From contig CAYXSM010000011.1 of the NCBI GenBank assembly GCA_964466705.1, positions 48,193 to 112,192 on the forward strand: 64,000 nt of DNA, read 5' to 3'. Both the position numbers and the translations under genes were made by a program. Positions 1 to 64,000 of this stretch are shown here, in pieces (within the stretch, counting starts at the first letter, position 1; each line of letters starts with the position of its first letter). Source of the stretch: an uncultured Rikenellaceae bacterium (GTDB lineage Bacteria; Bacteroidota; Bacteroidia; Bacteroidales; VadinHA17). Below the pieces are notes generated by a model that was not told where the DNA came from, searched no databases, and saw nothing but the letters and a program-made list of their open reading frames with translations.

Positions 1-490
1 TTGCATCAACCTGACCCCCGTCTTTTTTGACTCTTAATTCAAATTCTTCCGGGTTTTTGTTATTAAACTGATCCTTGAACAATGGTTCTGCCATTTTTGT
101 CCCGAGGCCTGGAGTCTCCTTATGCTCCAGCACGGTTATGTTGATTATTGTACCATCGGGACTGAAACCTGACATCAATATAATTTCACCGCTAAACCCC
201 TCCGTTGTATATGTGTTTACGGCGTAGCCGACGATAATGTCATTTTGTTTTGCCGGATAAATGTCCAGGCTGTCACCATTATCTGCAGGCAGCCTGAACA
301 TCTCATCGTTTGGATTGTTGGTAAATTCAGGAACAACCTGTTTTATTGCAGTGATCTTTTTGTTAAGGTTTGACAATGCAATGGGCTTTTTTGTCAGTTC
401 ATAAACAAAACCCAGGCATGTAGCTGAGACCATTGATATAAGTGTCAGTGCAAGGGCCATGTTTTTAAATGTCGATTCGGTCTTAGCCAT
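1..490 (-). CDS. rnfG: Rnf electron-transport complex subunit G (FMN-binding); its 3' end is cut by the window edge
   Basis: Absent from the ORF track because it runs off the window. Manual minus-strand translation from the ATG at 488-490 gives MAKTESTFKNMALALTLISMVSATCLGFVYELTKKPI...EGFSGEIILMSGFSPDGTIINITVLEHKETPGLGTK. This is an N-terminal anchor helix plus an RnfG/NqrC-type FMN_bind core. The start overlaps the rnfD stop, and the position fits rnfBCDG order. Confidence 0.8.
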   Translation of the reverse strand, partial: MAKTESTFKNMALALTLISMVSATCLGFVYELTKKPIALSNLNKKITAIKQVVPEFTNNPNDEMFRLPADNGDSLDIYPAKQNDIIVGYAVNTYTTEGFSGEIILMSGFSPDGTIINITVLEHKETPGLGTKMAEPLFKDQFNNKNPEEFELRVKKDGGQVDA

Positions 491-1484
491 TTTTTACCTC
501 CTCCCCGAACCTTCTGGGTTTTATATATGTATTCATTAGTGGTACAAAAGCATTCATAATAAGGATTGCGAAAGAGACCCCTTCGGGGTAAGCACCAAAG
601 ACCCGGATAAGCGCCGTAATGATCCCAATGCCACACCCGTAAATGATCATGGCTTTGGGTACCATGGGTGATGTAACATAATCTGTCGCCATGTAAATTG
701 CTCCCAGGAGAACCCCTCCGGTAAGGATATGGAACATAGGATCAGCGTTTTTTTCAGGATTTATGAGCCAGAGTATTGTGGTAAATAAAGCAATGCTTCC
801 TATTACAGAGATTGGTATATGCCACGATATTACTTTCTTAATAAGCAGATAGATAAAACCCGCAATAAGAGCGGCTGCTGCCACCTCGCCCATCGAGCCG
901 CCCATATTTCCAAGGAACATCTGAGCCGGAGTGGGCATCTCTTTTAACAACTGAGAAACAGGTTCTCCGTTTTTTATTCCTTCCTTAATCAATGCAAGTG
1001 GTGTTGCACCTGTCACTGCATCAGTATATCCTGTCTTAAGTCCGGATGGTACAGGCCACGTTGTCATCTCAACAGGGAATGAAATAAGCATAAATACCCT
1101 TCCGACAAGAGCCGGGTTGAAAGGATTGTTACCAAGACCGCCAAATGTCATCTTGGCTATGCCAATTGCGACAAAACTGCCTATAATAACAAGGTGAACC
1201 GGAATGTTGGAGGGCAGGTTAAACGCAAGAAGAAGACCGGTGACTACTGCGGATCCGTCATCTATTGAAACAGGTTTGTTAAGTATAAACCTCTGGATCA
1301 GGTATTCAAAAACAATGCACGAAGCAACTGCAACTGCAGTTACAATCAGGGCTCCCATGCCGAAATAGAAGACAGATGTGAACAGTGCGGGCAACAGTGC
1401 AATAACCACATTGTACATCAGCTTTTTTGTTGTCTCCCTGCTGTAAGTATGAGGCGACGGTGATACATTTAGAATAGTACTCAT
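483..1484 (-). CDS. rnfD: Rnf complex subunit D (NqrB/RnfD family, polytopic membrane protein)
   Basis: 333 aa and highly hydrophobic. Carries the flavinylation-type motif VTGATPL. Lies between rnfC and rnfG. Confidence 0.9.
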   Translation of the reverse strand: MSTILNVSPSPHTYSRETTKKLMYNVVIALLPALFTSVFYFGMGALIVTAVAVASCIVFEYLIQRFILNKPVSIDDGSAVVTGLLLAFNLPSNIPVHLVIIGSFVAIGIAKMTFGGLGNNPFNPALVGRVFMLISFPVEMTTWPVPSGLKTGYTDAVTGATPLALIKEGIKNGEPVSQLLKEMPTPAQMFLGNMGGSMGEVAAAALIAGFIYLLIKKVISWHIPISVIGSIALFTTILWLINPEKNADPMFHILTGGVLLGAIYMATDYVTSPMVPKAMIIYGCGIGIITALIRVFGAYPEGVSFAILIMNAFVPLMNTYIKPRRFGEEVKNG

Positions 1485-1502
1485 ATAACAATAATAATGC
1501 TT

Positions 1503-2837
1503 TTATTTCAGGTTCTTTTCACGGGAAAGTCTGGTTACCGTTGACTTGCCAAGTCTTATGTAGTCGAGCAGAGGCCTGTATGCAGGACAGGTGTAGCTGC
1601 AGGATCCGCATTCCATACAGTCCGTTATCCTTTCCTTTTCCGCTCTTTCAAAAAGTCCTTTCAGCGACAGAGTCATTAACAGATACGGCTCAAGTCCCAG
1701 AGGACACACTGTAACACATTTTGCGCATCTGATGCAGGGTTTGACTTCTTTCCGGGATGACTCGGACATGGGAATAAGTATCACTCCCGACATTCCTTTA
1801 ACAACAGGTACATCAGTGTTATATACAGCTTTTCCCATCATCGGGCCTCCGTTTATAATCTTTCCGGTATCTTCGGGCATTCCTCCTGCTGCTTCTATGA
1901 GCCTTATAATGGGTGTTCCTGTCCTGACTACAAAATTACCGGGTCGGGGAAGAGATTTTCCTGCTATGGTTACGACTCTTTCAAACAGCGGCTTGTTCTT
2001 CTGTACGGCCTCATAAACTGCGAGAGCAGTTCCTATATTATGCACAACAACCCCCACATCAATTGGAAGGTGCCCTGATGGTACTTCCCTTCCTGTAAGA
2101 GCTTTGATAAGCTGTTTTTCAGCTCCCTGGGGGTATTTTACCTTTAGCGGATGAACGGTGATCCCCTTAAATCCGGATGAGAGTTCTTTCAGATGTAATA
2201 TAGCATCAGGCTTGTTGTTTTCTATGCCAACCAGTGCCCTGTCAGTTCCAAGGGCTTTCATGAGAATAGTTGCTCCTATCAGGACTTCTTCGCCTCGTTC
2301 AAGCATCAACCTGTGATCGGAGGTTAGCCATGGTTCACATTCCACTCCGTTTATGATCAGCAGGCTGCATTTTTTTCCGGAAGGTACAGATAGTTTTACA
2401 TGTGATGGGAAAGTTGCCCCTCCCAGGCCTACGATCCCTGCTTCCTGGCATTTTCTGATAATCTCTTCCCGTGAAATTGTTATATCACGTATTATATCAG
2501 CGCTTCTGTCGATGGTATCAACCCAGTCATCACCTTCAGTGTCAATAAACAGAGCCGGCTGCCTGAAACCTGTACCGTCAATAACATGGTCCAGCTTGTT
2601 CACGGTACCTGAAACTGAAGAATGAATATTCGATGAGACATAGCCTTTTCCGGCAGCAATAAGCTGGCCTGTTTTTACTTTATCTCCCTTAGCCACCAAA
2701 GGCGTTGCAGGAGCTCCGATATGCTGTGAAACAGGGATAGTAACTGACGGAGGGACCGGCAGGTACTCAATAGGATTACCAGCAGTTAATTTATTTTCTG
2801 CAGGATGTACACCACCGGCGGGAAATGATTTCAGCAC
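1503..2837 (-). CDS. rnfC: Rnf complex subunit C (NADH-binding, 2x[4Fe-4S])
   Basis: 444 aa. Has GLGGATFPSHVK, the RnfC nucleotide-binding region, and two ferredoxin motifs, CIRCAKCVTVCP and CMECGSCSYTCP. Confidence 0.9.
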   Translation of the reverse strand: MLKSFPAGGVHPAENKLTAGNPIEYLPVPPSVTIPVSQHIGAPATPLVAKGDKVKTGQLIAAGKGYVSSNIHSSVSGTVNKLDHVIDGTGFRQPALFIDTEGDDWVDTIDRSADIIRDITISREEIIRKCQEAGIVGLGGATFPSHVKLSVPSGKKCSLLIINGVECEPWLTSDHRLMLERGEEVLIGATILMKALGTDRALVGIENNKPDAILHLKELSSGFKGITVHPLKVKYPQGAEKQLIKALTGREVPSGHLPIDVGVVVHNIGTALAVYEAVQKNKPLFERVVTIAGKSLPRPGNFVVRTGTPIIRLIEAAGGMPEDTGKIINGGPMMGKAVYNTDVPVVKGMSGVILIPMSESSRKEVKPCIRCAKCVTVCPLGLEPYLLMTLSLKGLFERAEKERITDCMECGSCSYTCPAYRPLLDYIRLGKSTVTRLSREKNLK

Positions 2838-2864
2838 AACTTGATTTTTTAAGTTTCTAATTGA

Positions 2865-3728
2865 TCAGCTATTAATACTTTCTGCAGTTGCTTCAACCTT
2901 TGGTTTTCTGGGCGGAAAATTTATTTCCAGAATTGCATTGGTAGGGCATTCTGTTACACATTTTCTGCAGAATGTGCACTTGAAGGCGTCGATGACGGCT
3001 AAATTATTCTCAATAGTTATGGCATCAAATGCACAAACCTTCTGACATTTACCGCAACCAATACATGCAACCTTGCAGGCTCTTCTGGCAGGACCGCCTT
3101 TATCACGGTTTGAACATGCAACATATATTTTTCTGTCCTTTTTTGCTTTTTTGCGCAGCTCGAACAGGTTTCTGGGGCAGGCTTTAACGCAGGCGCCACA
3201 TGATACACATTTATCATCAGTGGTAACTGGCAGTCCGCTGACCGGATCCATATGAAGGGCGTCGAAATTACATGCCCTTACGCAATCTCCTTTGCCAAGG
3301 CATCCGTAACTGCAATCCGATTCACCTATATAAAGATTATGAAGAATCCGGCAGTCTGCCGAACCGTCATAGACAGATGTCCTGTGACGGAATTCAGGGC
3401 TGCCGTTGCATAACAGCACGGCAACAGTTGGCTCAACTGCAGGTGATTCTTTTCCGAGCAGCCTGGCTGCCTCTTCCATCACTGAGGCACCCCCTACAGG
3501 GCAAACCAATCCTTCAAAGGAGTCGGCCTCCACAAGTGCCTCGGCAAAGTTACGGCATCCGGCAAATCCGCATGCGCCGCAGTTGGCAGCCGGGAGAACA
3601 GCCTGTACCTCATCAATTCGGGGATCTTCATAAACCTTGAACTTCTGTGCAACAAAATAAAGAATAACAGCTGCGGTAAGCGCAATGGCACTAAGACTTA
3701 TGATTGTAATAAGGACAGTGGGACTCAT
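2865..3728 (-). CDS. rnfB: Rnf complex subunit B (polyferredoxin with N-terminal anchor)
   Basis: 287 aa. N-terminal TM helix, a CGACGFAGC motif, and several CxxCxxCxxxCP clusters ([35 protein letters not shown]). Confidence 0.9.
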
Positions 3729-3731
3729 CAG

Positions 3732-4184
3732 CTATGTTTTAATCGTAAAGGTAAAATTTTGATTGATCTGGTCTTTGAAAAAACAGAGTATAAGATAATA
3801 AGGAACAAGAACAGCAACCGATGCCAATCCTGCGACCAGTTCTGATACAGAAAGCGAAACAAGGATAACCAGACAGCTCACAAGAACAAGAAATGGAATC
3901 ACGTAGCCTAACATGACGGCCTTTAATCCCTGTGACTGTTTCATAATAATTGTCACATCATCACCGGTTTTCAGATCAAATTTACCACCGATGGTAATAA
4001 ACTTTTCCTTTTTTCCCGACAGGCTGCATACGCTTTCAGCATGGCAACCTGAGCATGCCGGAGAAGCAATGATCTTCACAACGATCGAATTGCTGTCAAC
4101 ATCCTGCACTTTTCCGTCATGTTCAATTATTCCGGAAACCCCTTCTCTTCTCATATATTTTTCCTGGCAGATTGCAGCACGCAA
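3732..4184 (-). CDS. RseC/MucC-family (SoxR-reducing system) small membrane protein; the start may be the internal Met at 4154
   Basis: CSGCHAESVC motif followed by two C-terminal hydrophobic helices. Sits directly upstream of rnfB, as is typical for Bacteroidota rnf operons. Confidence 0.7.
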   Translation of the reverse strand: MRAAICQEKYMRREGVSGIIEHDGKVQDVDSNSIVVKIIASPACSGCHAESVCSLSGKKEKFITIGGKFDLKTGDDVTIIMKQSQGLKAVMLGYVIPFLVLVSCLVILVSLSVSELVAGLASVAVLVPYYLILCFFKDQINQNFTFTIKT

Positions 4185-4271
4185 ATTTAAAATTCCTGCA
4201 AAAAAAGAGAGTGCTTTTTGTCAGAATTTGGATCAGCCCGGTTTATTTATAATTATTCTATTTAATGTATT

Positions 4272-6377
4272 TTAACTTATATTGCTCCATGATTGCTTAA
4301 GGCTGAACAACCTGTTTAACTCCGACCTAAGTATCTGGTTCCGGCTCTGTTGGAGAAGAGGGTCATTCGACAGAATATCGTCCGCAATATTTCTGACATA
4401 CTCAATAAGCTGGCCATCTTTGGCAAGGCTTGCAATTTTCAGATCAAAAGGGATTCCGCTTTGCAGAGTGCCTTCAATGTCACCGGGCCCCCGAAGCTGG
4501 AGATCTGTTTCCGCTATTTCGAATCCGTCATTTGTCCGGGTGAATACCTCAATCCTTCTGGCTGCCTCTTTTGACATTTTTCCGGAGGTCATAAGTATAC
4601 AATATGACTGATCGGCTCCTCTTCCTACCCTTCCACGAAGCTGATGAAGCTGGGACAATCCAAATCTCTCGGCGCTTTCGATTATCATTATTGTCGCATT
4701 CGGGATATCTACCCCTACTTCAATAACCGTTGTTGCTACCAGTATCTGGGCATGCCCATCTTTGAAGAGGCGCATTGATGCCTCCTTTTCGGCAGAGACC
4801 ATCCGGCCGTGAACAACACTTACGCAGTACTTCGGTGCCGGGAATACCCTTGTTATTGTATCCCATCCGTCTTCAAGGTCCTTATAGTCCATTTTTTCCG
4901 ACTCCCTGATCAGTGGATAAACGATAAAGACCTGCCGTCCTGCAGCAATCTGGCCTCTGAGAAAACCGTATACCTTGTTTCGCTCTTCGTCTGTAAAATG
5001 CATGGTTTTTACAGGGATCCGGCCTGGCGGAAGTTCATTTATCACTGAAACATCTAGATCTCCGTATAATGTCATTGCAAGTGTTCTTGGTATGGGAGTT
5101 GCTGTCATTACGAGAACATGCGGAGGATTGAGATTTTTCTCCCAGAGTTTTGCTCTTTGGGCAACTCCAAATCTGTGTTGTTCGTCAATTATTACAAGTC
5201 CCAGATTCCTGAATTGTACGTTTTCTTCAATCAAAGCATGGGTGCCGATCAATATTTTGAGGCTGCCCTCAGCCAATGATTCTTCAATCTCTCTTCTGGC
5301 TTTTTTTCTTGATGATCCCGTCAGAAGGCTGACTTTTACATCAATTCCCTCGAGCAATCTGATGATTGTATTGTAATGCTGATTAGCCAGAATTTCAGTT
5401 GGAGCCATCAGACACGATTGGTAACCATTATCTGTTGCAATAAGCATGCTCATGAGTGCAACGAGGGTTTTCCCGCTGCCGACATCGCCCTGGAGGAGCC
5501 TGTTCATCTGTTTTCCGGATCCCAGATCGCGGCGGATCTCCCTTATTACTTTCTTCTGGGCTTCAGTAAGAGAAAAGGGCAAATTGTTGTAATAAAAACT
5601 GTTAAAAATGGTTCCGACATTTGAGAATATGAACCCTTTATTTTTCCTGCTGCGGATTGATTTGAACCTTAACAGATTAAGCTGTATATAGAACAGTTCT
5701 TCAAACCTGAAGCGAAATCTTGACTTTTCCATCTCGTCGGGATTTGCAGGAAAGTGTATTTTGTGGAATGCATCATGCAAATCCATGAGATGGTACTTTG
5801 AAATTAAATAGGACGGAAGTGTTTCAGGTATCCTGAATTTGATCTGCTTGAGAAGATTACCCGTCAGTTTGCTGATCGTTTTCGATGTAATAAACTGGTT
5901 TTTAAGCTTCTCGGTGATACTATACTGGGCCTGGAGAGCTGAAGAGAGCCTTTCTGATACCTTCCCCGCTGATTCAATCTCTGGATGGATAATATTAATC
6001 ATACTATTGAAAACGCCAGGCCTGCCGAAAATTATATACTCCGCTCCCGGAGGGTAACTACTTACTATCCATCTGGTTCCCTTAAACCAGACAAGCTTTA
6101 TGTATCCTGTCTCATCGCGGAAATCTGCAACAAGTCTTTTGCTTTGCCCGAACCCTTCAGTGGAGTAACCGGTTATCTGTCCTCTCACCTGAACGTAGGG
6201 AAGGTCCGGGTCCAGTTCGGCAATTTTGTAAAACCGGGTTCTGTCAACATATTTGAATGGAAAATTGTAAAGAAGATCACGGTATGTGAAAATATTCAGC
6301 TCCCTGTTCAGCAACTCCGCCCTTTTGGGTCCGACACCCGGCAGATATGTGATATTTGTGTCTAAAAAATCCTGCAT
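4272..6377 (-). CDS. recG: ATP-dependent DNA helicase RecG
   Basis: 701 aa. N-terminal wedge/OB region, Walker A GDVGSGKT, DEQH box IIDEQHRFG, and motif VI QLHQLRGRVGRG. Confidence 0.9.
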   Translation of the reverse strand: MQDFLDTNITYLPGVGPKRAELLNRELNIFTYRDLLYNFPFKYVDRTRFYKIAELDPDLPYVQVRGQITGYSTEGFGQSKRLVADFRDETGYIKLVWFKGTRWIVSSYPPGAEYIIFGRPGVFNSMINIIHPEIESAGKVSERLSSALQAQYSITEKLKNQFITSKTISKLTGNLLKQIKFRIPETLPSYLISKYHLMDLHDAFHKIHFPANPDEMEKSRFRFRFEELFYIQLNLLRFKSIRSRKNKGFIFSNVGTIFNSFYYNNLPFSLTEAQKKVIREIRRDLGSGKQMNRLLQGDVGSGKTLVALMSMLIATDNGYQSCLMAPTEILANQHYNTIIRLLEGIDVKVSLLTGSSRKKARREIEESLAEGSLKILIGTHALIEENVQFRNLGLVIIDEQHRFGVAQRAKLWEKNLNPPHVLVMTATPIPRTLAMTLYGDLDVSVINELPPGRIPVKTMHFTDEERNKVYGFLRGQIAAGRQVFIVYPLIRESEKMDYKDLEDGWDTITRVFPAPKYCVSVVHGRMVSAEKEASMRLFKDGHAQILVATTVIEVGVDIPNATIMIIESAERFGLSQLHQLRGRVGRGADQSYCILMTSGKMSKEAARRIEVFTRTNDGFEIAETDLQLRGPGDIEGTLQSGIPFDLKIASLAKDGQLIEYVRNIADDILSNDPLLQQSRNQILRSELNRLFSLKQSWSNIS

Positions 6378-6463
6378 CTGTAGGTCCTGACAACTACGTC
6401 TTAAAAGATTACCTAATTTAACTATTTTTGAGACTCCGGCTTAATATTTAAACATTTGGAGCC

Positions 6464-7255
6464 ATGATTACTTTTACATTCGTGAAATATCTGAAATACA
6501 TATTATTCTCGAGACACAAACGGGGGCATGGTATTCACAGCCCATTTGTCTTTGAATTTGTTTCCAGGGTCCTTGGGAATAAAACATGCCCGGAAGTTGT
6601 CAAAAGAATTAATGAAATGAGAAGAAATCTGATTTATGATAATCGTGTCATAAATGTTACGGATCTGGGTTCAGGTTCCGGCAAAATGAAACAAGGACTC
6701 AGGAAAGTATCAGAAATTGCAGGAACATCAGCAATTCCAGAGAAATACGGGAAGCTTTTATACTATATGTCAGAAGAATTCGGTAATCCAGGTGTTATTG
6801 AGCTGGGGACATCTCTTGGCATCAGTACAATGTATCTTGCAGCCCCTTTGCAAGGCGCAACAGTCTATAGCATTGAAGGATGTCCTGAAACTGCATCAGT
6901 TGCAGAAGCAAATTTCAGGAAGGCCGGGTTTGATAATATAAAGCTTCTTACCGGAACTTTCGATGAAATGATCCCTGCTGCTATTGCAAACCTCAATGTC
7001 AATCCCGGTCTTGTGTTTATAGATGGTGATCACAGGAAGGAACCGTTACTGAGATATTTCAACGCTTTAGCAGATATTTCGGATGATAAGAGTGTTATAG
7101 TTATTGATGACATATATCATTCAGAAGAAATGGCTGAAGCCTGGATCCTGATCAGAAATCATTACAGAGTTACTGTTTCAATCGATATATTCAGAATGGG
7201 AATTGTTTTTTTCAGGAAGGGTATGAACAAGGCCGGCTATGTGATACGCTATTAA
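6464..7255 (+). CDS. Class I SAM-dependent (O-)methyltransferase
   Basis: 263 aa. GVIELGTSLGISTMYLA is a SAM-binding motif I, and the FIDGDH acidic loop resembles Methyltransf_24/O-MT family 3. Confidence 0.65.
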   Translation: MITFTFVKYLKYILFSRHKRGHGIHSPFVFEFVSRVLGNKTCPEVVKRINEMRRNLIYDNRVINVTDLGSGSGKMKQGLRKVSEIAGTSAIPEKYGKLLYYMSEEFGNPGVIELGTSLGISTMYLAAPLQGATVYSIEGCPETASVAEANFRKAGFDNIKLLTGTFDEMIPAAIANLNVNPGLVFIDGDHRKEPLLRYFNALADISDDKSVIVIDDIYHSEEMAEAWILIRNHYRVTVSIDIFRMGIVFFRKGMNKAGYVIRY

Positions 7256-7327
7256 CAATAATTAATATTCAATATATTACTTTATTTGGTAAATTAATCT
7301 AATTTCGAAGCTCAAAAAGTTAAAAAC

Positions 7328-8038
7328 ATGGAGAAAGTTATTGAAATACACAATATTGTTAAAAATTATCAGATTGGTTCGGTTATAGTAAGAGCTTTGA
7401 GGTCTGTTTCGGTCAATATAAACAAGAACGAGTATGTGGCCATTATGGGTCCTTCAGGTTCAGGAAAGTCAACACTGATGAACCTTCTGGGATGCCTTGA
7501 CACACCTACCAGCGGATCATATATACTGAACGGAACTGATGTCAGTAAAATGGACGATGATTTTCTTGCGGAAATACGTAACAAGGAGATCGGGTTTGTA
7601 TTTCAGACATTTAATCTTTTACCCCGATATACAGCACTGGAGAATGTTACTCTGCCTTTGATCTATGCCGGGATGCCCAAGGCAGAAAGGGAAAAGAAAG
7701 CTGTTGAAACGCTGGAACATGTCGGGCTGGCAGACAGGATGACCCACAAACCCAATGAACTGTCGGGAGGTCAGAGACAACGAGTGGCAATAGCCAGGGC
7801 ACTGGTGAATAGTCCGTCAATTATTCTTGCTGATGAGCCTACCGGTAACCTCGACAGCAAAACCTCGCTCGACATTATGGGTTTGCTGGATGAGATACAC
7901 AGTCAGGGAAATACTGTTATTGTTGTAACACATGAAGAGGATATCGCAAACCATGCAGCCCGGATAATCAGACTTCTTGATGGTATTGTGCATCAGGATT
8001 TCCAGAATGCAAAATATAAAAAACTGGTTCACAATTGA
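7328..8038 (+). CDS. ABC transporter ATP-binding protein (MacB/LolD-type); no permease is adjacent
   Basis: Walker [10 protein letters not shown], signature LSGGQRQRV, Walker B ILADEPT, H-loop VTHE. Confidence 0.85.
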
Positions 8039-8215
8039 TTCTGCATGAGTTATTCTGTCGGGCATACTGTCAGTATAAGATAAATTCAAAGATTTCCCGG
8101 TACTGTTACCTGTATGCTGTTGATAATTACCCGGGTCGATAACACCTTTCCGGACCGGTGCTAAACCATTTCAAGGCAAACGCAAAGGAGTGTTTAACCA
8201 TTTATTGAATATACC

Positions 8216-8737
8216 ATGAAGATTTATACCAGAACAGGTGATGACGGGACAACATCGCTTCGGGGAGCTAAAAGAGTACCTAAATTTCATCAGCGTATTG
8301 AAGCATGTGGTACAGTTGATGAACTTATTTCATGGATCGGTTTGCTTAGAAGCCATAAAGAGCTGGATAAGATTGAGAAAGGGCTACAATACATTCAGGA
8401 GCAGCTCATGCTTTGTGCCGGAATACTGGCCAGTGATACTGATGCTTCAGTCATCGGCGACAATCAACTTGATGATGGAATAGTGACATTTATTGAGAAA
8501 GAAATTGACACACTTGAAAAGAATCTTCCGAGACCAGCCGGTTTTCTAATTCCGGGAAGCAGTATCGTTGAATCATACTGTCACATAACGCGGTGTGTAT
8601 GCCGACGGGCAGAAAGAGCTGTCGCAAAGCTTAACAGCATGGAAAAAATTCCATCAACTGTTCCTAAATTTCTCAACCGGCTGTCAGACTATTTTTTTGT
8701 ATTGTCAAGATTTGTCATTTTAAATGTTGATTTATAA
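8216..8737 (+). CDS. PduO-type ATP:cob(I)alamin adenosyltransferase
   Basis: N-terminus MKIYTRTGDDGTTSL is the hallmark of the PduO/MMAB family. At 173 aa the length also fits. Confidence 0.85.
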   Translation: MKIYTRTGDDGTTSLRGAKRVPKFHQRIEACGTVDELISWIGLLRSHKELDKIEKGLQYIQEQLMLCAGILASDTDASVIGDNQLDDGIVTFIEKEIDTLEKNLPRPAGFLIPGSSIVESYCHITRCVCRRAERAVAKLNSMEKIPSTVPKFLNRLSDYFFVLSRFVILNVDL

Positions 8738-8805
8738 CGTGTTATCATTCTGGTGTTGTGTTCTGGGAATATTTGAACGTATATTGTTTTTTACGTAAAT
8801 TAATA

Positions 8806-8813
8806 TATATTTG
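8806..8813 (+). promoter_or_regulatory. Bacteroidota -7 box candidate (TATATTTG) for the DUF2795 gene
   Basis: Exact TAnnTTTG match 36 nt upstream of the ATG at 8849. Confidence 0.3.
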
Positions 8814-8848
8814 CACACTTTGTTTAACTAAAAAAATCAGTCAGAAGG

Positions 8849-9070
8849 ATGTACTGGACACTTGAACTGGCATCAAAACTTGAAGATGCTCCATGGCCTG
8901 CAACAAAAGATGAACTGATTGACTATGCCATAAGGTCTGGCGCCCCTATGGAAGTTATAGAGAATTTACAGGAAATTGAGGATGAGGGAGATATTTATGA
9001 AAGTATTGAAGACATCTGGCCCGATTATCCCAGTAAAGATGATTTCTTCTTTAACGAAGACGAGTATTGA
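8849..9070 (+). CDS. DUF2795-like small acidic protein
   Basis: 73 aa. WPATKDELIDYAIRSGAP...VIENLQEI resembles the DUF2795 core. A TATATTTG box lies 36 nt upstream. Confidence 0.55.
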   Translation: MYWTLELASKLEDAPWPATKDELIDYAIRSGAPMEVIENLQEIEDEGDIYESIEDIWPDYPSKDDFFFNEDEY

Positions 9071-9072
9071 AT

Positions 9073-10671
9073 CTAAGGCTGACCCAACGGGTCAGCCACA
9101 ATTTTTTTAAATACATCCGTTTTATTCTTAGGTCTTATTTTATCGAACCACGAAAATCCTTCCAGTCTTAAATTTTCATCATTTTCCTCAGCCGGAGGAT
9201 CAATAACTCCTTCCGGATTCTGATACTCATAAATTTCCGTGATCTTGCCGTCGCTGACATAGATTTCAAGGTTGGCGCATTTGGCTTTATTTACGCCAAC
9301 TATTTCCTCATTGTCAAGAAGATAATAGATTGTCTCCCCGTTACCGGTAATACTGATTTTGTACAGCTCGTTATTGTTGAAATATCCTGTCAGATTCCTG
9401 CCTTTTACCTGGTTGAATCTGCTGGTGTCAACCTGACTTGTCACAAATGCAGAATTATATAATTCGATTCTGTCAGCTTTGCGATTTCTGGTAAAAAGTG
9501 CAATTGAGTCGGATGTAAGCTGATTTTCTTCAGACCATATTACGGGGGCAATATAGAGTCTTATTACCGAGTCCTGAAATGAGTATGACAATGAGTCACA
9601 TTTGGCCTGAATGTCCATGCTGAAAATACGGCAGCCGTAATATGCCCTCATGAGACGGTATCCAACACCGGCAGTATCAGCAATAGTTACTGCATTTATG
9701 GTATCTGCGTGAAGGTACAGAGAATCGTTGTCGGACACCTGAATGAACAATGCCCGGTCTGTTACCATAAAGCGTTCCGGTTCTTTATAGTACCAGGCGT
9801 AATTGCCTTTCACTATTATCCTGTTGGTTGTGTCAGTGATACTTGTATTACCGAATGACTGACCATAACTTTTTTGCCCGTCGTAATACAGCGAATCACC
9901 CTTTACTATTTGCTTCCGGTTATCGATAATGGAATTTTTCCAGATCCTTGATATGTCATTTTTTGTGTCGTACCAGCCCTTTTCACAATACAGGTAAAGG
10001 CTGTCACCTTCAAGCTCTGACGGACCCGTAAAGAATGCCGTTTCAGTTTCAGTGTTGTAATCCATTGTATCAGCAGTCATTATGTAATCAGGATTGATGA
10101 TCCTGACACTGTCTTTGAAATTAAAAAGGTTGTCTGATACATAATAGATACCAATTATGCTTGAAAGTGTGTTCTCCCCGTTTATTATTTTTCCTCCGGT
10201 GTTGTAAGTGGCAATTTTTTGTCGGACATTATATTCAGCTGCATCAGTAAATAAATGTGTCTCTCTGTTAATCAGTTCAACATTACCATTAACAAAAGCC
10301 ATTTCCGTTGATCCGTCATAATAAAGGCTGTCTCCATGCAGATCCAGAGTATCGCCCTGTTCCATATGTATTCTGCTGAAAGCTTTTATCTGATTCATCC
10401 CGGGATAGAAATGGGCACTGTCGCACTGTAACGTAATTTCGTTATGGATGAGAAATACGTCGCCAATAAGACGGGTGAGCCTCCTTCCGGTCAGTTTTTC
10501 GACCTCATCTATACCTTCAGCAGCCCTTTTAACCTCAATTCTTCTTTTTCCGGGTCTGTCAGGCAGAACATCCTGACCATACAATGGGGCCATCGTCATT
10601 AAGCAGAGGAAAAGCAGTAATAATTTGTTAAAGGAGATGTTCAACAATTCAAGGTGTGTGGAAATGATCAT
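9073..10671 (-). CDS. OstA/LptD-N-terminal-like periplasmic protein (repeated beta-jellyroll units)
   Basis: Signal peptide after the Met at 10671, which overlaps the upstream stop as ATGA. Recurring GDSLYYDG/GDSLYLY/NDSLYLH repeat units typical of OstA-like proteins. Confidence 0.6.
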   Translation of the reverse strand: MIISTHLELLNISFNKLLLLFLCLMTMAPLYGQDVLPDRPGKRRIEVKRAAEGIDEVEKLTGRRLTRLIGDVFLIHNEITLQCDSAHFYPGMNQIKAFSRIHMEQGDTLDLHGDSLYYDGSTEMAFVNGNVELINRETHLFTDAAEYNVRQKIATYNTGGKIINGENTLSSIIGIYYVSDNLFNFKDSVRIINPDYIMTADTMDYNTETETAFFTGPSELEGDSLYLYCEKGWYDTKNDISRIWKNSIIDNRKQIVKGDSLYYDGQKSYGQSFGNTSITDTTNRIIVKGNYAWYYKEPERFMVTDRALFIQVSDNDSLYLHADTINAVTIADTAGVGYRLMRAYYGCRIFSMDIQAKCDSLSYSFQDSVIRLYIAPVIWSEENQLTSDSIALFTRNRKADRIELYNSAFVTSQVDTSRFNQVKGRNLTGYFNNNELYKISITGNGETIYYLLDNEEIVGVNKAKCANLEIYVSDGKITEIYEYQNPEGVIDPPAEENDENLRLEGFSWFDKIRPKNKTDVFKKIVADPLGQP

Positions 10672-12026
10672 TTTAACCATCCTTGCTCCAGAAATTTGCA
10701 TGACCTGAACTCATCACTTATCCTGATATAGGTCTTTTCGATTTTTTCACTGATCCATTTTTCATATCTTTCAGATCGCTTGTTGTTCAGGGCGGCATTA
10801 TAAAGGAACTGGTAGTCATCTTTCAGATTTGCTCTGTGAGCGGGAATTTCATTATCGAGCTTTACTACCCTGAACACAATATTGCCATCTTCATCAGTTG
10901 TTCTGTACGGATCAGATATTTCACCGATCCTGAGGTCTCTGATTCTTGTGTACATGTCTCTGTCCAATTCTTCGAGTGCAAACCAGTTTGTCCGGTCCGA
11001 GGGATTTGAGCTGACAAGCTTCCCTCCGTTAATTCTGCTGTCTTTATGCGTTGAGAATCTGCGGGCAGCGTCTTCAAATTTTATGCTGTCCTTTCTGATC
11101 AGTGTGGTTATGCTGTCGAGTTTGGCTATAGCCCTGACTGATTCCTGGCTTAATACTTTCGGCCTTATAAGAATATGACGCGAATTTACCAGATCACCTT
11201 TTCTGTCAATAAGCTGAATGAGATGAAAACCGTATCTTGTTTCCACTATCCTTGAAATTGAGTTTTTTTTCAGACTGAATGCAGCATCGGCATACTCCTT
11301 TTCGAGTTCTCCCCTCATCTTGTAGCCTATTTCTCCTCCGTTGGCAGCAGAAGCCAGGTCCTCTGAATACATGACTGCCAGAACATTGAAGCTTTTGCCT
11401 TCAAGTATTTCCCTTCGGATATCAAGGAGCCTCTGACGTGCTGCTGCCTTGTTTTCCTCATTATCCGGAGGGTCCAGCTGGATAAGACTGACCTGTACCT
11501 TTGCCGGTATTACAGGCATGCTGTCTTTAGGAATCGAAGCTACAAACTTCCTGAGGTCAGAAGGGGAAACAGTTATGTCGGCCGCAATAGTACTTTGAAC
11601 CTCGGCAACAATCTGCTGTTCAATAAGCGCTTTCCTGATATCCCTTCTGATTTCTATCATGTTCTTCTTAAAATAATTTTCCAGTGCCTGCTCACTTCCG
11701 GCCTGCCTTATAGCGTCATTTAACCTCATATTCAGATCGCTTTCCACCATGTCTGGAGTAACGTCAATGCTGTCGATTCTCGACTGATCAAGAAAAAGCT
11801 TTGTTGTAAGAAGATCTCTGAAAACATTACACCTGAGAATATCCTGTGAGGTTCTGTTACCACTCCTCCTGAGGTCGATAATCGCGTTTTCAACCTCAGA
11901 AAGGTATACTACTTCATTACCGACAATAGCAGCTACAGATTCCACAAGAACCTGGGAAAATGACGGAGTTATCAGAAATGACATCAATAAACCCATTACC
12001 AGACCTGACCTTGAACTTTTTTTCAT
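10668..12026 (-). CDS. SurA-like periplasmic chaperone / parvulin peptidyl-prolyl isomerase
   Basis: Signal peptide, a SurA_N-like helical region and one parvulin domain (GGEIGYKMRGEL...YGFHLIQLIDRK). Confidence 0.75.
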   Translation of the reverse strand: MKKSSRSGLVMGLLMSFLITPSFSQVLVESVAAIVGNEVVYLSEVENAIIDLRRSGNRTSQDILRCNVFRDLLTTKLFLDQSRIDSIDVTPDMVESDLNMRLNDAIRQAGSEQALENYFKKNMIEIRRDIRKALIEQQIVAEVQSTIAADITVSPSDLRKFVASIPKDSMPVIPAKVQVSLIQLDPPDNEENKAAARQRLLDIRREILEGKSFNVLAVMYSEDLASAANGGEIGYKMRGELEKEYADAAFSLKKNSISRIVETRYGFHLIQLIDRKGDLVNSRHILIRPKVLSQESVRAIAKLDSITTLIRKDSIKFEDAARRFSTHKDSRINGGKLVSSNPSDRTNWFALEELDRDMYTRIRDLRIGEISDPYRTTDEDGNIVFRVVKLDNEIPAHRANLKDDYQFLYNAALNNKRSERYEKWISEKIEKTYIRISDEFRSCKFLEQGWLK

Positions 12027-12028
12027 CC

Positions 12029-12877
12029 TTAATATATCTTAAAACTGTTATTTCTGAGAGCCTCGTTGTATATCCCGTTATCAAGAGAACGTAAAAACTG
12101 TATGCGACGATTATTCCAGATGATCCTTTTGATATCATTCCTGACATATTCAAATGGAGAAAGTGCTCCACGGAGCCTGTAGTCATATATTGTCACAAAA
12201 TACACTGATGATGAATCGCGTGATTCATAAAAAGTATTTCTTCTCAGGAAGCTCTCCTGATTGGTTATGTTTTCCTTAAGCTCAAATATTAGTCTGTCCA
12301 TGGTTATCCAGTCTTCATTAAAGACATCAAATTTTTCGGCAAACTGATAACAGAGCGTTTCAAGCTCCCGGATATCGTTTTGTGTTGTCGATCTGGCTAA
12401 CACTCTTATTCTGTCAATAGCGGGGGTCTCAACGGGGAGTTTTATGAAAAGAGCTTTAACTATGTTGGTGTTAAGTACAAAGCTGTTCTCATTTGCAGCG
12501 TAATAGCTTTCAAGCTCTTCTTCTGTTATCAGAGTGTCCATTTTTTCAAGCATCATCTGTCTCTGGTATTCATGCGTTACAAGATCAAATCTTGTCATCT
12601 TAACCTGTTCTTCAATATCTTTTAACAGGTCAGCGGACAGATTCTGTTCAGCCTTTTGAAAGAGGAGCTCTGATTTTCCCCATTTATTTATGTAGTTATG
12701 AATGACAATGATGCTGTCCGTTTCTGTTATGCCATCTTTTATTGCGGCAGGGATTTCATCGTAATACAAAACAACATCACCGGCTTTTGCCACAGGAATT
12801 CTTTTAGGTGTATTATTGTTACTGATACAGCCTGAAAGCAGGATGATTGTAAAGATAAATGTAATAATTCTATTCAT
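12029..12877 (-). CDS. Lipoprotein of unknown function in the chaperone operon
   Basis: Lipobox LLSGC. Helical, with SurA_N-like composition but no parvulin motif. Tightly packed between two PPIase genes. Confidence 0.5.
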   Translation of the reverse strand: MNRIITFIFTIILLSGCISNNNTPKRIPVAKAGDVVLYYDEIPAAIKDGITETDSIIVIHNYINKWGKSELLFQKAEQNLSADLLKDIEEQVKMTRFDLVTHEYQRQMMLEKMDTLITEEELESYYAANENSFVLNTNIVKALFIKLPVETPAIDRIRVLARSTTQNDIRELETLCYQFAEKFDVFNEDWITMDRLIFELKENITNQESFLRRNTFYESRDSSSVYFVTIYDYRLRGALSPFEYVRNDIKRIIWNNRRIQFLRSLDNGIYNEALRNNSFKIY

Positions 12878-14555
12878 TGGCCAGTATGTTTTTTAACTCA
12901 CCGAACACCTGTGAATCGATCTTTACAGAATATTTATTCTTCAGTTCCTGAAGCCACTTCTGCATCAGCCATTCCTGATAATCGGCAATGACATCTCCCC
13001 GAACCTCATCAAAATCCGCACCAAATTTAGGTATATTCCTTTCATAATGGATCCTTAATCCGGCAGTATCGTTCAGTGACCTGTTCCATACTTTGTCTGA
13101 TGAAATATTGAACAGCAGTATCCCGTCATGAAACTCCTTCATCAGATATTTAAAATCCGGATACTTACTTTCAAGAATTGAATTTTCAAATCTGATGATA
13201 TGGTCTTCAGAAATTCTCTCTATTTCCCTGCGTATAAAATTTCCGGGGTTACCTGTTAATGAAGGGGAAGATTTTGCATGGATAATGGAAGCAAAATCCT
13301 TTCCCATAAGATGCTGGTCTGCAAATGTGTAGAGCTTGTGATCCGGTATTTCCTCCGGATTATATATTGTTATGCCCCTCATTATCAGAGTATCAGTGTT
13401 TTTTATGAACCAGTCTGCAGCATTTTTGCATATCTTAAAGCCATATTCAGATTTAAGTCTTTCAACTACTGATTTTCTGCTCAGTTCATTTATGTAAGAC
13501 GGATTGATCCTGCTTTCCAGATATGAACGGGATTCCATAAATGAAGCTGCCGGCCTTTTTCCGGTCAGCATAATAATGTGGTATCCATAGGGAGAACGAA
13601 CAGGTTTTGTGTAATCACCGCTGTCGGTGAGAGCAAAAGCTGCTTCAGAGAATTCAGGTACCATGTCACCTGTACCGAACCACTCAAGTTCTCCGCCTTT
13701 GGCAGCTGATTGTTTATGGTCGGAGTAATTCGATGCAAGTTCTCTGAAAGAGCTTCCCTGTTTTAGCAGGTTATACAATCTGTTAATTTCAAGTTCAGCT
13801 TCAGCTCTTATGCTATCGTCTGCCCCGGGAGGAACGGATTTCATAATATGGGCTGCTTTTATTTTTCCTCTTGAGGGACGGATATCATTAATCTTTATTA
13901 TGTGATAGCCGTAGTAAGTCCTTACCGGCATTGATAATTCACCCGGTTTCATTGAATATGCAGCATCTTCAAATGGTTTTATCATCCTGAACACTGTAAA
14001 ATATCCAAGATTGCCACCGTTAGAAACTGAAGACCTGTCATCCGAAAAGAGCTTCGCGACCTCTTCAAACTGTTCGCCTGTAATAATTATTTTGTTTCTG
14101 ATTTCTAAGGCCTGCTTAAAAGCTTTAAGGGTATCTTCCGGTGATGCGTCAGCCTGACAGCGGATTAATATATGAGAAGCGTTGATCTCTGTTAAGGAGC
14201 GACTGTAAGCATCCCGGACCAGTTTTTCCCTGATTTCATTATCAGCAAGATAATTCTGTGCCAGTTGTTCACGGTATCCATTAAGCTCGTTTATGAAGGA
14301 GGCTGCTGTATCGTATCTGTTCTCCAGAGCATCGGTGACTTTCAGTTTGAATGTAACAAACAGGTCAAGATATTCGTCAAGCCCGGAATTGTCTTCAGTA
14401 TTTTTACTTTTTGAATACATTCTGGTAAATTCGCCCGCAGAGGTTTCATGTCCGGATATTGTAAAAAGGACAGTTTCATCCGGGATCTGGCTTGATGCGA
14501 CCGGTAATAGTAATATTGCAAAGATAATTGTTAAGAATAAGGATCTGGTATTCAT
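12870..14555 (-). CDS. Periplasmic peptidyl-prolyl isomerase with two parvulin domains
   Basis: Signal peptide and two PpiC-type modules (SHILIRC...GGNLGYF...YGYHIIKIND and AHIMKSV...GGELEWFG...YGYHIIMLTG). Confidence 0.75.
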   Translation of the reverse strand: MNTRSLFLTIIFAILLLPVASSQIPDETVLFTISGHETSAGEFTRMYSKSKNTEDNSGLDEYLDLFVTFKLKVTDALENRYDTAASFINELNGYREQLAQNYLADNEIREKLVRDAYSRSLTEINASHILIRCQADASPEDTLKAFKQALEIRNKIIITGEQFEEVAKLFSDDRSSVSNGGNLGYFTVFRMIKPFEDAAYSMKPGELSMPVRTYYGYHIIKINDIRPSRGKIKAAHIMKSVPPGADDSIRAEAELEINRLYNLLKQGSSFRELASNYSDHKQSAAKGGELEWFGTGDMVPEFSEAAFALTDSGDYTKPVRSPYGYHIIMLTGKRPAASFMESRSYLESRINPSYINELSRKSVVERLKSEYGFKICKNAADWFIKNTDTLIMRGITIYNPEEIPDHKLYTFADQHLMGKDFASIIHAKSSPSLTGNPGNFIRREIERISEDHIIRFENSILESKYPDFKYLMKEFHDGILLFNISSDKVWNRSLNDTAGLRIHYERNIPKFGADFDEVRGDVIADYQEWLMQKWLQELKNKYSVKIDSQVFGELKNILANE

Positions 14556-14576
14556 TAAGTTATGTTTACGGACCCT

Positions 14577-16058
14577 TTATTCAAAGGATTTTCTGCTATA
14601 GTTAGGTGATTCCCTGGTTATTGCAACGTCATGCGGATGGCTTTCAATGATGCCGGAATGGGTAATCCTGACAAATCGTCCTTCTTTCTTGAGTACTTCG
14701 ATATTTCTGGCACCAAGGTACCCCATACCGGCTCTTAGTCCTCCGGTCATCTGGTAAATTACTTCAGCGAGTGTCCCTTTATATGGAACCCGTGCTTCAA
14801 TACCTTCCGGCACCAGCTTTTTTATATCATCTTCAACATCCTGAAAATAACGGTCCTTTGATCCCTGCTGCATGGCTTCTATAGATCCCATTCCCCTGTA
14901 GGCCTTGAATTTGCGTCCGCTGAAGATGATGGTGTCCCCGGGAGATTCCTCAACTCCTGCAAACAATGATCCGGCCATTATTGAGTCGGCGCCTGCTGCC
15001 AGAGCTTTTATGATATCACCAGAATATCTGATACCTCCATCTGCAATGACCGGAACACCCGATCCTGCAACAGCTTTGGCGACATTGTAAATTGCTGAAA
15101 GTTGTGGTATTCCCACTCCGGCAATAACACGGGTGGTGCATATAGATCCGGGTCCGATGCCCACTTTGAGCCCGTCAGCACCTTCATTTACAAGTTTTAT
15201 CGCAGCCTCGGCCGTTCCGATATTTCCGGCGATAATATCAGTATCTGAATAGTTGCTTTTTATCTGCCTGAGTATTCTGAGGACGTTAGCCGAGTGCGCG
15301 TGTGCAGTATCGATAACAATAGCGTCAGCATTTGCATTAATCAGAGCCTCAACTCTTTGCATAGTATCGGCAGATATGCCCACGGCTGCAGCAACCCTTA
15401 ATCTCCCCTTATCATCCTTACATGAATTCGGGCGGTCTTTGGTTTTTGAAATGTCCTTGTATGTTATAAGCCCTATCAGCTTTCCCGATTCATCAACCAT
15501 CGGGAGCTTCTCTATTTTATGTTTCTGAAGGATTCTTGCCGCAGCATTAAGGTTTGTCTGGTGGTTTGTTGTTATCAGCTCGGTGGTCATAACCTCGGTT
15601 ATCCTGCGGGCAAAATTATTTTCAAAGCGCAGATCTCTTGTAGTGACGATTCCTTTAAGTACCCCGTTATGGTCGATGACCGGAATACCCCCGATATGAT
15701 ATTCTTTCATCAGGTTTAATGCTTCGGCTACAGTCGCATCGGTGTATATGGTGATAGGGTCTGAAATCATCACATTTTCGGCACGTTTAACCCTTTTAAC
15801 CTGTGCTGCCTGCTTTTCTACCGACATGTTCTTATGGATCACCCCGATACCTCCTTCCCGTGCAATGGCAATTGCCAGCTCATCTTCGGTTACCGTATCC
15901 ATTGCCGCAGAAACAACAGGGGTGTTAATGGGGATATTTTTCGAAAACATGGAGCTTAGATCCACCTCGCGGGGTAAAACCTCTGAATACGCAGGGACAA
16001 GCAGAACATCGTCAAAGGTTAATCCTTCGTAAAGTATCTTTTCCTTCATGAATGACAT
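14577..16058 (-). CDS. guaB: IMP dehydrogenase
   Basis: 493 aa. [12 protein letters not shown]-terminus, CBS pair, and catalytic loop [11 protein letters not shown]. An alternative start lies at 16049. Confidence 0.95.
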
Positions 16059-16346
16059 ATCTGTCTGTATAAGTTAATACTGGCGCAAATTACAAAAAAA
16101 GCAGAACTTTGGAAATAAGTTGTTTCATATTATAGCGCTGCCCCCAAAAAGGAGCCAAAGCTACTGATTCTTGCAATCCCTGATGTCATCTTAACTCAAT
16201 TGTCTCCGCCTTAATCTGCTTTTCTGGCTGCTGTCATATAAAGACGGTATCTCTACAGTGAAGCAGGAGAAGCAGGGCAAAATTTGCAAATCATATAGTC
16301 ACGGGGATATTCTCCTTTCATGACGGTACAATTAAAATACAGTTAC

Positions 16347-16354
16347 TACATTTG
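16347..16354 (+). promoter_or_regulatory. Bacteroidota -7 box candidate (TACATTTG) for recQ
   Basis: Exact TAnnTTTG match 24 nt upstream of the ATG at 16378. Confidence 0.3.
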
Positions 16355-16377
16355 TAATAGTGCAAAAGGAAATAAAT

Positions 16378-18282
16378 ATGGATCTCTACCGCCAGATACT
16401 GACAAAGCACTGGGGGTTCACTTCTTTCAGGCCTTTACAGGAAGAAATAATAAGAGCAATAGCCGAGGGAAAGGACACTCTTGGACTGATGCCCACAGGA
16501 GGAGGAAAATCTCTTACTTTTCAGGTCCCGGCAATGGCTGCTGAAGGGACCTGTCTTGTCATTACTCCTCTGATAGCACTTATGAAGGAGCAGGTTAGGC
16601 GCCTCAATGAGCAGGAAATGAAGTCTGCAGCTATTCACTCGGGGATGTCAAGGGAAGAGATTGATATTACATTGGAAAACTGCATTTATGGTGATTACAA
16701 GTTCCTTTATATATCACCAGAAAGAATTACCACTCCGATATTCCGGTCGAGGGCAGGAAGGCTTAACCTTTCACTGGTAGCCGTTGACGAGGCTCACTGC
16801 ATTTCACAGTGGGGATATGATTTCAGGCCTTCGTACCTGAGGATAGCGTCATTAAGGAATTACATATCCCCAAACACTCCATTTCTTGCCCTTACTGCTT
16901 CCGCTACACCCCAGGTTATCTCTGATATTATGGACAAGCTTGAGTTCAGGGAGAAAAACGTTCTCAGGACAAGCTTCCGGCGAAAGAATATTTCCTATCT
17001 GGTAAGAAATGTTGAAGATAAGGGAACATATCTGTTAAAAACACTGAAAAATTTCAGTGGAAGCGGGATCATATATGTCAGAAGCAGGAAAAGGAGCAAG
17101 GAAGTAACCCAGTTGCTTGCCGGGCAGGGCATCAGTGCTGATTATTACCATGCGGGTTTGTCTGATGAGCTCCGTGATAAGAAACAATCAGCATGGTCAG
17201 CAGGAGAAATAAGGGTAATTGTGGCAACCAATGCATTTGGAATGGGTATTGACAAGGCTGAAGTAAGGTTTGTGATACACTGGGATATACCAGAGTCGGT
17301 CGAGGCATATTTTCAGGAAAGCGGCCGTGCCGGTAGAGATGACAAGCCGGCGTTTGCAGTACTTCTCTATTCTGAAAATGACAAGAACAGGCTCAGCGAA
17401 TTTCTGAGGAAAAAGTTTCCTCCTGTGGAAAAGATCAAGGATGTATATGAAGCTTTGTGCAATTATCTTAATGTACCCCATGGAGCAGGCAAAAACAATG
17501 TGTTTGATTTCAACATGGCTGATTTTGTTTCCAGGTACCGTCTGCCGGTAATGGAAACTTACAACTGCCTCTCTTTTCTTCAGCGCGAAGGGTATGTCGA
17601 ATTCACTGAGGAAATAAACAATCCATCACGGGTACACTTTGTTGTAAGCCGTGACGATTTGTACAAATTCCAGGTTGCCAATGAATCATTTGACAGCTTC
17701 ATCAAGCTGCTCCTGAGATCGTACACGGGTATGTTTACGGAATATGTAGCCATTAATGAAGAAACGCTCTCGAAAAAAGCCGCTATTTCAAGAGATACTG
17801 TCTATCAATATCTTGTTAAGCTTTCAGCTATGAACATAATCAGATATATCCCCGGTAAAAGGAGCGCCCTGGTTATATTTACTGAGGAACGGCTTGTCAG
17901 AAAAGCCCTGATGATCTCACCGGAAACTTATCTGTATGTAAGGGAGAAATATACAATACGCTTGAATCATATGATCAGCTATGCCGAATCGAAAAACCGG
18001 TGCAGATCAATGATTCTGCTTGATTATTTTGGTGAAGATTCAGACAGGTGCGGCATATGTGACGTCTGTCGTGAGCGGAACGAACTGGCCCTGAGCAAAT
18101 ATGAGTTTGATATTATCCTTGAAGAGATCAAGTCGCTTCTCTCAGAGGAAAAGCCTGATGCGGCTGAAGTCGTGAACAGGATAAACCACCCTGAGGACAA
18201 GGTGGTTAAAGTCCTGCGGTGGCTGCTTGATCATGATAAAATAACCAGGGGTGATGACAACCGGCTTCAATGGAAAACTTAA
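16378..18282 (+). CDS. recQ: RecQ-family ATP-dependent DNA helicase with an atypical C-terminal architecture
   Basis: WGFTSFRPLQ, Walker A PTGGGKS, DEAH box VAVDEAHCISQWGYDFRPSY, motif VI QESGRAGRDD, and Zn motif CRSMILLDYFGED..CGICDVC. The ATG at 16378 is preferred over the track's GTG at 16360 because of homology and a TACATTTG box at 16347-16354. Confidence 0.85.
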   Translation: MDLYRQILTKHWGFTSFRPLQEEIIRAIAEGKDTLGLMPTGGGKSLTFQVPAMAAEGTCLVITPLIALMKEQVRRLNEQEMKSAAIHSGMSREEIDITLENCIYGDYKFLYISPERITTPIFRSRAGRLNLSLVAVDEAHCISQWGYDFRPSYLRIASLRNYISPNTPFLALTASATPQVISDIMDKLEFREKNVLRTSFRRKNISYLVRNVEDKGTYLLKTLKNFSGSGIIYVRSRKRSKEVTQLLAGQGISADYYHAGLSDELRDKKQSAWSAGEIRVIVATNAFGMGIDKAEVRFVIHWDIPESVEAYFQESGRAGRDDKPAFAVLLYSENDKNRLSEFLRKKFPPVEKIKDVYEALCNYLNVPHGAGKNNVFDFNMADFVSRYRLPVMETYNCLSFLQREGYVEFTEEINNPSRVHFVVSRDDLYKFQVANESFDSFIKLLLRSYTGMFTEYVAINEETLSKKAAISRDTVYQYLVKLSAMNIIRYIPGKRSALVIFTEERLVRKALMISPETYLYVREKYTIRLNHMISYAESKNRCRSMILLDYFGEDSDRCGICDVCRERNELALSKYEFDIILEEIKSLLSEEKPDAAEVVNRINHPEDKVVKVLRWLLDHDKITRGDDNRLQWKT

Positions 18283-18311
18283 CAATATGAAATTTTAATA
18301 TTTTTTCTGAT

Positions 18312-19907
18312 TTATTTATCCCAGAATTTCTCAATCTGCTCAAGTGATTTTCCCCTGGTTTCCGGCACCATTTTCCATACAAAAGCAACAGCAGCAATAC
18401 AGATCAGTCCATACAGCCAGTAAGAAAATCCATGGTTGAAAAGAGATATGAGAGTTTTGTTTTCGTCCATTACAGGGAATGACCATGATACTATAAGATC
18501 GGTAATCCAGACCATTGCAGTGGCAATCGACATAGCACCCCTGATCGAATTAGGAAAGATCTCAGACAGCATCACCCACATGACCGGCCCCCAGCTCATG
18601 GCAAACCCGGCAATAAAGATCAGAATGAAAACCAGTGTCAGTAATCCCATTCTGCCTGAGTAGAAACTTAAACCTATTGAGAACATTGCCACTGCCATTA
18701 TTATTCCACCGGTTAAAAGAAGGGGCTTTCGTCCAAATCTGTCGACAGTTGTTATTGCCACAATTGTAAATACAATATTTACAATTCCGACGAGGATTGT
18801 CTGCATGAGTGATACGTCAAGCTGCAAGCCTGTATTCTGAAATATCTGCGGAGCGTAATACAGGACAACATTAATACCTGTCAGCTGCTGGAAAGCTGAT
18901 AATAATACCGCTATGATGATGATCAATCCACCAAAAGAGAGCCATGGGGCTGAATGCTCAACCATTGTGTTCCTGATATCTTTGAGAATGGTTTGGGCGT
19001 TCTTTTCGCCAACGGTTTTTCTGAGGACCCGGAGTGCGCCGTCATCTTTATTCCTCATGACAAGATATCGTGGAGTCTCCGGAACAAAAAACAGCAGAAA
19101 AAGAAATATTGCCGAGGGAAAAACGCCCGAAAGGAACATGTATCTCCAGCCGGTTTCAATATTCCACTGGTCATCGCCGAACCGTGATATAGACCAGTTA
19201 ACGAAATAGACAACAAGCATGCCAAGAACTATTGCCATCTGGTTCCATGAAACGAGTCGTCCTCTGAGCTCTGCAGGAGCGACCTCTGCTATATACATGG
19301 GTGACAACATTGATGCCAGCCCTATTCCGATTCCTCCGATAATTCTGTAAAGCATAAATGAAACGAGCGGTTCTGTGCCTGAAAAGTTTAATGTATCAGG
19401 AAAAGCTGCACCAAGTCCTGAGATGAAAAAAAGAATGCCTGACACTATCAGCCCATTCTTCCTGCCCCATACCATGCTTATAAAACCGGCTCCTGAGCCA
19501 CCTATAATACATCCGATAAGTGCGCTGGAAATAGCAAATCCTGTTAAAGCACTGGCTGTTGTTTCACTGTATACGGCAGGTTTACCGAAGAACCATATGA
19601 AAAAAATGACAACAGATATGAAAAGTCCGGAAATAAGAATTAAAGCTTTCTTCTTGTCAAATAATTTCAGCAGCATGCCGCTTACCGCCAGTCCGATAAT
19701 AAATACGGAGGCGCACACGGTTATCCTGTAGCCAAGAATTACCTTTTCAGCCTGTTCAATATTTGCCGAAAGAGGGAATATGAAATAATTCCGAATTGCG
19801 TTGACCGCTCCCGACACTACAGCGGTATCATACCCGAAAAGAAATCCACCAAGTGCGGCAACTATGGTGATCCTGTAGAGATAAAAGTAATTTTTTCTGC
19901 CTGGCAT
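18312..19907 (-). CDS. Sugar-porter MFS transporter, XylE-like, with extra hydrophobic insertion
   Basis: Long colinear similarity to E. coli XylE as I remember it: LFGYDTAVVSGA, YRIIGGIGIGLASMLSPMYIAE, VPETPRYL, INVVLYYAP, FAMSWGPVMWVMLSEIFPN and PETRGKSLEQIE. Confidence 0.85.
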   Translation of the reverse strand: MPGRKNYFYLYRITIVAALGGFLFGYDTAVVSGAVNAIRNYFIFPLSANIEQAEKVILGYRITVCASVFIIGLAVSGMLLKLFDKKKALILISGLFISVVIFFIWFFGKPAVYSETTASALTGFAISSALIGCIIGGSGAGFISMVWGRKNGLIVSGILFFISGLGAAFPDTLNFSGTEPLVSFMLYRIIGGIGIGLASMLSPMYIAEVAPAELRGRLVSWNQMAIVLGMLVVYFVNWSISRFGDDQWNIETGWRYMFLSGVFPSAIFLFLLFFVPETPRYLVMRNKDDGALRVLRKTVGEKNAQTILKDIRNTMVEHSAPWLSFGGLIIIIAVLLSAFQQLTGINVVLYYAPQIFQNTGLQLDVSLMQTILVGIVNIVFTIVAITTVDRFGRKPLLLTGGIIMAVAMFSIGLSFYSGRMGLLTLVFILIFIAGFAMSWGPVMWVMLSEIFPNSIRGAMSIATAMVWITDLIVSWSFPVMDENKTLISLFNHGFSYWLYGLICIAAVAFVWKMVPETRGKSLEQIEKFWDK

Positions 19908-20039
19908 ACTATATTATTTCTATTTCATAATTTGAAGAACAACGGTATAATAGTTTATGCACAATATCTCCTTCTATTTTAAGAGTGGTGCTGCCGATTG
20001 CAGTGAACCTCATTTTTTTCCAAACCTGCTTTTGAGGGT

Positions 20040-22331
20040 TCATCTGACAGGTGTAATTTCAATCAGGCAGACATCCTTCTGATCCAGAGTAATATCTATG
20101 TTGATTTGATTATCTGAATAATCTGACAACGGTTTTCTTCCGTTTTCATCGGTAACATGGATGATTCCTGAAGCCGGCAGGCTGTAATATTCAGGATCCA
20201 TATAAAAGACTATTCTCACAGGCTTTTCACTGATATTTGCCAGTGCAATTCCAACGTCATTGTCATCAGCCAGCCATGTTCCGCTATAAAGAATGGGGAA
20301 TCTGCCTCTGAAAGCCGTAACACTTTCACCCTGTTTGCCTGCATATATGGACAGGCGTGAGATATCAAACTCTTCTTCGGGTGATTTGATATCAGGGCTT
20401 CTCATGAATTTACCATAAAGAAGATATTTAAGTCCCTTATTCCTTACGTGTGCAAGTTTCATCAGATATTCAATTTCGTCCTTTCTTTCTCCGGCAAGAA
20501 AACCCTGATAATTTGAGATTGTTGGTTGCAAACCCCACACGAAAGACCTTGCCTGCTCCATCATAAATTGTTTGTTAAAGCTTTTGTCGAGCATTTCCAG
20601 TGGTTTATCAGGAGCATATTCTTCAGGCCAGAGTTCATCGTAGGGAGGCACCAGCAACGATGAATAATTACCATAGGTTATTGCGAACTGATGGTAAACA
20701 GCCTGGAAGAACGGGATGGTCTCCCATAAGCCAGGGCCTGCATATCTTTCTTTGCTTACTGCAAGAGTCAGGAATGCATCCAGATATGGCATCCACGCTT
20801 CTCCTGCTCCTTCTCCTGCAAGGACCAGTTGTTTATCACCGGGTATTTTTGATCTTATCTGCTCTGAAAGGTTTACGAAGTTCTCAAACCAGTAGTTGCC
20901 ATGACCAACCGGATGTCCGTGATTTTTATCATAACAGGTTAGTGCAAGGCAAGCCTGGTCCATATATATGCCACTTGCGTTATATGTATTTACCGCACTG
21001 TCGCTCAGGGACGCATACTTGTCTTTCCAGAACTGCGTTCCAAGGCACATCGAAGCAGTGGCTTTGTTTGTGAATATGTTGTAAACATGTGTGTTTATCT
21101 TACCATCAGGATTCTTTACAGCATAGATTGCAGCATTTTCATTTTCCCAGCTTTCTGTTGTAGTACCCCAGAGGCGCTGATTCATATAGACGATTGACCT
21201 GATCCCTTTTTTCTTAGCCTCAGATATTGCAGATACAAAAGATCCTTTTCCTTCCCTGGGGGGGACGTATTCGGGAAATCCGTCATCATATGAACAGCCG
21301 TGCCACCAGTGCCAGAAAACGCTTACAGGTAATGCCAGCCTTCTTTTCAGATCTGCTGCAGGAATGAGGACGTTTCCTGACCTTCCCCTGTTCCATATCC
21401 ATAATGCGGTGTTTTCAAGCCACTCAGGAGTCAGTTCATTCTTCAGCCTGCTGAGTCTTGCCCATCGTTGCCCGGATCCCCATTCCCTGTAAATTTCAGC
21501 AGCGCTTACCCAGTCACCTTTAAAAGAACCGATCACTCCCGAGTACGGAAGTCTGCAGGAACTTTGTGAGGTGTTCAATGAAGGGAAATTGTGCATTCTG
21601 TAGGTCAGAGTATTTAAGGTGTCGAGGGTCAGAGAGAAATTTTTTATATATACAAGTGAATCATTTGAGGCAGCGTAAAATCCGCAACTGTCAGGATTAT
21701 ATAATGCAAGGCACTGTAGTGAAAGCCCCGGATATGTCCACTCAAATTTTCTTATATCATTTTTTGCAAATGCCAGATGATTCCGTGGATTTCTCATGAT
21801 CTCTCCCATCCAATGAGGAACTGCAAGATACTCTTCTCCGTTATCTTTCAGTCCGGATATCCTTGGGAATATTATCTGCCTTATCCGTATATTTTTATAA
21901 TTTGATACTGATATTTCCCAATTCGACAAAGGCTTGTTTCGCTTAAGTGAAACGGAGGCTTCTATTATCATATTCCTGAGATCAGGATCCCGGAATCTTT
22001 TCCATCTTAAAACGAGTGTCAGCGGGTCAGGCCTGGAAAAGCTGAACTTGTATGCATCACCGGCGTTTATATGTATTTCTTCTTCATCCCGTAAAAATTC
22101 AATTTCCCATGGCGATCCCGGGACAACTCGTTCGTCAAGAAAGTCATATAGATAAGTCATATCACCAAAACATGTAACTGAGCCGGTTTTTTTGTCAAAA
22201 CCCAGCCTGATCTTTCCGTTATCGATACAAATTTCCCGGTTTTCAGTTTTGCTGCTGCAACATGTTAAGATACTGATGTAAACGGCAGTAGCGACTGCTA
22301 ATGAAGTAATTAAGATCCTTCTGTTCTTCAT
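20040..22331 (-). CDS. Large exported lipoprotein, glycoside-hydrolase-like (possibly DUF6259-type); function unknown
   Basis: 763 aa with lipobox ILTCC. The central region (VFWHWWHGCSYDDGFPEY, IVYMNQRLW, GIYMDQAC, LAGEGAGE) looks like a TIM-barrel glycosidase core. The family assignment is from memory only. Confidence 0.4.
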   Translation of the reverse strand: MKNRRILITSLAVATAVYISILTCCSSKTENREICIDNGKIRLGFDKKTGSVTCFGDMTYLYDFLDERVVPGSPWEIEFLRDEEEIHINAGDAYKFSFSRPDPLTLVLRWKRFRDPDLRNMIIEASVSLKRNKPLSNWEISVSNYKNIRIRQIIFPRISGLKDNGEEYLAVPHWMGEIMRNPRNHLAFAKNDIRKFEWTYPGLSLQCLALYNPDSCGFYAASNDSLVYIKNFSLTLDTLNTLTYRMHNFPSLNTSQSSCRLPYSGVIGSFKGDWVSAAEIYREWGSGQRWARLSRLKNELTPEWLENTALWIWNRGRSGNVLIPAADLKRRLALPVSVFWHWWHGCSYDDGFPEYVPPREGKGSFVSAISEAKKKGIRSIVYMNQRLWGTTTESWENENAAIYAVKNPDGKINTHVYNIFTNKATASMCLGTQFWKDKYASLSDSAVNTYNASGIYMDQACLALTCYDKNHGHPVGHGNYWFENFVNLSEQIRSKIPGDKQLVLAGEGAGEAWMPYLDAFLTLAVSKERYAGPGLWETIPFFQAVYHQFAITYGNYSSLLVPPYDELWPEEYAPDKPLEMLDKSFNKQFMMEQARSFVWGLQPTISNYQGFLAGERKDEIEYLMKLAHVRNKGLKYLLYGKFMRSPDIKSPEEEFDISRLSIYAGKQGESVTAFRGRFPILYSGTWLADDNDVGIALANISEKPVRIVFYMDPEYYSLPASGIIHVTDENGRKPLSDYSDNQINIDITLDQKDVCLIEITPVR

Positions 22332-22641
22332 TTGATTATGCTTGTTTATTGTTTGCTAACATACTTTTGTCCTGTTTCCTTCATAAAAGAGAAGGGTGAG
22401 ATATGCAATTCAATTATTCGGAACAAATGGTTGCAATGATATTTTTCACGAAGTACTTTTCAGGTTTATATCTTTGATAATGGTTCTGTTTTCTGTGTGA
22501 TATAATATCTTTTTCAACTCATTAATCCGATTAAAATGAAAAAACAGGGCAGGAGAGGAGCCCTTCGTCCGCCGAGATTCACCAGGAAATGAATGCAGTT
22601 GAAAATCGATATCATTATGCTGCCTTTGAGAGTCAGTCCGG

Positions 22642-23928
22642 TCACTTTTGCCTGATCTGCTTTTTATATAATTCATTTCTCCAGTAGTCAAGGTGATATA
22701 CTGGTCCGTCGGCATTCCAGATCTTTGAAACGATGTCGGGGTCGCCATCCTGGTCCACATCTCCGACCCTGGCATCGTGCCATCCGGGATTGCCTTCATG
22801 AATTACAAAGATCTCGAAGACGGGATCCTTTCCACCCTGATTATACCAAATTATACCTCTGGGTTTTAATCCTGCTGGTTTCATCGCCACTTTCCCCTCT
22901 GCTTCCATGTATGTATCAGGATCTTCCTGTTCTCCTGCAAAAATATCCGGATGTCCGTCACCATTAAAATCTGCAACAGCCAGGGAATGGAACGATCCTG
23001 TTCCGGGAACATTTCCTGGTCCGGCGGGTGGGTCAGGCAGCTGATGTGATACCCATTTTTTGCCTTTACCCCTGTTCTCAACCCAATAAACATGTGAGCC
23101 TCCCGTGTCGCAGTGACTGTAAACTATATCATTTTCGCCGTCTTTGTTAATGTCAGTAACCCATGCCCTTATGCTTCTGCCATAAGAGGCATTCGGAATT
23201 GGTTCAAAAGGCCATTCAAACCTTTGCCAGTTCACTGAACAGTCACCGGGGCTGGCAAACCAGTAACCCGGAATTACAACATCTGTGTCATTATCTCCGT
23301 CAATATCTCCGAAACCGTGGGGTGCCATGCCCCCATGGTCGTCATATCCGGAACTGATAATTATCTCCTTTAACCGGTCAGAGGCATTGTACCAGGCAAT
23401 TTTATTGCCATCGTAGACAAGAATGTCGTTCTGACCATTGGCATCAACATCAACAGTTGCTGCGTCATGACCTCCAAATTTCACAAAATACGATTTCCAA
23501 GGAGTGTCAGGATATTCATTCAGAACACCGGGATTTCTGAACCAGACGCCCTGGAATACCACATCATCCCATCCGTCGTTATCAATATCAATAACCGTTG
23601 TTCCCAGGGTATTCTCAAGAGGATCTGCATAACCTATAAGATGCGGTATCCAAATGGAATCATTAAGTCTTTCATACCAGTAAGCCGACTTTGTGTTTCT
23701 TCTTGAGATAGCTACATCCAGATCTCCGTCATGATCAAAATCAGCAAGTGCAGGGCCCCCTGTTCCCCACGAAGAACCTGGAAGCACCGGATCTATACTG
23801 AAATGCTTCCAGTCTGGATATATTCTACCCTGTGAAAAAGATTCACTGATGAAAGACATACCTAGAGCGATAACAATCACTAAATTAAGGTATCCTGAAA
23901 TATGTGGTGATCTTTTCATAATATGCAT
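22642..23928 (-). CDS. Exported FG-GAP/VCBS-repeat beta-propeller protein
   Basis: Signal peptide and repeated DxDxDGxxD blades (DFDHDGDLDV, DIDNDGWDDV, DVDANGQNDI, DIDGDNDTDV, DINKDGENDI, DFNGDGHPDI, DVDQDGDPDI). Confidence 0.7.
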   Translation of the reverse strand: MHIMKRSPHISGYLNLVIVIALGMSFISESFSQGRIYPDWKHFSIDPVLPGSSWGTGGPALADFDHDGDLDVAISRRNTKSAYWYERLNDSIWIPHLIGYADPLENTLGTTVIDIDNDGWDDVVFQGVWFRNPGVLNEYPDTPWKSYFVKFGGHDAATVDVDANGQNDILVYDGNKIAWYNASDRLKEIIISSGYDDHGGMAPHGFGDIDGDNDTDVVIPGYWFASPGDCSVNWQRFEWPFEPIPNASYGRSIRAWVTDINKDGENDIVYSHCDTGGSHVYWVENRGKGKKWVSHQLPDPPAGPGNVPGTGSFHSLAVADFNGDGHPDIFAGEQEDPDTYMEAEGKVAMKPAGLKPRGIIWYNQGGKDPVFEIFVIHEGNPGWHDARVGDVDQDGDPDIVSKIWNADGPVYHLDYWRNELYKKQIRQK

Positions 23929-24280
23929 AAGTTGATTTAAGATAGGCGCTGATAATTGATTTTCTGATTTAGCCGAACTTATAAGGTATCATGTAAAGCT
24001 AAGATTATTCCATAAATGAGAGACTCTCCTGTCAGTCAATAATAGGTCATTTAACAAACGGGGCATAATGCTTATGTGTTAAATCTTCAGTATCGCTTCC
24101 GCTTCCTGATTTCATTATCATTATAATTATTATGTTTTACCATATTATTGGGGTAATCCAGCGAAAATGCTTCCTGTTGCATCTTTCCGCATCAATTGAT
24201 CCCTGATACACTGGTAGCATGCATTCAAGTCAGATGACCCGGCTGCCTAAGGATGATATTATGTTCAGGCAGGTCTGATT

Positions 24281-25750
24281 CTACCCTTTTTTTGCAATCC
24301 TGGTCAGGATCAGGCCGGTAAGGACAGTAACCATTGCTCCTATCAGTGTGTACCATGTCCAGGCGATCGATGTGAAGATAATGATGTAAATCATAACTGC
24401 AATACCGGTCAGAAAAGCAGGAATAGCCTGTCTGATCAGTGGCTTTTTGAAAAGGACCCCCAGAATAAAAGTACCCAGCAATCCCCCGTATGTAAATGAG
24501 GCAATGGACAGGGCCAGCTCAACAACCACCTGGGAGCTCTTCATAAAAGAGATGGCTGATCCCACAAGTAATAGGCACCATATTCCTGTTATCAGTCTTG
24601 AGATCATCACCTCGTTAGCCTGATTCAGCTTTTTGTAATACGGCATGACATAGTCATACATAGTGGTTGATCCCAGTGCTGTAATAGAGCTTGACAGAGT
24701 TGACATTGCTGCAGCGAAGAGGGCAGCAATAATAAATCCGGACAGACCTGTCGGCATTTCCTCAATAATGAATTTCGGGAATATCTCATCGGACCTGATA
24801 TCGGCTCCACCGTAGAATACGAACAGCAGTGTACCGAGGAACAGAAACAGGGCAAACTGAGCTATAATAATTCCTCCTGTTGTTATCAGTGCTTTCCGGC
24901 TGGCTTTCAGTGAACCTGTTGCAAGAAGCCTCTGTATAATCAGCTGGTCTATCCCATGTGATGCCATCGAAAGGAATGCTCCCCCCAGTATGCTGGCAAC
25001 AAAGGTGTAGGGTGTTGAAAAGAATCCCTTTAATCCTCCTGTAAATGAGAAATTGAACACATGATATTTGCCTGCTTCGGCTGCTTTGTCAATTCCGCCC
25101 GGCATTCCGCCTGTTAACTCACCGCTGACGATGACTATTGCAGCAACTGCTCCGGTAATATAAATAAACAGCTGCACCATTTCCATCCACACGACAGATT
25201 TTAATCCACCCAGGAATGTGTAACTGTAGGTTACAAGTGCAATTATGATTATTGACCAGATGTATATCCAATCGGTTGAATAGCTTTCGGCAATTAGTGT
25301 TCCCTGAAGTATAAGGGCAAGGGGTATGGCAGTTGCAAAAAGCCTTACACCGTCAGCGGCCAGCCTGGTCAACATGAAAACACCTGAAGCCAGATTTTTC
25401 ATCGGCGTGCCGAACCGGTTTGCGAGAAATGTATATGCTGTACCCAGTTCGCCCTTGAAGTATGAAGGCAATATGATCCATGCCACAATAATCCTTCCAA
25501 GGAAATAGCCAATCGTTATCTGAAGGAAATTGAGATTTGTAAGATATGCCAGCCCGGGAATACTTATGAAGGTCAGTGTACTGGTTTCTGTGGCGACTAT
25601 CGAAAAGCACACTACCCACCAGGGGATCTTACGCCCTCCGAGAAAGTAATCCTTGGTTGAAGTCTGTTTACCCGCAAGCTTGATTCCGAATAATGTAATG
25701 CCGGCCAGATATACAATGACAATTATTGTGTCAATAAATGTAAAATTCAT
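24281..25750 (-). CDS. Sodium:solute symporter family (SSF) transporter
   Basis: 489 aa with about 13 hydrophobic segments. The SSF-like N-terminal region reads DYFLGGRKIPWWVVCFSIVATETSTLTFISIPG. Confidence 0.85.
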   Translation of the reverse strand: MNFTFIDTIIVIVYLAGITLFGIKLAGKQTSTKDYFLGGRKIPWWVVCFSIVATETSTLTFISIPGLAYLTNLNFLQITIGYFLGRIIVAWIILPSYFKGELGTAYTFLANRFGTPMKNLASGVFMLTRLAADGVRLFATAIPLALILQGTLIAESYSTDWIYIWSIIIIALVTYSYTFLGGLKSVVWMEMVQLFIYITGAVAAIVIVSGELTGGMPGGIDKAAEAGKYHVFNFSFTGGLKGFFSTPYTFVASILGGAFLSMASHGIDQLIIQRLLATGSLKASRKALITTGGIIIAQFALFLFLGTLLFVFYGGADIRSDEIFPKFIIEEMPTGLSGFIIAALFAAAMSTLSSSITALGSTTMYDYVMPYYKKLNQANEVMISRLITGIWCLLLVGSAISFMKSSQVVVELALSIASFTYGGLLGTFILGVLFKKPLIRQAIPAFLTGIAVMIYIIIFTSIAWTWYTLIGAMVTVLTGLILTRIAKKG

Positions 25751-25987
25751 ATTGGCGTCAGTGTTGGTTTATAAATAGAACGGTTTATTGTGGTTTAGTT
25801 TTGTTGGTGACAATAACTGGATTTTCAATATAAAGCTTACGGGGTGATTTCCGTAGATATATCAGATGTAATGTCAAAGCTTTACCGGAGGAAAGATCAG
25901 GACACCGTGGTCTGAGTCCGGCTTGCCTGAATATCCATTTAATAAAACAGGTCTGAAAAAATGGTGGAGGGAGTAGCGCCATTCTCT

Positions 25988-27715
25988 TCAATTTATCTGA
26001 TGCCCTTTAACCAGATCACCAGGTATTGAAACCAACGTAATTCCGCCTGACCAACCAAGGTTGCCGGAATACTGCTTGTCCCTGCTGTTATTCCAGTGTT
26101 CGTGAACACCCAGGCTGGGGAGAGGTTTTCCGCTGTTATCCGGATCATATATTATTCCCTCCGGCCAGTTTTTTGAATCGGCAGCCTGATGAAGGTAATC
26201 ATCCACTCCCAGCATATTTGGGAACGTTTCCATGGCATTATTTGCCGGATCGTGGGTATGGATACCGTTCCATTCTGCCCTCAGGAAATCAAAACAAACC
26301 GACTCCAGCGCAACCTGGTCCTGCGAAATGAATATTGACGAACTCCAGTCATTATTAAAAGGTTCCATAAAGTATCTGACAGGGCCTTTGGTCTCATCGG
26401 AACCTCCGCCGAATAAACCATCGACGATGCAAAGCATTGTATTACGCCCAAGATAACGGCTTCCCATCAAATCAACCATAACCCGGTATTTATTATAACC
26501 CCCGTTGCTGGGTTTGCCAACCTCCCTTGGATATTCCTCCCATGAGGGAGCAATGTTTGAATAGTGTAAATGGGCAGCCGAAGGTCTTCCCTGAGATCCG
26601 AAGTGGTTCTTGGCCGTGAGGGTTATTCCTGCAGAGCCATGAGGCTTCAGACTGGCCACATTAATCATGTAATCTGCATTTTCCGCTACATCGTATAGTT
26701 TATCGGTCAGTTTTTTATCGGAATAAAAGATGAGATCGTTTGCAGTTTGCTTTATAAGTGTCCGGCCATGCATTTCCGATGTTCTGTCAATATATTTAAT
26801 ATCAGGAAATTCTGAATGCCATATATCGTAATTGTGGCCGAAAACATGCGTCTGCGGATCCCCGATATATATATCTTCCTGCCTGACTCCGGCTTCAATA
26901 ACAAGTTCTCTCAGCAACTCCAGTACAATATAGGGTGATGTTTCTGTAGCTCCCATTCTTCTCGCTCTCCGTTCCTGTCCTGGTTTGAGTGTTTTCGGCA
27001 GGTAATATCCGCTGGCTTTTTCATCCCGGTTTATCACCCACGATGCTGTTCCCTGATTTATCTTGATATGAATTTTTTCTCCCGCTGTATATCCCTTGTC
27101 CTTCTGATGTTTTCTGAGGTTATGATAACGAAAGAGTGCGTCCCACGACTGCCTCAGATCAGGTTTCCCTGTCAGCTTCAGTATGGATTCCGAAAACATG
27201 TTACTTATTATTTCCTGGTCAGCGTTGGCAGGATTGAAGTACCAGTCGGCATTTTCAAAAACATTTCTGCAGTTTTCGTTGGTAGCATCAGGGTTCCATG
27301 CCCATATGACCCTGCCGGGATTTATTCCGCCCGGTACCCCTGCCGGCATGTTGGGACCGTCCTGAGGTCCGGGGAAATTATTTTGCATTGCAGAGGTTAC
27401 TGACTGGTCGCTTACCAGATTTATACTAAGCAGTATCAGAGCAAGGACAGTAAGGGAGAAAGCTGCCAGATACCTTGCTGCGGCCAGGTTCTTAACTGCC
27501 TTTTTAAAAGATAAAACAAGCCCTCCAAGTGAGAGGAGATAGATTACTAATCCCGACATAAATGGTGCAGCAACTCTCATGCATGGATAACCTGCACGGG
27601 AGGGTTTGGGAATGACCCTGATAAGGAACCAGATTGCTGAGATTACACCCGTGACAAGAAAAACAATTTTAGGACTTATACGCAGGCCATTAAGCCATGT
27701 TTTAATTCTTTTCAT
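25988..27715 (-). CDS. Membrane-anchored DUF362-like protein
   Basis: 575 aa. N-terminus has 3 hydrophobic helices and a KPSRAGYPCMR motif. Core LKPHGSAGITLTAKNHFG resembles the DUF362 signature. Confidence 0.5.
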   Translation of the reverse strand: MKRIKTWLNGLRISPKIVFLVTGVISAIWFLIRVIPKPSRAGYPCMRVAAPFMSGLVIYLLSLGGLVLSFKKAVKNLAAARYLAAFSLTVLALILLSINLVSDQSVTSAMQNNFPGPQDGPNMPAGVPGGINPGRVIWAWNPDATNENCRNVFENADWYFNPANADQEIISNMFSESILKLTGKPDLRQSWDALFRYHNLRKHQKDKGYTAGEKIHIKINQGTASWVINRDEKASGYYLPKTLKPGQERRARRMGATETSPYIVLELLRELVIEAGVRQEDIYIGDPQTHVFGHNYDIWHSEFPDIKYIDRTSEMHGRTLIKQTANDLIFYSDKKLTDKLYDVAENADYMINVASLKPHGSAGITLTAKNHFGSQGRPSAAHLHYSNIAPSWEEYPREVGKPSNGGYNKYRVMVDLMGSRYLGRNTMLCIVDGLFGGGSDETKGPVRYFMEPFNNDWSSSIFISQDQVALESVCFDFLRAEWNGIHTHDPANNAMETFPNMLGVDDYLHQAADSKNWPEGIIYDPDNSGKPLPSLGVHEHWNNSRDKQYSGNLGWSGGITLVSIPGDLVKGHQIN

Positions 27716-27793
27716 TTCATCATTGAATCTTGGCTTATTGATTGATTTGTTCTAATTTTTAATTCCTTTTACCGGTGTAAACCAAAAGAGGTA

Positions 27794-28249
27794 CTATAGC
27801 CGGTAAGCCTGACGCGCAAGGAGCTTCCATTTCCCATCCTGTTTCTGCCAGATCAGAACATTGCCGATACTCAGGCTACCGGGAGCTCCATTACTTGTAA
27901 AATCAGCCGAATATATATGCCTTACCACAGCGGTCTCCCCCGAAACCATAATAGTCTGACCGGCCAGGTCGATAGAAAGGTAATCATTAGGTTGCAGGCT
28001 GACGATCTCTTCAATGCATTCCGCCTTGTTCTGCACCTTACCACCCGAGTGACCGTAAATAAGCTTGTCCGCGAAAATACTTTCAAGCAACTCCCTGTCG
28101 GCATTGATGATAGCTGTTTTAAACTGTTCTACTGCTGCGGCAACAGCTTTTTCCTCTTCTGCCAGATCTGCTACAGTAACTGACTTATCTGAAGTGCAGG
28201 CAGATATGGAAAAAATAATGATACTTAATGTGACAAAGATTTTTTTCAT
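27794..28249 (-). CDS. NTF2-fold (DUF4440/SnoaL-like) lipoprotein
   Basis: 151 aa with lipobox ISACT. Length and pattern (...LIYGHSGG...IWQKQDGKWKLLARQ) are typical of DUF4440. Confidence 0.6.
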   Translation of the reverse strand: MKKIFVTLSIIIFSISACTSDKSVTVADLAEEEKAVAAAVEQFKTAIINADRELLESIFADKLIYGHSGGKVQNKAECIEEIVSLQPNDYLSIDLAGQTIMVSGETAVVRHIYSADFTSNGAPGSLSIGNVLIWQKQDGKWKLLARQAYRL

Positions 28250-28470
28250 GCGTTAATGATTTTATTTTAAATGATCGTATGCCCGTCTGACCCGTCGGGC
28301 AGGGAACCATCATGTTTAAATGACAATTATTATTATTTGTATTTGTTTTGTTAAAACATTGAGGTTTCAGATGAACTTATTCAATATTTGACCAGGATAA
28401 CCTGTCACAAACAAAGCCTGTAATGTTTATTTGTAACCGGTAAAGTGTCCTGTGTACTAAAAATCAGTTT

Positions 28471-29394
28471 TTACCAGGTCCTTTTCTTCATAAATTCATC
28501 AACCTGTGCTCTGGTAAGTTGCTGCAGTTCGGGATTCTGTTTAAGCCATTTCATGAAGTCTTCAATTATGGCATTCGTCCACTGACTGTCTATCTGGCCT
28601 GCATTATAAACACCCTGTTTGAGTCTTTCATGACTGAATTTATCTCTCAGGGCAATGAACTCACATGTGGTAATAACCAGTTCCACCATATGGGCAGGGA
28701 TAAAGAGAACCCCACCGCTTTCAGTGATCACCAGGTCACCCGGAAGGACAACAGCCGAACCAATACGTGCCGGTGTGTTCAGTCCGGCCAGGATAACATT
28801 TTTCAGATATGACGGGTGGAAACCACGCACGTATGCATTGAATCCTTCAATAGCGGCAAGTCCCTGCATGTCTCTTGCACCACCGTCGAATACTACCCCT
28901 GTACCGGTTCTGTTAAATATTGCATTTCCCAGGTTATCTCCGATAAGTGTTCCTTCATCAATTTTACCGAAGCAATCAACAACATATACATCATCTTTCT
29001 GAAGGACGGAAATCGGCCATGAATTGGATGCGCCGTTAAACCCCGATTTATGTCCCCTTTCGGTTATGTTCCTGACAAGGTCCGGACGACTGGGTATGAA
29101 CACTGCTGTTACGGCCCTGCCCACAACAGGGACGTCTCCGCCTGAGGTTTTCCAGTTTCCTTCATACTGGTTTGTATAACCTTCATTGTTTAAAACTGTC
29201 CAGGCCTCTTCAATCCCTACTTTCCTTGCTCTGTTCAGAAGGTCGTCCGGTATTTTTGGCCGTCCGTCAGCAAAACGCTCTCCCTTCCACTCTGATGTAA
29301 GGAAGACAAGTTCTTCTTTTGAGATGGTTTGTGAAATAGCTAACTGGAGGCAGAATACGCCCAGCAAAAAGAGGAGGATAAATTTCTGTTTCAT
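28471..29394 (-). CDS. Exported RraA-family (RraA/HMG-aldolase fold) protein with N-terminal extension
   Basis: Cleavable signal peptide MKQKFILLFLLGVFCLQLAISQ. RraA-like core reads GTLIGDNLGNAIFNRTGTGVVFDGGARDMQGL...GFNAYVRGFHPS. Confidence 0.65.
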   Translation of the reverse strand: MKQKFILLFLLGVFCLQLAISQTISKEELVFLTSEWKGERFADGRPKIPDDLLNRARKVGIEEAWTVLNNEGYTNQYEGNWKTSGGDVPVVGRAVTAVFIPSRPDLVRNITERGHKSGFNGASNSWPISVLQKDDVYVVDCFGKIDEGTLIGDNLGNAIFNRTGTGVVFDGGARDMQGLAAIEGFNAYVRGFHPSYLKNVILAGLNTPARIGSAVVLPGDLVITESGGVLFIPAHMVELVITTCEFIALRDKFSHERLKQGVYNAGQIDSQWTNAIIEDFMKWLKQNPELQQLTRAQVDEFMKKRTW

Positions 29395-29586
29395 TTTTTA
29401 TTGCTTTTTAAATTAAGTTTCAAAAGTGTCCGGCTAAAATAGTTAAAGAAGCATTGTTCTCCAAAGATTTTTTCTTTTTGATGATGAATTGAGTTGCGGA
29501 AAGATTTTTACCTTGCTGTACAGCTTGTTTTGGATTCGAACCCGGGTCCTGATTATACACTGTTTTCCAACATGCCGGCTTTCCTG

Positions 29587-29619
29587 TTGCAAGACCACCG
29601 GATCGCCAGATTGCAAGAC
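29587..29619. repeat. Direct repeat of TTGCAAGAC (29587-29595 and 29611-29619, period 24 nt)
   Basis: Read directly from the sequence. Lies 21-53 nt downstream of the FG-GAP gene stop in a 245-nt intergenic gap. Function unknown. Confidence 0.5.
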
Positions 29620-29639
29620 TGCAAAAACAAATTATGTCA

Positions 29640-31001
29640 CTAATCCTGTGCTGTTATCTTCCATCCGACAAGAAGAGTTGTCATGTCTTCGTACCATGGC
29701 TGTATTTCATCCGCTGCAAACACAAACACACTTTCATCTTCTGGTAATTCTGCCTTTCTCATCATGTGAATTCCCCATCCGGTGTGCAGAATATATTTCC
29801 TGAATTTCAGATTGCCGAGATTAAGGTACAGATAAAGATGGGGACTGGAATTTCGTGGGAAATACCAGCCTCCGGCAGTCATTTCACCGACAAGTATGTC
29901 AGGTCGCATGTCATTGTTTACATCGGTGACGACAAGACTGTGAGGACAATAGATTGAGGTATCTATCACTGTTTCTTTCCACAGTGTACGGGGGTTTCCC
30001 TTATCACGGCAGAAGACGCCCAGCCTAGCATCCGGGATTTCAGCTTCTGATGCGACAATATCAATTTTGCCGTCTCCATCCAGATCCCCCAGGTCAAGCT
30101 GGTTCATGCCCCCAAACCGTTCATTCATTACCCATTCCGGCACTCCGGGATAAGCAGGTATTCTCTTGCGGTCCCAGTTGCTGTAACGATTTATAATCCA
30201 TTTCCCGGTCAAAGGGTTTTCAGGGCATTCGGCCCAGAAATTACCGCATACGAGATCCTGGCACCCGTTGGCGGTAATGTCACCTGCAGCCAGTCCTGAT
30301 TGGGCATGTTCAGCTTCATGCCTGGTCAGATCCGCAATTTTATGTTCTATCCATAGCTGCGTCGGGTCATCCGGTATCTGGTACCAGAACAACCTTTTCC
30401 GGCTGGCAACAACTGCAACTCCACGGACTACGCTGCCAGAGACCCGGGTTTCAAATGGCATAATATCGTGAAATCCTTTCTCTGCATCACCTTTTTCGCT
30501 CTTTACACTGGCAATCAGATGCTCGTTCCATAAAGTATTTCCCGGCACTTCCTCAAACCATAACAGATCTGTTCCTTCCTCCTTATTGTTACGCCCGACT
30601 ATCATCTCATCAATGCCATCACCGTTGATATCAAATGCGCAGGCACCATTGTTATATCTCCCGCTGCCTGCTGGTACTACCTCTGTAACAGGGGCATTCA
30701 CCTGAACGGGAAACTCAAGAATCCTGTTTCCTGAAGCAGCGATCCGGAAACTTTTTCTCCCGTGGCGGAAGACAGCATTACCGAAGTGCTCATTTCCCAG
30801 ATCATGTATCAAAGCGGGCTCAACTTTTACCGGGAGGTCATTACCGGAGGTGGCTGTTCCTGACGAAGGGCCGCTGCAGGATACCGAAACCAGACTCAGA
30901 AGAATTGCTGCCATGGCAGGCACCATGCGGGAGATATTCCCCGAAAAATGCCGGCCGTCTAAAAATAACAGTTGTAAGAAATGATTTTTCATTTTATCCA
31001 T
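29640..31001 (-). CDS. Exported FG-GAP/VCBS-repeat beta-propeller lipoprotein
   Basis: FG-GAP blades (DINGDGIDEM, DITANGCQDL, DLDGDGKIDI, DVNNDMRPDI). Alternative starts are 30992 (ATGA overlap with the upstream stop) or 30926 (MVPAMAAILLSLVSVSCSG lipoprotein signal). Confidence 0.7.
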   Translation of the reverse strand: MDKMKNHFLQLLFLDGRHFSGNISRMVPAMAAILLSLVSVSCSGPSSGTATSGNDLPVKVEPALIHDLGNEHFGNAVFRHGRKSFRIAASGNRILEFPVQVNAPVTEVVPAGSGRYNNGACAFDINGDGIDEMIVGRNNKEEGTDLLWFEEVPGNTLWNEHLIASVKSEKGDAEKGFHDIMPFETRVSGSVVRGVAVVASRKRLFWYQIPDDPTQLWIEHKIADLTRHEAEHAQSGLAAGDITANGCQDLVCGNFWAECPENPLTGKWIINRYSNWDRKRIPAYPGVPEWVMNERFGGMNQLDLGDLDGDGKIDIVASEAEIPDARLGVFCRDKGNPRTLWKETVIDTSIYCPHSLVVTDVNNDMRPDILVGEMTAGGWYFPRNSSPHLYLYLNLGNLKFRKYILHTGWGIHMMRKAELPEDESVFVFAADEIQPWYEDMTTLLVGWKITAQD

Positions 31002-33181
31002 TCCATCATAAGATCAAAAAATTTATCAGACATATCTCCGGATACAATTTTTATCCTGTCGCCGGCCTCCAGCGAATTATACGCTTTCGCAATTACGGCA
31101 ATATCCTCAGCTATGCCGTCAGGGTCCTCATAATTCCCGCTCGCGCCAGAGGCTCCCGAAATTATCATGGGCCGGGGTGCAAGCGTCGCGGCAAGGTCCG
31201 GAAGGTCGTAGAGCATAAGTGCTCCCGGGACGAGATTCTGAACGAATCCCGGATAATAAAACCGGCTTGTAACAAAAGACCGGTATGAAGAATACGGTTC
31301 TATAAGGGCTATACGGTTTATTTGCCTGTCAAATGCTGAGGCATACAGCATTACCGGGGCAAGCTCCTTTCTGGCAACACCAAGGATCTCGGTGAATTCA
31401 TTTCTTTTTGTGAGAAGCATTCTGAGACGCATTACATCGCCGGCCCGTATTCCCACTATACTTCTTCCGGTTATTGTTGATGTGAACCAAGTATTATATG
31501 AAACACCACCTATCACAGCATCGCCTTTAAAGTCCCCGGGGCCCATTTCTCCTGTTCCTATAAGGTCAGGAGCCAGAACTGTCACTCCGTTTTTCACAAA
31601 CCATTCAATTTCCCCACCTTCATAAGCTTCAGCAGCTTTCCCTGACGGATGAAGATATATCACAGCCTTGTTGACCGGGACATCAGGTATCATGAGCAGA
31701 AAGGGAATTACATAATCGCCTTCGCCTTTAACAAAATACTTTTCCACAACGTAATCTTCTCTCCGAAAGCGACCGGTAAATACAGGTTCCTGAATATCAG
31801 AGGGTGCGACGAATCCGGATATTTTCCTTATACTGTTGAGCATATCCCCGCTACTGACCGGTGATAATTCCCTTGTTTCCCGCAGCCGGCTCAGGATGTT
31901 TTCTGATTCTCTTAAGTTCAGGCTGAAAAGGGTTTCTCCTCCCATTGATGTTGAGAGCTGGCCTGTAGTCGTTTTCTGAAGTTCTTCAGGAGTACAGAAA
32001 TCAACTTCCTCCTCTGTTGAGGAAGCTTGCAGGCTGAGATGCTTGCAGAAGAAGCCGTACATGGCCTCGCGATTTTTTCTTGTATAACCATGTCCGTGAT
32101 CATCCTCGGTAATTTCAATGTTTTCAGGCTTTCCCAGCATGGTGTACACATCCTTAAGTTCATGGAATGTTTCCCTTGTACCCTGTATGCTGAAAAAATC
32201 CCTCGTAGTGGCCATAATAAGAGTGGGCCTGGGGGCTCTGGCTATAATATAGTCGGCATGATCAATGCCTTTGGATAATCCTCTGTAAAGGTTCTGTTCT
32301 CCGTCCTGTACCCCGATCGACTCAAGCAGCCTGCGATAGCTTGTTATATAGCAGGCGGGAGCCGAAGCGGTAACCCTTTCATCCAGTGCTGAGATGTATG
32401 CAGTCTGGGTCCCGCCTCCTGAAAGACCGTGTACTCCTATCCTTTCAGGATCCACTTCTTTTCTTCCTGTGAGGTAATCTATTCCTCTTATTCCATCCCA
32501 TATAAAATATCTTGCCACTGATCCTGCATTGAGGAATACCTGAACGGCAGCATAGGAATGCTCCTGTGTGGCTCTGCCTATTACTGATTCTCCTTTTTCC
32601 GGGTCAAAATATTGAAGCCGTTCTCCCTGTCCCACAGGATCTATGGCAAGGACTACAAAGCCTTTCTTTACAAGGTTGAGCAGGGGAAGCTGATACGATT
32701 CGAGCCTGTAGGCCCCTGCGCTGTGTCCGCTGCAGAAAAGGATCGCCGGGGCAGGCTTTTTGAGCTTATCAGGTAAAAACAATGAGGCTGTAACATAATA
32801 GCCCGGCAATGATTCATAAATGATATTTTCAACTTTGTACCCTTCTTTTTTGAATTTACCCGTTATTTTGGCATTTAAAGGTGTTTTTTCAGGGAAGGGA
32901 CCTAATATTTCCCATAAGACCTGTTTTATTTCAGCCTGCCTTGCAAGCCAGTCATCCGCATTCTTAAGCCTGCTTATCTTTTCAGTTCTTTTTTCAAGGA
33001 GACTGAAAGCCTGATTTGCAAGGTGTTTGTACATTGAGTTTGGTGCGTCGCCATGTATGAGCCAGTAGTTTTTCAATACGTCCAGGTCATTCTGCTCCTG
33101 AGCAACGGAAGGATTGATGCAAATAACCCAGACAAAAGCACTTAGCAGGGAAACCCCGTAAAACGGGCAGCATTTTTTCAT
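30989..33181 (-). CDS. Exported two-lobe alpha/beta hydrolase (acetyl-xylan-esterase/dienelactone-hydrolase-like)
   Basis: 730 aa with a signal peptide. Nucleophile elbow GVHGLSGGG in the N-terminal lobe, and a second alpha/beta-like C-terminal lobe. Paralogue of 44214-46466. Confidence 0.7.
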   Translation of the reverse strand: MKKCCPFYGVSLLSAFVWVICINPSVAQEQNDLDVLKNYWLIHGDAPNSMYKHLANQAFSLLEKRTEKISRLKNADDWLARQAEIKQVLWEILGPFPEKTPLNAKITGKFKKEGYKVENIIYESLPGYYVTASLFLPDKLKKPAPAILFCSGHSAGAYRLESYQLPLLNLVKKGFVVLAIDPVGQGERLQYFDPEKGESVIGRATQEHSYAAVQVFLNAGSVARYFIWDGIRGIDYLTGRKEVDPERIGVHGLSGGGTQTAYISALDERVTASAPACYITSYRRLLESIGVQDGEQNLYRGLSKGIDHADYIIARAPRPTLIMATTRDFFSIQGTRETFHELKDVYTMLGKPENIEITEDDHGHGYTRKNREAMYGFFCKHLSLQASSTEEEVDFCTPEELQKTTTGQLSTSMGGETLFSLNLRESENILSRLRETRELSPVSSGDMLNSIRKISGFVAPSDIQEPVFTGRFRREDYVVEKYFVKGEGDYVIPFLLMIPDVPVNKAVIYLHPSGKAAEAYEGGEIEWFVKNGVTVLAPDLIGTGEMGPGDFKGDAVIGGVSYNTWFTSTITGRSIVGIRAGDVMRLRMLLTKRNEFTEILGVARKELAPVMLYASAFDRQINRIALIEPYSSYRSFVTSRFYYPGFVQNLVPGALMLYDLPDLAATLAPRPMIISGASGASGNYEDPDGIAEDIAVIAKAYNSLEAGDRIKIVSGDMSDKFFDLMMEWIK

Positions 33182-33197
33182 CTGTCAGATAAGTTTA

Positions 33198-34154
33198 TTA
33201 ATCAATAGACAACATTTTGTTATTCAGCATCCATGAGACAGCTTCCTGTACTGCCTGCAAAGAGGTATATCCGGGAATATAGCCCATATCGCGTCCGGCT
33301 TTCTCAATCGAGCAGTTTGGACTATGTGCTATATGATCCCATGTGGCATCTGCATCATTCCTGTCAACTGTCTTTTTCCACTCGTCCCATGGCAGGAAAC
33401 CGAGATTTGCTTCGCGTCCGAACCATGCTGCCATGGCTGTTGCGTATCCCCTCAGCGTCAGAGCCTTTGGTGATACAATGTGATAACTTTCTCCGGCAAC
33501 TGTATTGCGGTGGGTCAAAGCTTTTTCAAAGGCCCGGGCAACATCGTCGGCATGAACATGGTGCACGGTTTCCATGCCAAGGTTAGGAAGATACAGCTTT
33601 TCGCCCCTGGCCAGTTTCCTGAACACATCAGGATTGAAGTTGCCGGCAGGGTTTAACGGGATCCATCCGGCACCAACGATATGGCCGGGATGCAATACAG
33701 TACCGGGAAAACCTTTTCTATGTGAATATGAAAGCAGCCATTCCTCGACGGCTGCTTTTTTTATGCCATAGTCGCCAAACGGTTTTCGTATCTGGGTTTC
33801 ATCGGTGGGCACAACTTCACTGTAACCATGAACCCAGATAGTTCCGCACAGCAGGAAATGCTCGGTTTTTCCGGCAAGAGCTTCAGCCAGGCTTTTTACA
33901 CTCTCTGGTTCAAAGCATATCAGATCTATCACCGCATCAGGTGAAAGCTTTGTTACCAGTTTCCCAAAAATCTTCTTTTTTTCAGCCTCAGTCCTGTCGA
34001 TGTCAACCTGTTTAACAGATCTCCATGCTGGATGGTCTGAATAGGGTTTTCTTAATTGCCTGCTGACCGATATAACTTCGTGTCCTGCCGTTACCAGTCT
34101 TGGTACCAGGTATGTTCCGATGTGTCCGGTGCCTCCGATAATTATGATTTTCAT
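33198..34154 (-). CDS. NAD(P)-dependent epimerase/dehydratase-family (extended SDR) protein, cytoplasmic
   Basis: Rossmann motif IIGGTGHIG at the N-terminus. 318 aa and no signal peptide. Confidence 0.75.
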   Translation of the reverse strand: MKIIIIGGTGHIGTYLVPRLVTAGHEVISVSRQLRKPYSDHPAWRSVKQVDIDRTEAEKKKIFGKLVTKLSPDAVIDLICFEPESVKSLAEALAGKTEHFLLCGTIWVHGYSEVVPTDETQIRKPFGDYGIKKAAVEEWLLSYSHRKGFPGTVLHPGHIVGAGWIPLNPAGNFNPDVFRKLARGEKLYLPNLGMETVHHVHADDVARAFEKALTHRNTVAGESYHIVSPKALTLRGYATAMAAWFGREANLGFLPWDEWKKTVDRNDADATWDHIAHSPNCSIEKAGRDMGYIPGYTSLQAVQEAVSWMLNNKMLSID

Positions 34155-34272
34155 TATTGATAGCTTTGTTTTAATTCAGACCTGGTCATTATAACAGGTT
34201 TATTTTTATTACTGGAATATATTATTCCGTCAGGGTATAAACCCTAAAACAATGCTCAGGACAGATAATGAA

Positions 34273-35616
34273 TTATGGCCATTTCCTGCTAAAAACAGCA
34301 TAAGGGCAGCTGACTGTTGTCAGGTACACCGAATTTTGCGGAGAGTCTTCGTTATAGCATTCCCATGGAGCTCCGAATTCATTACCTTTCCGGTAATCTC
34401 CTTCCCTGAGATCGTCAATATATTCCTTTGCAAGCTTTTCTGCTGCCGTGACATCGACCATGGCAATTGCATAACATACCCATCCTGTCGGAGTTCCCCA
34501 GTATGCACCATTCTGATATGTGCCTTTTTTTGCCAGGCTCTTTTCCCAGGCTGTCAGATCGCTGAAATCGTCAGATGTTAGTATGTGCCTTATATTGCCC
34601 CGCTTTGATAAGGTGCCGTTTTTATGGGAATCCCTCAGAAACAGGCAGCTTTTCTTCATATCAGATTCTTCCAGAACTTTAAAATAAACAGCCAGTGCGG
34701 TGCTCCATACATCAGGCTGGCTGCTGCATCCGGTTGAAGCCAGCAGCATCCCGCGTTCATCGTAAAAGACCTGTCTTATCTCATTCCTGATCCGTCCTGC
34801 GATATTTCTGTATATTCCGGCTTTATCATTACGGCCGATCATGTCGTACATTTCTGCCATCTCGACAGACGCCCTGTACTTCAGCAGAGAGGGAAGACAA
34901 AGATCCCCTGTGATGTAAATCACATCCCTGAAGCCAAAATCGACACCCCTGAAATCGTCATTTGTATATACCAGAACACCATCCTGCCGGGTAGGGGGCA
35001 TGTTGTATGCCATTTCAAGACGATCAATGAGTCTTATTCCATTGATCTCGGCAAGCAAATATTCTGCAGAGCTAGCGCTTTTTACATAATAATGAGCCAT
35101 GTGAATAAAAAAATACTGATCACAGTAGGGGGGAACCATTCCCCATGTTTTTCCGCCCTGATTATCGTAATCGAAAGTGCCCGGATAATAGACCGGCCTG
35201 CTGTCGTCAATCCGGATATGATCAGCTATCGCACCGGCAGGGACCATGCTTCCGGCTTTTGTAATCCAGGTGCGGTCGCATTGTGTTGAAGCAGTAAGCT
35301 CAAGCATGTGTTTCTGCTCTGTTTCCGTCACAAATCCTGACTCCAGCGACATTGCATAGTCGCGGATCCAGAAAGCAGGATAACAGTCACGCCCGCCTGG
35401 CCTTACCAGAATACCGCCGGTATTATTGGGTCCGAAATCAGGAGAAATTTTTTGCCCGGGATAGATGCGTGAACTTTCGAGAACGTCCTGCGTCAGCTTT
35501 TTGAGAAATTCAAGATCATTACCTGACAGAAGGCAATTCCCCGGATTCGCTATCTGACAGCTCAACTGACAGAATGGAATTAAATTCAGCAATATAAAAA
35601 CCAGAATGTTTCTCAT
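34273..35616 (-). CDS. Exported protein of unknown function, possibly a six-hairpin (alpha/alpha)6 glycosidase-like fold
   Basis: Signal peptide. FWIRDYAMS (WxRD-like) and YQNGAYWGTPTGWV motifs recall (alpha/alpha)6 glycosidases. No family is assigned. Confidence 0.4.
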   Translation of the reverse strand: MRNILVFILLNLIPFCQLSCQIANPGNCLLSGNDLEFLKKLTQDVLESSRIYPGQKISPDFGPNNTGGILVRPGGRDCYPAFWIRDYAMSLESGFVTETEQKHMLELTASTQCDRTWITKAGSMVPAGAIADHIRIDDSRPVYYPGTFDYDNQGGKTWGMVPPYCDQYFFIHMAHYYVKSASSAEYLLAEINGIRLIDRLEMAYNMPPTRQDGVLVYTNDDFRGVDFGFRDVIYITGDLCLPSLLKYRASVEMAEMYDMIGRNDKAGIYRNIAGRIRNEIRQVFYDERGMLLASTGCSSQPDVWSTALAVYFKVLEESDMKKSCLFLRDSHKNGTLSKRGNIRHILTSDDFSDLTAWEKSLAKKGTYQNGAYWGTPTGWVCYAIAMVDVTAAEKLAKEYIDDLREGDYRKGNEFGAPWECYNEDSPQNSVYLTTVSCPYAVFSRKWP

Positions 35617-35695
35617 AATTGCTTTTTTAAGGTGCTGTTACAGTTGTCTGATAAATTTCCGGCGGTTTTGCATGCACAGGTTATAAATATTGAAC

Positions 35696-36763
35696 CTATT
35701 TCTCACCTGGTGGAATATAGTGATATTTTTCTCCCCAGGCCATATGGATCCAGGGCATTACTGACCGGTCTTCCAGCCTCGGATAATTCAGCCAGTAAGG
35801 TTCCCTGTGATCGACGGAATGACCCATCTCATTCTCGTGTCCTGCAATTATCAGCTGAGGCCTGAAACCTTTTGCCAGTCTTTTCTCCGGATCCAATCCC
35901 CATGTATTTACCATAAGCACATCTACTGAATGGAAATCCGAAACGCTCTTCATCCACAGGAAGTCTTCACTGTTTGACTGGTCTCCCGTGTGAGAAAAAG
36001 AAAGTCCCTCCGGCGTGAAAACAAGATATACATTATTCAGTATTTTTTCTCCCTGGTGCCCGGGATAGTTTACAAATTTAATTCTGAGGTTTTTTTGAGG
36101 AATAAGTATCTCCTGTATCTCATGTGCTTTTCTTTCCGGATGTGTTACTCTTTTAAAGACTGGCAGGTCTGTCCACAGATCCGGAGGAGTAATTACCGGT
36201 TTGTTCCCTGACAGGAATAATTCAGCTGTAGCCGGATCGGCATGGTCTCTGTGATAGTGGGAAATGAAGAGCATATCAATCTCTTTGACCAGCATCTTCA
36301 TCATTTCATCACCAATCATAAACCCGTCATTTCCAGTGAGCCCTTTCTGAATGTCAAATCCTATCGTAACTGAGGATGTTTTTACAACAAAAGCGTGATT
36401 ATACAATTTCCAGATAACAGCACCCTCGCTGACTTTTGTTGTCCTGATTTCTTCCACTGCGGTTTCCATACGGTTCCTGAAGAAGTCATGGACAGCTTTA
36501 TGTAAAGGCGCCTTTTCTTCATGCAGGACATTGTCGATCAGAAGCAAAGCCAGTTTCCTTATTAATGGCTCTTCAACTTCAGGAGGATGATTTTTCAATA
36601 CATCATTAACAAGTCTCAGGGATATACTTGCCTGTTGATTATAGAATCCATCAATGTCGCCCCACCAGTCAGTTCTCTTGTCCGGGTCAGAAATCTCAGT
36701 TTTCTGTGCGAGCAGCACAGAATGAAAGAGTAAAATAATTAAAAGCAAATAAACCTTTCTCAT
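35696..36763 (-). CDS. Exported metallo-beta-lactamase-fold hydrolase
   Basis: Signal peptide and the HxHxDH motif (SHYHRDHAD). Confidence 0.7.
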   Translation of the reverse strand: MRKVYLLLIILLFHSVLLAQKTEISDPDKRTDWWGDIDGFYNQQASISLRLVNDVLKNHPPEVEEPLIRKLALLLIDNVLHEEKAPLHKAVHDFFRNRMETAVEEIRTTKVSEGAVIWKLYNHAFVVKTSSVTIGFDIQKGLTGNDGFMIGDEMMKMLVKEIDMLFISHYHRDHADPATAELFLSGNKPVITPPDLWTDLPVFKRVTHPERKAHEIQEILIPQKNLRIKFVNYPGHQGEKILNNVYLVFTPEGLSFSHTGDQSNSEDFLWMKSVSDFHSVDVLMVNTWGLDPEKRLAKGFRPQLIIAGHENEMGHSVDHREPYWLNYPRLEDRSVMPWIHMAWGEKYHYIPPGEK

Positions 36764-36864
36764 ATTTTTAATATTGAATAATACTTATGTAACCTCAGGA
36801 CCTCAAAAAATAATACAAGCAACTGCCTGTCTGGATACTACTTATCCTGATATGGCAAATTATT

Positions 36865-38223
36865 TCAGATAACGGTCATATTATTGCCGTTCCTTATCAT
36901 TCTTTCCACTGACAGCAGGTTCATCATCTGATATCGGATCTGATGGAAATTATCCTTCCGGTAAATGCTGATACCCGGTCTTTGTTTATCTTTTCCGAAG
37001 CGGTCAACAGCCTGTCTCCATACTCCTGTACCAGTATCCGCCATATGTTTCAGGCAATATTCCCTGCCACGTTCATACCATTCCTTCGCCCAGACTTCAC
37101 CAGTATGTTCGAAGATGGTCATCGTTGCCACCAGAAGTTCGGTATGTGCCCACATCACCTTCAGATCAAGCTCCGGCCCCTGACATTTATCCTCTTTACG
37201 GAACACATAATAATCTTCTGTACCCATCCCTTCGAAAACATAATCCCAGGTCATTTCAATGAGACGCCTGACCCGGGTCTTTATTATATGGAAAAGCTGG
37301 CTGTCTTTTTTACGGAGGGCTTCAAGCAAAACCATCCACAGGGTCTCCAGGTAATGGCCGGAATACATTACAGTTTCATGTCCGGGAAGCCTGGAATAAT
37401 CATGGAACAGGTTTTCATTGTTAATACCATACTCGCTGTTCCAGAAATCATTGATAATATGATTAACATGCTCATTCAGCAGTGCTTCAAGATCCTGATC
37501 CTCATAAAATGAAAGAAGATTTGTAAGCGGCCATACTATCATAAAAGAATGTCCCAGGGTTCTCAGACCCCTGCTGTCTGTTCCGGGAACAGTAATACCA
37601 TCATAATAAGGGTTATCGTAGATCTTTACAGATTCTCTTATTGAATCAAGGGAAATTTCAAGATCATCTTTGTTCCTGGAGGCTTTGTATAACTCTATCA
37701 ATCCGGCAGCAGAGAAAAGAGCACCGTAAATATCTTTGCCTGAACCCTGAGAAACCGTGCTTACCACGGGTGTTCCTTCCCTGTTAACTGATTCATGCCA
37801 CTGACCCTTACCGATATACATTTTATTCACGAGGAATTCCCGCGACTTTTCAGCTATTTCCAGGTATCTTCTGTCTTTTCCGAAATTATTGAACAGGAAT
37901 GAATAGACCCAGATACCTCTTCCCTGATACCAGATATATTTTTCATCATTGACAACCGAGCCGTCATCATAAAGCTCACACATGAATCCGCCCAGCTCTT
38001 CATCATAGCCGCCCTTTTCCCAGAAGGGAAGATACTGATTAAGAATGCGCTCTCTGTAGTCGTTTCTCAACTCCTCTGGAGTCATACCGGCAATTTTCTC
38101 CGGGAATGAGCCTGATGAGGCCGGATTCTTACTGCAGCCGGTGCTTAATCCTGGCAGAAAAGCTCCGGAAGAAACAACGGCACTGCCCGTGATTATGTTT
38201 TTTATTAATCTCCTTCGCTTCAT
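36865..38223 (-). CDS. AGE-family (N-acylglucosamine 2-epimerase / sugar isomerase fold) protein with Tat-type lipoprotein signal
   Basis: MKRRRLIKNIITGSAVVSSGAFLPGLSTGCS. The (alpha/alpha)6 AGE-like repeats include WYQGRGIWVYSFLFN. Confidence 0.7.
   Translation of the reverse strand: MKRRRLIKNIITGSAVVSSGAFLPGLSTGCSKNPASSGSFPEKIAGMTPEELRNDYRERILNQYLPFWEKGGYDEELGGFMCELYDDGSVVNDEKYIWYQGRGIWVYSFLFNNFGKDRRYLEIAEKSREFLVNKMYIGKGQWHESVNREGTPVVSTVSQGSGKDIYGALFSAAGLIELYKASRNKDDLEISLDSIRESVKIYDNPYYDGITVPGTDSRGLRTLGHSFMIVWPLTNLLSFYEDQDLEALLNEHVNHIINDFWNSEYGINNENLFHDYSRLPGHETVMYSGHYLETLWMVLLEALRKKDSQLFHIIKTRVRRLIEMTWDYVFEGMGTEDYYVFRKEDKCQGPELDLKVMWAHTELLVATMTIFEHTGEVWAKEWYERGREYCLKHMADTGTGVWRQAVDRFGKDKQRPGISIYRKDNFHQIRYQMMNLLSVERMIRNGNNMTVI
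38200..38220 (-). other. Twin-arginine motif (KRRRLIK) of the AGE-family protein
   Basis: Codons verified on the minus strand: AAG CGA AGG AGA TTA ATA AAA. A hydrophobic h-region and lipobox follow. Confidence 0.55.
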
Positions 38224-38281
38224 ATTGAAAAGAACTGGAAAAGACTTGTGTAAAAGTAAAATCAGATAAATTATAAAACCT

Positions 38282-41104
38282 TTATCCGGGAGAGCTGACC
38301 TTGTTAACCAGATAAACCACTGACTTGTGAGATATACCGGAATGCAGGCTCAGGCCTATTTCACATGTCCGGCTGGTAGAGTATCCGTGTTTTACTTCCG
38401 GAGGTATCTGAGCTTTAAGATTCCGTAATCCATGCCGGTTGAGCTCAGGATATGTAAATCCTCTGTCTCCTGCAAATCCGCAGCAGTTAGTGTCAGGCAC
38501 TATTACTTCACCGGCACATTTCTTTGCCAGAGCAACCAGCATTTCTGTCAGTCCCATTTTTTTCATGCTGCAGACAGGAAAGACAGTGACTGTTTCATTA
38601 ACAGGTGTTATTTTAAGCCATGGAAGCAGGTATTCCGTGATGAACTGGACAGGTTCATAAAGCTTCAGTCCTGAGGTGAAATTCTCCTTCATTGTATAAA
38701 GACACGGGCTCATATCGCAGAGAACAGGAAACTCCCCGTTGTTACTTGCTTTAAGAAGAGCTTTTTCCAGTTCTTCGGACTTTTTTTCGCCGGCTTTTTT
38801 GTATCCTTTGCTGAGAAATGCCATTCCGCAACACAGCTCATCCATGTTTTCGGGAAAGACAGCTTCGTAACCGGCTTTATTAAGAAGACATATCATTTCC
38901 CGTGTGAGCTGGGCCTCTTCGTTATGATCTTTTGAAGTTCCCATTGAACGGTTTATGCACGACGGAAAATATACCACTTTTCGCAGGCCGTTGCTGATTA
39001 GAGGACCAGCTGCATTTATCTTTGTGGCACCGCCTGGCATATAAGGATTCCAGAAAGGGATTCTTCTTCCCGACATATTCCTGAGTCCTCCTGCAATCCA
39101 TTTCATAAGGGTTGTACCAAGGATTTTGTGGAACAGACTTACAAAAGAGAGTGCCTTTCGGGCAACAGATGTTACAAATGCCATATGATCTGCAATCCAG
39201 GATGCCACTCTCTGCCTGTTGCCGATTTTTTCAAGGCGCAGCTTTTTGACCAGCTTTCCCGTATCGATTTTGACCGGGCAGCTTATGGCACATAAACCGT
39301 CAGTAGCACATGTCTTATCTCCTTCATAAGAGTAGGAACGCACCAGAGAAGAGACTATATGGGGCTCCTGTCCGGTTTTAAGGAGGCTTGATATCTCCCT
39401 GTATACTACTATACGCTGCCTTGGTGAAAGGGTCAGGTCCGAGGACACACACGACGGTTCGCAGAAGCCGCATTCAATGCATTTATCTATTTCATCGTCA
39501 GCAGCGGGAATGGGCTTAAGATTCCTCAGATGTATTTCAGGATCCTGATTCAGAATGACACCCGGATTGAGAATGTTAAGCGGGTCAAAGATTTCCTTGA
39601 TCCTCTCCATTACCTGATATGCTTCTTTTCCCCATTCCTGCATTACAAAAGGAGCAACATTCCTTCCTGTTCCATGCTCCGCTTTCAGCGACCCGTCATA
39701 CCTGGCAACCACAAGGTCCGATACTTCAGCCATCAGGTTTTTATATCTCGCAATCTCCTCTTTGATTCCGAAATCCTGACTGAAAATAAAATGAAGGTTG
39801 CCTTCCAGGGCGTGACCATAGATTACGGCATCATTATAACCGTAATTCTTCAGAATATTCTGAAGGTCAGAAGTGGCGTCGCCAAGCCTTTGAATGGGGA
39901 AAGCGACATCTTCTATGATCACGGTTGTGCCTTTTTTTCTCATTGCACCTACTGACGGGAACAATCCTTTCCTTATGTCCCAGTAAACGGAATACTCTTT
40001 CGGATTATCCGTAAAAGTAAGGGGCATTTCTGACGGAATATCACTGATTGCTTCAAGGATTTTCTCAATCTGTCTGCCGAGATCCGGTTGATGATCTGTT
40101 GATGTTTCTACCAGCAGCGCACTTGCTCCGGGAGACAGCTTTTTAAGAAAGTCAGGCATACCGGGCTCATTCTCAACTGACCGCAGTCCTGATCGGTCGA
40201 TTATTTCCACTGCTGTCACCGGAGCAGATTTTAAGCGCACGACTGCTGTGCAGGCATGCCTAAGCCCCGGAAAGATCATCAGGGAACTGGCTTTGTATTT
40301 ATGCTCGGCTACTGTATTAAGATTAATTCCGGAAATAAAACCAAGAGTGCCTTCCGAACCTATCATCAGATGCTTTATTATATCAAAGACACCGGTGAAA
40401 TCGGTCAGCGCATTAAGGCTGTAACCGGTTGTGTTCTTGAGAAGGTATTTATGTTTAATCCTGTCTGACAGAGGCTTGTTTTCCTGCACTGACTTTGCCA
40501 GTGCCATAATATTTTTTACGAGGTCTGAATGTGATTCCAGGAAACAATCCCTGCTTTTTCCGTCACCTGTATCAAGAACCGTTCCGTCAGCAAGGACGAT
40601 CCGCAGGCTCTCAATGGTATTATATGCATTTTCTCCGGTTCCGCTGCTCATTCCGCTTGCATTGTTCGCAATTATTCCTCCTATGGTGGCTGCATTGATT
40701 GAGGCAGGGTCGGGACCAATCTTTCTGCCGTAAGGAGCCAGAAGAGAATTTATATAACCACCAGTCAGCCCGGGTTGCAGACTTATCTTTAAGCCATTAT
40801 CGGTAATGCTGTAATTTTTCCAGTAGTCTGATGCTATTACAAGAACGGAATCGGTTATGGCCTGACCTGAAAGACTTGTTCCGGCTGCACGGAATGTTAC
40901 GGGGATCCTGAGCGAGGAGCATTCCCTTACAATAAGAGATATTTCGCCCTCGTCTTTTGCCTTGATAACCATTTTCGGGATCAGCCGGTAGAAACTTGCA
41001 TCGGCACCAAAGGCCAGGGTGTGCAGAGGATCATGGTATATCCTTTTTTTATCTATTTGTCTGACTAATCTGTTATATAGATCAAGATGTTTTCCATTAA
41101 GCAT
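38282..41104 (-). CDS. FAD-linked oxidase fused to Fe-S/CCG domains (YdiJ / D-lactate- or D-2-hydroxyacid-dehydrogenase-like), cytoplasmic
   Basis: 940 aa. N-terminal FAD PCMH-type domain, 4Fe-4S motifs CIECGFCEPSC and CATDGLCAISCP, and two CCG motifs (CCGMAF, CCGFAGD). Confidence 0.85.
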   Translation of the reverse strand: MLNGKHLDLYNRLVRQIDKKRIYHDPLHTLAFGADASFYRLIPKMVIKAKDEGEISLIVRECSSLRIPVTFRAAGTSLSGQAITDSVLVIASDYWKNYSITDNGLKISLQPGLTGGYINSLLAPYGRKIGPDPASINAATIGGIIANNASGMSSGTGENAYNTIESLRIVLADGTVLDTGDGKSRDCFLESHSDLVKNIMALAKSVQENKPLSDRIKHKYLLKNTTGYSLNALTDFTGVFDIIKHLMIGSEGTLGFISGINLNTVAEHKYKASSLMIFPGLRHACTAVVRLKSAPVTAVEIIDRSGLRSVENEPGMPDFLKKLSPGASALLVETSTDHQPDLGRQIEKILEAISDIPSEMPLTFTDNPKEYSVYWDIRKGLFPSVGAMRKKGTTVIIEDVAFPIQRLGDATSDLQNILKNYGYNDAVIYGHALEGNLHFIFSQDFGIKEEIARYKNLMAEVSDLVVARYDGSLKAEHGTGRNVAPFVMQEWGKEAYQVMERIKEIFDPLNILNPGVILNQDPEIHLRNLKPIPAADDEIDKCIECGFCEPSCVSSDLTLSPRQRIVVYREISSLLKTGQEPHIVSSLVRSYSYEGDKTCATDGLCAISCPVKIDTGKLVKKLRLEKIGNRQRVASWIADHMAFVTSVARKALSFVSLFHKILGTTLMKWIAGGLRNMSGRRIPFWNPYMPGGATKINAAGPLISNGLRKVVYFPSCINRSMGTSKDHNEEAQLTREMICLLNKAGYEAVFPENMDELCCGMAFLSKGYKKAGEKKSEELEKALLKASNNGEFPVLCDMSPCLYTMKENFTSGLKLYEPVQFITEYLLPWLKITPVNETVTVFPVCSMKKMGLTEMLVALAKKCAGEVIVPDTNCCGFAGDRGFTYPELNRHGLRNLKAQIPPEVKHGYSTSRTCEIGLSLHSGISHKSVVYLVNKVSSPG

Positions 41105-41184
41105 TGTTTAATTGTATTTCACCCGGAGACACAAATTCCGGAACAAATTATCATAAAAGATTTTTCACCAATACATCCAGAGTT

Positions 41185-42453
41185 TTAAAGTTCCGAAATT
41201 TTAATATTTTTCCACCTGACTTTTATTCCTCCGCCATCGTGGATCTGCAGAAGTATGCGACCCTGTCCCTGTCCTATTTTTTCATCATTCAGGTCTGTCA
41301 TCAATTCCCCGTTAAGCCATGTGGTCACATTATCACCGACGGTTTTGATGCGCAGGGTATTCCAGTCTTTTGCCTCAAGAAAGGTTTCTTTTTCATCCGG
41401 GATCCTTGCAATCCAGCCTCTGCCGTATGATTCATATATGCCGCCGGTGTCGTGTCCGGGAGGAGCTACCTCAACCTGCCATCCTGATATCTCAACATCC
41501 CTCTTTATATATGAGCGGATGAATACTCCGCTGTTCCCATTGGAGATCAGTTTGAAGTCCAGACTGAGGTCAAAATCATTATAGTATTTTCTTGTACCAA
41601 GGTAACCGTATTTTTTTTCCGGACCGCTTTCGCAAACAAGCTCTCCGTTGTCAACATACCACAGTTCGGTTCCATAAGCTTCCCATCCGGTCAGATCAAC
41701 ACCGTTAAATAGCACCTCCTCCCTGGGTTTGCGTGGCAGTTCTTTCAGCTTTATGTTCTTGTACCATGTTTTGCTGCCATGATCCTGCAGGGAAATATAA
41801 CCTTTTCTTGCAAGTCCGTACTCAGGGGCATAGTCCCATTTACCGCCTGACCGGCGTTCGAACCAGTCATCGGACCATGCTTCGAATTCAATGATCTTTT
41901 CCCCGTTGAGCCAGTGTTCAACGTGACCGTTGTCAAAAACTATTTTGGAGGAATTCCAAAGTCCTGCCTTTTTTACAATCTTTTTATCCGGATCAGGCAC
42001 ATACATTGCATAATCAGCGCCAGCCTTCTGCCAATCCTCGAGTTTTTCAGGAAAGCCCAGATCGTCAATTACCTGGTACTCAGGACCTGAAACATACGGT
42101 ACTTTATACTCAGGACGTTCAAGGACATGATATAATACCCCGCTGTTTCCCCCTTCAGCTATTTTCCAGTCAAAGGTGAGAATAAAGTTCTCATACTGCT
42201 TCTCGGTAACAATGTAACCTGTGCTATCGCTCCCAAGTCCCAGTCCTGATAGAGATCCGCGATCAACTTTCCATGGGCCTTTCAGGTCTTCTCCCTGGAA
42301 ATCGCGCCAGCCATTCAGCGTCTTACCATCGAACAGCAGGGTCCAGCCTTCCTCTGCTTCCAGTAAGGTCAGCTTGTTGTCGGCTTGTTTACAGCCTGTA
42401 AATACTAATCCCGTAAAAAGGATAATTGTCAGGGAAAAAAGTTTTTGTTTCAT
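41185..42453 (-). CDS. Lipoprotein with two tandem DUF1080 (3-keto-disaccharide-hydrolase-like) domains
   Basis: Lipobox FTGC. Two repeats each carry LFDGKxLxGW / NSGVxxx / WLNG / LQxHG...KNIK (LLFDGKTLNGW...ISLQDHGSKTWYKNIKLKEL and VLFNGVDLTGW...LLQIHDGGGIKVRWKNIKISEL). Confidence 0.75.
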   Translation of the reverse strand: MKQKLFSLTIILFTGLVFTGCKQADNKLTLLEAEEGWTLLFDGKTLNGWRDFQGEDLKGPWKVDRGSLSGLGLGSDSTGYIVTEKQYENFILTFDWKIAEGGNSGVLYHVLERPEYKVPYVSGPEYQVIDDLGFPEKLEDWQKAGADYAMYVPDPDKKIVKKAGLWNSSKIVFDNGHVEHWLNGEKIIEFEAWSDDWFERRSGGKWDYAPEYGLARKGYISLQDHGSKTWYKNIKLKELPRKPREEVLFNGVDLTGWEAYGTELWYVDNGELVCESGPEKKYGYLGTRKYYNDFDLSLDFKLISNGNSGVFIRSYIKRDVEISGWQVEVAPPGHDTGGIYESYGRGWIARIPDEKETFLEAKDWNTLRIKTVGDNVTTWLNGELMTDLNDEKIGQGQGRILLQIHDGGGIKVRWKNIKISEL

Positions 42454-42847
42454 TTTCTTAAGTTTATCTGATTTAATTGAAATTTGCCTATGTCGTTAAG
42501 ATATTGTCAGTTACTTTTTTCAGGTTGTTATTACGCGGCCTTCAAACTTTTCAGGATCAGAGTCAGCAAAATATAAAAAAAACCAATAAAAGACTGATCC
42601 CGCAGATCAAAATTATTCCCTCAATTTCGATAAAGTGTTGCTCTGATCTGAAATACTGCTGAAATGACTATGTTTTTTTCTCTTTACAGAGTTTGTTAAT
42701 AAAGTGCAGCATGATTAAACAATGGTTATTATGCCATAAAGGATACAAAGGCCGGAACAACGGACCTGATAGCCGGCAGAGAATTGTTGGTCAGTTTTGC
42801 TTTGTGTTGACAGTATCAGGTCAACAGGTGTATTTTTCTTAATGACT

Positions 42848-44146
42848 TTACAGTGAATACACTGGTATTTTAAGCAGTTCCCCGTCATTTAATGCTGATT
42901 TGTGTGCCACAATTCCTGGGACTGTCATATTAAGGGCAGATACAATATCGATCAGAGGCTTACGGTCCAGAAGGATTGATTCGATGAACTCATTCATCAG
43001 GTTTCCGTGCGATCCTCCGTGGCCGCCTGCAGGTACTCCCGGGGGAAGCGGGGGACGTCTCAGGTCAGGAAGGTTTTTCTCAAGACCTTCGTATCTGCCA
43101 TAAAACGATCCTCTCTGTCCTCTGATCCTTCCTCTCTCTCCACCGTCACCGGGTGTGTCCCAGCTGACACCCATCCGGGCCATTCCCCCTTCACTGGTCC
43201 GGAAAAGGGCTATTTCAGTGCCATATGGATTTTTATAAATGTTGTTTTCAGGCCTCAGGTGCGCAATGATACTGGGCATTCCGGCACATGATACTTCAGT
43301 GAAAGCACCACCTGTTACCCCTGTATGATAGGCATTTGAGTGAGTGGGATACCATTGAGGCGGAAGTCCGATACGCCATCCCCTGAATGAGTCAATGGGC
43401 TCGCTCATATAGTGAAAATATTCGCCTTCAGAATAGACCAGTTTCCCGAAGCCCCCCATGTCGCAGACCTTCCGCATGGCATACAGGTCTTCCCTGAAGC
43501 ATGATGTTTCAAACATCATATATTTTAATCCGCTCGATCTGACTTCCTCAAACAGTTTGTCTGCATCTTCAAGTGAACCGAAAACGGCAGGAACTGCACA
43601 GGCCACATGTTTTCCATGGCGGAGAGCATCGATGACATGTCTGGCATGACCGGGAGCATCCGTTGCCACAAAGACTGCTTCAATATTCTCATCTTTGACG
43701 AGCTCCTCAAGTGACGGATAAGTCCTGGAACAATTGCATACCCTTGCGAGCTCAGAACACCTGTCAGGGAAAAGGTCACTTACCGCCACTATCTCCACAT
43801 TCGGGTGATTCTGGAAACCAAAATCAGCTCCAAACCTGCATACTCCATAACCTACGATACCTACACGAACCTTACGGTCGGTCAAAGGCTCCCAGACTCT
43901 GATTGATCCATTATCGTCCGGCTCTCTTTCAAATCCCTGTATCGGAGGGATATCTGACTGTTCACTAAGTGGTTTTCTGCCGACAGAACATCCGGACTGT
44001 GTAATCCCGTATGCAGCTGCTCCAATCCCTGCAACACGGATAAAATTACGCCTGGAAAAGGTCCTGTCTGTTTGTGATCTGTCAGCTTGGCATGGAGAGA
44101 TATTTTCTTTGCTATTTCCGGTTTTTCTTTCTGGCTTTGCTTTCAT
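42848..44146 (-). CDS. Tat-signal Gfo/Idh/MocA-family NAD(P) oxidoreductase (dehydrogenase or GH109-like)
   Basis: FSRRNFIRVAGIGAAAYG twin-arginine signal, Rossmann VGIVGYGVCRFG, and a Gfo/Idh/MocA C-terminal alpha/beta domain. Confidence 0.8.
   Translation of the reverse strand: MKAKPERKTGNSKENISPCQADRSQTDRTFSRRNFIRVAGIGAAAYGITQSGCSVGRKPLSEQSDIPPIQGFEREPDDNGSIRVWEPLTDRKVRVGIVGYGVCRFGADFGFQNHPNVEIVAVSDLFPDRCSELARVCNCSRTYPSLEELVKDENIEAVFVATDAPGHARHVIDALRHGKHVACAVPAVFGSLEDADKLFEEVRSSGLKYMMFETSCFREDLYAMRKVCDMGGFGKLVYSEGEYFHYMSEPIDSFRGWRIGLPPQWYPTHSNAYHTGVTGGAFTEVSCAGMPSIIAHLRPENNIYKNPYGTEIALFRTSEGGMARMGVSWDTPGDGGERGRIRGQRGSFYGRYEGLEKNLPDLRRPPLPPGVPAGGHGGSHGNLMNEFIESILLDRKPLIDIVSALNMTVPGIVAHKSALNDGELLKIPVYSL
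44036..44056 (-). other. Twin-arginine motif (SRRNFIR) of the Gfo/Idh/MocA protein
   Basis: Codons verified: TCC AGG CGT AAT TTT ATC CGT. Confidence 0.65.
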
Positions 44147-44213
44147 CTCAGATATTTTTAATAAAGACTTTAAAAATCACACAGGTCAGGAGAGTCAATA
44201 TAATTTGAAATAT

Positions 44214-46466
44214 TTAATCGGGGGATAAGCACCACTTTACCAGAGGCAGATATTCCGTACCTTCCTGAATTACCCTGATGTTTTCCGCTGCATTTTTTGA
44301 GGAATAAACAGTGCGGGGAAATTCAAGTTCCTGATTTATCAGGCTTGCAGGAGCTGACTCAAGCATCTGGTCTTTCAGACCAATAAAAGCTACCCTTCGT
44401 GGGGCTAAGGAACCAATCAGGTCGGGCAGATCATATCCTGTAAGGACACCGGCCACACCCCATGAAAAATCAATTTCATAAGGGTGGTGTACTCCGCCTC
44501 CTTCGCGTTCGGTCATTCCTAATTTATAGTACCTGTTCATGGCAACTGACCTGTATGAAATGGGAGAACCAATAAGCACAACACCCTTTATTGCTGGTTC
44601 TAAAGCGGCTGCATGAATAAGAGGCAGGCACATTTCATCAATGCCGGCTGCACCAATTCTGTCCGGGTCAACTCCCGTCCTGCCGGTCAGATATCTGGCC
44701 ACCCTGGCTATATCACCTGCCTGAATGCCAACTATGCTTTTACCTGTCAGGACAGAAGTGTAACCAGGAGCCATGTTTCTTGTTGCTGTGTTCGTTGTTT
44801 CGCCGTTACCGAGGACATCGGCCGCTGCTACGACAAAACCGCTCTTTACAAGCTTTTCTGCTGCACCGCCTTCATGTGCTTCGGTTATTTTTCCTTCAGG
44901 ATGAAGATATATCAGGGCAGGACTCTTCTCCGACTGATAATCCGGTATAAATAGAAGGAATGGGATAACATAATCACCTTCGCCCCTGATCGCAAGTTTT
45001 TCAACTGTATATCCGTCTCTCTGATAACGCCCGTTAATAAAGGCAACAGGGATCTCGGAGGGTTTTGTGTAACCTGAGATCTCCTGTGCCCTGGCCTTTA
45101 TTTGTTCAAGATGCATTTCAGGATTCCTTCTGGAGATGACAAGGTTGTCATTAAGGCTCGCTGCGATTTTTTTGTTCGCATCAAAAATAGTCTTTCCACC
45201 AAGATATGTGGTAACCTGCCCTGTGGGGGTTACTGTTAATTCATTAACAGATAACAGTTTTGTTTCGGTCTCAGTACAATCGCCTTGAATGCCGAAATGT
45301 TTCATGAAGAATGAGTAGATTGCCTCTCTTATTTTTGGAGTCAGCCAGTGTCTGTAATCATCCTCCACCATCTGAATATTTTCACTTAAGCCAAATGCAT
45401 CGTAGGCCCTCTGTGCTTCTGCCAATGCTTCCCTGGCCCCCTGTAGCGAAAGATATTCGTCTCTTGATACAAATGTCAGCAGTGTGGGTTTTGGAGCTCT
45501 TACTTCCAGGAGATCCTCAAAAGTTATACCTTCAGCCACTCCACGATAAAATTCTGTCTCTGCATCCTGTGCTCCTTTGGTCTCAAGCTGCCTTCTGGAT
45601 GCAGTAGCCCAGCTGCAGGGCACTGATACTTTCACTCTTTCGTCAAAAGCAGCAATATATGAGGCAACTGTTCCTCCTCCAGAAAATCCTGTAACCCCGA
45701 TTCTCTCAGGATCGACATAATCGAGTGAAAGAAGATAATCAATTCCCCTTATGCCTTCCCATGTAAAATACATAGCAGCAGAAGATCCTGTTAGAAAACA
45801 CTGATTACCCAGATAAGAGTGTTCAATTACAGAGTACCCGATCCTGGAGAAGTTTATTTCAGGGTCAAAATACTGGAGATGTTCGCCCTGTCCGGGAGGA
45901 TCGATGGCCAGTACGACAATTCCCTTCTTAACGAGATTGAGTATAACAATCTGGTACAATTCGGCCCTGAAAGCCTCCTGGTTATGTCCGATTACATTCA
46001 GCACTGCCGGCGCTTTGCTGTCGATTACATCGGGAACAAAAAGGCAACCCGTAACATATGATTCAGGCATAGCCTCATATATGAGTTTCTCAACACGGAA
46101 GCCTTTTTTTCTGACAATTCCGGTAATCAGGGGATTTAGCGGGGTACGTTCAGGAAAGGGGCCAACTATCTTGTTAAGTTTGATTCTGACATGCTCCTGA
46201 CGCTTTGTCCAGTCATCTGATGTTTCAAGCCTGGCAATTTCTTTGTCTCTGATTTTGTAATATTCACCGGCCTGATTAAGCAAATGGTTGATGAGAAGGC
46301 TGCCTGGATTATTCCACCTTATCCACTGATCAAGTACATTGAGATTTTCTTTCTCTCTGTACTGGATGCTGACAAAAGATCCGGTGCCTGTATCTTTTTG
46401 CGCAGTTACAGATGCAGCTGAGAATAAAAAAAAACAGGCTGATGCAAATAGTAATTTTGGTTTCAT
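44214..46466 (-). CDS. Exported two-lobe alpha/beta hydrolase, paralogue of 30989-33181
   Basis: 750 aa with a signal peptide. Nucleophile elbow GVTGFSGGG. Colinear with the 730-aa paralogue from the N-terminal helical cap to the C-terminus. Confidence 0.7.
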   Translation of the reverse strand: MKPKLLFASACFFLFSAASVTAQKDTGTGSFVSIQYREKENLNVLDQWIRWNNPGSLLINHLLNQAGEYYKIRDKEIARLETSDDWTKRQEHVRIKLNKIVGPFPERTPLNPLITGIVRKKGFRVEKLIYEAMPESYVTGCLFVPDVIDSKAPAVLNVIGHNQEAFRAELYQIVILNLVKKGIVVLAIDPPGQGEHLQYFDPEINFSRIGYSVIEHSYLGNQCFLTGSSAAMYFTWEGIRGIDYLLSLDYVDPERIGVTGFSGGGTVASYIAAFDERVKVSVPCSWATASRRQLETKGAQDAETEFYRGVAEGITFEDLLEVRAPKPTLLTFVSRDEYLSLQGAREALAEAQRAYDAFGLSENIQMVEDDYRHWLTPKIREAIYSFFMKHFGIQGDCTETETKLLSVNELTVTPTGQVTTYLGGKTIFDANKKIAASLNDNLVISRRNPEMHLEQIKARAQEISGYTKPSEIPVAFINGRYQRDGYTVEKLAIRGEGDYVIPFLLFIPDYQSEKSPALIYLHPEGKITEAHEGGAAEKLVKSGFVVAAADVLGNGETTNTATRNMAPGYTSVLTGKSIVGIQAGDIARVARYLTGRTGVDPDRIGAAGIDEMCLPLIHAAALEPAIKGVVLIGSPISYRSVAMNRYYKLGMTEREGGGVHHPYEIDFSWGVAGVLTGYDLPDLIGSLAPRRVAFIGLKDQMLESAPASLINQELEFPRTVYSSKNAAENIRVIQEGTEYLPLVKWCLSPD

Positions 46467-46468
46467 TT

Positions 46469-46927
46469 TTATTTTAACTTCTCAATTTTCCATAACTCTC
46501 CGTTCTTTACGGAAATATCTGATGTTTCAATGATAACTTCTCTTTTAAGCGATTTAACAGTTGTTTTCCTGTTTTGCAGGATTTCCTCCAGGGAATAAGT
46601 TCCTTCCTCCGGCACCTTTATCCTTATTTTCGCTTTTTCCTTAGTTTTGCCGTGGTTAAGCACATAAAGCAGGTGACCTCCCGGGTAGTTGTGCAGACGC
46701 ACAACAAGGGGATTTTTCTTTTCTCCTTCCTGTGTAATATCAAACGGCCTTTCAATTTTAGCCCATTCGACAAGGCCTGATAGAAACCTGTTAACATTCT
46801 CGTTGGCAGAGTCCTGAACCGTCAGACGCTGAGTTGACTGATCCCACAGCGATCCTCTCGAGTTAGCCATTGCGATGAATGATCCGATAAAAATTGTGTG
46901 CCCCATACCGTAATCTGATGATATCAT
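46469..46927 (-). CDS. Short ORF resembling only the C-terminal part of a GH42-type beta-galactosidase; either a gene remnant or a stand-alone domain
   Basis: 152 aa with no signal peptide. ...LVVRLHNYPGGHLLYVLNHGKTKEKAKIRIKV...ELWKIEKL resembles the GH42 C-terminal beta-sandwich. The stop lies 2 nt from the next start. Confidence 0.35.
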   Translation of the reverse strand: MISSDYGMGHTIFIGSFIAMANSRGSLWDQSTQRLTVQDSANENVNRFLSGLVEWAKIERPFDITQEGEKKNPLVVRLHNYPGGHLLYVLNHGKTKEKAKIRIKVPEEGTYSLEEILQNRKTTVKSLKREVIIETSDISVKNGELWKIEKLK

Positions 46928-47010
46928 GCCGGTAATTTGAGATCTTACATAGAGTCAGACGGTGATCCGTACTGCTTTGAGGATTGTTTTGGTAATCCCT
47001 GTTCCGGTTT

Positions 47011-48291
47011 TTACTTTTCCATTTTGAGCAGCTTATTCATGGCAGTCATAAGAATATTCTCGCAGGATGGCTGCAATCTGGACACGCTGACCTCATATCC
47101 TCCTGTCTTAAAAGCTTCAGCTGTAGGAATATAACCAAAACTGTAATCACCGTAAGCTGCCATGGTCACAAAAAGATCAGGCCTCATGGATTTAGCGGCG
47201 AGTTGATATTCTACAAACAGCTCTCCCGGCATAAAAAGGGCACGTGCACTATTTACTGCAAGGCATCCGATATCTACGGAATCAGAAATTCTGAATCTTT
47301 TCAGAAACTCGGAGTCCAAAGCTGCGTCTCTGGCCGAATCAACCGGAAGAGTAACTGTTTCTGTGAACCACTTAACGGAATATTTTGTCACAGGTTCTTT
47401 GCGGCTGTCTTCATAGGCTTTTTTCATTCCTGAGGCCAGACGTTCAGCAAGTATCAGACGGTTTTCGTGGGAGCCGTCGTTATATTTTCCTGCACCTATG
47501 TTGCCACCGGCGCCATTGAAGTGAACATGAAGAGCATCAGGAACTGCAAGCTGCCGCATAAAGCGCGCAACACCGGGGAAATCCGGATTTGCAATGCCCA
47601 GACGGTAGTAGCTCTGCGGATGGGTTGCATAGAAACTCAGCACTGCAAGAGGTTTTTCTTCGTTCCAGAAAGATATCACTGAGACCATGGGATCGATAAG
47701 TCCTTCAGGCTCAGCCCTGAGATCCGGATCAGCTGTGGCAGTGTAACGCGTAGCCCTGACCATGCCGTCAGGCCCAAATATACGCCTGTTGGAAGCAACC
47801 TTTTCCACCTCTGACGATCCTAATCCTATGTGGGTGACTTTCAGTGGCTTCTCCAGAGATTTTACTATCTCCATCTCAATCCGGTGCAGGACAGCCAGGA
47901 TAAAATCGGTTTTCATATCCCCGACAGGAGCATCATGCTGATGTATGGTATGCACTGCAACTCTCTCAGGAATTGTGCCTGCTGCCAGGGCAACAGCGCG
48001 TTTGAATTCCCTGTGGGTTTCGTTGCCTATTCCTATCCAGTCAATGGAAAGAAGGACTATGGGTTTGTCATTCCCTGTGATTACAATTCCTTTCGCTCTC
48101 AATCCCAGATCCCATTTGTTCCTGCATTCATCATAAGCCAACTGGTATCCAATGGGGGGAGTTGCGTCAACATCGAAAGTAGCTATCATCAGGCTGTCGC
48201 CTTGCCCGGCCGGCACTGGGTAATTATCGGCTGATGCAGCACCAGCAGTAAGATTTATAAAAAATATCAGACAGAAAATGAGGTGTTTCAT
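47011..48291 (-). CDS. Exported neutral/alkaline-ceramidase-N-terminal-domain-like hydrolase (divergent)
   Basis: Signal peptide. HTIHQHDAP, FYATHPQ and GGYEVS motifs are colinear with the 51210-52595 paralogue. Confidence 0.5.
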   Translation of the reverse strand: MKHLIFCLIFFINLTAGAASADNYPVPAGQGDSLMIATFDVDATPPIGYQLAYDECRNKWDLGLRAKGIVITGNDKPIVLLSIDWIGIGNETHREFKRAVALAAGTIPERVAVHTIHQHDAPVGDMKTDFILAVLHRIEMEIVKSLEKPLKVTHIGLGSSEVEKVASNRRIFGPDGMVRATRYTATADPDLRAEPEGLIDPMVSVISFWNEEKPLAVLSFYATHPQSYYRLGIANPDFPGVARFMRQLAVPDALHVHFNGAGGNIGAGKYNDGSHENRLILAERLASGMKKAYEDSRKEPVTKYSVKWFTETVTLPVDSARDAALDSEFLKRFRISDSVDIGCLAVNSARALFMPGELFVEYQLAAKSMRPDLFVTMAAYGDYSFGYIPTAEAFKTGGYEVSVSRLQPSCENILMTAMNKLLKMEK

Positions 48292-48303
48292 ATGATAAAT
48301 GTT

Positions 48304-49593
48304 TTATAGTGAATTTAGTTTGTCCCTGTTTTCATAAACCTTTACAATGGCGTCGAATATTTTGTCAAGATAGCTCCTGTCTGCGGCGGCCGGAACATCA
48401 AGTGACAGAACTTCTTCATCACAAACGGCATCACATACCGGACAACCAATTTCATCCCTGTACTTTCCAAGCCTTGCTTCAGAAAACATGTTGCGGTAAA
48501 CTTTAAGTTCAAGCAGGTGATTTTGAATCAGTTCCGACTTATGGAATCCGTATTGAATATAACCACTTGCTTTCACGCCTTCAGCAATTAGGGCTTTAAT
48601 CAGTTTGTCGCGGCTTGCGCCGTTAAAATGTTCTTTTCTGTATGAACACAGGAACAACCACCACGATGACGTTCCTGTTCCTTCATAGAGTTTCTGGGGA
48701 ATAATCCCCGGGAAACCCCTCAGCCTGCTTCTCATGTACCAGGAGTTCTCATTCCTTCTGTCATGTCTTCCGCGTATACCGTCAAGCTGGGGAAGCAATA
48801 TTGCTCCTTCAAATTCATTCATTCTGTATTTAGGTCCTATTACAGCATGTTGTCCGGTACGTGTTGTTCCATGGTTCTGAACCGTAAAGCATTTCTCCAT
48901 AAGCTCCATGTCATTTCCGACAATTGCACCTCCTTCTCCGCAGGCAATGTTTTTACTGGCCTGAAAACTGAAGCAGCCAAGTTTTCCGATCGTGCCGAGT
49001 TTCTTTCCCTGGAACTCAGTCAGGTGAGCCTGGCAGGCATCTTCAATAACTACAAGGTTGTGCTTTTCTGCAATAGCCATAATACGCTCCATATCTGCTG
49101 GTTGCCCTCCGATATGCACGGGAATTATGGCTTTTGTGTTTTCTGTGATCCTTTTCTCGACCTCATCCGGGTCAAGCTGGAATGAGTCCCTGTCAAGGTC
49201 GGCAAAGACAGGAAGCGCCCTGCTGAAAGTTATTGCTGAAACAGTTCCAATGTCGGTGTAGGGTGAGGTAATCACCTCATCCCCGGCTCCGATTCCGAGA
49301 GCTTCCACGCAGGTGTTGAGCGCCTGGGTTCCTGCACCGGTGGCAACACAATATTTTGTCCCTATAAGTCTGGCATATTCCTTCTCAAATGTGGCTACTG
49401 TACCTGTTGCGGATTGTATCCTGCACCAGATTCCGCTTGCGGCAGTCCGGGCTATTGATTCTACCATTTTTTCATCAACATAAGGAGGAGGAGGAACCGG
49501 GCTTGTAAAAGGATTTATCACCGGCGTGCCTCCGAGAGCGGCCAACTCACTGGCAGCTTTACCCGAATTGATAATTATATTGTTCATTTTCAT
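48304..49593 (-). CDS. DegT/DnrJ/EryC1/StrS-family PLP aminotransferase without signal peptide
   Basis: PLP-lysine motif CFSFQASKNIACGEGG and GAGTQAL. The start is set at the MKMNN Met (49593), since the track's 49734 start would overlap the upstream gene by 124 nt. Aligns with the paralogue from ALGGTP onward. Confidence 0.85.
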   Translation of the reverse strand: MKMNNIIINSGKAASELAALGGTPVINPFTSPVPPPPYVDEKMVESIARTAASGIWCRIQSATGTVATFEKEYARLIGTKYCVATGAGTQALNTCVEALGIGAGDEVITSPYTDIGTVSAITFSRALPVFADLDRDSFQLDPDEVEKRITENTKAIIPVHIGGQPADMERIMAIAEKHNLVVIEDACQAHLTEFQGKKLGTIGKLGCFSFQASKNIACGEGGAIVGNDMELMEKCFTVQNHGTTRTGQHAVIGPKYRMNEFEGAILLPQLDGIRGRHDRRNENSWYMRSRLRGFPGIIPQKLYEGTGTSSWWLFLCSYRKEHFNGASRDKLIKALIAEGVKASGYIQYGFHKSELIQNHLLELKVYRNMFSEARLGKYRDEIGCPVCDAVCDEEVLSLDVPAAADRSYLDKIFDAIVKVYENRDKLNSL

Positions 49594-49610
49594 CTTTTCC
49601 CGTTTTAATT

Positions 49611-50951
49611 TTAAAGAGAATTTAGCTTGTCCCTGTTTTCGTAAACCTTCATCACCGCATTTATTATCTCGTCCATAACGCTCTGACTGGCTAGTAAAGG
49701 ACCTGATGCCCATATCATAGCCATCTCGTTGCACACCTGTTCACAGTTGGGAAGATAAAGCTCATCACGATATCTTTTGAGCCTTTCCGGAGCGAAGAAT
49801 TTTTTATATACATCAAGGTTAAGTATATAATCAGTCCAGGGTTCCTTGTTAAGGCCCCGGGGTATATAAGCTGAAAGTTCAACCCCTTCAGCGGCCATCG
49901 CCTTAAGGAATTTGCTTCTGTCGGCATTGTTGAAATGTTCCTTTTTGTAAGCCATTGAATATAGATAGAATGAACCTTCGGTGGTGCCAGGGTATAATTT
50001 CTGAGGTACAAGTCCGGGGAAGTTTTTAAGCCGGGAGGTTAGATATGCTGCATTACGGTTTCTGATTTCATGCCTTTCCCTGAATCCTTCAAGCTGACTT
50101 CTCAGAACAGCAGCTTCAAATTCGTTCATTCTGTACTTGGTGCCAACGACTTTGTGCCCTCCGTTCATCATTACAGTGAATACCTTTTCCATGAGAGCTT
50201 CATCGTTGCCAATCACAGCCCCGCCTTCACCGCATGCAAGGGTTTTTGTGGTCTGAAAGCTGAAACATCCGACATCACCAATTGATCCGAGGATTTTTCC
50301 CTGATATACAGCCAGATGAGCCTGACAGGAGTCTTCTATCACCCTTAGATTATGCTTTCTGGCCAGTGTCATGATCCTTGACAGATGACAAGGCTGGCCC
50401 ATCATGTGCACAGGCATCAATGCTCTGGTATTTGCATTGATCTTTCTTTCGACGTCCCTCGGATCAAGCTGAAATGATTCCGGATCAAGATCGGCCATTA
50501 CCGGCAATGCCCGTGATGTAAGTATTGAAGAGATGGTCCCCATATCTGTGTATGGTGATGTTATAACTTCATCTCCCGCGCCTATTCCCATTGCCTCAAT
50601 GCAGCAGCTCAGCGCCTGCGTTCCTGTGCCGGTAGTTACGCAGCGTTTAGTGCCGGTAATGGCTGCGTATTCTTTTTCAAAGGACTGTACGTTGCCCGTT
50701 TCGGATTGTATCCTTGACCAGATACCACTCCGGGCTGTCTTTTTTATTGCCTCTACCATTTTTTGGTCAACGTACGGCCATTCGGGCCATTTTCCGGCAC
50801 TAACGGCCGGAGTACCGCCAAGGATAGCCAGCTTTGAAGCATTACTGCCTGTTTTTCCCAGCACCGGAAGAGCCCCGGTAGCAACGACTCCAATAGAACC
50901 AGCAGACACTGTGTTTATGAAGCGTCTTCTGGAAAGTTTTCGGTTTGCCAT
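49611..50951 (-). CDS. DegT/DnrJ/EryC1/StrS-family PLP aminotransferase with twin-arginine signal peptide
   Basis: MANRKLSRRRFINTVSAGSIGVVATGALPVLG. PLP-lysine motif CFSFQTTKTLACGEGG. The C-terminus KVYENRDKLNSL is shared with the downstream paralogue. Confidence 0.85.
   Translation of the reverse strand: MANRKLSRRRFINTVSAGSIGVVATGALPVLGKTGSNASKLAILGGTPAVSAGKWPEWPYVDQKMVEAIKKTARSGIWSRIQSETGNVQSFEKEYAAITGTKRCVTTGTGTQALSCCIEAMGIGAGDEVITSPYTDMGTISSILTSRALPVMADLDPESFQLDPRDVERKINANTRALMPVHMMGQPCHLSRIMTLARKHNLRVIEDSCQAHLAVYQGKILGSIGDVGCFSFQTTKTLACGEGGAVIGNDEALMEKVFTVMMNGGHKVVGTKYRMNEFEAAVLRSQLEGFRERHEIRNRNAAYLTSRLKNFPGLVPQKLYPGTTEGSFYLYSMAYKKEHFNNADRSKFLKAMAAEGVELSAYIPRGLNKEPWTDYILNLDVYKKFFAPERLKRYRDELYLPNCEQVCNEMAMIWASGPLLASQSVMDEIINAVMKVYENRDKLNSL
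50913..50933 (-). other. Twin-arginine motif (SRRRFIN) of DegT paralogue 1
   Basis: Codons verified: TCC AGA AGA CGC TTC ATA AAC. Matches the S/T-R-R-x-F-L-K consensus and is followed by an h-region. Confidence 0.65.
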
Positions 50952-51178
50952 TATAATAAAGTTTGGTTATTCTGATTTCAATTCGACTATTGTTAAACTC
51001 TGCCGGACAGTTCAAATCATTACCTTTTGACCAATCTGCCTGCCCCTTCATATTACTGTGCCTTCAGCTATACTGCGGTTCCCTGAGTCATTAATTCTTT
51101 CAGTACCTCAGTCTCGCAGTTTCTCAGCTTATCAGTCTCCAGATCATTATCTACATAACAGGTCATAAAAACACACTA

Positions 51179-51201
51179 CCCGGAGCCGTGAAGGAGTCCG
51201 G
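51179..51201 (-). terminator. Weak candidate intrinsic terminator after the 51210-52595 gene
   Basis: The minus strand reads CCGGACTCCTTCACGGCTCCGG (5-bp outer stem plus 2 inner pairs), then TTTTT 8 nt later. It precedes a 258-nt gap. Confidence 0.3.
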
Positions 51202-51209
51202 TATTTTGA

Positions 51210-52595
51210 TCACTTAAGCACCTGAATTCCTGCTTTTTCAGCAAGCCTTATCATTTCATTTATTATTGCCGATTGAATATTCATGTTCCAGGGAGTTGTA
51301 AAAAAGGGTGAACGCGTTCCTTCATAGCCTCCTTCCTTGAGGATGGTCTCAGAAGGGATGTAGGCCATAATATCATTTGAGTAACCCATGACAAAAATAT
51401 CCTGTCCGAATATCTTCTTCAGTTCAATGGCATATTCTATGACAAGTTCTCCGCCAAGAGCTATAATAGCCTGATTACCAACACTCCACACCTGGCATGG
51501 AAACGGGTAAACGGTATCAAATACTTCACCACGATCAAGGCGCTGTAACAGTGTTTTTGCAGTTAGCTTCAGGTAATCAGGAGTATCGGATGTATCGCTT
51601 ATATGTTGCAGCAGATCCGTTTTGGAAGGGGGAGGGTTGGCGAATTGAAGGTTTATTTCGGAGTATCCGGTTGACAGTGATGGTTCGAGCCTCTGCATCT
51701 CCTCATTGAGAACTCTGTCAACAGCTGCGGCAAGTGTTCTTCCGTATTGTTGGGCGAGGGGTACGCTCCTGCGGGGCAGGGGATTCTGATCGGCCCCGGC
51801 TCCCTGGAAGAACATCGCTGTTGTTCCAGGGTACAGCTTTTCAATCTCTTTCTGGGCAAAGCCGGGATAGTCTCCAGAGAACAGATAAAAATTGAGCACT
51901 GTTGGATGGCATGCATATCCAAAAACGATGGCCAGCAATTTTCCTGATCTGTCTGTGATTTTAAGCACAGGCACGGCATAATCATTAGGGCCTTTCAGAT
52001 CGTTGATCTGAGTACTCAGAGCTTCAGGATTATTTCTTCTGTTGACCTGAAAACGGGCAATGCCATTTCCTGAATATATATCTGCTGGTTCCATGCGATT
52101 CAGGGCGGTTCCGACAAGATCGACAATCAGGTTCTCAATTTTGTCAGTATAGGCAGTGATTTTGGTAAGTTGTTCTTCATCAAGCGGGTACCAGTTTGAA
52201 AGAGCATCATAAAGGACAGGTCCTGTATGTGTGTGAGAACAGTTCAGGATCACCTGGGCTCTGGTAAGACCATATTTTTTCTCCAGACGGTCACGGATCC
52301 GGTCCGAACTGATTTTTGGGATCTCAAGGAGGTCATTTGTAATTAGTACAGCCTTGTTTCCGTCTGCGTCTTCAAGAACCAGCACTTTTGTCCATAAATC
52401 GTGTAAAATACCTTCTGAGACATGGTCTCTCGATGCATATCCTGCCATCCACAGGGATTCCTCAGGGGTAATTACCATACTGGCGATGCCTGCCTTCCAT
52501 CCCGGTTTGTTTTCATCAGCACCATCAACGGGAAACAAATTAATACATGACAATAACAAACAGGTCAGCAGAACTGTTTTTTTGAGAAATTTCAT
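51210..52595 (-). CDS. Exported neutral/alkaline-ceramidase-N-terminal-domain-like hydrolase
   Basis: Signal peptide. GWKAGIASMVITPEESLWMAGY, NCSHTHTGP and GYACHPT motifs are typical of proteins annotated as the ceramidase N-terminal domain. At 461 aa it lacks the C-terminal tail domain. Confidence 0.6.
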   Translation of the reverse strand: MKFLKKTVLLTCLLLSCINLFPVDGADENKPGWKAGIASMVITPEESLWMAGYASRDHVSEGILHDLWTKVLVLEDADGNKAVLITNDLLEIPKISSDRIRDRLEKKYGLTRAQVILNCSHTHTGPVLYDALSNWYPLDEEQLTKITAYTDKIENLIVDLVGTALNRMEPADIYSGNGIARFQVNRRNNPEALSTQINDLKGPNDYAVPVLKITDRSGKLLAIVFGYACHPTVLNFYLFSGDYPGFAQKEIEKLYPGTTAMFFQGAGADQNPLPRRSVPLAQQYGRTLAAAVDRVLNEEMQRLEPSLSTGYSEINLQFANPPPSKTDLLQHISDTSDTPDYLKLTAKTLLQRLDRGEVFDTVYPFPCQVWSVGNQAIIALGGELVIEYAIELKKIFGQDIFVMGYSNDIMAYIPSETILKEGGYEGTRSPFFTTPWNMNIQSAIINEMIRLAEKAGIQVLK

Positions 52596-52810
52596 ATGGA
52601 TTCAGCTTTAAATGTTTCTTGTAAAGCCCTGATTATATTACTTATAGCTTCAGATTGCATTTACAGGTCGTTGGATTTATTATTACTAGTGAATTTATTC
52701 ATTTTATTTATCAGGAGCAAATGTTATTAAGTCTGCAGGTTTTCAGTTATCCAAATTCTGCGAAAAGAGATGAAATTGTATAATTTTACAGCTCAGAATG
52801 AAATATCAAA

Positions 52811-53434
52811 ATGACTAAAAAGGCAGATCCGGTTTTTTCGGTAGCGGTTCTGGAATTCACTGCTGCGGCAAATGAGTTTTGCAAATATTCCGAACGTGCT
52901 TCCGAACTGAAGGGCAATGAATTTCTGGGAATACTTCAGCGCCTCTTGCCTTACCTGTACATGAAGGCTTCTCTGCTTCCTGCCCTCGAACCCTTTTTCG
53001 AAGAAGGGAATACAAAGACGGTAACAGAATCGGACTGGAATGTTGTACATGACCGGCTGAAGTCAAAATTTGGAGCTGCAAATGAATTTTATGAAGTTTT
53101 TGATGACAAAATAAGGGAATCTGACGGACCGGTTGTTGCAAGCCTTGCAGAGAATATGGCTGACATTTACCAGGATCTTAAGAATTTCCTTATACTTTAC
53201 CGTACCGGGACGAATGAGATTATGAATGATGCAATTTGGGAATGCCGGATGAATTTTGAAAATTACTGGGGGCAAAAACTTGTTAATTCGCTCAGGGCTA
53301 TCCATAAATTCATATATTCGGGAGAAGAAACGGAGCAGGAAGGAACTGGCGTGGATGAAGCGCGGGAGAAAGACACTTCTGAATGGTTTATCTCACGCAG
53401 GCAAAAAGAATTCAGGCAGGATGATCAACAATAA
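52811..53434 (+). CDS. DUF5063-like protein
   Basis: 207 aa, helical and acidic. Sits directly upstream of a 3'-5' exonuclease gene and overlaps it, an arrangement I recognise from Bacteroides genomes. Confidence 0.55.
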   Translation: MTKKADPVFSVAVLEFTAAANEFCKYSERASELKGNEFLGILQRLLPYLYMKASLLPALEPFFEEGNTKTVTESDWNVVHDRLKSKFGAANEFYEVFDDKIRESDGPVVASLAENMADIYQDLKNFLILYRTGTNEIMNDAIWECRMNFENYWGQKLVNSLRAIHKFIYSGEETEQEGTGVDEAREKDTSEWFISRRQKEFRQDDQQ

Positions 53435-54005
53435 AAAATATCTTTCGACATTAGATTCAACTGATCTTGCCGGGTACAGGGTTTCATCCTTCAGAGGGGA
53501 GATTGTTCTCGTAGAAGATATGGAAACCTACGAAAAACACTTCCCCCGTCTTTCAGGACATAGCGTGCTGGGTTTTGATACCGAAACCAAACCTTCATTC
53601 AGAAAAGGACGTAAAAACAAGGTTTCCCTCATCCAGCTGGCAAGCAAAGATCTGGCATGTTTATTCAGGATAAATAGAATAGGAATACCTGAAGAACTGG
53701 CCGGACTGCTGTCCGATCCGTCCGTAATCAAGGCTGGAGTAGCAATACATGATGACATCCGTTTTTTGACAAGAGTGAAGAAGTTTAATCCATCCGGATT
53801 CGTTGATCTGCAGAAATTTGTAAAGGATTATGGAATAGTGAGTTCCGGGCTAAAAAAACTCTCTGCCATAGTTCTTGGCTTCAGGATCTCAAAAAATCAG
53901 CAGACTACTGACTGGGAAGCTGATACCCTGACCGAGGCTCAGCAGTTATATGCAGCAACTGATGCATGGGTGTGCTATGAGATTTACAAAAAACTGACCG
54001 GATAA
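53421..54005 (+). CDS. 3'-5' exonuclease (DEDDy, RNase D / WRN-exo-like)
   Basis: ExoI motif GFDTETKP and ExoIII motif YAATDAWVCYEIY. The ATG at 53421 is preferred over the track start 53256, which lies inside DUF5063. Confidence 0.8.
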   Translation: MINNKKYLSTLDSTDLAGYRVSSFRGEIVLVEDMETYEKHFPRLSGHSVLGFDTETKPSFRKGRKNKVSLIQLASKDLACLFRINRIGIPEELAGLLSDPSVIKAGVAIHDDIRFLTRVKKFNPSGFVDLQKFVKDYGIVSSGLKKLSAIVLGFRISKNQQTTDWEADTLTEAQQLYAATDAWVCYEIYKKLTG

Positions 54006-54121
54006 TCTTTTTTCATCAGAGTTCCTTTCATGTCAGGAGATCCACAAAAATCAGCCATCAGGATAAACCTCAGTGCAAGAGGACTTGTGTTAAACGGATT
54101 TTATAATAAGTTGCAATAAAT

Positions 54122-55303
54122 TTGGAAAAAGCACGAATAATACTAAAATCGGGGAAAGACCAGTCCCTTCGCAGATACCACCCCTGGGTTTTCTCAGGGG
54201 CCGTAAAAAAGATCTGCGGGAATCCGGTTGAAGGAGATACAGTTGATGTTTATGACAACAAAGGCTCTTTTCTTGCTGTCGGGCATTACCAGCCGGGGTC
54301 AATAGCTGTCAGAATTCTCTCTTTTGAAAATATTACTCCCGATGCTGAGTTTTACAGGCAAAGGCTTACAAATGCCATATCGTACAGAAGATCAATAGGG
54401 TTAATTGGAAATCCTTCAACGGATATTTTCAGGATCGTTCATGCAGAGGGAGATAACCTGCCGGGATTGATAATTGACTATTACAACGGATTGATCGTTA
54501 TGCAGACTCATTCTGCAGGTATGTACAGGATCAGGAAGGATCTTGCAAAATTACTGTCGGAACTCATGGGTGAGCGGATAACGGCAATCTTTGATAAGAG
54601 TGAGTCAACGATTCCTTATATGTCGGGAATAAAAGGATCAAATGAATTTCTTTTCGGCAAAGCAGGTCAGGTTATTGCGACTGAAAATGACTTCAGGTTC
54701 ATAGTTGACTGCAAAACAGGCCAGAAAACCGGATTCTTCATCGATCAGAGAGACAACAGGTCACTGCTGACCTCGTATACCGAAGGACGAATTGTTCTGA
54801 ATCTTTTTGGGTATACTGGCGGTTTTTCTGTTTACGCACTGAAAAACGCCAGGGAAGTTCATACCGTCGACAGTTCAGCGCAGGCAACAGAGCTCGCTGA
54901 TGAAAATGTAAAACTTAATTATGGTGTAACAGTAAACCATAAATCAATAAAAGGCGACGCCTTTGAATTTCTTAATACCATAAAAGACAGATATGATCTT
55001 ATAATTCTTGATCCTCCGGCCTTTGCAAAACACAATAATGTCCTGGCAAATGCATTGCAGGGTTATAAAAGAATGAATATGAAAGCTATAGAACAGATCA
55101 AACCCGGAGGTGTTATTTTTACCTTTTCATGCTCACAGGTTGTCTCCAGGGAAAATTTCAGAAAATCTGTATTTGCCGCTGCGGCAAATACCGGCAGAAA
55201 TGTGAGGATTCTGCACCAGATGAGCCAGCCTCCCGACCATCCGGTTAATATCTATCACCCGGAGAGCGAGTATCTCAAAGGACTGGTGATATATGTTGAG
55301 TGA
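54122..55303 (+). CDS. rlmI: RlmI-like class I SAM-dependent rRNA (m5C) methyltransferase (PUA + MTase)
   Basis: N-terminus ARIILKSGKDQSLRRYHPWVFSGAV matches the RlmI PUA start. Also has GYTGGFSVYA and ILDPPAFAK. Only a TTG start is available, since an in-frame stop sits at 54107. Confidence 0.8.
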   Translation: MEKARIILKSGKDQSLRRYHPWVFSGAVKKICGNPVEGDTVDVYDNKGSFLAVGHYQPGSIAVRILSFENITPDAEFYRQRLTNAISYRRSIGLIGNPSTDIFRIVHAEGDNLPGLIIDYYNGLIVMQTHSAGMYRIRKDLAKLLSELMGERITAIFDKSESTIPYMSGIKGSNEFLFGKAGQVIATENDFRFIVDCKTGQKTGFFIDQRDNRSLLTSYTEGRIVLNLFGYTGGFSVYALKNAREVHTVDSSAQATELADENVKLNYGVTVNHKSIKGDAFEFLNTIKDRYDLIILDPPAFAKHNNVLANALQGYKRMNMKAIEQIKPGGVIFTFSCSQVVSRENFRKSVFAAAANTGRNVRILHQMSQPPDHPVNIYHPESEYLKGLVIYVE

Positions 55304-55339
55304 TATATTTTTAAATATTTAAACAGATAAGGATTTGTA

Positions 55340-57472
55340 ATGATTGCAAATAAGAACATTGAACTTGTTGCACAAAAACTTGGTCTCCACATCTGGCAGG
55401 TTGAAAATACAATAAGGCTTATGGGTGATGGCGCTACCATTCCCTTTATAAGCAGGTACAGAAAGGAGATGACCGGCAGTCTTGACGAAGTACAGCTGAT
55501 GCATATCAGGGATGAATATCAGAGGCTGACGGAGCTGGATGCCCGCAGGGTAACTGTGATCAAGAGCATTGAGGAACAGGAGAAAATGACACCTGAGTTG
55601 CGCCGGAAGATTGAAGAAGCCGGTACCATGGCCGAAATAGAAGATATCTATTTACCCTTCAGGCCTAAGCGCAGGACAAGGGCAACAGTTGCAAGGGAAA
55701 AAGGACTCGAGCCGCTTGCCCGCCTTATTTTTGAACAACACGAACATGATCCTTTCACGAAAGCAAAAGAATATCTTACTGATGAAGTCATAAGTGAGGA
55801 AGATGCGATCAACGGAGCCTCGGACATAATTGCCGAGTGGGTCAGTGAGGATGGGAAGGCAAGAAAACAACTTAGATATCTGTATGAAAGAGAGGCACTT
55901 CTGATTTCCAGAGTCATAAAAGGCAAAGAGACAGAAGGATTAAAGTTCAGTGATTACTTTGAATGGTCGGAGCCTCTAAGGAAATGTCCGTCACACAGGT
56001 TGATGGCGATGAGAAGAGGAGAGGAAGAAGGATTTCTGAGACTTTCAATAATGCCCGGTACGGATAATGCACTGGAACTCCTGGACAGACTATTTGTTAC
56101 GGGTAAGAATGAATCATCACAAGTCGTTGAATCTGCAGTAAGAGACAGCTGGAAAAGACTTCTGGGATCATCTATGGAGACGGAATTCAGAAATATAGCC
56201 AAGAAGAAAGCGGATGAAGAAGCAATAAAGGTCTTTGCTGATAACCTCAGGCAGCTTCTTCTGGCTCCGCCTCTCGGCGAAAAAAACATACTGGCCATAG
56301 ATCCGGGTTACAGGACAGGTTGCAAGTTAGTCTGTCTCGACAGACAGGGCAACCTGCTTCATAACGAAACAATCTACCCGCATCCACCACAGAACGAGAC
56401 GGCAATGTCGGTCAAAAAGATTCTTTCACTTGTTAATGCATATAAAACAGAAGCCGTTGCGATAGGCAACGGAACTGCAAGCCGCGAGACAGAAGAACTC
56501 ATAAAGTGGATGAAATTTGACAGGGATATACAGGTTTTTGTCGTCAGCGAGGCCGGTGCCTCGGTTTATTCTGCTTCCAAAACTGCCCGTGAAGAATTCC
56601 CCGGTTATGATGTTACCGTGAGGGGAGCTGTTTCAATCGGAAGACGCCTGATGGATCCTCTGGCTGAACTGGTGAAAATTGACCCCAGGTCAATCGGGGT
56701 GGGCCAGTATCAGCACGACGTGGATCAGCAACTGTTAAAGGACGCTCTTGATGAAGTTGTTGTCAGCTGTGTGAATGCCGTGGGAGTGGAGGTAAACACC
56801 GCCAGCAGGCACCTTCTGACATATGTCTCGGGATTGGGTCCCCAGCTGGCACAGAACATAGTGGATTATCGCAACGATAACGGTCCGTTCACTTCACGTT
56901 CGGAACTTATGAATGTTAAAAGGATGGGAGCAAAGGCATTTGAGCAGAGTGCGGGGTTTATGAGGATAAGAAATGCTGCCAATCCCCTCGACTCAAGTGC
57001 GGTTCACCCGGAAAGCTACCATATCGTTGAAAAGATGGCCGGTGACCATAATTGCGATGTGAGGGAACTCATGACAGATGAGACAAAAAGAAACGCAATT
57101 AAACCCGATAAATATGTAACATCTTCAACCGGACTACCGACCCTCAGGGATATACTTGATGAACTTGCAAAACCAGGACGTGATCCCAGATCTCAGATCA
57201 AAGAATTCAGATTTGCAGATATACACACCATTGACGATCTTGTTTCTGGGATGGTAGTACCCGGCATTGTAACAAATATTACAAAATTCGGAGCCTTTGT
57301 AGATATCGGAGTGAAACAGGATGGTCTGGTCCACATATCAAATATGAGCAGGCAGTATATAAGTGATCCTTCAACAGTTGTAAAACTACATCAGCAGGTA
57401 ATGGTCAAGGTTTTGTCGGTTGATCTTGAAAGAAAGCGTATTCAGCTTTCCATGAAAGGAATAAATGATTAA
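55340..57472 (+). CDS. tex: Tex-like transcription accessory protein (YqgF/HhH/S1 domains)
   Basis: 710 aa. TIPFISRYRKEMTG N-terminus and a C-terminal S1 domain GIVTNITKFGAFVDIGVKQDGLVHIS. Confidence 0.9.
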   Translation: MIANKNIELVAQKLGLHIWQVENTIRLMGDGATIPFISRYRKEMTGSLDEVQLMHIRDEYQRLTELDARRVTVIKSIEEQEKMTPELRRKIEEAGTMAEIEDIYLPFRPKRRTRATVAREKGLEPLARLIFEQHEHDPFTKAKEYLTDEVISEEDAINGASDIIAEWVSEDGKARKQLRYLYEREALLISRVIKGKETEGLKFSDYFEWSEPLRKCPSHRLMAMRRGEEEGFLRLSIMPGTDNALELLDRLFVTGKNESSQVVESAVRDSWKRLLGSSMETEFRNIAKKKADEEAIKVFADNLRQLLLAPPLGEKNILAIDPGYRTGCKLVCLDRQGNLLHNETIYPHPPQNETAMSVKKILSLVNAYKTEAVAIGNGTASRETEELIKWMKFDRDIQVFVVSEAGASVYSASKTAREEFPGYDVTVRGAVSIGRRLMDPLAELVKIDPRSIGVGQYQHDVDQQLLKDALDEVVVSCVNAVGVEVNTASRHLLTYVSGLGPQLAQNIVDYRNDNGPFTSRSELMNVKRMGAKAFEQSAGFMRIRNAANPLDSSAVHPESYHIVEKMAGDHNCDVRELMTDETKRNAIKPDKYVTSSTGLPTLRDILDELAKPGRDPRSQIKEFRFADIHTIDDLVSGMVVPGIVTNITKFGAFVDIGVKQDGLVHISNMSRQYISDPSTVVKLHQQVMVKVLSVDLERKRIQLSMKGIND

Positions 57473-57527
57473 TAGATTCATTCTGAAGGTATTCTAAGTC
57501 TGATAGGAATATGTCTTCCGGTGGCAT

Positions 57528-59102
57528 CTAATTCATCGCAGGCGCGGTTATCCTTTTTCTCGGCTCCGGAGTGGTTGCTTTGACAACAGGCTTACGAGGT
57601 ATTTTTTCATTACGCATAGCAGCGTTATAGGCAAAGGCGGCGGTTATAACCGCATTGTGCTGCAGATCAGCAATAACAAGCCTTTCATATGTGTCCATAA
57701 CAGTATGGTATCCCCTTCCGTATTCTAACGGATCCTGTATGAACTGGAACCCCGGAAGTCCTATGCCATCGAAAGTAAGATGGTCGGTACCTCCTGTATT
57801 CCTGATTGTTACAGTGGCAGCACCCATGTCGTTGAATGGCTTCAGCCACTCCTCAAATATAGGCCTGACAAGATCGTTCTCCTGCAGCCGTATTCCCCTG
57901 TATTTCCCCGATCCGTTATCCATGTTGAAATATACAGAGAAATTGTCATAATCTGGTTTATACTCTTTTGTGACCATGTTTGCAAGGTATTTGTCAGCGT
58001 ATCCGCGTGAGCCCAGATAACCCTGTTCTTCTCCACCCCAGAGAGCAACACGAATTGTGCGGCGGGGAGAAACGTTAAGCGCTTTTAAAATACGTAAGGC
58101 TTCGATCATCACAATACATCCAGAAGCGTTGTCAGCAGCGCCCGTTCCCCCATGCCACGAGTCGATATGAGCTCCCAGAAGTACAACTTCATTTTTAAGT
58201 GTCTTGTCTGTCCCGGGTATCTCACCTATAACGTTGTATATCAATGGACTTTCAAAAAATCTGTTTAATATCTCGATTTCCATCTCGACGGGTATGTTTT
58301 TCCTCAGTAGCCTTTCAATTCTGCCATGAGCCTCAACAGGCAGGTTCAGCTCTGCAACAGGTTCGGGATCTCCGGCCTTATACCCAGATCCGTTTGAACG
58401 GGGCACGTTGAATGAACCGGCGTTGTTTAGAATTACTACAGCGCCTTCACTTTTTATGAACTCTGATATCCTGGCACGAAGCATTCTCTGGGCCATGATA
58501 TTCTCAAAATCCCTTACAGGAGGTCTTCTGTCTCCCTGGGGTGGTGATGCTGTGGCGAGTAGTCTGAGTTCTTCATCTGTAAGCCGTTTTGCCAGAGGCT
58601 CGAAGCTGATTTCATATGTTGCGGTGGAGGGTATCAGGATGATTTTGTTATTGAGCTGTCCTGTGTAATTTTCAAGATCAGACTCGCTCTTCACGTCAAG
58701 AAGAATGACCTGACTTTTTACAGGACCATTCGTGCTGCCTGTCCAGGCAACCGGGTTGCATGCAAAACTGCAATAATAGGGTACAGTCATGGCTGCATAG
58801 GCTTTAAGGTTATCCCAGCCGCCGCGACTGAAGCTCCCTGCTTCTTCAATTCTTACATTTTGAAAGCCGAATTCCTCCATCTTCTGCTTCGCCCATTCAT
58901 TTCCCCTTGCCTGCCCACTTGATCCCGTTAGTCTGGGGCCTGTCAGATCGGTCAGTCCAAAAGCAAGGTCTTCCATCTTTGAATTTTTAAAGCCTTCCTG
59001 CTTTATAAGATGCATCATGGCGAGATCGATATTCTCCGTCTGACCTGCAGCCAAAAAAGGAAGGAGCGCCACAAGTGTAAGGGCTATCTTGAGTTTCTTC
59101 AT
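57528..59102 (-). CDS. Exported M28-family aminopeptidase with PA-like insert
   Basis: Signal peptide. Zn ligand motifs LLGAHIDSWHGGTGAADNASG and WGGEEQGYLGSRGY. Confidence 0.85.
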   Translation of the reverse strand: MKKLKIALTLVALLPFLAAGQTENIDLAMMHLIKQEGFKNSKMEDLAFGLTDLTGPRLTGSSGQARGNEWAKQKMEEFGFQNVRIEEAGSFSRGGWDNLKAYAAMTVPYYCSFACNPVAWTGSTNGPVKSQVILLDVKSESDLENYTGQLNNKIILIPSTATYEISFEPLAKRLTDEELRLLATASPPQGDRRPPVRDFENIMAQRMLRARISEFIKSEGAVVILNNAGSFNVPRSNGSGYKAGDPEPVAELNLPVEAHGRIERLLRKNIPVEMEIEILNRFFESPLIYNVIGEIPGTDKTLKNEVVLLGAHIDSWHGGTGAADNASGCIVMIEALRILKALNVSPRRTIRVALWGGEEQGYLGSRGYADKYLANMVTKEYKPDYDNFSVYFNMDNGSGKYRGIRLQENDLVRPIFEEWLKPFNDMGAATVTIRNTGGTDHLTFDGIGLPGFQFIQDPLEYGRGYHTVMDTYERLVIADLQHNAVITAAFAYNAAMRNEKIPRKPVVKATTPEPRKRITAPAMN

Positions 59103-59257
59103 TTTAAGTTATGCTTACATTGATTGTTAATTAAAACTAAAAGTAGAAAAAAAACCGGACTGTCAGATAATCATCGGAAATTCTTTTAACAAACATTAAC
59201 TTTAAACCCTGAAACTCATATAACATAAAAAATTGATTCAGAAATTTTGTTTTTTTC

Positions 59258-61729
59258 ATGATATACCCTGGTGATTTTGAAACGAAAATAGGTTTTGACA
59301 GAATAAAAACGATCCTGTCAGAGAGATGTCTGAGCCCGGCCGGCAGGAAAAAGGTAGAACAGATAAGTTTTCTCACAGATCCCGGAGAGCTGAAAACAAA
59401 ACTGGCGGCTACATATGAGTTTCAGGAATTACTTAATTATGAGGATGATTTTCCTTCAGATCATTATTATGATGTTTCACGTTGTCTTGAATCAATAAGG
59501 ATTGAAGGCACTTTTCCTGAAGTACAGGAAGTTTTTGACCTGAAACGGTCCCTTGCAACTGTCCGTACGATACTTGCGTTTTTCAATACAAAGGGGGATA
59601 AATATCCTGTTTTAAAGACTTTGTGCAGCACCGTAAAGATCTACCCTTTTGTACAGGACTCAATTGACAGGATTATCGATCGCAACGGATCAGTAAGGGA
59701 TAATGCGTCCTCAAGGCTAAAGGAGATAAGATCAGAATCGGCCGACAAAAAGATTCTTGTATCAAAAAAGCTGGCAGCCATACTCAGGCAGGTCCAGACT
59801 GAAGGCATTGTAGACGGCGACACGGTTGTTTCCGTAAGGAATGGACGTGGAGTTATTCCAGTGAATGCTTACTCAAAGAGGCGCATCAGGGGTTTGATAC
59901 ACGATCAGTCAGCGTCAGGAAAGACGGTATTCATTGAACCGGAGGAGATTGTTGGCATAAACAATGACATTATAGAGCTTGAATATGAAGAGAAACGGGA
60001 AATAGTGAGGATACTGACGGCTTTTGCCGATAGCATAAGGCCATACATTGATGATCTGCTGTCGTCAAACCAGTTTCTGGGCGAGATTGATTTTATCAGG
60101 AGCAAGGCCCTGCTTGGGAATCATCTCAAATCTGCCTTTCCCGTGCTGGCAGATAAACCGTTAATATCCTGGAGAAAAGCGATCCATCCGCTTCTTAAGC
60201 TGACCTTTGAAAAAATGCCTGGACGGGAGGTAGTTCCTCTTGATATAAGGCTTGATCAGCAGAACCGTATTCTACTTATATCAGGGCCCAACGCTGGCGG
60301 TAAATCAGTTTGTCTGAAGAGTGTCGGTCTTTTGCAATATATGCTTCAGTGCGGCATTACCATACCGGTGGATGAGGGCTCTGAGTCGGGAATTTTCAAG
60401 GACATCCTGATAGATATCGGTGATGAGCAAAGTATTGAAAATGATTTAAGTACCTACAGTTCTCATCTGATTAACATGAAGCATTTCCTGAAACATGGGA
60501 ACAACAGCTCGCTGATTCTTATTGATGAGTTTGGGACAGGTACTGAGCCTATGCTTGGAGGAGCGATAGCTGAAGCAATTCTTGATTCATTGAACAAAAT
60601 GATGGTTTTCGGCGTAATAACCACTCATTACACAAACCTGAAGCATTTTGCATCACTCACCGAAGGAATCAGGAATGGAGCCATGGAATTTGACAACCAT
60701 CTGATGAGGCCTTTATTTAATTTGTCAATGGGTAAGCCGGGAAGTTCATTTGCATTCGAGATAGCAAAAAAAATAGGACTTCCTGAGGACATACTGGATC
60801 GTGCTTCAGAAAAGGCCGGGGCAAAGAACATAAATTATGACAAACATCTGAAAGACATAGCCAGGGATAAAAGATATTGGGAAAACAAAAGGCAAAACAT
60901 CAGGCAGCATGAAAAAAGACTTGAAAATCTGATTGAAGAATATGAGAAGGAGCTGGCTGGAACAAAGAATCTGAGGAAAGAGATTATTAACAAAGCTAAA
61001 GAAGATGCCAGGATCCTTTTAAAGGAGAGCAACAGGGTAATTGAAAACACGATAAGGCAGATCAAAGAATCTCAGGCTGAAAAAGAAAGGACAAAATCGG
61101 CAAGGTATGAGCTCGAGGAATTCAAAGCGAAAGTGGAGGAAAATGAAATGTCCCAGGAAACAGATACGGAAAAGAATACTTTACATATAACTGCAGCAAC
61201 GGAAAGGGCAAAAAGACGCATAAAAGCCAGGAAACCTGAATCTGTCAAAGAGGAGGAGAGGCCTTTGATGCCTGGCGATGCGGTCAGGATGACCGATACT
61301 CAGGCAGCAGGGGAGATTATTAAGATAGAGGGCAATAATGCTCAGGTCGAGACCGGCAGCATCCGGTTTTTTGTCCCTGTCGACAGGATTGAGAGAATAA
61401 GCAGGGCAGAGCTGAATAAATATTTAAGATCAGATATGCCATCAATGCATTCTGATCCGGAGCTGGAGGTTCGTAAGCTTAGGTTCAGGCCGGAGGTTGA
61501 TATCCGGGGTGTGAGGGGAGAGGAAGCACTGATTCAGGTTCGCGACTTCATCGATGATGGAGTGATGGTCCGTCACCGTAATCTCAGGATACTTCACGGG
61601 AAAGGGAACGGAATTCTCAGACAGCTTGTCAGGGACTTTCTGTCCACTGCCGACAATGTAAAGTCGTATCGTGATGAGCATGTAGATCTGGGCGGATCAG
61701 GAGTAACAGTGGTAGAATTGGATCTTTAA
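59258..61729 (+). CDS. mutS2: Endonuclease MutS2 (MutS domain + C-terminal Smr)
   Basis: Walker A GPNAGGKS, LIDEFGTGTEP, a coiled-coil linker, and Smr DIRGVRGEEAL...LRILHGKGNGILR. Confidence 0.9.
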   Translation: MIYPGDFETKIGFDRIKTILSERCLSPAGRKKVEQISFLTDPGELKTKLAATYEFQELLNYEDDFPSDHYYDVSRCLESIRIEGTFPEVQEVFDLKRSLATVRTILAFFNTKGDKYPVLKTLCSTVKIYPFVQDSIDRIIDRNGSVRDNASSRLKEIRSESADKKILVSKKLAAILRQVQTEGIVDGDTVVSVRNGRGVIPVNAYSKRRIRGLIHDQSASGKTVFIEPEEIVGINNDIIELEYEEKREIVRILTAFADSIRPYIDDLLSSNQFLGEIDFIRSKALLGNHLKSAFPVLADKPLISWRKAIHPLLKLTFEKMPGREVVPLDIRLDQQNRILLISGPNAGGKSVCLKSVGLLQYMLQCGITIPVDEGSESGIFKDILIDIGDEQSIENDLSTYSSHLINMKHFLKHGNNSSLILIDEFGTGTEPMLGGAIAEAILDSLNKMMVFGVITTHYTNLKHFASLTEGIRNGAMEFDNHLMRPLFNLSMGKPGSSFAFEIAKKIGLPEDILDRASEKAGAKNINYDKHLKDIARDKRYWENKRQNIRQHEKRLENLIEEYEKELAGTKNLRKEIINKAKEDARILLKESNRVIENTIRQIKESQAEKERTKSARYELEEFKAKVEENEMSQETDTEKNTLHITAATERAKRRIKARKPESVKEEERPLMPGDAVRMTDTQAAGEIIKIEGNNAQVETGSIRFFVPVDRIERISRAELNKYLRSDMPSMHSDPELEVRKLRFRPEVDIRGVRGEEALIQVRDFIDDGVMVRHRNLRILHGKGNGILRQLVRDFLSTADNVKSYRDEHVDLGGSGVTVVELDL

Positions 61730-61783
61730 GAATGGATCCGGTTCAGGTTGAATGATTTTGACGGTTTCAATCAAAATAAAAAA

Positions 61784-61829
61784 CCTCAGGATCTGCTGCA
61801 CTGAAAGTGCTGCGGAACAAATCCTGAGG
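61784..61829 (-). terminator. Intrinsic terminator between convergent mutS2 and the DUF4097 operon
   Basis: CCTCAGGAT (61784-61792) pairs with ATCCTGAGG (61821-61829), with an inner GCAC/GTGC hairpin. On the minus strand it is followed by TTTTTTATTTT; the plus-strand tail is weaker (TATTAATG). Confidence 0.55.
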
Positions 61830-61844
61830 TATTAATGTAACTTT

Positions 61845-62927
61845 TCACTGTGTCAGTCTTACCGATCCGTATGAGGCTTTAACTGTAACTTTGGATGAAG
61901 GAGAACTGCTTTTTCCGATAAAGCCGGCAGTCTGACTCGAGTTGTTCTCCACTATACGGGTGCGGTGCTGAAAATTATCCTCGTTGAATTTAAGGTTCCC
62001 GTATGATAATCTTGCATCAAGCTCATAATCTGCATCATTGTCAATGCCAAGTTTAACACCGATATATCTTGTGTCGGTTTCAATGGTTTCAAATCCCGCA
62101 GGAATATTCTCAACCATGAATGCACCGTATCCGCCCTCAAATTTTAATTTTTTGGTCAGAGTGCCGATGGCTATATCGGAATAGCCGCTTTCGAGCACGA
62201 GATTATTTATTTTCCCGATCCTCAGGTTGTCGTACTTTGATTCACCGACAACCGAGCTGGTTTCTCCGATCTGTATTTTTGAATACCTGCTGTTGAGAAG
62301 CAATGCCTGGGATCTGTCGATAATCAGGCTGCCGGAATATCTTGAAAAAACATCGAGCCAGCCGGCTGAACCTATCGTTCCTTTTCCGTATCCAAGAATG
62401 ACGGTGTTCAGGGGTTTTTCATTTCCTCTGGTCAGGCTGCCGGCATTGATGTTACCGTACTTAATATCAAGTCTGATATGTCCGTTTATATCGTCAATAT
62501 CAGTGTTGCCATACCTGTTTGTAAGGTCCAGGTTACAACCGCTTGGCATTCTTACTGAATAGTTGATGCTGAATTTTCTTGATCTGCTTCCCCAGCCTGA
62601 GAAACTGAATTTATCATCAATCACTGTTTTGGCAGATATTTCGTTACCATTTTCCGAGAACTGCACTTCAATATAACTTAAGTACCTTTCCGCTCTGTTC
62701 CTGTCAGGCAGCTCGACTGATACTTTTACGTCAATGACGATTCTTTCCTCGTCCCAGGTATCGATATTTACGTCACCGTAGCGGTTGCTTATATTAAGGG
62801 AACTACCCGGCTTGGCTGAATATTCCTTATGGTATTCCTTTGTAACAGGCTGGGCTGTAATATTTCCTGAAACCGCTAAAAGGGCGGCAGCAAGAAATAA
62901 TCCTGATTTATAGAATGACTTTTTCAT
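61845..62927 (-). CDS. DUF4097-like (putative adhesin / beta-helix) exported protein
   Basis: Signal peptide and recurrent RYGNxxI / KYGNI / SYGNL / SYGSV repeat units typical of DUF4097. Confidence 0.65.
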   Translation of the reverse strand: MKKSFYKSGLFLAAALLAVSGNITAQPVTKEYHKEYSAKPGSSLNISNRYGDVNIDTWDEERIVIDVKVSVELPDRNRAERYLSYIEVQFSENGNEISAKTVIDDKFSFSGWGSRSRKFSINYSVRMPSGCNLDLTNRYGNTDIDDINGHIRLDIKYGNINAGSLTRGNEKPLNTVILGYGKGTIGSAGWLDVFSRYSGSLIIDRSQALLLNSRYSKIQIGETSSVVGESKYDNLRIGKINNLVLESGYSDIAIGTLTKKLKFEGGYGAFMVENIPAGFETIETDTRYIGVKLGIDNDADYELDARLSYGNLKFNEDNFQHRTRIVENNSSQTAGFIGKSSSPSSKVTVKASYGSVRLTQ

Positions 62928-63471
62928 TTTCCTGTCCGTTTTGATTAGTATTTTTTATCGACTTAAGCTGATTGACTATAAAGGCCATCACCTCAAGTTT
63001 GGTCTGATAATGTTCAATCATGGCGTTAATAATGCGTTCATCTCCGGGGTTGGCTTTAAGTTCTTTCTGAAGCTGTACATATACTGAATCCATACCCTGG
63101 ATCTCCTTCATCAGGGTGCTCTTCTGTTCAGAATTGCTCATAATGTCAATGCTGCCCAGTTCATTTTCCATAAGATTAACCTGATGAACATAATAATTTT
63201 CAACTTCCCTGTACTGGGGTGATACATCTCCGAGCGCCATTCTGTTTCGGTCGGGCCTTATGAAATGTTCCCAGGTCCATAACGATGAAAGGGTGACAAG
63301 GAGTGTTACCACAGCAGCCTTGAGAAGGTATGGGACTATGCTTCGTCGGGGGGCGGTTTGCCGGAACCTCATCTCAAGTTTTCTGGTAAACCTGTCAAAA
63401 TGACCTTCCCGGGGCTCGGCCTCGTTGAAAAAGTCTTTGTGGTCCTTTATTATGTCTTCTATATTTTTCAT
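62908..63471 (-). CDS. Single-pass membrane protein, probable anti-sigma factor
   Basis: 187 aa with one TM helix (IVPYLLKAAVVTLLVTLSSLW). Lies directly downstream of an ECF sigma gene. Confidence 0.45.
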   Translation of the reverse strand: MKNIEDIIKDHKDFFNEAEPREGHFDRFTRKLEMRFRQTAPRRSIVPYLLKAAVVTLLVTLSSLWTWEHFIRPDRNRMALGDVSPQYREVENYYVHQVNLMENELGSIDIMSNSEQKSTLMKEIQGMDSVYVQLQKELKANPGDERIINAMIEHYQTKLEVMAFIVNQLKSIKNTNQNGQENEKVIL

Positions 63472-63478
63472 GATAAAC

Positions 63479-64000
63479 TCATTTTTTCTTCAGTTCTGCT
63501 ATTAATTTCTGCTTTGCTCTTGAAAGTTGTGACCTTGAGGTACTGCTTGAGATGGAAAGGATATCGGCAATCTCATCGTGGTCATAACCTTCAAGCAGAT
63601 AAAGCGAGAGAATGATCCTGTATCCGTCAGGTAGCCTGTTAATAGCTTCCCTGATCTCTTCAATTTTCATATCTGTCTCTTCTTTCCTGACAAGGTCTTC
63701 ATCGCTTTCATCTTTAATATATGTGTGATGATCAATATCTTCAAAGATCGCTTTTCTTTTATTCAGTGCATCCAGTGAACGATTGATCACTATTTTTTTT
63801 AACCAGGCCCCGAAGCTTACGGTTCCGGAATAAGTGTCAAATTTTTCAAAGGCCGACAGGAACGATTCCTGCATTATATCCTCGGCTTCCATTGAGTTGT
63901 TTACTATTCTCAGACTTGTGTTGTACATTGCTTTGTAGTACAACTTGTAAATCTGAAACTGCGCTTTCTGGTCGCCATTTTTACATCCGTCCAGCAGATC
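63479..64000 (-). CDS. ECF-subfamily RNA polymerase sigma-70 factor; its 5' end runs beyond the window
   Basis: The reading frame stays open to position 64000 (DLLDGCKNGDQKAQFQIYKLYYKAMYNTSLRIV...). Region 2 is present, and region 4 reads DGYRIILSLYLLEGYDHDEIADILSISSSTSRSQLSRAKQKL. Confidence 0.85.
   Translation of the reverse strand, partial: DLLDGCKNGDQKAQFQIYKLYYKAMYNTSLRIVNNSMEAEDIMQESFLSAFEKFDTYSGTVSFGAWLKKIVINRSLDALNKRKAIFEDIDHHTYIKDESDEDLVRKEETDMKIEEIREAINRLPDGYRIILSLYLLEGYDHDEIADILSISSSTSRSQLSRAKQKLIAELKKK

Follow-up and report, generated by a model that had tools for sequence, protein, structure and literature searches.

Six adjacent genes in the 64,000-nucleotide stretch of DNA that we analysed (the window) lie side by side in a mosaic accessory island rather than forming one pathway, a reading to which we assign a probability of about 0.6. 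The block comprises at least three functional units: a Tat-signal Gfo/Idh/MocA oxidoreductase (Gfo), a lipoprotein with two DUF1080 repeats and an FAD/Fe-S/CCG fusion dehydrogenase (FAD/Fe-S). The initial annotation had instead proposed a linear route. There, Gfo oxidises C3 of a glycoside, the tandem DUF1080 protein cleaves the product, and the FAD/Fe-S protein oxidises a D-2-hydroxy acid, while the AGE-family, metallo-beta-lactamase-fold (MBL) and six-hairpin-like proteins assist. We consider this route highly improbable. The genes are distributed as a patchwork across 121 genomes of the genus. Hence, a single pathway with a D-2-hydroxy acid as its end product is unsupported, and the locus of this uncultured Bacteroidales bacterium looks fairly ordinary, a patchwork of sugar genes at a genomic hotspot.

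The layout of the block is as first described. Open reading frames, Pfam matches and N-termini bear out the six genes on the minus strand together with their domain content and export signals, as well as the 394-nt gap (Table 1). The MBL and u447 genes lie outside the originally annotated interval 36865-44146. We assigned signal peptides and promoters by visual inspection. Only 80 nt separate the tandem DUF1080 gene from the FAD/Fe-S gene, and 58 nt separate the latter from the AGE gene. The common strand and the short spacing downstream of the gap speak for a linear route.

Table 1. Features of the gene block and of the surrounding island (window coordinates).
Feature	Coordinates	Strand	Evidence
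Tat-signal Gfo/Idh/MocA oxidoreductase, 432 aa	42848-44146	-	PF01408; SRRNFIR motif
Intergenic gap, exactly 394 nt	42454-42847	.	sequence read directly
Double DUF1080 lipoprotein, 422 aa	41185-42453	-	PF06439, two stretches; lipobox-like ...VFTGC
FAD/Fe-S/CCG fusion dehydrogenase, 940 aa	38282-41104	-	FAD_binding_4, FAD-oxidase_C, 4Fe-4S dicluster, CCG
AGE-family (N-acylglucosamine 2-epimerase-like) protein, 452 aa	36865-38223	-	PF07221; MKRRRLIK...STGC
Exported metallo-beta-lactamase-fold (MBL) protein, 355 aa	35696-36763	-	marginal Lactamase_B_3
u447, exported (alpha/alpha)6-barrel glycosidase-like protein, 447 aa	34273-35616	-	predicted model
Variable island, 22 glycan-related genes	18312-52595	-	Pfam annotation; synteny maps of >40 related loci
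RecQ, backbone gene bounding island	16360-18282	+	
DUF5063, backbone gene bounding island	52811-53434	+	

The interval between RecQ and DUF5063 measures 34.5 kb in the window and can be as short as ~1.5 kb in relatives. Its far flank is a DUF5063-exonuclease-methyltransferase-Tex block. The content of the interval varies. A ~1.5-kb version contains the tandem DUF1080 gene alone (L039, L042, L069-L072, L102); others contain the tandem gene together with a GH109-like Tat-Gfo (L028-L030, L041, L043, L073, L075, L112, L113). In two further loci the FAD/Fe-S gene is present with zero island genes (L025, L027), and in a third it is accompanied by a single DegT gene (L021). The interval is a genus hotspot that accumulates exported carbohydrate-active genes.

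Among the 121 genus genomes, which are related and therefore non-independent samples, a full-length tandem DUF1080 gene occurs in 31, often alone at the hotspot. The FAD/Fe-S gene occurs in 44, mostly without DUF1080, AGE or Gfo genes nearby, and Gfo in 22. AGE orthologues were found in six of the 121 and in none of 300 other genomes of the order. The tandem DUF1080 and FAD/Fe-S genes are mostly apart, contrary to the linear route: both are present in 6 of 121 genomes, compared to ~11 expected under independence. The two genes adjoin in four of these six genomes, and a wider locus survey added two adjacent loci. On the DUF1080 tree, the six loci at which the genes adjoin cluster together (SH-aLRT 82) and are thus counted as a single event. 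The adjacency has a single origin in one lineage, which argues against the linear route.

The FAD/Fe-S gene is conserved as an occupant of the hotspot in its own right. It has no tandem DUF1080 gene beside it in 40 of the 44 genus genomes that carry it, and DUF1080, AGE and Gfo genes are missing nearby in 11 of 12 related loci fetched around it. Outside the genus, neither an FAD/Fe-S gene nor a close AGE homologue lies within 10 kb at any of 41 tandem-DUF1080 loci (the sole AGE match, at L117, is 27% identical). Likewise, three FAD/Fe-S loci from outside the genus (L022, L023, L026) lack DUF1080, AGE and Gfo genes in the 3-9 kb retrieved to either side of them.

Gfo and the tandem DUF1080 gene occur together somewhat more often than expected under independence (10 of the 22 Gfo genomes, compared to ~5.6), a count drawn from related, non-independent genomes. 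Yet adjacency of Gfo to the DUF1080 gene is limited to the window and a close relative (L066). This relative repeats the order Gfo, gap, tandem DUF1080, FAD/Fe-S, AGE, MBL, a point in favour of the linear route. Elsewhere, Gfo is found 7-9 kb from the DUF1080 gene or on another contig, which counts against it.

Gfo is the final gene of an upstream operon, cerA-DegT-DegT-cerB-u152-esterase-Gfo, and this too is at odds with a linear route. One genome (G024) keeps the order cerA-DegT-DegT-cerB-GH42-Gfo with its Gfo 9 kb from the DUF1080 gene, and Gfo orthologues in other genomes adjoin GH78, GH29, MBL, esterase and GH42 genes. In the window, the 394-nt gap probably separates two transcription units. 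A hairpin lies directly 3' of the Gfo stop codon, and the tandem DUF1080 gene would have a promoter region of its own. An Rfam search of the gap gave no match. The regions upstream of the DUF1080 gene are poorly conserved among orthologues, except for a T-rich ...TATTTTGCT stretch common to the two closest relatives.

The Gfo protein has PF01408 as its single Pfam match, and its twin arginines R32/R33 are conserved to 90% or more among 26 homologues. It belongs neither to BT_2158_fam nor to GH109, a point against the linear route. It did not match the BT_2158_fam model (NF058561, cut-off 750 bits) at E <= 0.001 and is not among the 32 whole-genome matches. The suggestion of a GH109-type NAD-dependent glycosidase finds no support, as a Pfam scan of the protein gave no GH109_C (PF21252) match. 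GH109 enzymes (2IXA, 6T2B) share the Gfo/Idh/MocA fold and the Tat signal with it. They differ in PF21252, which is missing here but present in the Tat-Gfo proteins that adjoin the tandem DUF1080 genes of relatives; the host genome (G000) carries its copy of this GH109-like Tat-Gfo on contig 4 (59% identity). Structure comparison returned the expected fold, with 2IXA in rank 3, but it did not single out a subfamily: the predicted structure is a generic Gfo fold with 15-20% identity to all subfamilies, and GH109, KanD2-type and others matched equally well.

By analogy with KanD2-KanS2 of kanamycin biosynthesis, Gfo most likely carries out a redox step on a sugar hydroxyl or ketone in support of the enzymes of the upstream operon. 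That operon combines exported DegT aminotransferases and ceramidase-like amidases with an esterase, and Gfo closes it. KanD2/GenD2 is an aminoglycoside 3''-dehydrogenase and KanS2/GenS2 a DegT-type aminotransferase; both are cytoplasmic and biosynthetic. In these systems (6JW6, 6NOR), as in the window, a Gfo/Idh/MocA dehydrogenase is encoded with DegT aminotransferases, and the fold match is no worse than that to other subfamilies. Unlike these enzymes, the window Gfo and one of the DegT proteins bear Tat signals, and their genes have those of exported hydrolases as neighbours.

The far end of the linear route fares no better. The FAD/Fe-S protein contains PF01565, PF02913, PF13183 and PF02754, the Dld-II/YdiJ architecture. 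As in Dld-II (Shewanella SO1521, H. pylori HP1222) and E. coli YdiJ, a GlcD-like FAD part precedes 4Fe-4S/CCG modules, a likeness at the level of architecture within a group where stereospecificity is disputed even among Dld-II orthologues (PMC4117512; PMC9504171). The original YdiJ/Dld-like label holds to this extent. Beyond it, the protein differs from the E. coli D-2-hydroxyglutarate dehydrogenase YdiJ: it scores 165.3 bits against the equivalog model NF049975 (cut-off 1350), with residues 25-519, the N-terminal half, alone covered. This shortfall also weakens the linear route. Scores for GlcD (183, cut-off 568) and GlpC (68, cut-off 278) are low as well. The protein has at least 8000 homologues, JGI's automatic name for it is D-lactate dehydrogenase, and its N-terminus shows no visible signal peptide. 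It is probably a dehydrogenase of the Dld-II/YdiJ type that acts in the cytoplasm on a 2-hydroxy acid, most likely D-lactate, and has a separate role. We found no link to the cytoplasmic oxidation of a D-2-hydroxy acid product that had been proposed. The characterised oxidative pathway yields a 3-keto-hexose, which is then reduced to a sugar again (bioRxiv 10.1101/2024.03.25.586180, PMC8121099), and the literature cited here on that pathway describes no step yielding a 2-hydroxy acid, a further point against the linear route.

What does carry over from the original proposal is its chemistry, for one protein. The oxidise-eliminate-hydrate route (BT2156-BT2160 / AL1-AL5) is recognised by a Tat-exported Gfo/Idh/MocA protein paired with a DUF1080 lipoprotein, which is why the two families lend the linear route some credit. 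The premise that DUF1080 is a hydrolase family is outdated: characterised members are 1,2-lyases and hydratases (bioRxiv 10.1101/2024.03.25.586180, PMC8121099). In the window protein, PF06439 (3keto-disac_hyd / DUF1080) matches two stretches with 281.9 bits (threshold 26.8, E 3.6e-84). The A-type repeat (residues ~24-240) resembles BT2157, while the B-type repeat (~245-422) belongs to a divergent DUF1080 subfamily. We compared the BT2 channel residues E103, N134, E164, Q166, Y190, K245, Q273 and H275. The A repeat keeps equivalents of the last seven and carries a conserved Asp close to where E103 would lie. In the B repeat, N and Q-x-H are retained, Q-x-E replaces E-x-Q, and the segment with K245 is missing.

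Judged by these residues, the A repeat is most likely a periplasmic BT2157-type 3-keto-glycoside 1,2-lyase and 2-hydroxy-3-keto-glycal hydratase, and the B repeat may be a second catalytic partner or a binding domain. Keto-sugar substrates would come from one of the ~30 Gfo paralogues of the genome, possibly the adjacent Gfo. Tat-Gfo neighbours recur. GH109-like Tat-Gfo genes adjoin tandem DUF1080 orthologues within the genus (the neighbour c14 has PF21252, E 3.6e-38), and GFO_C2-type ones do so at 10 of the 41 loci outside the genus, four of them with an AP_endonuc_2 lyase-like gene. Loci with AP_endonuc_2 beside a tandem-protein orthologue come from Draconibacterium, Tannerella and Prolixibacteraceae. 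Because the A repeat has the BT2157 residues and Tat-Gfo neighbours recur, an oxidise-then-eliminate route is plausible for the tandem DUF1080 protein alone. The proposed oxidise-then-cleave chemistry is supported for the families and residues and not for six genes acting as one unit.

The lyase role is deduced from residues since a Gfo neighbour is missing at 31 of the 41 loci outside the genus. These 31 loci would also fit a different explanation: the tandem DUF1080 protein is a conserved envelope or glycan-binding protein with a different role, not a keto-glycoside lyase, and its Gfo neighbours are incidental in genomes with many members of both families. In many genomes its gene stands alone between housekeeping genes. 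Orthologues are conserved across Bacteroidia at 55-83% identity, and the 55-67% identity between families exceeds what is usual for a catabolic enzyme with a specific substrate. A 421-aa DUF1080 protein, a candidate orthologue at most, is part of the outer-membrane-vesicle proteome of Tannerella forsythia (PMC10682907). Moreover, the host genome has 32 Gfo-like and 9 DUF1080-like regions, so that chance adjacency is not negligible. We nevertheless find an envelope role doubtful: the A repeat retains every conserved BT2157 active-site position, and Tat-Gfo neighbours of three subfamilies recur in distant taxa, sometimes with the AP_endonuc_2 type and SusC/SusD. A lyase remains our preferred reading of the A repeat.

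This lyase would not belong to a canonical BT/AL locus. The window resembles B. thetaiotaomicron BT2156-BT2160 and Alistipes AL1-AL5 in having a Tat-Gfo beside a DUF1080 lipoprotein and in the A-repeat residues. It differs in that its Gfo is not BT_2158_fam and its DUF1080 protein fuses two domains and shares ~30% identity with BT2157 (E ~6e-29 to 8tda). The open reading frames scanned (12.9-59.1 kb) include no AP_endonuc_2 (PF01261) gene and no second, BT2159-type Gfo, and Pfam annotation of the island gave no SusR-like regulator. A much closer counterpart of the canonical pair is found on contig 4 of the same genome: a true BT_2158_fam member (C4:155345-156808; 877.9 bits, cut-off 750) has single DUF1080 genes on both sides, and one of these matches BT2157 structures (E ~1e-74). 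Closer to the window protein are two solved structural-genomics 'putative glycosyl hydrolases' for which the cited literature gave no published activity. 3U1X matches the A repeat (E 1.6e-64). 4JQT is a 431-aa tandem DUF1080 protein with the same two domain subtypes but in the order B then A, whereas the window protein has A then B.

A 4JQT-type paralogue is encoded on contig 1 of the host genome (E 5e-154). Both fusion orders in one genome, together with free-standing B-type proteins in sister genomes, hint that the A-B tandem could be a self-contained two-step enzyme, possibly co-transcribed in this lineage with the Dld-II-type dehydrogenase and a periplasmic AGE protein. The A repeat would then be the 3-keto-glycoside 1,2-lyase and B a glycal hydratase or a lyase for the opposite anomer. 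If so, the fusion would stand in for the two separate proteins, AP_endonuc_2 and DUF1080, that the BT/AL system uses. We regard this idea as unlikely.

The first three genes downstream of the gap need separate consideration. The order tandem DUF1080, FAD/Fe-S, AGE is kept in six loci with 67-83% protein identity while the surrounding genes differ, and a terminator-like hairpin follows the AGE gene directly (36830-36815). Because of this order and this hairpin, a lineage-specific operon with a joint role that excludes Gfo has to be weighed, and we judge it decidedly unlikely. Such an operon could, for example, convert a keto-sugar or N-acyl-hexosamine in the periplasm, with the imported product feeding the FAD/Fe-S dehydrogenase. 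The two short gaps agree with an operon, and so do the AGE loci: in five of eight the AGE gene comes immediately after the FAD/Fe-S gene, and in a sixth one gene intervenes. However, in G024 a plus-strand gene comes between FAD/Fe-S and AGE, and in G139 and G068 the AGE gene is remote from the FAD/Fe-S gene. The six loci are one tree group, most FAD/Fe-S genomes of the genus lack the adjoining tandem gene (see above), and terminator-like sites are not above expectation (13 found compared to 10.9 in shuffled sequence).

In a mosaic island, the AGE, MBL and u447 proteins would be further accessory glycan enzymes. The AGE gene is a rare accessory gene whose product has a twin-arginine lipoprotein signal. 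PF07221 matches with 71.6 bits (threshold 23.4, E 9.4e-20), and PDB 2gz6 aligns with E 2.9e-37, with R57, H239 and E308 aligned and conserved. Near the C-terminus is an NFHQIR motif, presumably the FHxxR-like motif of the family. The score against the N-acylglucosamine 2-epimerase model NF052547 is 183 bits (cut-off 600); the protein is therefore an AGE-superfamily member of unassigned specificity. The MBL protein has a hydrophobic N-terminus, a marginal Lactamase_B_3 match (25.1 bits, cut-off 24) and no relative in the PDB by sequence; orthologues are present in G065 and L066. u447 matched no Pfam or NCBIfam model, and nearly all of its 1447 homologues are named hypothetical. Its predicted structure (pLDDT 77) matches (alpha/alpha)6 glycosidases of GH100, GH116, GH94 and GH37 with TM ~0.6, so the description as six-hairpin-like holds for the model.

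The block holds the six genes that the initial annotation had described, with the same domains and the same gap behind the Gfo/Idh/MocA gene (Gfo; see the table). They belong to an unbroken minus-strand run of 22 ORFs. The other genes of the run encode ceramidase-like proteins, two DegT aminotransferases (the first with a Tat signal), two Abhydrolase_7/AXE1-type esterases (730 and 750 aa), FG-GAP proteins, DUF6259, DUF362 and RraA-like proteins, an NAD-dependent epimerase, an SSF transporter and an MFS transporter. Signal peptides were judged by eye; the RR pair of Gfo is kept among 26 homologues. The genome assembly (3.88 Mb, 57 contigs) is 98% complete, and near-identical loci occur in metagenome-assembled genomes of uncultured Bacteroidales that come from digesters and biofilms.

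The six genes had been read as a single route, in which a glycoside is oxidised and cleaved and a D-2-hydroxy acid is then dehydrogenated. This reading is partly supported: a keto-glycoside-type role for the DUF1080 protein is plausible, whereas one pathway that includes the FAD/Fe-S step is not supported. We consider it probable (about 0.6) that the block combines three units in a mosaic. The Gfo enzyme would group with the aminotransferase operon upstream of it. The tandem DUF1080 protein would be an independently transcribed lipoprotein of the keto-glycoside lyase/hydratase type. The FAD/Fe-S protein would be a Dld-II/YdiJ-type dehydrogenase unrelated to the other units.

Coordinates of the features discussed (window positions, except for the last four rows, which lie in loci fetched from other contigs or genomes)
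Feature	Position	Strand	Length	Remarks
Backbone genes, RecQ side	12870-18282
RecQ	16360-18282
Run of 22 ORFs	52595-18312	-
u447	34273-35616	-	447 aa	0 Pfam, 0 NCBIfam matches
MBL-fold protein	35696-36763	-	355 aa	Pfam match marginal, 25.1 bits vs 24-bit cut-off
Terminator-like hairpin + T-run	36815-36830	-		right after AGE stop
AGE	36865-38223	-	452 aa	PF07221; MKRRRLIK...STGC
FAD/Fe-S protein	38282-41104	-	940 aa	FAD_binding_4, FAD-oxidase_C, 4Fe-4S dicluster, CCG; no signal
Tandem DUF1080	41185-42453	-	422 aa	PF06439 in two stretches, E 3.6e-84; lipobox-type N-terminus
Gap	42454-42847		394 nt	sequence read directly
Gfo	42848-44146	-	432 aa	PF01408; SRRNFIR twin-arginine motif
u152	46469-46927	-	152 aa
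DUF5063	52811-53434
Backbone genes, DUF5063 side	52811-57472
GH42-like gene (genome G024)	L048:10596-12932	-	778 aa	position equivalent to u152
Gfo array (genome G034)	L056, G034:C106:60000-79900			11 tandem paralogues
Contig 4 trio (window's genome)	L058:4444-7619	+		DUF1080 (255 aa), BT_2158_fam Tat-Gfo, BT2157-like DUF1080 (249 aa)
4JQT-type paralogue (contig 1, window's genome)	L059:5665-7017	-	450 aa	B-A order; E 5e-154

To compare the block between genomes, we retrieved about 20 kb at each of 12 loci with an orthologue of the FAD/Fe-S gene, 16 with one of the tandem DUF1080 gene and 14 with one of Gfo. The genome collection supplied 80 more loci, and all were mapped by tblastn and ORF clustering. 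The genus shares a backbone in which PPIase, IMPDH and RecQ precede a variable slot and DUF5063, an exonuclease, a methyltransferase and Tex follow it. In the window this slot measures 34.5 kb and holds 22 genes. Elsewhere it may contain the tandem DUF1080 gene alone (~1.5 kb; L039, L042, L069-L072, L102) or together with a GH109-like Tat-Gfo (L028-L030, L034, L038, L041, L043, L073, L075, L112, L113), which a GH106 enzyme and a glucuronyl esterase sometimes accompany. Where the slot holds the FAD/Fe-S gene, it is joined by none of the window's island genes in L025 and L027 and by a single DegT in L021. From these varied contents it follows that the tandem DUF1080 and FAD/Fe-S genes are long-standing residents of the slot, and that the other glycan genes accreted around both. 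The interval between RecQ and DUF5063 is thus a well-defined hotspot of glycan-gene accretion (loci L016-L043, L069-L075, L102, L112, L113). The scan of the window for tRNA genes at the island borders returned none, and there was no integrase among the ORFs scanned from 12.9 to 59.1 kb.

The tandem DUF1080 protein belongs to a widespread and well-conserved family. The protein has orthologues of 55-67% identity in Tannerella forsythia, Parabacteroides, Proteiniphilum, Dysgonomonas, Draconibacterium, Maribellus, Muribaculaceae and Bacteroidaceae. The architecture, which had been called uncharacterised, is not new: a 431-aa tandem DUF1080 protein has already been solved (PDB 4JQT), although its two domain types stand in the opposite order. 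We call the N-terminal, BT2157-like domain of the window protein A (PDB 3U1X matches it with E 1.6e-64) and the divergent C-terminal domain B. A paralogue of the 4JQT type lies on contig 1 of the same genome, 5' of a TonB-dependent receptor gene, with GH5 and GH92 genes nearby. Since both fusion orders occur in one genome, A and B subtypes are suggested to work together. Free-standing B-type proteins (~203 aa), 60-67% identical to the C-terminal repeat, occur in at least 18 genus genomes without the tandem gene (among them G002, G006, G008, G031, G034, G064, G068, G069, G073, G080, G084, G090, G095, G101, G131, G135, G137), which hints at a history of fusion or fission of the two repeats.

Characterised DUF1080 enzymes share the residues E103, N134, E164, Q166, Y190, K245, Q273 and H275, and BT2157, the DUF1080 lyase/hydratase of the known route (BT2156-BT2160), is active on 3-keto-trehalose (PMC8121099). 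We located these residues in BT2157 via PDB alignments and then aligned both repeats with the BT2157 orthologue of the same genome. The A repeat retains GGNSG, PEYQ, the Tyr, the GKW lysine and LQDH, and close to the E103 position it has a conserved Asp. The B repeat retains NSG and LQIH; Q-x-E replaces E-x-Q, and the K245 segment is absent. The uncharacterised family offers a testable active-site pattern.

A GH109-like Tat-Gfo adjoins the tandem gene in ~10 genus loci, and outside the genus 10 of 41 loci have a Tat-Gfo neighbour of the GFO_C2 type. Four loci also carry an exported, AL1-like AP_endonuc_2 gene 3' of the tandem gene, two in Prolixibacteraceae (L079, L117) and two in Tannerella (L082, L109). 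In the Prolixibacteraceae pair SusC/SusD genes lie 5' and a GFO_C2-type Tat-Gfo 3'. All four resemble complete oxidative-cleavage modules more closely than the window does. In Bacteroidaceae and Muribaculaceae a HEAT-DUF1080 protein follows. As judged from gene neighbourhoods, the recurrence of Tat-Gfo partners of varying subfamily supports a putative keto-glycoside role for the tandem protein, even though 31 of the 41 outside-genus loci have no such partner.

Nothing ties the Gfo gene of the window specifically to the tandem gene. Gfo closes a series of closely spaced genes (cerA-DegT-DegT-cerB-u152-esterase, cerA and cerB being ceramidase-like), and the wide gap comes only after it. Genome G024 keeps this order (cerA-DegT-DegT-cerB-GH42-Gfo), and there 9 kb separate Gfo from the tandem DUF1080 gene. 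Elsewhere orthologues adjoin GH78, GH29, a 630-aa MBL protein, esterases or GH42; the window and L066 are the only cases in which they stand next to the tandem gene. Paralogues also form arrays, one of five copies (G030:C22) and one of 11 with 60-69% identity (G034), the latter interleaved with two DMFA2_C-like proteins of ~527 aa with RR-type N-termini.

Pfam recognises only the Rossmann domain in Gfo, with no GH109_C, BT_2158_fam or BT_2159_fam match. The best PDB sequence matches, DgpA (E 5.7e-14) and GH109 2ixa (E 3e-11), cover the N-terminal half only. A fold search with a model of Gfo (pLDDT 68) yielded no subfamily assignment: GH109, KanD2/GenD2, levoglucosan dehydrogenase and inositol dehydrogenases all match alike at 15-20% identity, and DgpA and 1,5-anhydrofructose reductase score similarly. 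Because all subfamilies match alike, Gfo does not group firmly with inositol dehydrogenases, a placement that would have spoken against a glycoside substrate, and its neighbours are glycan enzymes.

The FAD/Fe-S protein is a putative cytoplasmic 2-hydroxy-acid dehydrogenase of a common type. Its architecture, an FAD domain followed by a C-terminal 4Fe-4S domain, is that of Dld-II (PMC4117512) and equals that of YdiJ (PMC9504171). It stays below the NCBIfam cut-offs for GlcD (183 bits, cut-off 568), YdiJ (165 bits, residues 25-519 only, cut-off 1350) and GlpC (68 bits, C-terminal half, cut-off 278). Its PDB relatives, for the FAD domain only, are glycolate oxidase, LctD, and D-lactate and D-2-hydroxyglutarate dehydrogenases. 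There are at least 8000 homologues, 66-70% identical across Bacteroidales and Prolixibacteraceae, which JGI automatically names 'D-lactate dehydrogenase'. We also considered that it re-oxidises the periplasmic Gfo, and rejected this, as its N-terminus has no signal peptide or hydrophobic segment.

Its distribution does not bear out a pathway step. In one draw of 121 genus genomes, whose relatedness makes them non-independent samples and the counts therefore descriptive only, the full-length tandem DUF1080 gene occurs in 31, the FAD/Fe-S gene in 44, Gfo in 22 and AGE in 6. Tandem DUF1080 and FAD/Fe-S genes co-occur in six (G000, the window's own genome, and G024, G029, G061, G065, G085) against ~11 expected if independent. 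Outside the genus, no FAD/Fe-S homologue lies within 10 kb of the tandem gene in 41 loci, and the 3-9 kb fetched on each side of the FAD/Fe-S gene at three loci contain no homologue of DUF1080, AGE or Gfo.

A different reading joins tandem DUF1080, FAD/Fe-S and AGE into a lineage-specific operon. The gaps between the three are short, their order is kept at six loci, and the terminator-like site behind AGE fits such a unit; it is the only minus-strand site of its kind in the block's intergenic gaps, although the overall site count does not exceed chance. Yet this arrangement rests on one evolutionary event. The two genes are adjacent in four of the six co-occurrence genomes and at two extra loci (L066, L074), and in a maximum-likelihood tree of 64 tandem-DUF1080 proteins the proteins of all six adjacent loci fall into one group (SH-aLRT 82, not starred), which fits a single origin. 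We regard the operon as unlikely and keep to the mosaic of three units. Transcription signals add little: counts in promoter and terminator consensus scans do not exceed shuffled expectation (the promoter consensus does not cover Bacteroidota), aligned upstream regions of the tandem gene are too weakly conserved to define a promoter, and an Rfam scan of 33-45 kb (E <= 1) had no matches.

The AGE protein is closest to a solved Anabaena N-acetylglucosamine 2-epimerase (2gz6, E 2.9e-37), whose R57, H239 and E308 are aligned and conserved. Near its C-terminus lies an FHxxR-like motif, which we take to be typical of the AGE family. The protein scores 183 bits against the equivalog model, below the cut-off of 600. 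Five of eight AGE loci have it directly after FAD/Fe-S; in G024 one gene intervenes, and in G068 and G139 it lies elsewhere. Orthologues are absent from 300 other genomes of the order, and the sole match within 10 kb of the tandem gene in the 41 outside-genus loci is 27% identical (L117).

The oxidise-eliminate-hydrate route (BT2156-BT2160/AL1-AL5; bioRxiv 10.1101/2024.03.25.586180) has recently come to be recognised as an alternative to classical glycosidases, and hence its true spread and variants matter for the annotation of glycan breakdown. The same genome carries the canonical set of such genes on contig 4, where a BT_2158_fam Tat-Gfo gene (877.9 bits, 750-bit cut-off) has single-domain DUF1080 genes on both sides. 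The downstream one matches BT2157/AL2 structures (8tda, 8rr2, 3osd, 8v31; E ~1e-74). GH95 and a 3-dehydro-L-gulonate 2-dehydrogenase-like gene adjoin the trio. Overall the genome has 32 Gfo-like and nine DUF1080-like regions, so adjacency of the two is by itself weak evidence. Our case is mainly cautionary: in genomes this rich in Gfo and DUF1080, adjacency alone defines no pathway, and annotations of the route should leave out the cytoplasmic FAD/Fe-S enzyme.

Two further genes deserve mention. The guess that u447 is six-hairpin-like agrees with the fold matches of its model (25 homologues, pLDDT 77), which resembles the (alpha/alpha)6 enzymes GH100, GH116, GH94 and GH37 (TM ~0.6). Given this predicted glycosidase-like barrel, the family, for which neither Pfam nor NCBIfam has a model, is a candidate uncharacterised glycoside hydrolase family. 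This family is well conserved, with 1447 homologues, the best 120 being 64-77% identical and coming from several Bacteroidota groups. The small u152 is 62% identical to the C-terminal end of the GH42-like gene that G024 has in the corresponding place, which suggests a remnant: an esterase gene would have replaced the body of the GH42 gene.

Follow-up and report, generated by a model that had tools for sequence, protein, structure and literature searches.

Two DegT-family genes stand in tandem in the 64-kb window (the whole stretch of DNA that we analysed), the upstream one encoding a protein with a predicted Tat signal (P1) and the downstream one a paralogue with no signal (P2). Their positions and those of the related features are collected in Table 1. 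Comparison of the two products by BLASTP showed 243 identities over 425 positions (57%, E=6e-180), slightly above the half or so that a first-pass annotation of this DNA had estimated. Both paralogues kept the PLP-lysine motif that the same annotation had pointed out, as SFQTTK236TLACGEGG in P1 and SFQASK214NIACGEGG in P2, and both ended in KVYENRDKLNSL, in line with its description of near-identical C-termini. The distance of 17 nt that it gave between the genes was exact, from the P1 TAA to the P2 ATG, and its estimate of about 30 extra N-terminal residues in P1 came down to a net excess of about 24, with residue 30 of P1 aligned to residue 6 of P2. The strand, which is minus for both genes, was absent from that annotation.

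No terminator-like site was found between P1 and P2 in a sigma-70 and terminator scan, which is otherwise uninformative for Bacteroidota. The P1/P2 locus was absent from the RNA runs searched. Fusion of P1 and P2 by frameshifting or read-through was considered and rejected, as the orthologues vary in both the length and the frame of the spacer.

Table 1. Position of the tandem DegT-family genes, their sequence features and selected neighbouring genes in the window
Feature	Position	Strand	Details
P1, Tat-signal-bearing DegT-family PLP aminotransferase	49611..50951	-	446 aa; N-terminus MANRKLSRRRFINTVSAGSIGVVATGALPVLGKTGSNA; PF01041 4.5e-81
Predicted Tat signal peptide of P1, residues 1-38	50838..50951	-	MANRKLSRRRFINTVSAGSIGVVATGALPVLGKTGSNA; twin-arginine SRRRFIN at 50913-50933
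Catalytic lysine K236 of P1	50244..50246	-	SFQTTKTLACG; invariant in clade
Shortened loop of P1, residues 259-271	50139..50177	-	TVMMNGGHKVVGT; clade-specific 5-residue deletion; ancestral NHGTxR motif lost
Spacer between P1 stop and P2 start	49594..49610	-	17 nt, TAA to ATG; AATTAAAACGGGAAAAG
P2, DegT-family paralogue without signal	48304..49593	-	429 aa; N-terminus MKMNNIIINSGKAASELAALGGTP; PF01041 2.2e-88
Catalytic lysine K214 of P2	48952..48954	-	SFQASKNIACG; invariant, 28 sequences
Full-length ancestral loop of P2, residues 240-257	48823..48876	-	NHGTTRTGQHAVIGPKYR; plus GxKxR motif
Neutral-ceramidase-like amidohydrolase A	51210..52595	-	N-terminal export signal; upstream of P1; PF04734 4.4e-15
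Distant ceramidase-like protein B	47011..48291	-	Sec-type signal MKHLIFCLIFFINLTAGAASA; 12 nt downstream of P2
Gfo/Idh/MocA oxidoreductase	42848..44146	-	Tat motif SRRNFIRVAGIGAAAYG; PF01408 6.4e-17

Both proteins scored above the gathering cut-off of the DegT_DnrJ_EryC1 family PF01041 (273 bits for P1 and 297 bits for P2, cut-off 19.8). The PLP-binding Asp/Gln and Ser residues were kept together with the Schiff-base Lys, IED(S/A)CQAH was present in P1 and P2, and the catalytic residues were invariant within each clade in 28-sequence alignments. AF2 monomer models were obtained with a pLDDT of 80 and a pTM of 0.80 for P1, and a pLDDT of 78.5 and a pTM of 0.80 for P2. The top Foldseek matches of the P2 model were Fic25 (identified in this search as structure entry 8GYH), the archaeal sugar transaminase 7B0D, perosamine synthase and BtrR, with TM scores of 0.69-0.76, and on these models P1 and P2 are both predicted to be fold-type I aminotransferases. 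The pair is outside every named NCBIfam equivalog tested: the best scores against the NDP-sugar aminotransferase models (LegC, PseC, ArnB, WecE, DesI and RfbH) were 165-180 bits against cut-offs of 375-650. The closest solved relatives were BtrR, RbmB, Fic25 and 7B0D, both in sequence (E 1e-48 to 1e-62) and in fold (TM 0.72-0.76), and they have the same PLP motifs. BtrR and RbmB are L-glutamine:(2-deoxy-)scyllo-inosose aminotransferases, and several of the four use non-nucleotide-linked substrates, which fits a periplasmic enzyme. However, all four are only 27-34% identical to P1/P2 and are cytoplasmic, biosynthetic and homodimeric.

The N-terminus of P1 showed the layout expected for Tat substrates, with SRRRFIN followed by the h-region TVSAGSIGVVATGALPVL and then by SNA, after which cleavage is likely at an A-x-A-like site. 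The first-pass annotation had already picked out SRRRFIN. [ST]RR[RK]F[IL] was present in 27/27 sequences of the P1 clade, and R8, R9 and F11 were invariant in these; in 45 outgroup sequences their conservation was 80% or more. The curated Tat profiles PF10518 and TIGR01409, which are very short and insensitive, gave no match to P1, and the Rieske Tat-signal model PF10399, also short and insensitive, gave a sub-threshold one (E=0.007, 16 bits vs 24). In the monomer model, residues 5-35 of P1 had a pLDDT below 50. Nearly all relatives at 35-66% identity (Bacteroidota, Planctomycetota and others) carried [ST]RRxF signals, and by these signals the wider P1/P2 family is predicted to be Tat-exported. 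Distant Tat-bearing relatives also made up most of the matches listed from a metagenome scan. A scan of genome contigs with P2 peptide patterns, which were over-specific, gave zero close orthologues and a best match of 62% in Planctomycetota. A literature search on DegT proteins in connection with Tat or the periplasm gave no relevant paper, and we found no published study of the P1/P2 family.

P2 had no twin-arginine motif, h-region or A-x-A-like site. Its 29 orthologues were also without a signal and shared a conserved short polar N-terminus, MKTNDIxINS..KLAILGG (MKTNDIxINSxRSA). Were P2 exported alone, through a route not yet recognised or because its start had been annotated wrongly, there would be no asymmetry to explain, and two longer gene calls could be read in this way. 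The mechanical ORF list began P2 at the GTG at 49734, which is 47 codons earlier and adds MQRDGYDMGIRSFTSQSERYGRDNKCGDEGLRKQGQAKFSLKLKREK, and the database call for one P2-type protein (P0194) was 17 residues longer. The GTG extension overlaps the 3' end of P1 in another frame and contained neither a twin arginine nor a hydrophobic stretch, and the residues added in P0194, which also overlap the coding end of P1, likewise lacked a twin arginine and a hydrophobic core. P2 orthologues have an in-frame stop just 2-10 codons 5' of the conserved ATG. A hidden signal-encoding start, which the first-pass annotation had named as a way for its reading to fail, was rejected because of these stops and the signal-free extension. 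As the conserved N-terminus is also polar, export of P2 by itself seems to us very improbable.

The loci of P2 types were collected by looking up the contigs of exact proteins. In every examined P2-type locus, covering 11 distinct lineages, P2 was directly downstream of a P1 type at a distance of -1 to ~130 nt (mostly 17-22 nt), and a further 8 pairs were matched by the equal size of their contigs. The flanking genes differed completely between the examined lineages. Despite this turnover, no P2-type gene was found away from a P1 type among the loci examined, and both copies were present in all of them. This result, like the missing hidden start, is in favour of the co-export that the first-pass annotation had suggested, since loci with a single copy were among its grounds for refutation. 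The P2 types formed one monophyletic signal-less clade, with a tree that mirrors the P1 clade. Adjacency and order that are strictly kept amid shuffled neighbours are the classic signature of interacting subunits, and the P1/P2 pair carries this signature. The P2 types are also under clear purifying selection, with 74% mean column identity and more than 150 invariant columns in 28 sequences.

The pairing of a signal-bearing with a signal-less protein recurs in other genomes and has at least two independent origins. Proteins of a second clade (clade B) were 34-36% identical to P1/P2. In 33 clusters, the gene for a Tat protein of 456 aa was followed after 19 nt by a gene for a protein of 419-422 aa with no signal, and this tandem evolved independently of P1/P2. 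In two clade-B loci (L177 and L178) the downstream gene of the same tandem still had a Tat signal. A downstream protein with the signal (P0231) and one without it (P0240) were 85% identical over 413 aa, with upstream partners 87% identical, and alignment of the DNA showed a clean in-frame deletion of ~100 nt that removed the signal alone. Since such close orthologues differ by a clean deletion, the second signal looks dispensable, as predicted if a signal-less chain is exported as the 'hitchhiker' of a heterodimer. The Tat and signal-less forms of clade B were each other's nearest neighbours, which indicates repeated loss, and the downstream signal was apparently lost more than once. In the clade of P1/P2 (clade A) and in clade B alike, the signal-less partner is encoded together with a signal-bearing subunit, as is expected of a hitchhiker. 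Some clade-B loci had an MFS transporter gene 3 nt after the pair, and in two others (L175/L176) a gene for a SIS-domain protein of cytoplasmic type preceded it; both neighbours are compatible with a cytoplasmic step.

The divergence between P1 and P2 was examined at those positions that single-copy relatives conserve to 80% or more. P1 alone lost 12 such positions, and 5 of the 12 fell, together with a 5-residue deletion, in the loop at P1 262-267. P2 alone lost 36 mature conserved positions outside the loop, including the C-terminal WASGPLLG motif. The loop deletion was present in 27/27 P1-type sequences, 0/29 P2-type sequences and 2/45 'outgroup' sequences. These two both carry the other P1-type motifs, and the contig of one of them (P0049) equals in size that of a P2-type protein. 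The deletion was confined to proteins paired with a P2 whose loop is intact. From the SerTA paper (PMC11726168) and alignment to 7b0d, we assigned P1 259-271 and P2 240-257 as a putative cross-subunit gate loop that would reach into the active site of the partner. In SerTA, an active site is completed by this loop of the other chain and by the N-x-R motif that comes after it (PMC11726168); the GxKxR of P2 corresponds to the GxNxR of other DegT enzymes. By this pattern of losses, the divergence of P1 and P2 is complementary. In clade B no complementary loop degeneration was found, and the divergence there was symmetric, with 6 vs 6 mature positions. Residues 251-256 of P2 had a pLDDT below 50 in the monomer model. 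A screen for charge complementarity between the clades gave P1 R299/P2 E282 and P1 D428/P2 K411 as candidate positions, unplaced on a dimer structure.

The relaxation of family-conserved positions in P2, some of which stand at frequencies of 0.3-0.7 within its clade at 396-417, could also be read as decay. P1 homodimers would then be the functional form, P1:P2 heterodimers would be by-products, and P2 would be decaying or regulatory, titrating P1 or retaining part of it in the cytoplasm. However, the purifying selection on the P2 types, with invariant catalytic residues, argues against this. Third-position identity between P1 and P2 was 0.40, and as synonymous sites are thus saturated the P2 clade is old. 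The second independent lineage, in its 33 clusters, keeps the same arrangement. We regard a decaying or regulatory P2 as improbable.

Export of heterodimers with a signal on one partner is known for the Tat system (PMC10924467, PMC4273604). As in P1/P2, HybOC, DmsAB and PaoABC of E. coli have one twin-arginine subunit and an adjacent signal-less partner, which is proposed to be exported within a folded, cofactor-loaded complex (PMC4273604, PMC10924467). However, those complexes pair unrelated redox-enzyme subunits, whereas P1 and P2 are paralogues of one PLP enzyme for which co-export is proposed here. P1/P2 would also differ from the known hitchhikers in their descent from a homodimer whose two chains each had a signal, and in clade B the signal-less state can be followed as it arises by deletion of the second signal. 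Tat export of folded PLP enzymes has a precedent in PvdN and PtaA of Pseudomonas, which bind their cofactor and fold in the cytoplasm before export to the periplasm (PMC6206403); their substrate is the side chain of pyoverdine, and they are described without a signal-less partner. For dimerisation, a parallel is SerTA (Ser4/Ser5) of Serratia sp. ATCC 39006 (PDB 8Y96), in which tandem DegT paralogues form a heterodimer (PMC11726168), and Ser5 was the structural match of rank 46 for the P2 model. However, Ser4 is a truncated chain with no catalytic lysine, whereas P1 and P2 each have the full length and the lysine; SerTA is also cytoplasmic and acts on a carrier-protein-bound amino acid, whereas P1 has a Tat signal. 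The pair lies outside the SerTA-like class with a single active site, and the likeness is in how the complex would work.

We consider it moderately probable that P1 and P2 form a heterodimeric periplasmic PLP sugar or aminocyclitol aminotransferase that is exported by Tat on the single signal of P1. P1 and P2 would be translated from one mRNA, and in the cytoplasm both would fold around their PLP and pair through the conserved fold-type-I dimer interface. The Tat translocase would then carry the P1:P2 complex by the twin-arginine signal of P1, with P2 as the hitchhiker. In the complex, the active site on the P1 body would be closed by the ancestral cross-subunit loop of P2, and the reciprocal site, made of the P2 body and the shortened P1 loop, would be remodelled. 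The co-exported heterodimer was the proposal of the first-pass annotation. It is strengthened by the P1-specific loop deletion and by the excision of the signal alone between 85%-identical orthologues, while pairing and joint export themselves are still read from sequence. Points against it are the lack of complementary loop degeneration in clade B and the curated Tat profiles, which stayed below threshold on P1.

The main alternative, which the first-pass annotation had also raised, keeps P2 in the cytoplasm as a homodimeric isozyme that acts on an imported product or precursor, with P1 as a periplasmic homodimer and the tandem serving co-regulation only. P2 lacks a signal, and since every catalytic residue (Lys, Asp, Gln and Ser) is kept in P1 and P2, each could be an active homodimer. 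The 36 private substitutions of P2, including WASGPLLG, could mark a changed substrate pocket, or could equally stem from adaptation to another substrate or another compartment. Transporter genes (MFS, SSF and SBF) are common in the DegT-pair loci, one of them directly after clade-B pairs, and the SIS-domain gene lies upstream in L175/L176. However, an independent cytoplasmic enzyme fits poorly with the observation that P2 types were never away from P1 types in the examined loci despite the turnover of neighbours, and with a P1 loop deletion that occurs only where a P2 with an intact loop is present. In clade B the signal was excised, apparently repeatedly, with neither acceleration nor any other change in the mature protein (85% vs 87% for the partner), a pattern that looks like the neutral loss of a redundant signal and not like adaptive relocation. 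Export signals were also found on 3/4 genes of the core module in which the pair lies. On this evidence we think a cytoplasmic P2 plausible but less likely than co-export.

The conserved 4-gene module includes amidohydrolase A, which matched the PDB neutral ceramidases 4wgk/2zws at about 3e-11 and occupied the same position in another P1/P2 locus (L081) and beside the clade-B pair in L173/L174. Protein B was 71% identical to the gene at the same position in L081. The Gfo/Idh/MocA oxidoreductase had matches to TIGR01409 and PF10518 just below the cut-off, and is a candidate for making or using a keto intermediate together with P1/P2. Gfo/Idh/MocA glycoside 3-dehydrogenases of the BT2158 type in Bacteroides are Tat-exported with their cofactor loaded and act in a keto-sugar route in the periplasm (PMC8121099). 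They belong to another enzyme family than P1/P2, and the link is one of gene neighbourhood only, as a similar Tat-type gene and also one for a 3-keto-disaccharide hydrolase are present in the window. BT2158/BT2159 was dropped as a precedent for a paralogue hitchhiker, as the Tat signal is on BT2158 only and no co-export was proposed (PMC8121099). An amino sugar or an aminocyclitol that is processed in the periplasm is the probable substrate of P1/P2. The P1:P2 heterodimer would work together with the exported ceramidase-like amidases on its flanks and with the Tat-exported dehydrogenase, on a substrate of the N-acylated amino sugar or aminocyclitol type that is taken from amide to amine to ketone or in reverse.

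A wider and more tentative reading, which we hold to be doubtful as a whole, takes P1/P2 as an obligate asymmetric heterodimer that stands late in a series for which public data show examples. The series would start from a tandem duplicate with two Tat signals, go on to losses of the second signal that were neutral and occurred repeatedly, and end in complementary degeneration. One composite site (P1 body and P2 loop) would stay ancestral, whereas the other could change freely. A large periplasmic family of sugar or aminocyclitol aminotransferases would include the pair and, with Tat-exported Gfo/Idh/MocA dehydrogenases and ceramidase-like amidases, would convert glycan groups (N-acyl-amine, amine, ketone and alcohol) into one another outside the cytoplasm. 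If co-export holds, P1/P2 would be a natural case of a homodimeric Tat substrate turned into a heterodimer of paralogues for which a single signal peptide is enough. It would bear on how many signals a Tat oligomer needs and on how gene duplication turns homomers into obligate heteromers, and it would draw attention to PLP aminotransferases of the periplasm as a large family among Bacteroidota, Planctomycetota and their relatives. The P1/P2 family probably helps to break down glycans that contain amino sugars, in the communities of sludge, sediment and the gut.

The first-pass annotation had described tandem DegT paralogues with a PLP lysine and near-identical C-termini, and this was confirmed on the sequence, with the correction that both genes lie on the minus strand. 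Exactly 17 nt separate the TAA stop of P1, the Tat-signal-bearing aminotransferase, from the ATG start of P2, its signal-less paralogue. Alignment of the two proteins gives 57% identity over 425 residues (E=6e-180), and both match the DegT_DnrJ_EryC1 profile strongly (P1 4.5e-81, P2 2.2e-88). Both keep the Schiff-base lysine (P1 K236, P2 K214), an IEDxCQAH motif and the C-terminus KVYENRDKLNSL. The N-terminal excess of P1, put earlier at about 30 residues, came to a net value of about 24.

Features of the P1-P2 pair and its surroundings in the window
Feature	Position	Strand	Remarks
P1	49611-50951	minus	446 aa; N-terminus MANRKLSRRRFINTVSAGSIGVVATGALPVLGKTGSNA
P2	48304-49593	minus	429 aa; N-terminus MKMNNIIINSGKAASELAALGGTP
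Neutral-ceramidase-like amidohydrolase	51210-52595	minus	flanks DegT pair
Neutral-ceramidase-like amidohydrolase	47011-48291	minus	flanks DegT pair
C-terminal remnant of GH42 beta-galactosidase	46469-46927	minus	152-aa ORF
Tat-type Gfo/Idh/MocA oxidoreductase	42848-44146	minus	in sugar-utilisation island
Double 3-keto-disaccharide-hydrolase (PF06439) protein and the fusion beside it	38282-42453	minus	next to 940-aa FAD-linked oxidase/4Fe-4S dicluster/CCG fusion
Other island members			esterases, GlcNAc-2-epimerase-like protein, FAD/Fe-S oxidase, MFS and SSF transporters

The last 12 codons of P1 (49611-49649) and P2 (48304-48342), encoding the shared C-terminus, are identical at 32 of 36 nt and in 8 whole codons, whereas over the whole genes conserved residues agree at only 40% of third positions. 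This tract may reflect a short gene conversion or a constraint at the nucleotide level.

We looked for a longer, signal-encoding start of P2. The mechanical ORF extends 47 codons upstream to a GTG, overlapping the 3' end of P1 in a different frame, and this extension contains no twin arginine or hydrophobic core. Orthologous loci have an in-frame stop 2-10 codons before the conserved ATG, with only 'RL' readable upstream of MKTKNITI in one of them (L167). The 29 P2 orthologues (P2 types) share a short polar N-terminus, MKTNDIxINSxRSAxKLAILGG, and the one longer database call (P0194) adds only MITATSLIQSELKRLSI. Judged from this context, the annotated ATG is real. A P2-type subgroup (L100, L169-L171; P0145-P0148, P0150) carries an insertion of about 15-20 residues directly after LGGxPV, e.g. 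...REMQLREVDESDQLTDDIIVGSRRGIPIT....

The 27 closest relatives of P1 are all 445-455 aa long and all carry [ST]RR[RK]F[IL]; R8, R9 and F11 are invariant among P1-type sequences. Relatives at 35-66% identity nearly all have the same signal type (among the matches listed, 165 loci), and come from Bacteroidota, Sedimentisphaerales, Phycisphaerae and other MAGs. The wider family is thus, by its N-termini, predicted to be Tat-exported. Curated Tat-signal profiles were sub-threshold on P1 (best, the Rieske Tat-signal model, E=0.007); profiles of this kind are so short that they fall below threshold, and the call is therefore based on the motif and on how well it is conserved. Neither paralogue reached an NCBIfam equivalog cut-off. 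Among solved structures the nearest, at 27-34% identity, are cytoplasmic biosynthetic enzymes: Fic25, an archaeal sugar transaminase, BtrR/RbmB and perosamine synthase. Our literature searches on Tat-bearing DegT enzymes found no paper. Tandems with signals on both copies occur in other branches (L093:3438-6223, copies 63% identical; L120:1390-4289, 54%), and tandem duplication is therefore frequent in the family.

The pairing of a signal-bearing with a signal-less copy recurs in other genomes. P2 types form one clade whose internal branching mirrors that of P1 (NJ tree). In every locus with readable surroundings (the window, L081/82, L083-85, L086, L100, L166, L167/68, L169/70, L171 and L172) both copies were present and the P2-type gene lay directly downstream of the P1-type gene, mostly at 17-22 nt (range -1 to about 130 nt). 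Eight more pairs were put together by the equal size of their contigs. The neighbours of the pair vary widely (melibiase and DUF6807, sulfatases, heparinase II/III-like genes, amidohydrolases, GH42), a ceramidase-like gene being the only recurring one. In the window and L081 ceramidase-like A precedes P1 and P2, and ceramidase-like B follows them; P1 and both flanking proteins have export signals and P2 has none.

The most economical reading, towards which we lean slightly, is that a second signal is redundant because both paralogues leave the cytoplasm as a single folded dimer. P1 and P2 would fold, load PLP and dimerise in the cytoplasm before export of the one dimer. Precedents exist for Tat transport of signal-less partners (PMC4273604, PMC10924467) and of PLP enzymes that need prior cofactor binding, PvdN and PtaA (PMC6206403). 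The main rival, which we hold to be rather unlikely, makes P2 an isozyme that stays in the cytoplasm and works on a compound taken up from outside: both paralogues look catalytically complete and transporters are common in P1-P2 loci, but P2 was never found unlinked from P1 in any locus with readable surroundings.

Taking 45 single-copy relatives with Tat signals as the reference, we selected the columns conserved in at least 80% of them and asked which had been kept in 27 P1 types and 29 P2 types. Both paralogues kept 194 columns. P1 alone kept 43: 7 belong to the signal peptide, and the 36 mature positions include WPxW, FY328-329 (P2 WW), PW371-372 (P2 VI) and the C-terminal WASGPLLG; on this alignment, parts of its own pocket have apparently drifted in P2. 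P2 alone kept 12, five of which (N240, H241, T243, R245, G247) fall within a single loop. The same loop has a 5-residue deletion in P1 types (TVMMNGGHK-----VVGTKY vs P2 TVQNHGTTRTGQHAVIGPKY), present in all 27 P1 types and in none of the 29 P2 types. Two sequences first placed in the outgroup also had the deletion, together with other P1-type motifs, and one of them (P0049) lies on a contig equal in size to that of the P2-type P0147.

In SerTA, a heterodimer of tandem DegT-type paralogues, the partner-chain loop Thr174-Gln187* with Asn189*/Arg191* completes the neighbour's active site (PMC11726168). An alignment to 7b0d matches the P2 loop and the GxKxR after it with the corresponding loop and GxNxR motif found in other DegT enzymes. 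By homology to SerTA, this loop is the one element that P1 would offer to a partner chain; it has degenerated in P1, and only where a P2 with an intact loop is present. In monomer AF2 models the cross-subunit loop and lysine region are both low-confidence. Such a pattern would be expected of an obligate heterodimer that keeps one composite site in its ancestral form. The private substitutions of P2 could mark a new role, as for an isozyme, but only paired genomes have the P1 loop deletion. Conserved opposite charges between the clades occur at P1 R299/P2 E282 and P1 D428/P2 K411, the D of the latter being invariant in the 45 single-copy relatives; these are candidate heterodimer-specific contacts.

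An independent pair was found in a separate lineage, clade B. The L154 branch is only 34-36% identical to P1 and P2; its Tat-bearing copy is followed after 19 nt by a signal-less one, and the two are 66% identical. In the database the signal-less type falls into 33 clusters (417-422 aa, MExNIQNDKPALLGG), which share their contigs with Tat partners of about 455 aa, as confirmed in L173-L176. The orthologous downstream member in L177 and L178 still has its Tat signal, with tandem position and spacing unchanged. P0231, which has the Tat signal, and P0240, which lacks it, align without gaps over 413 residues at 85% identity; their upstream partners are 87% identical. The DNA alignment showed that about 100 nt had been cleanly deleted in frame, from the twin arginine to the signal end, with start codon and spacer kept. 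Since Tat-bearing and signal-less forms are mutual nearest neighbours, the sequences point to more than one loss of the signal. No acceleration or complementary degeneration was found in clade-B mature proteins. A transporter directly follows the clade-B pairs, as a cytoplasmic isozyme might lead one to expect, but here the signal was lost without any other change. Together with the two-signal tandems of other branches, the two clades suggest a series from two-signal duplicate through loss of the second signal to asymmetric divergence, with the window pair probably at the last stage.

The comparative evidence (synteny, loop deletion, clade-B signal loss) is substantial and partly supports the proposed heterodimer hitchhiker export, which is unproven. 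If true, the pair would join Tat hitchhiking, heteromeric DegT enzymes and periplasmic PLP enzymes as a variant of each, and P1-P2 co-export is worth an experiment.

The window lies in a sugar-utilisation island, a long run of minus-strand genes, of a sludge-derived Bacteroidales MAG. The closest characterised relatives include aminotransferases for non-nucleotide-linked substrates (scyllo-inosose type), which would suit a periplasmic enzyme. The PF06439 tandem and its FAD/4Fe-4S/CCG neighbour hint at a keto-sugar route whose electrons leave by an unusual path. Taking the two amidase-like neighbours into account, we propose a periplasmic route from de-N-acylation through transamination to keto-sugar chemistry, in which substrate and direction are guesses. 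Neutral-ceramidase-like genes adjoin both independent Tat/signal-less pairs (L081, L173, L174, L178). The Gfo/Idh/MocA oxidoreductase has its Tat motif SRRNFIRVAGIGAAAYG after an unusually long polar N-region of about 30 residues, with PF10518 and TIGR01409 just below cut-off; it may start at a later codon instead. The GH42 remnant is 63% identical to residues 627-778 of an intact GH42 (778 aa) that occupies the equivalent place in the syntenic L081; its first ~626 codons are missing, and 83 nt separate it from the upstream gene.
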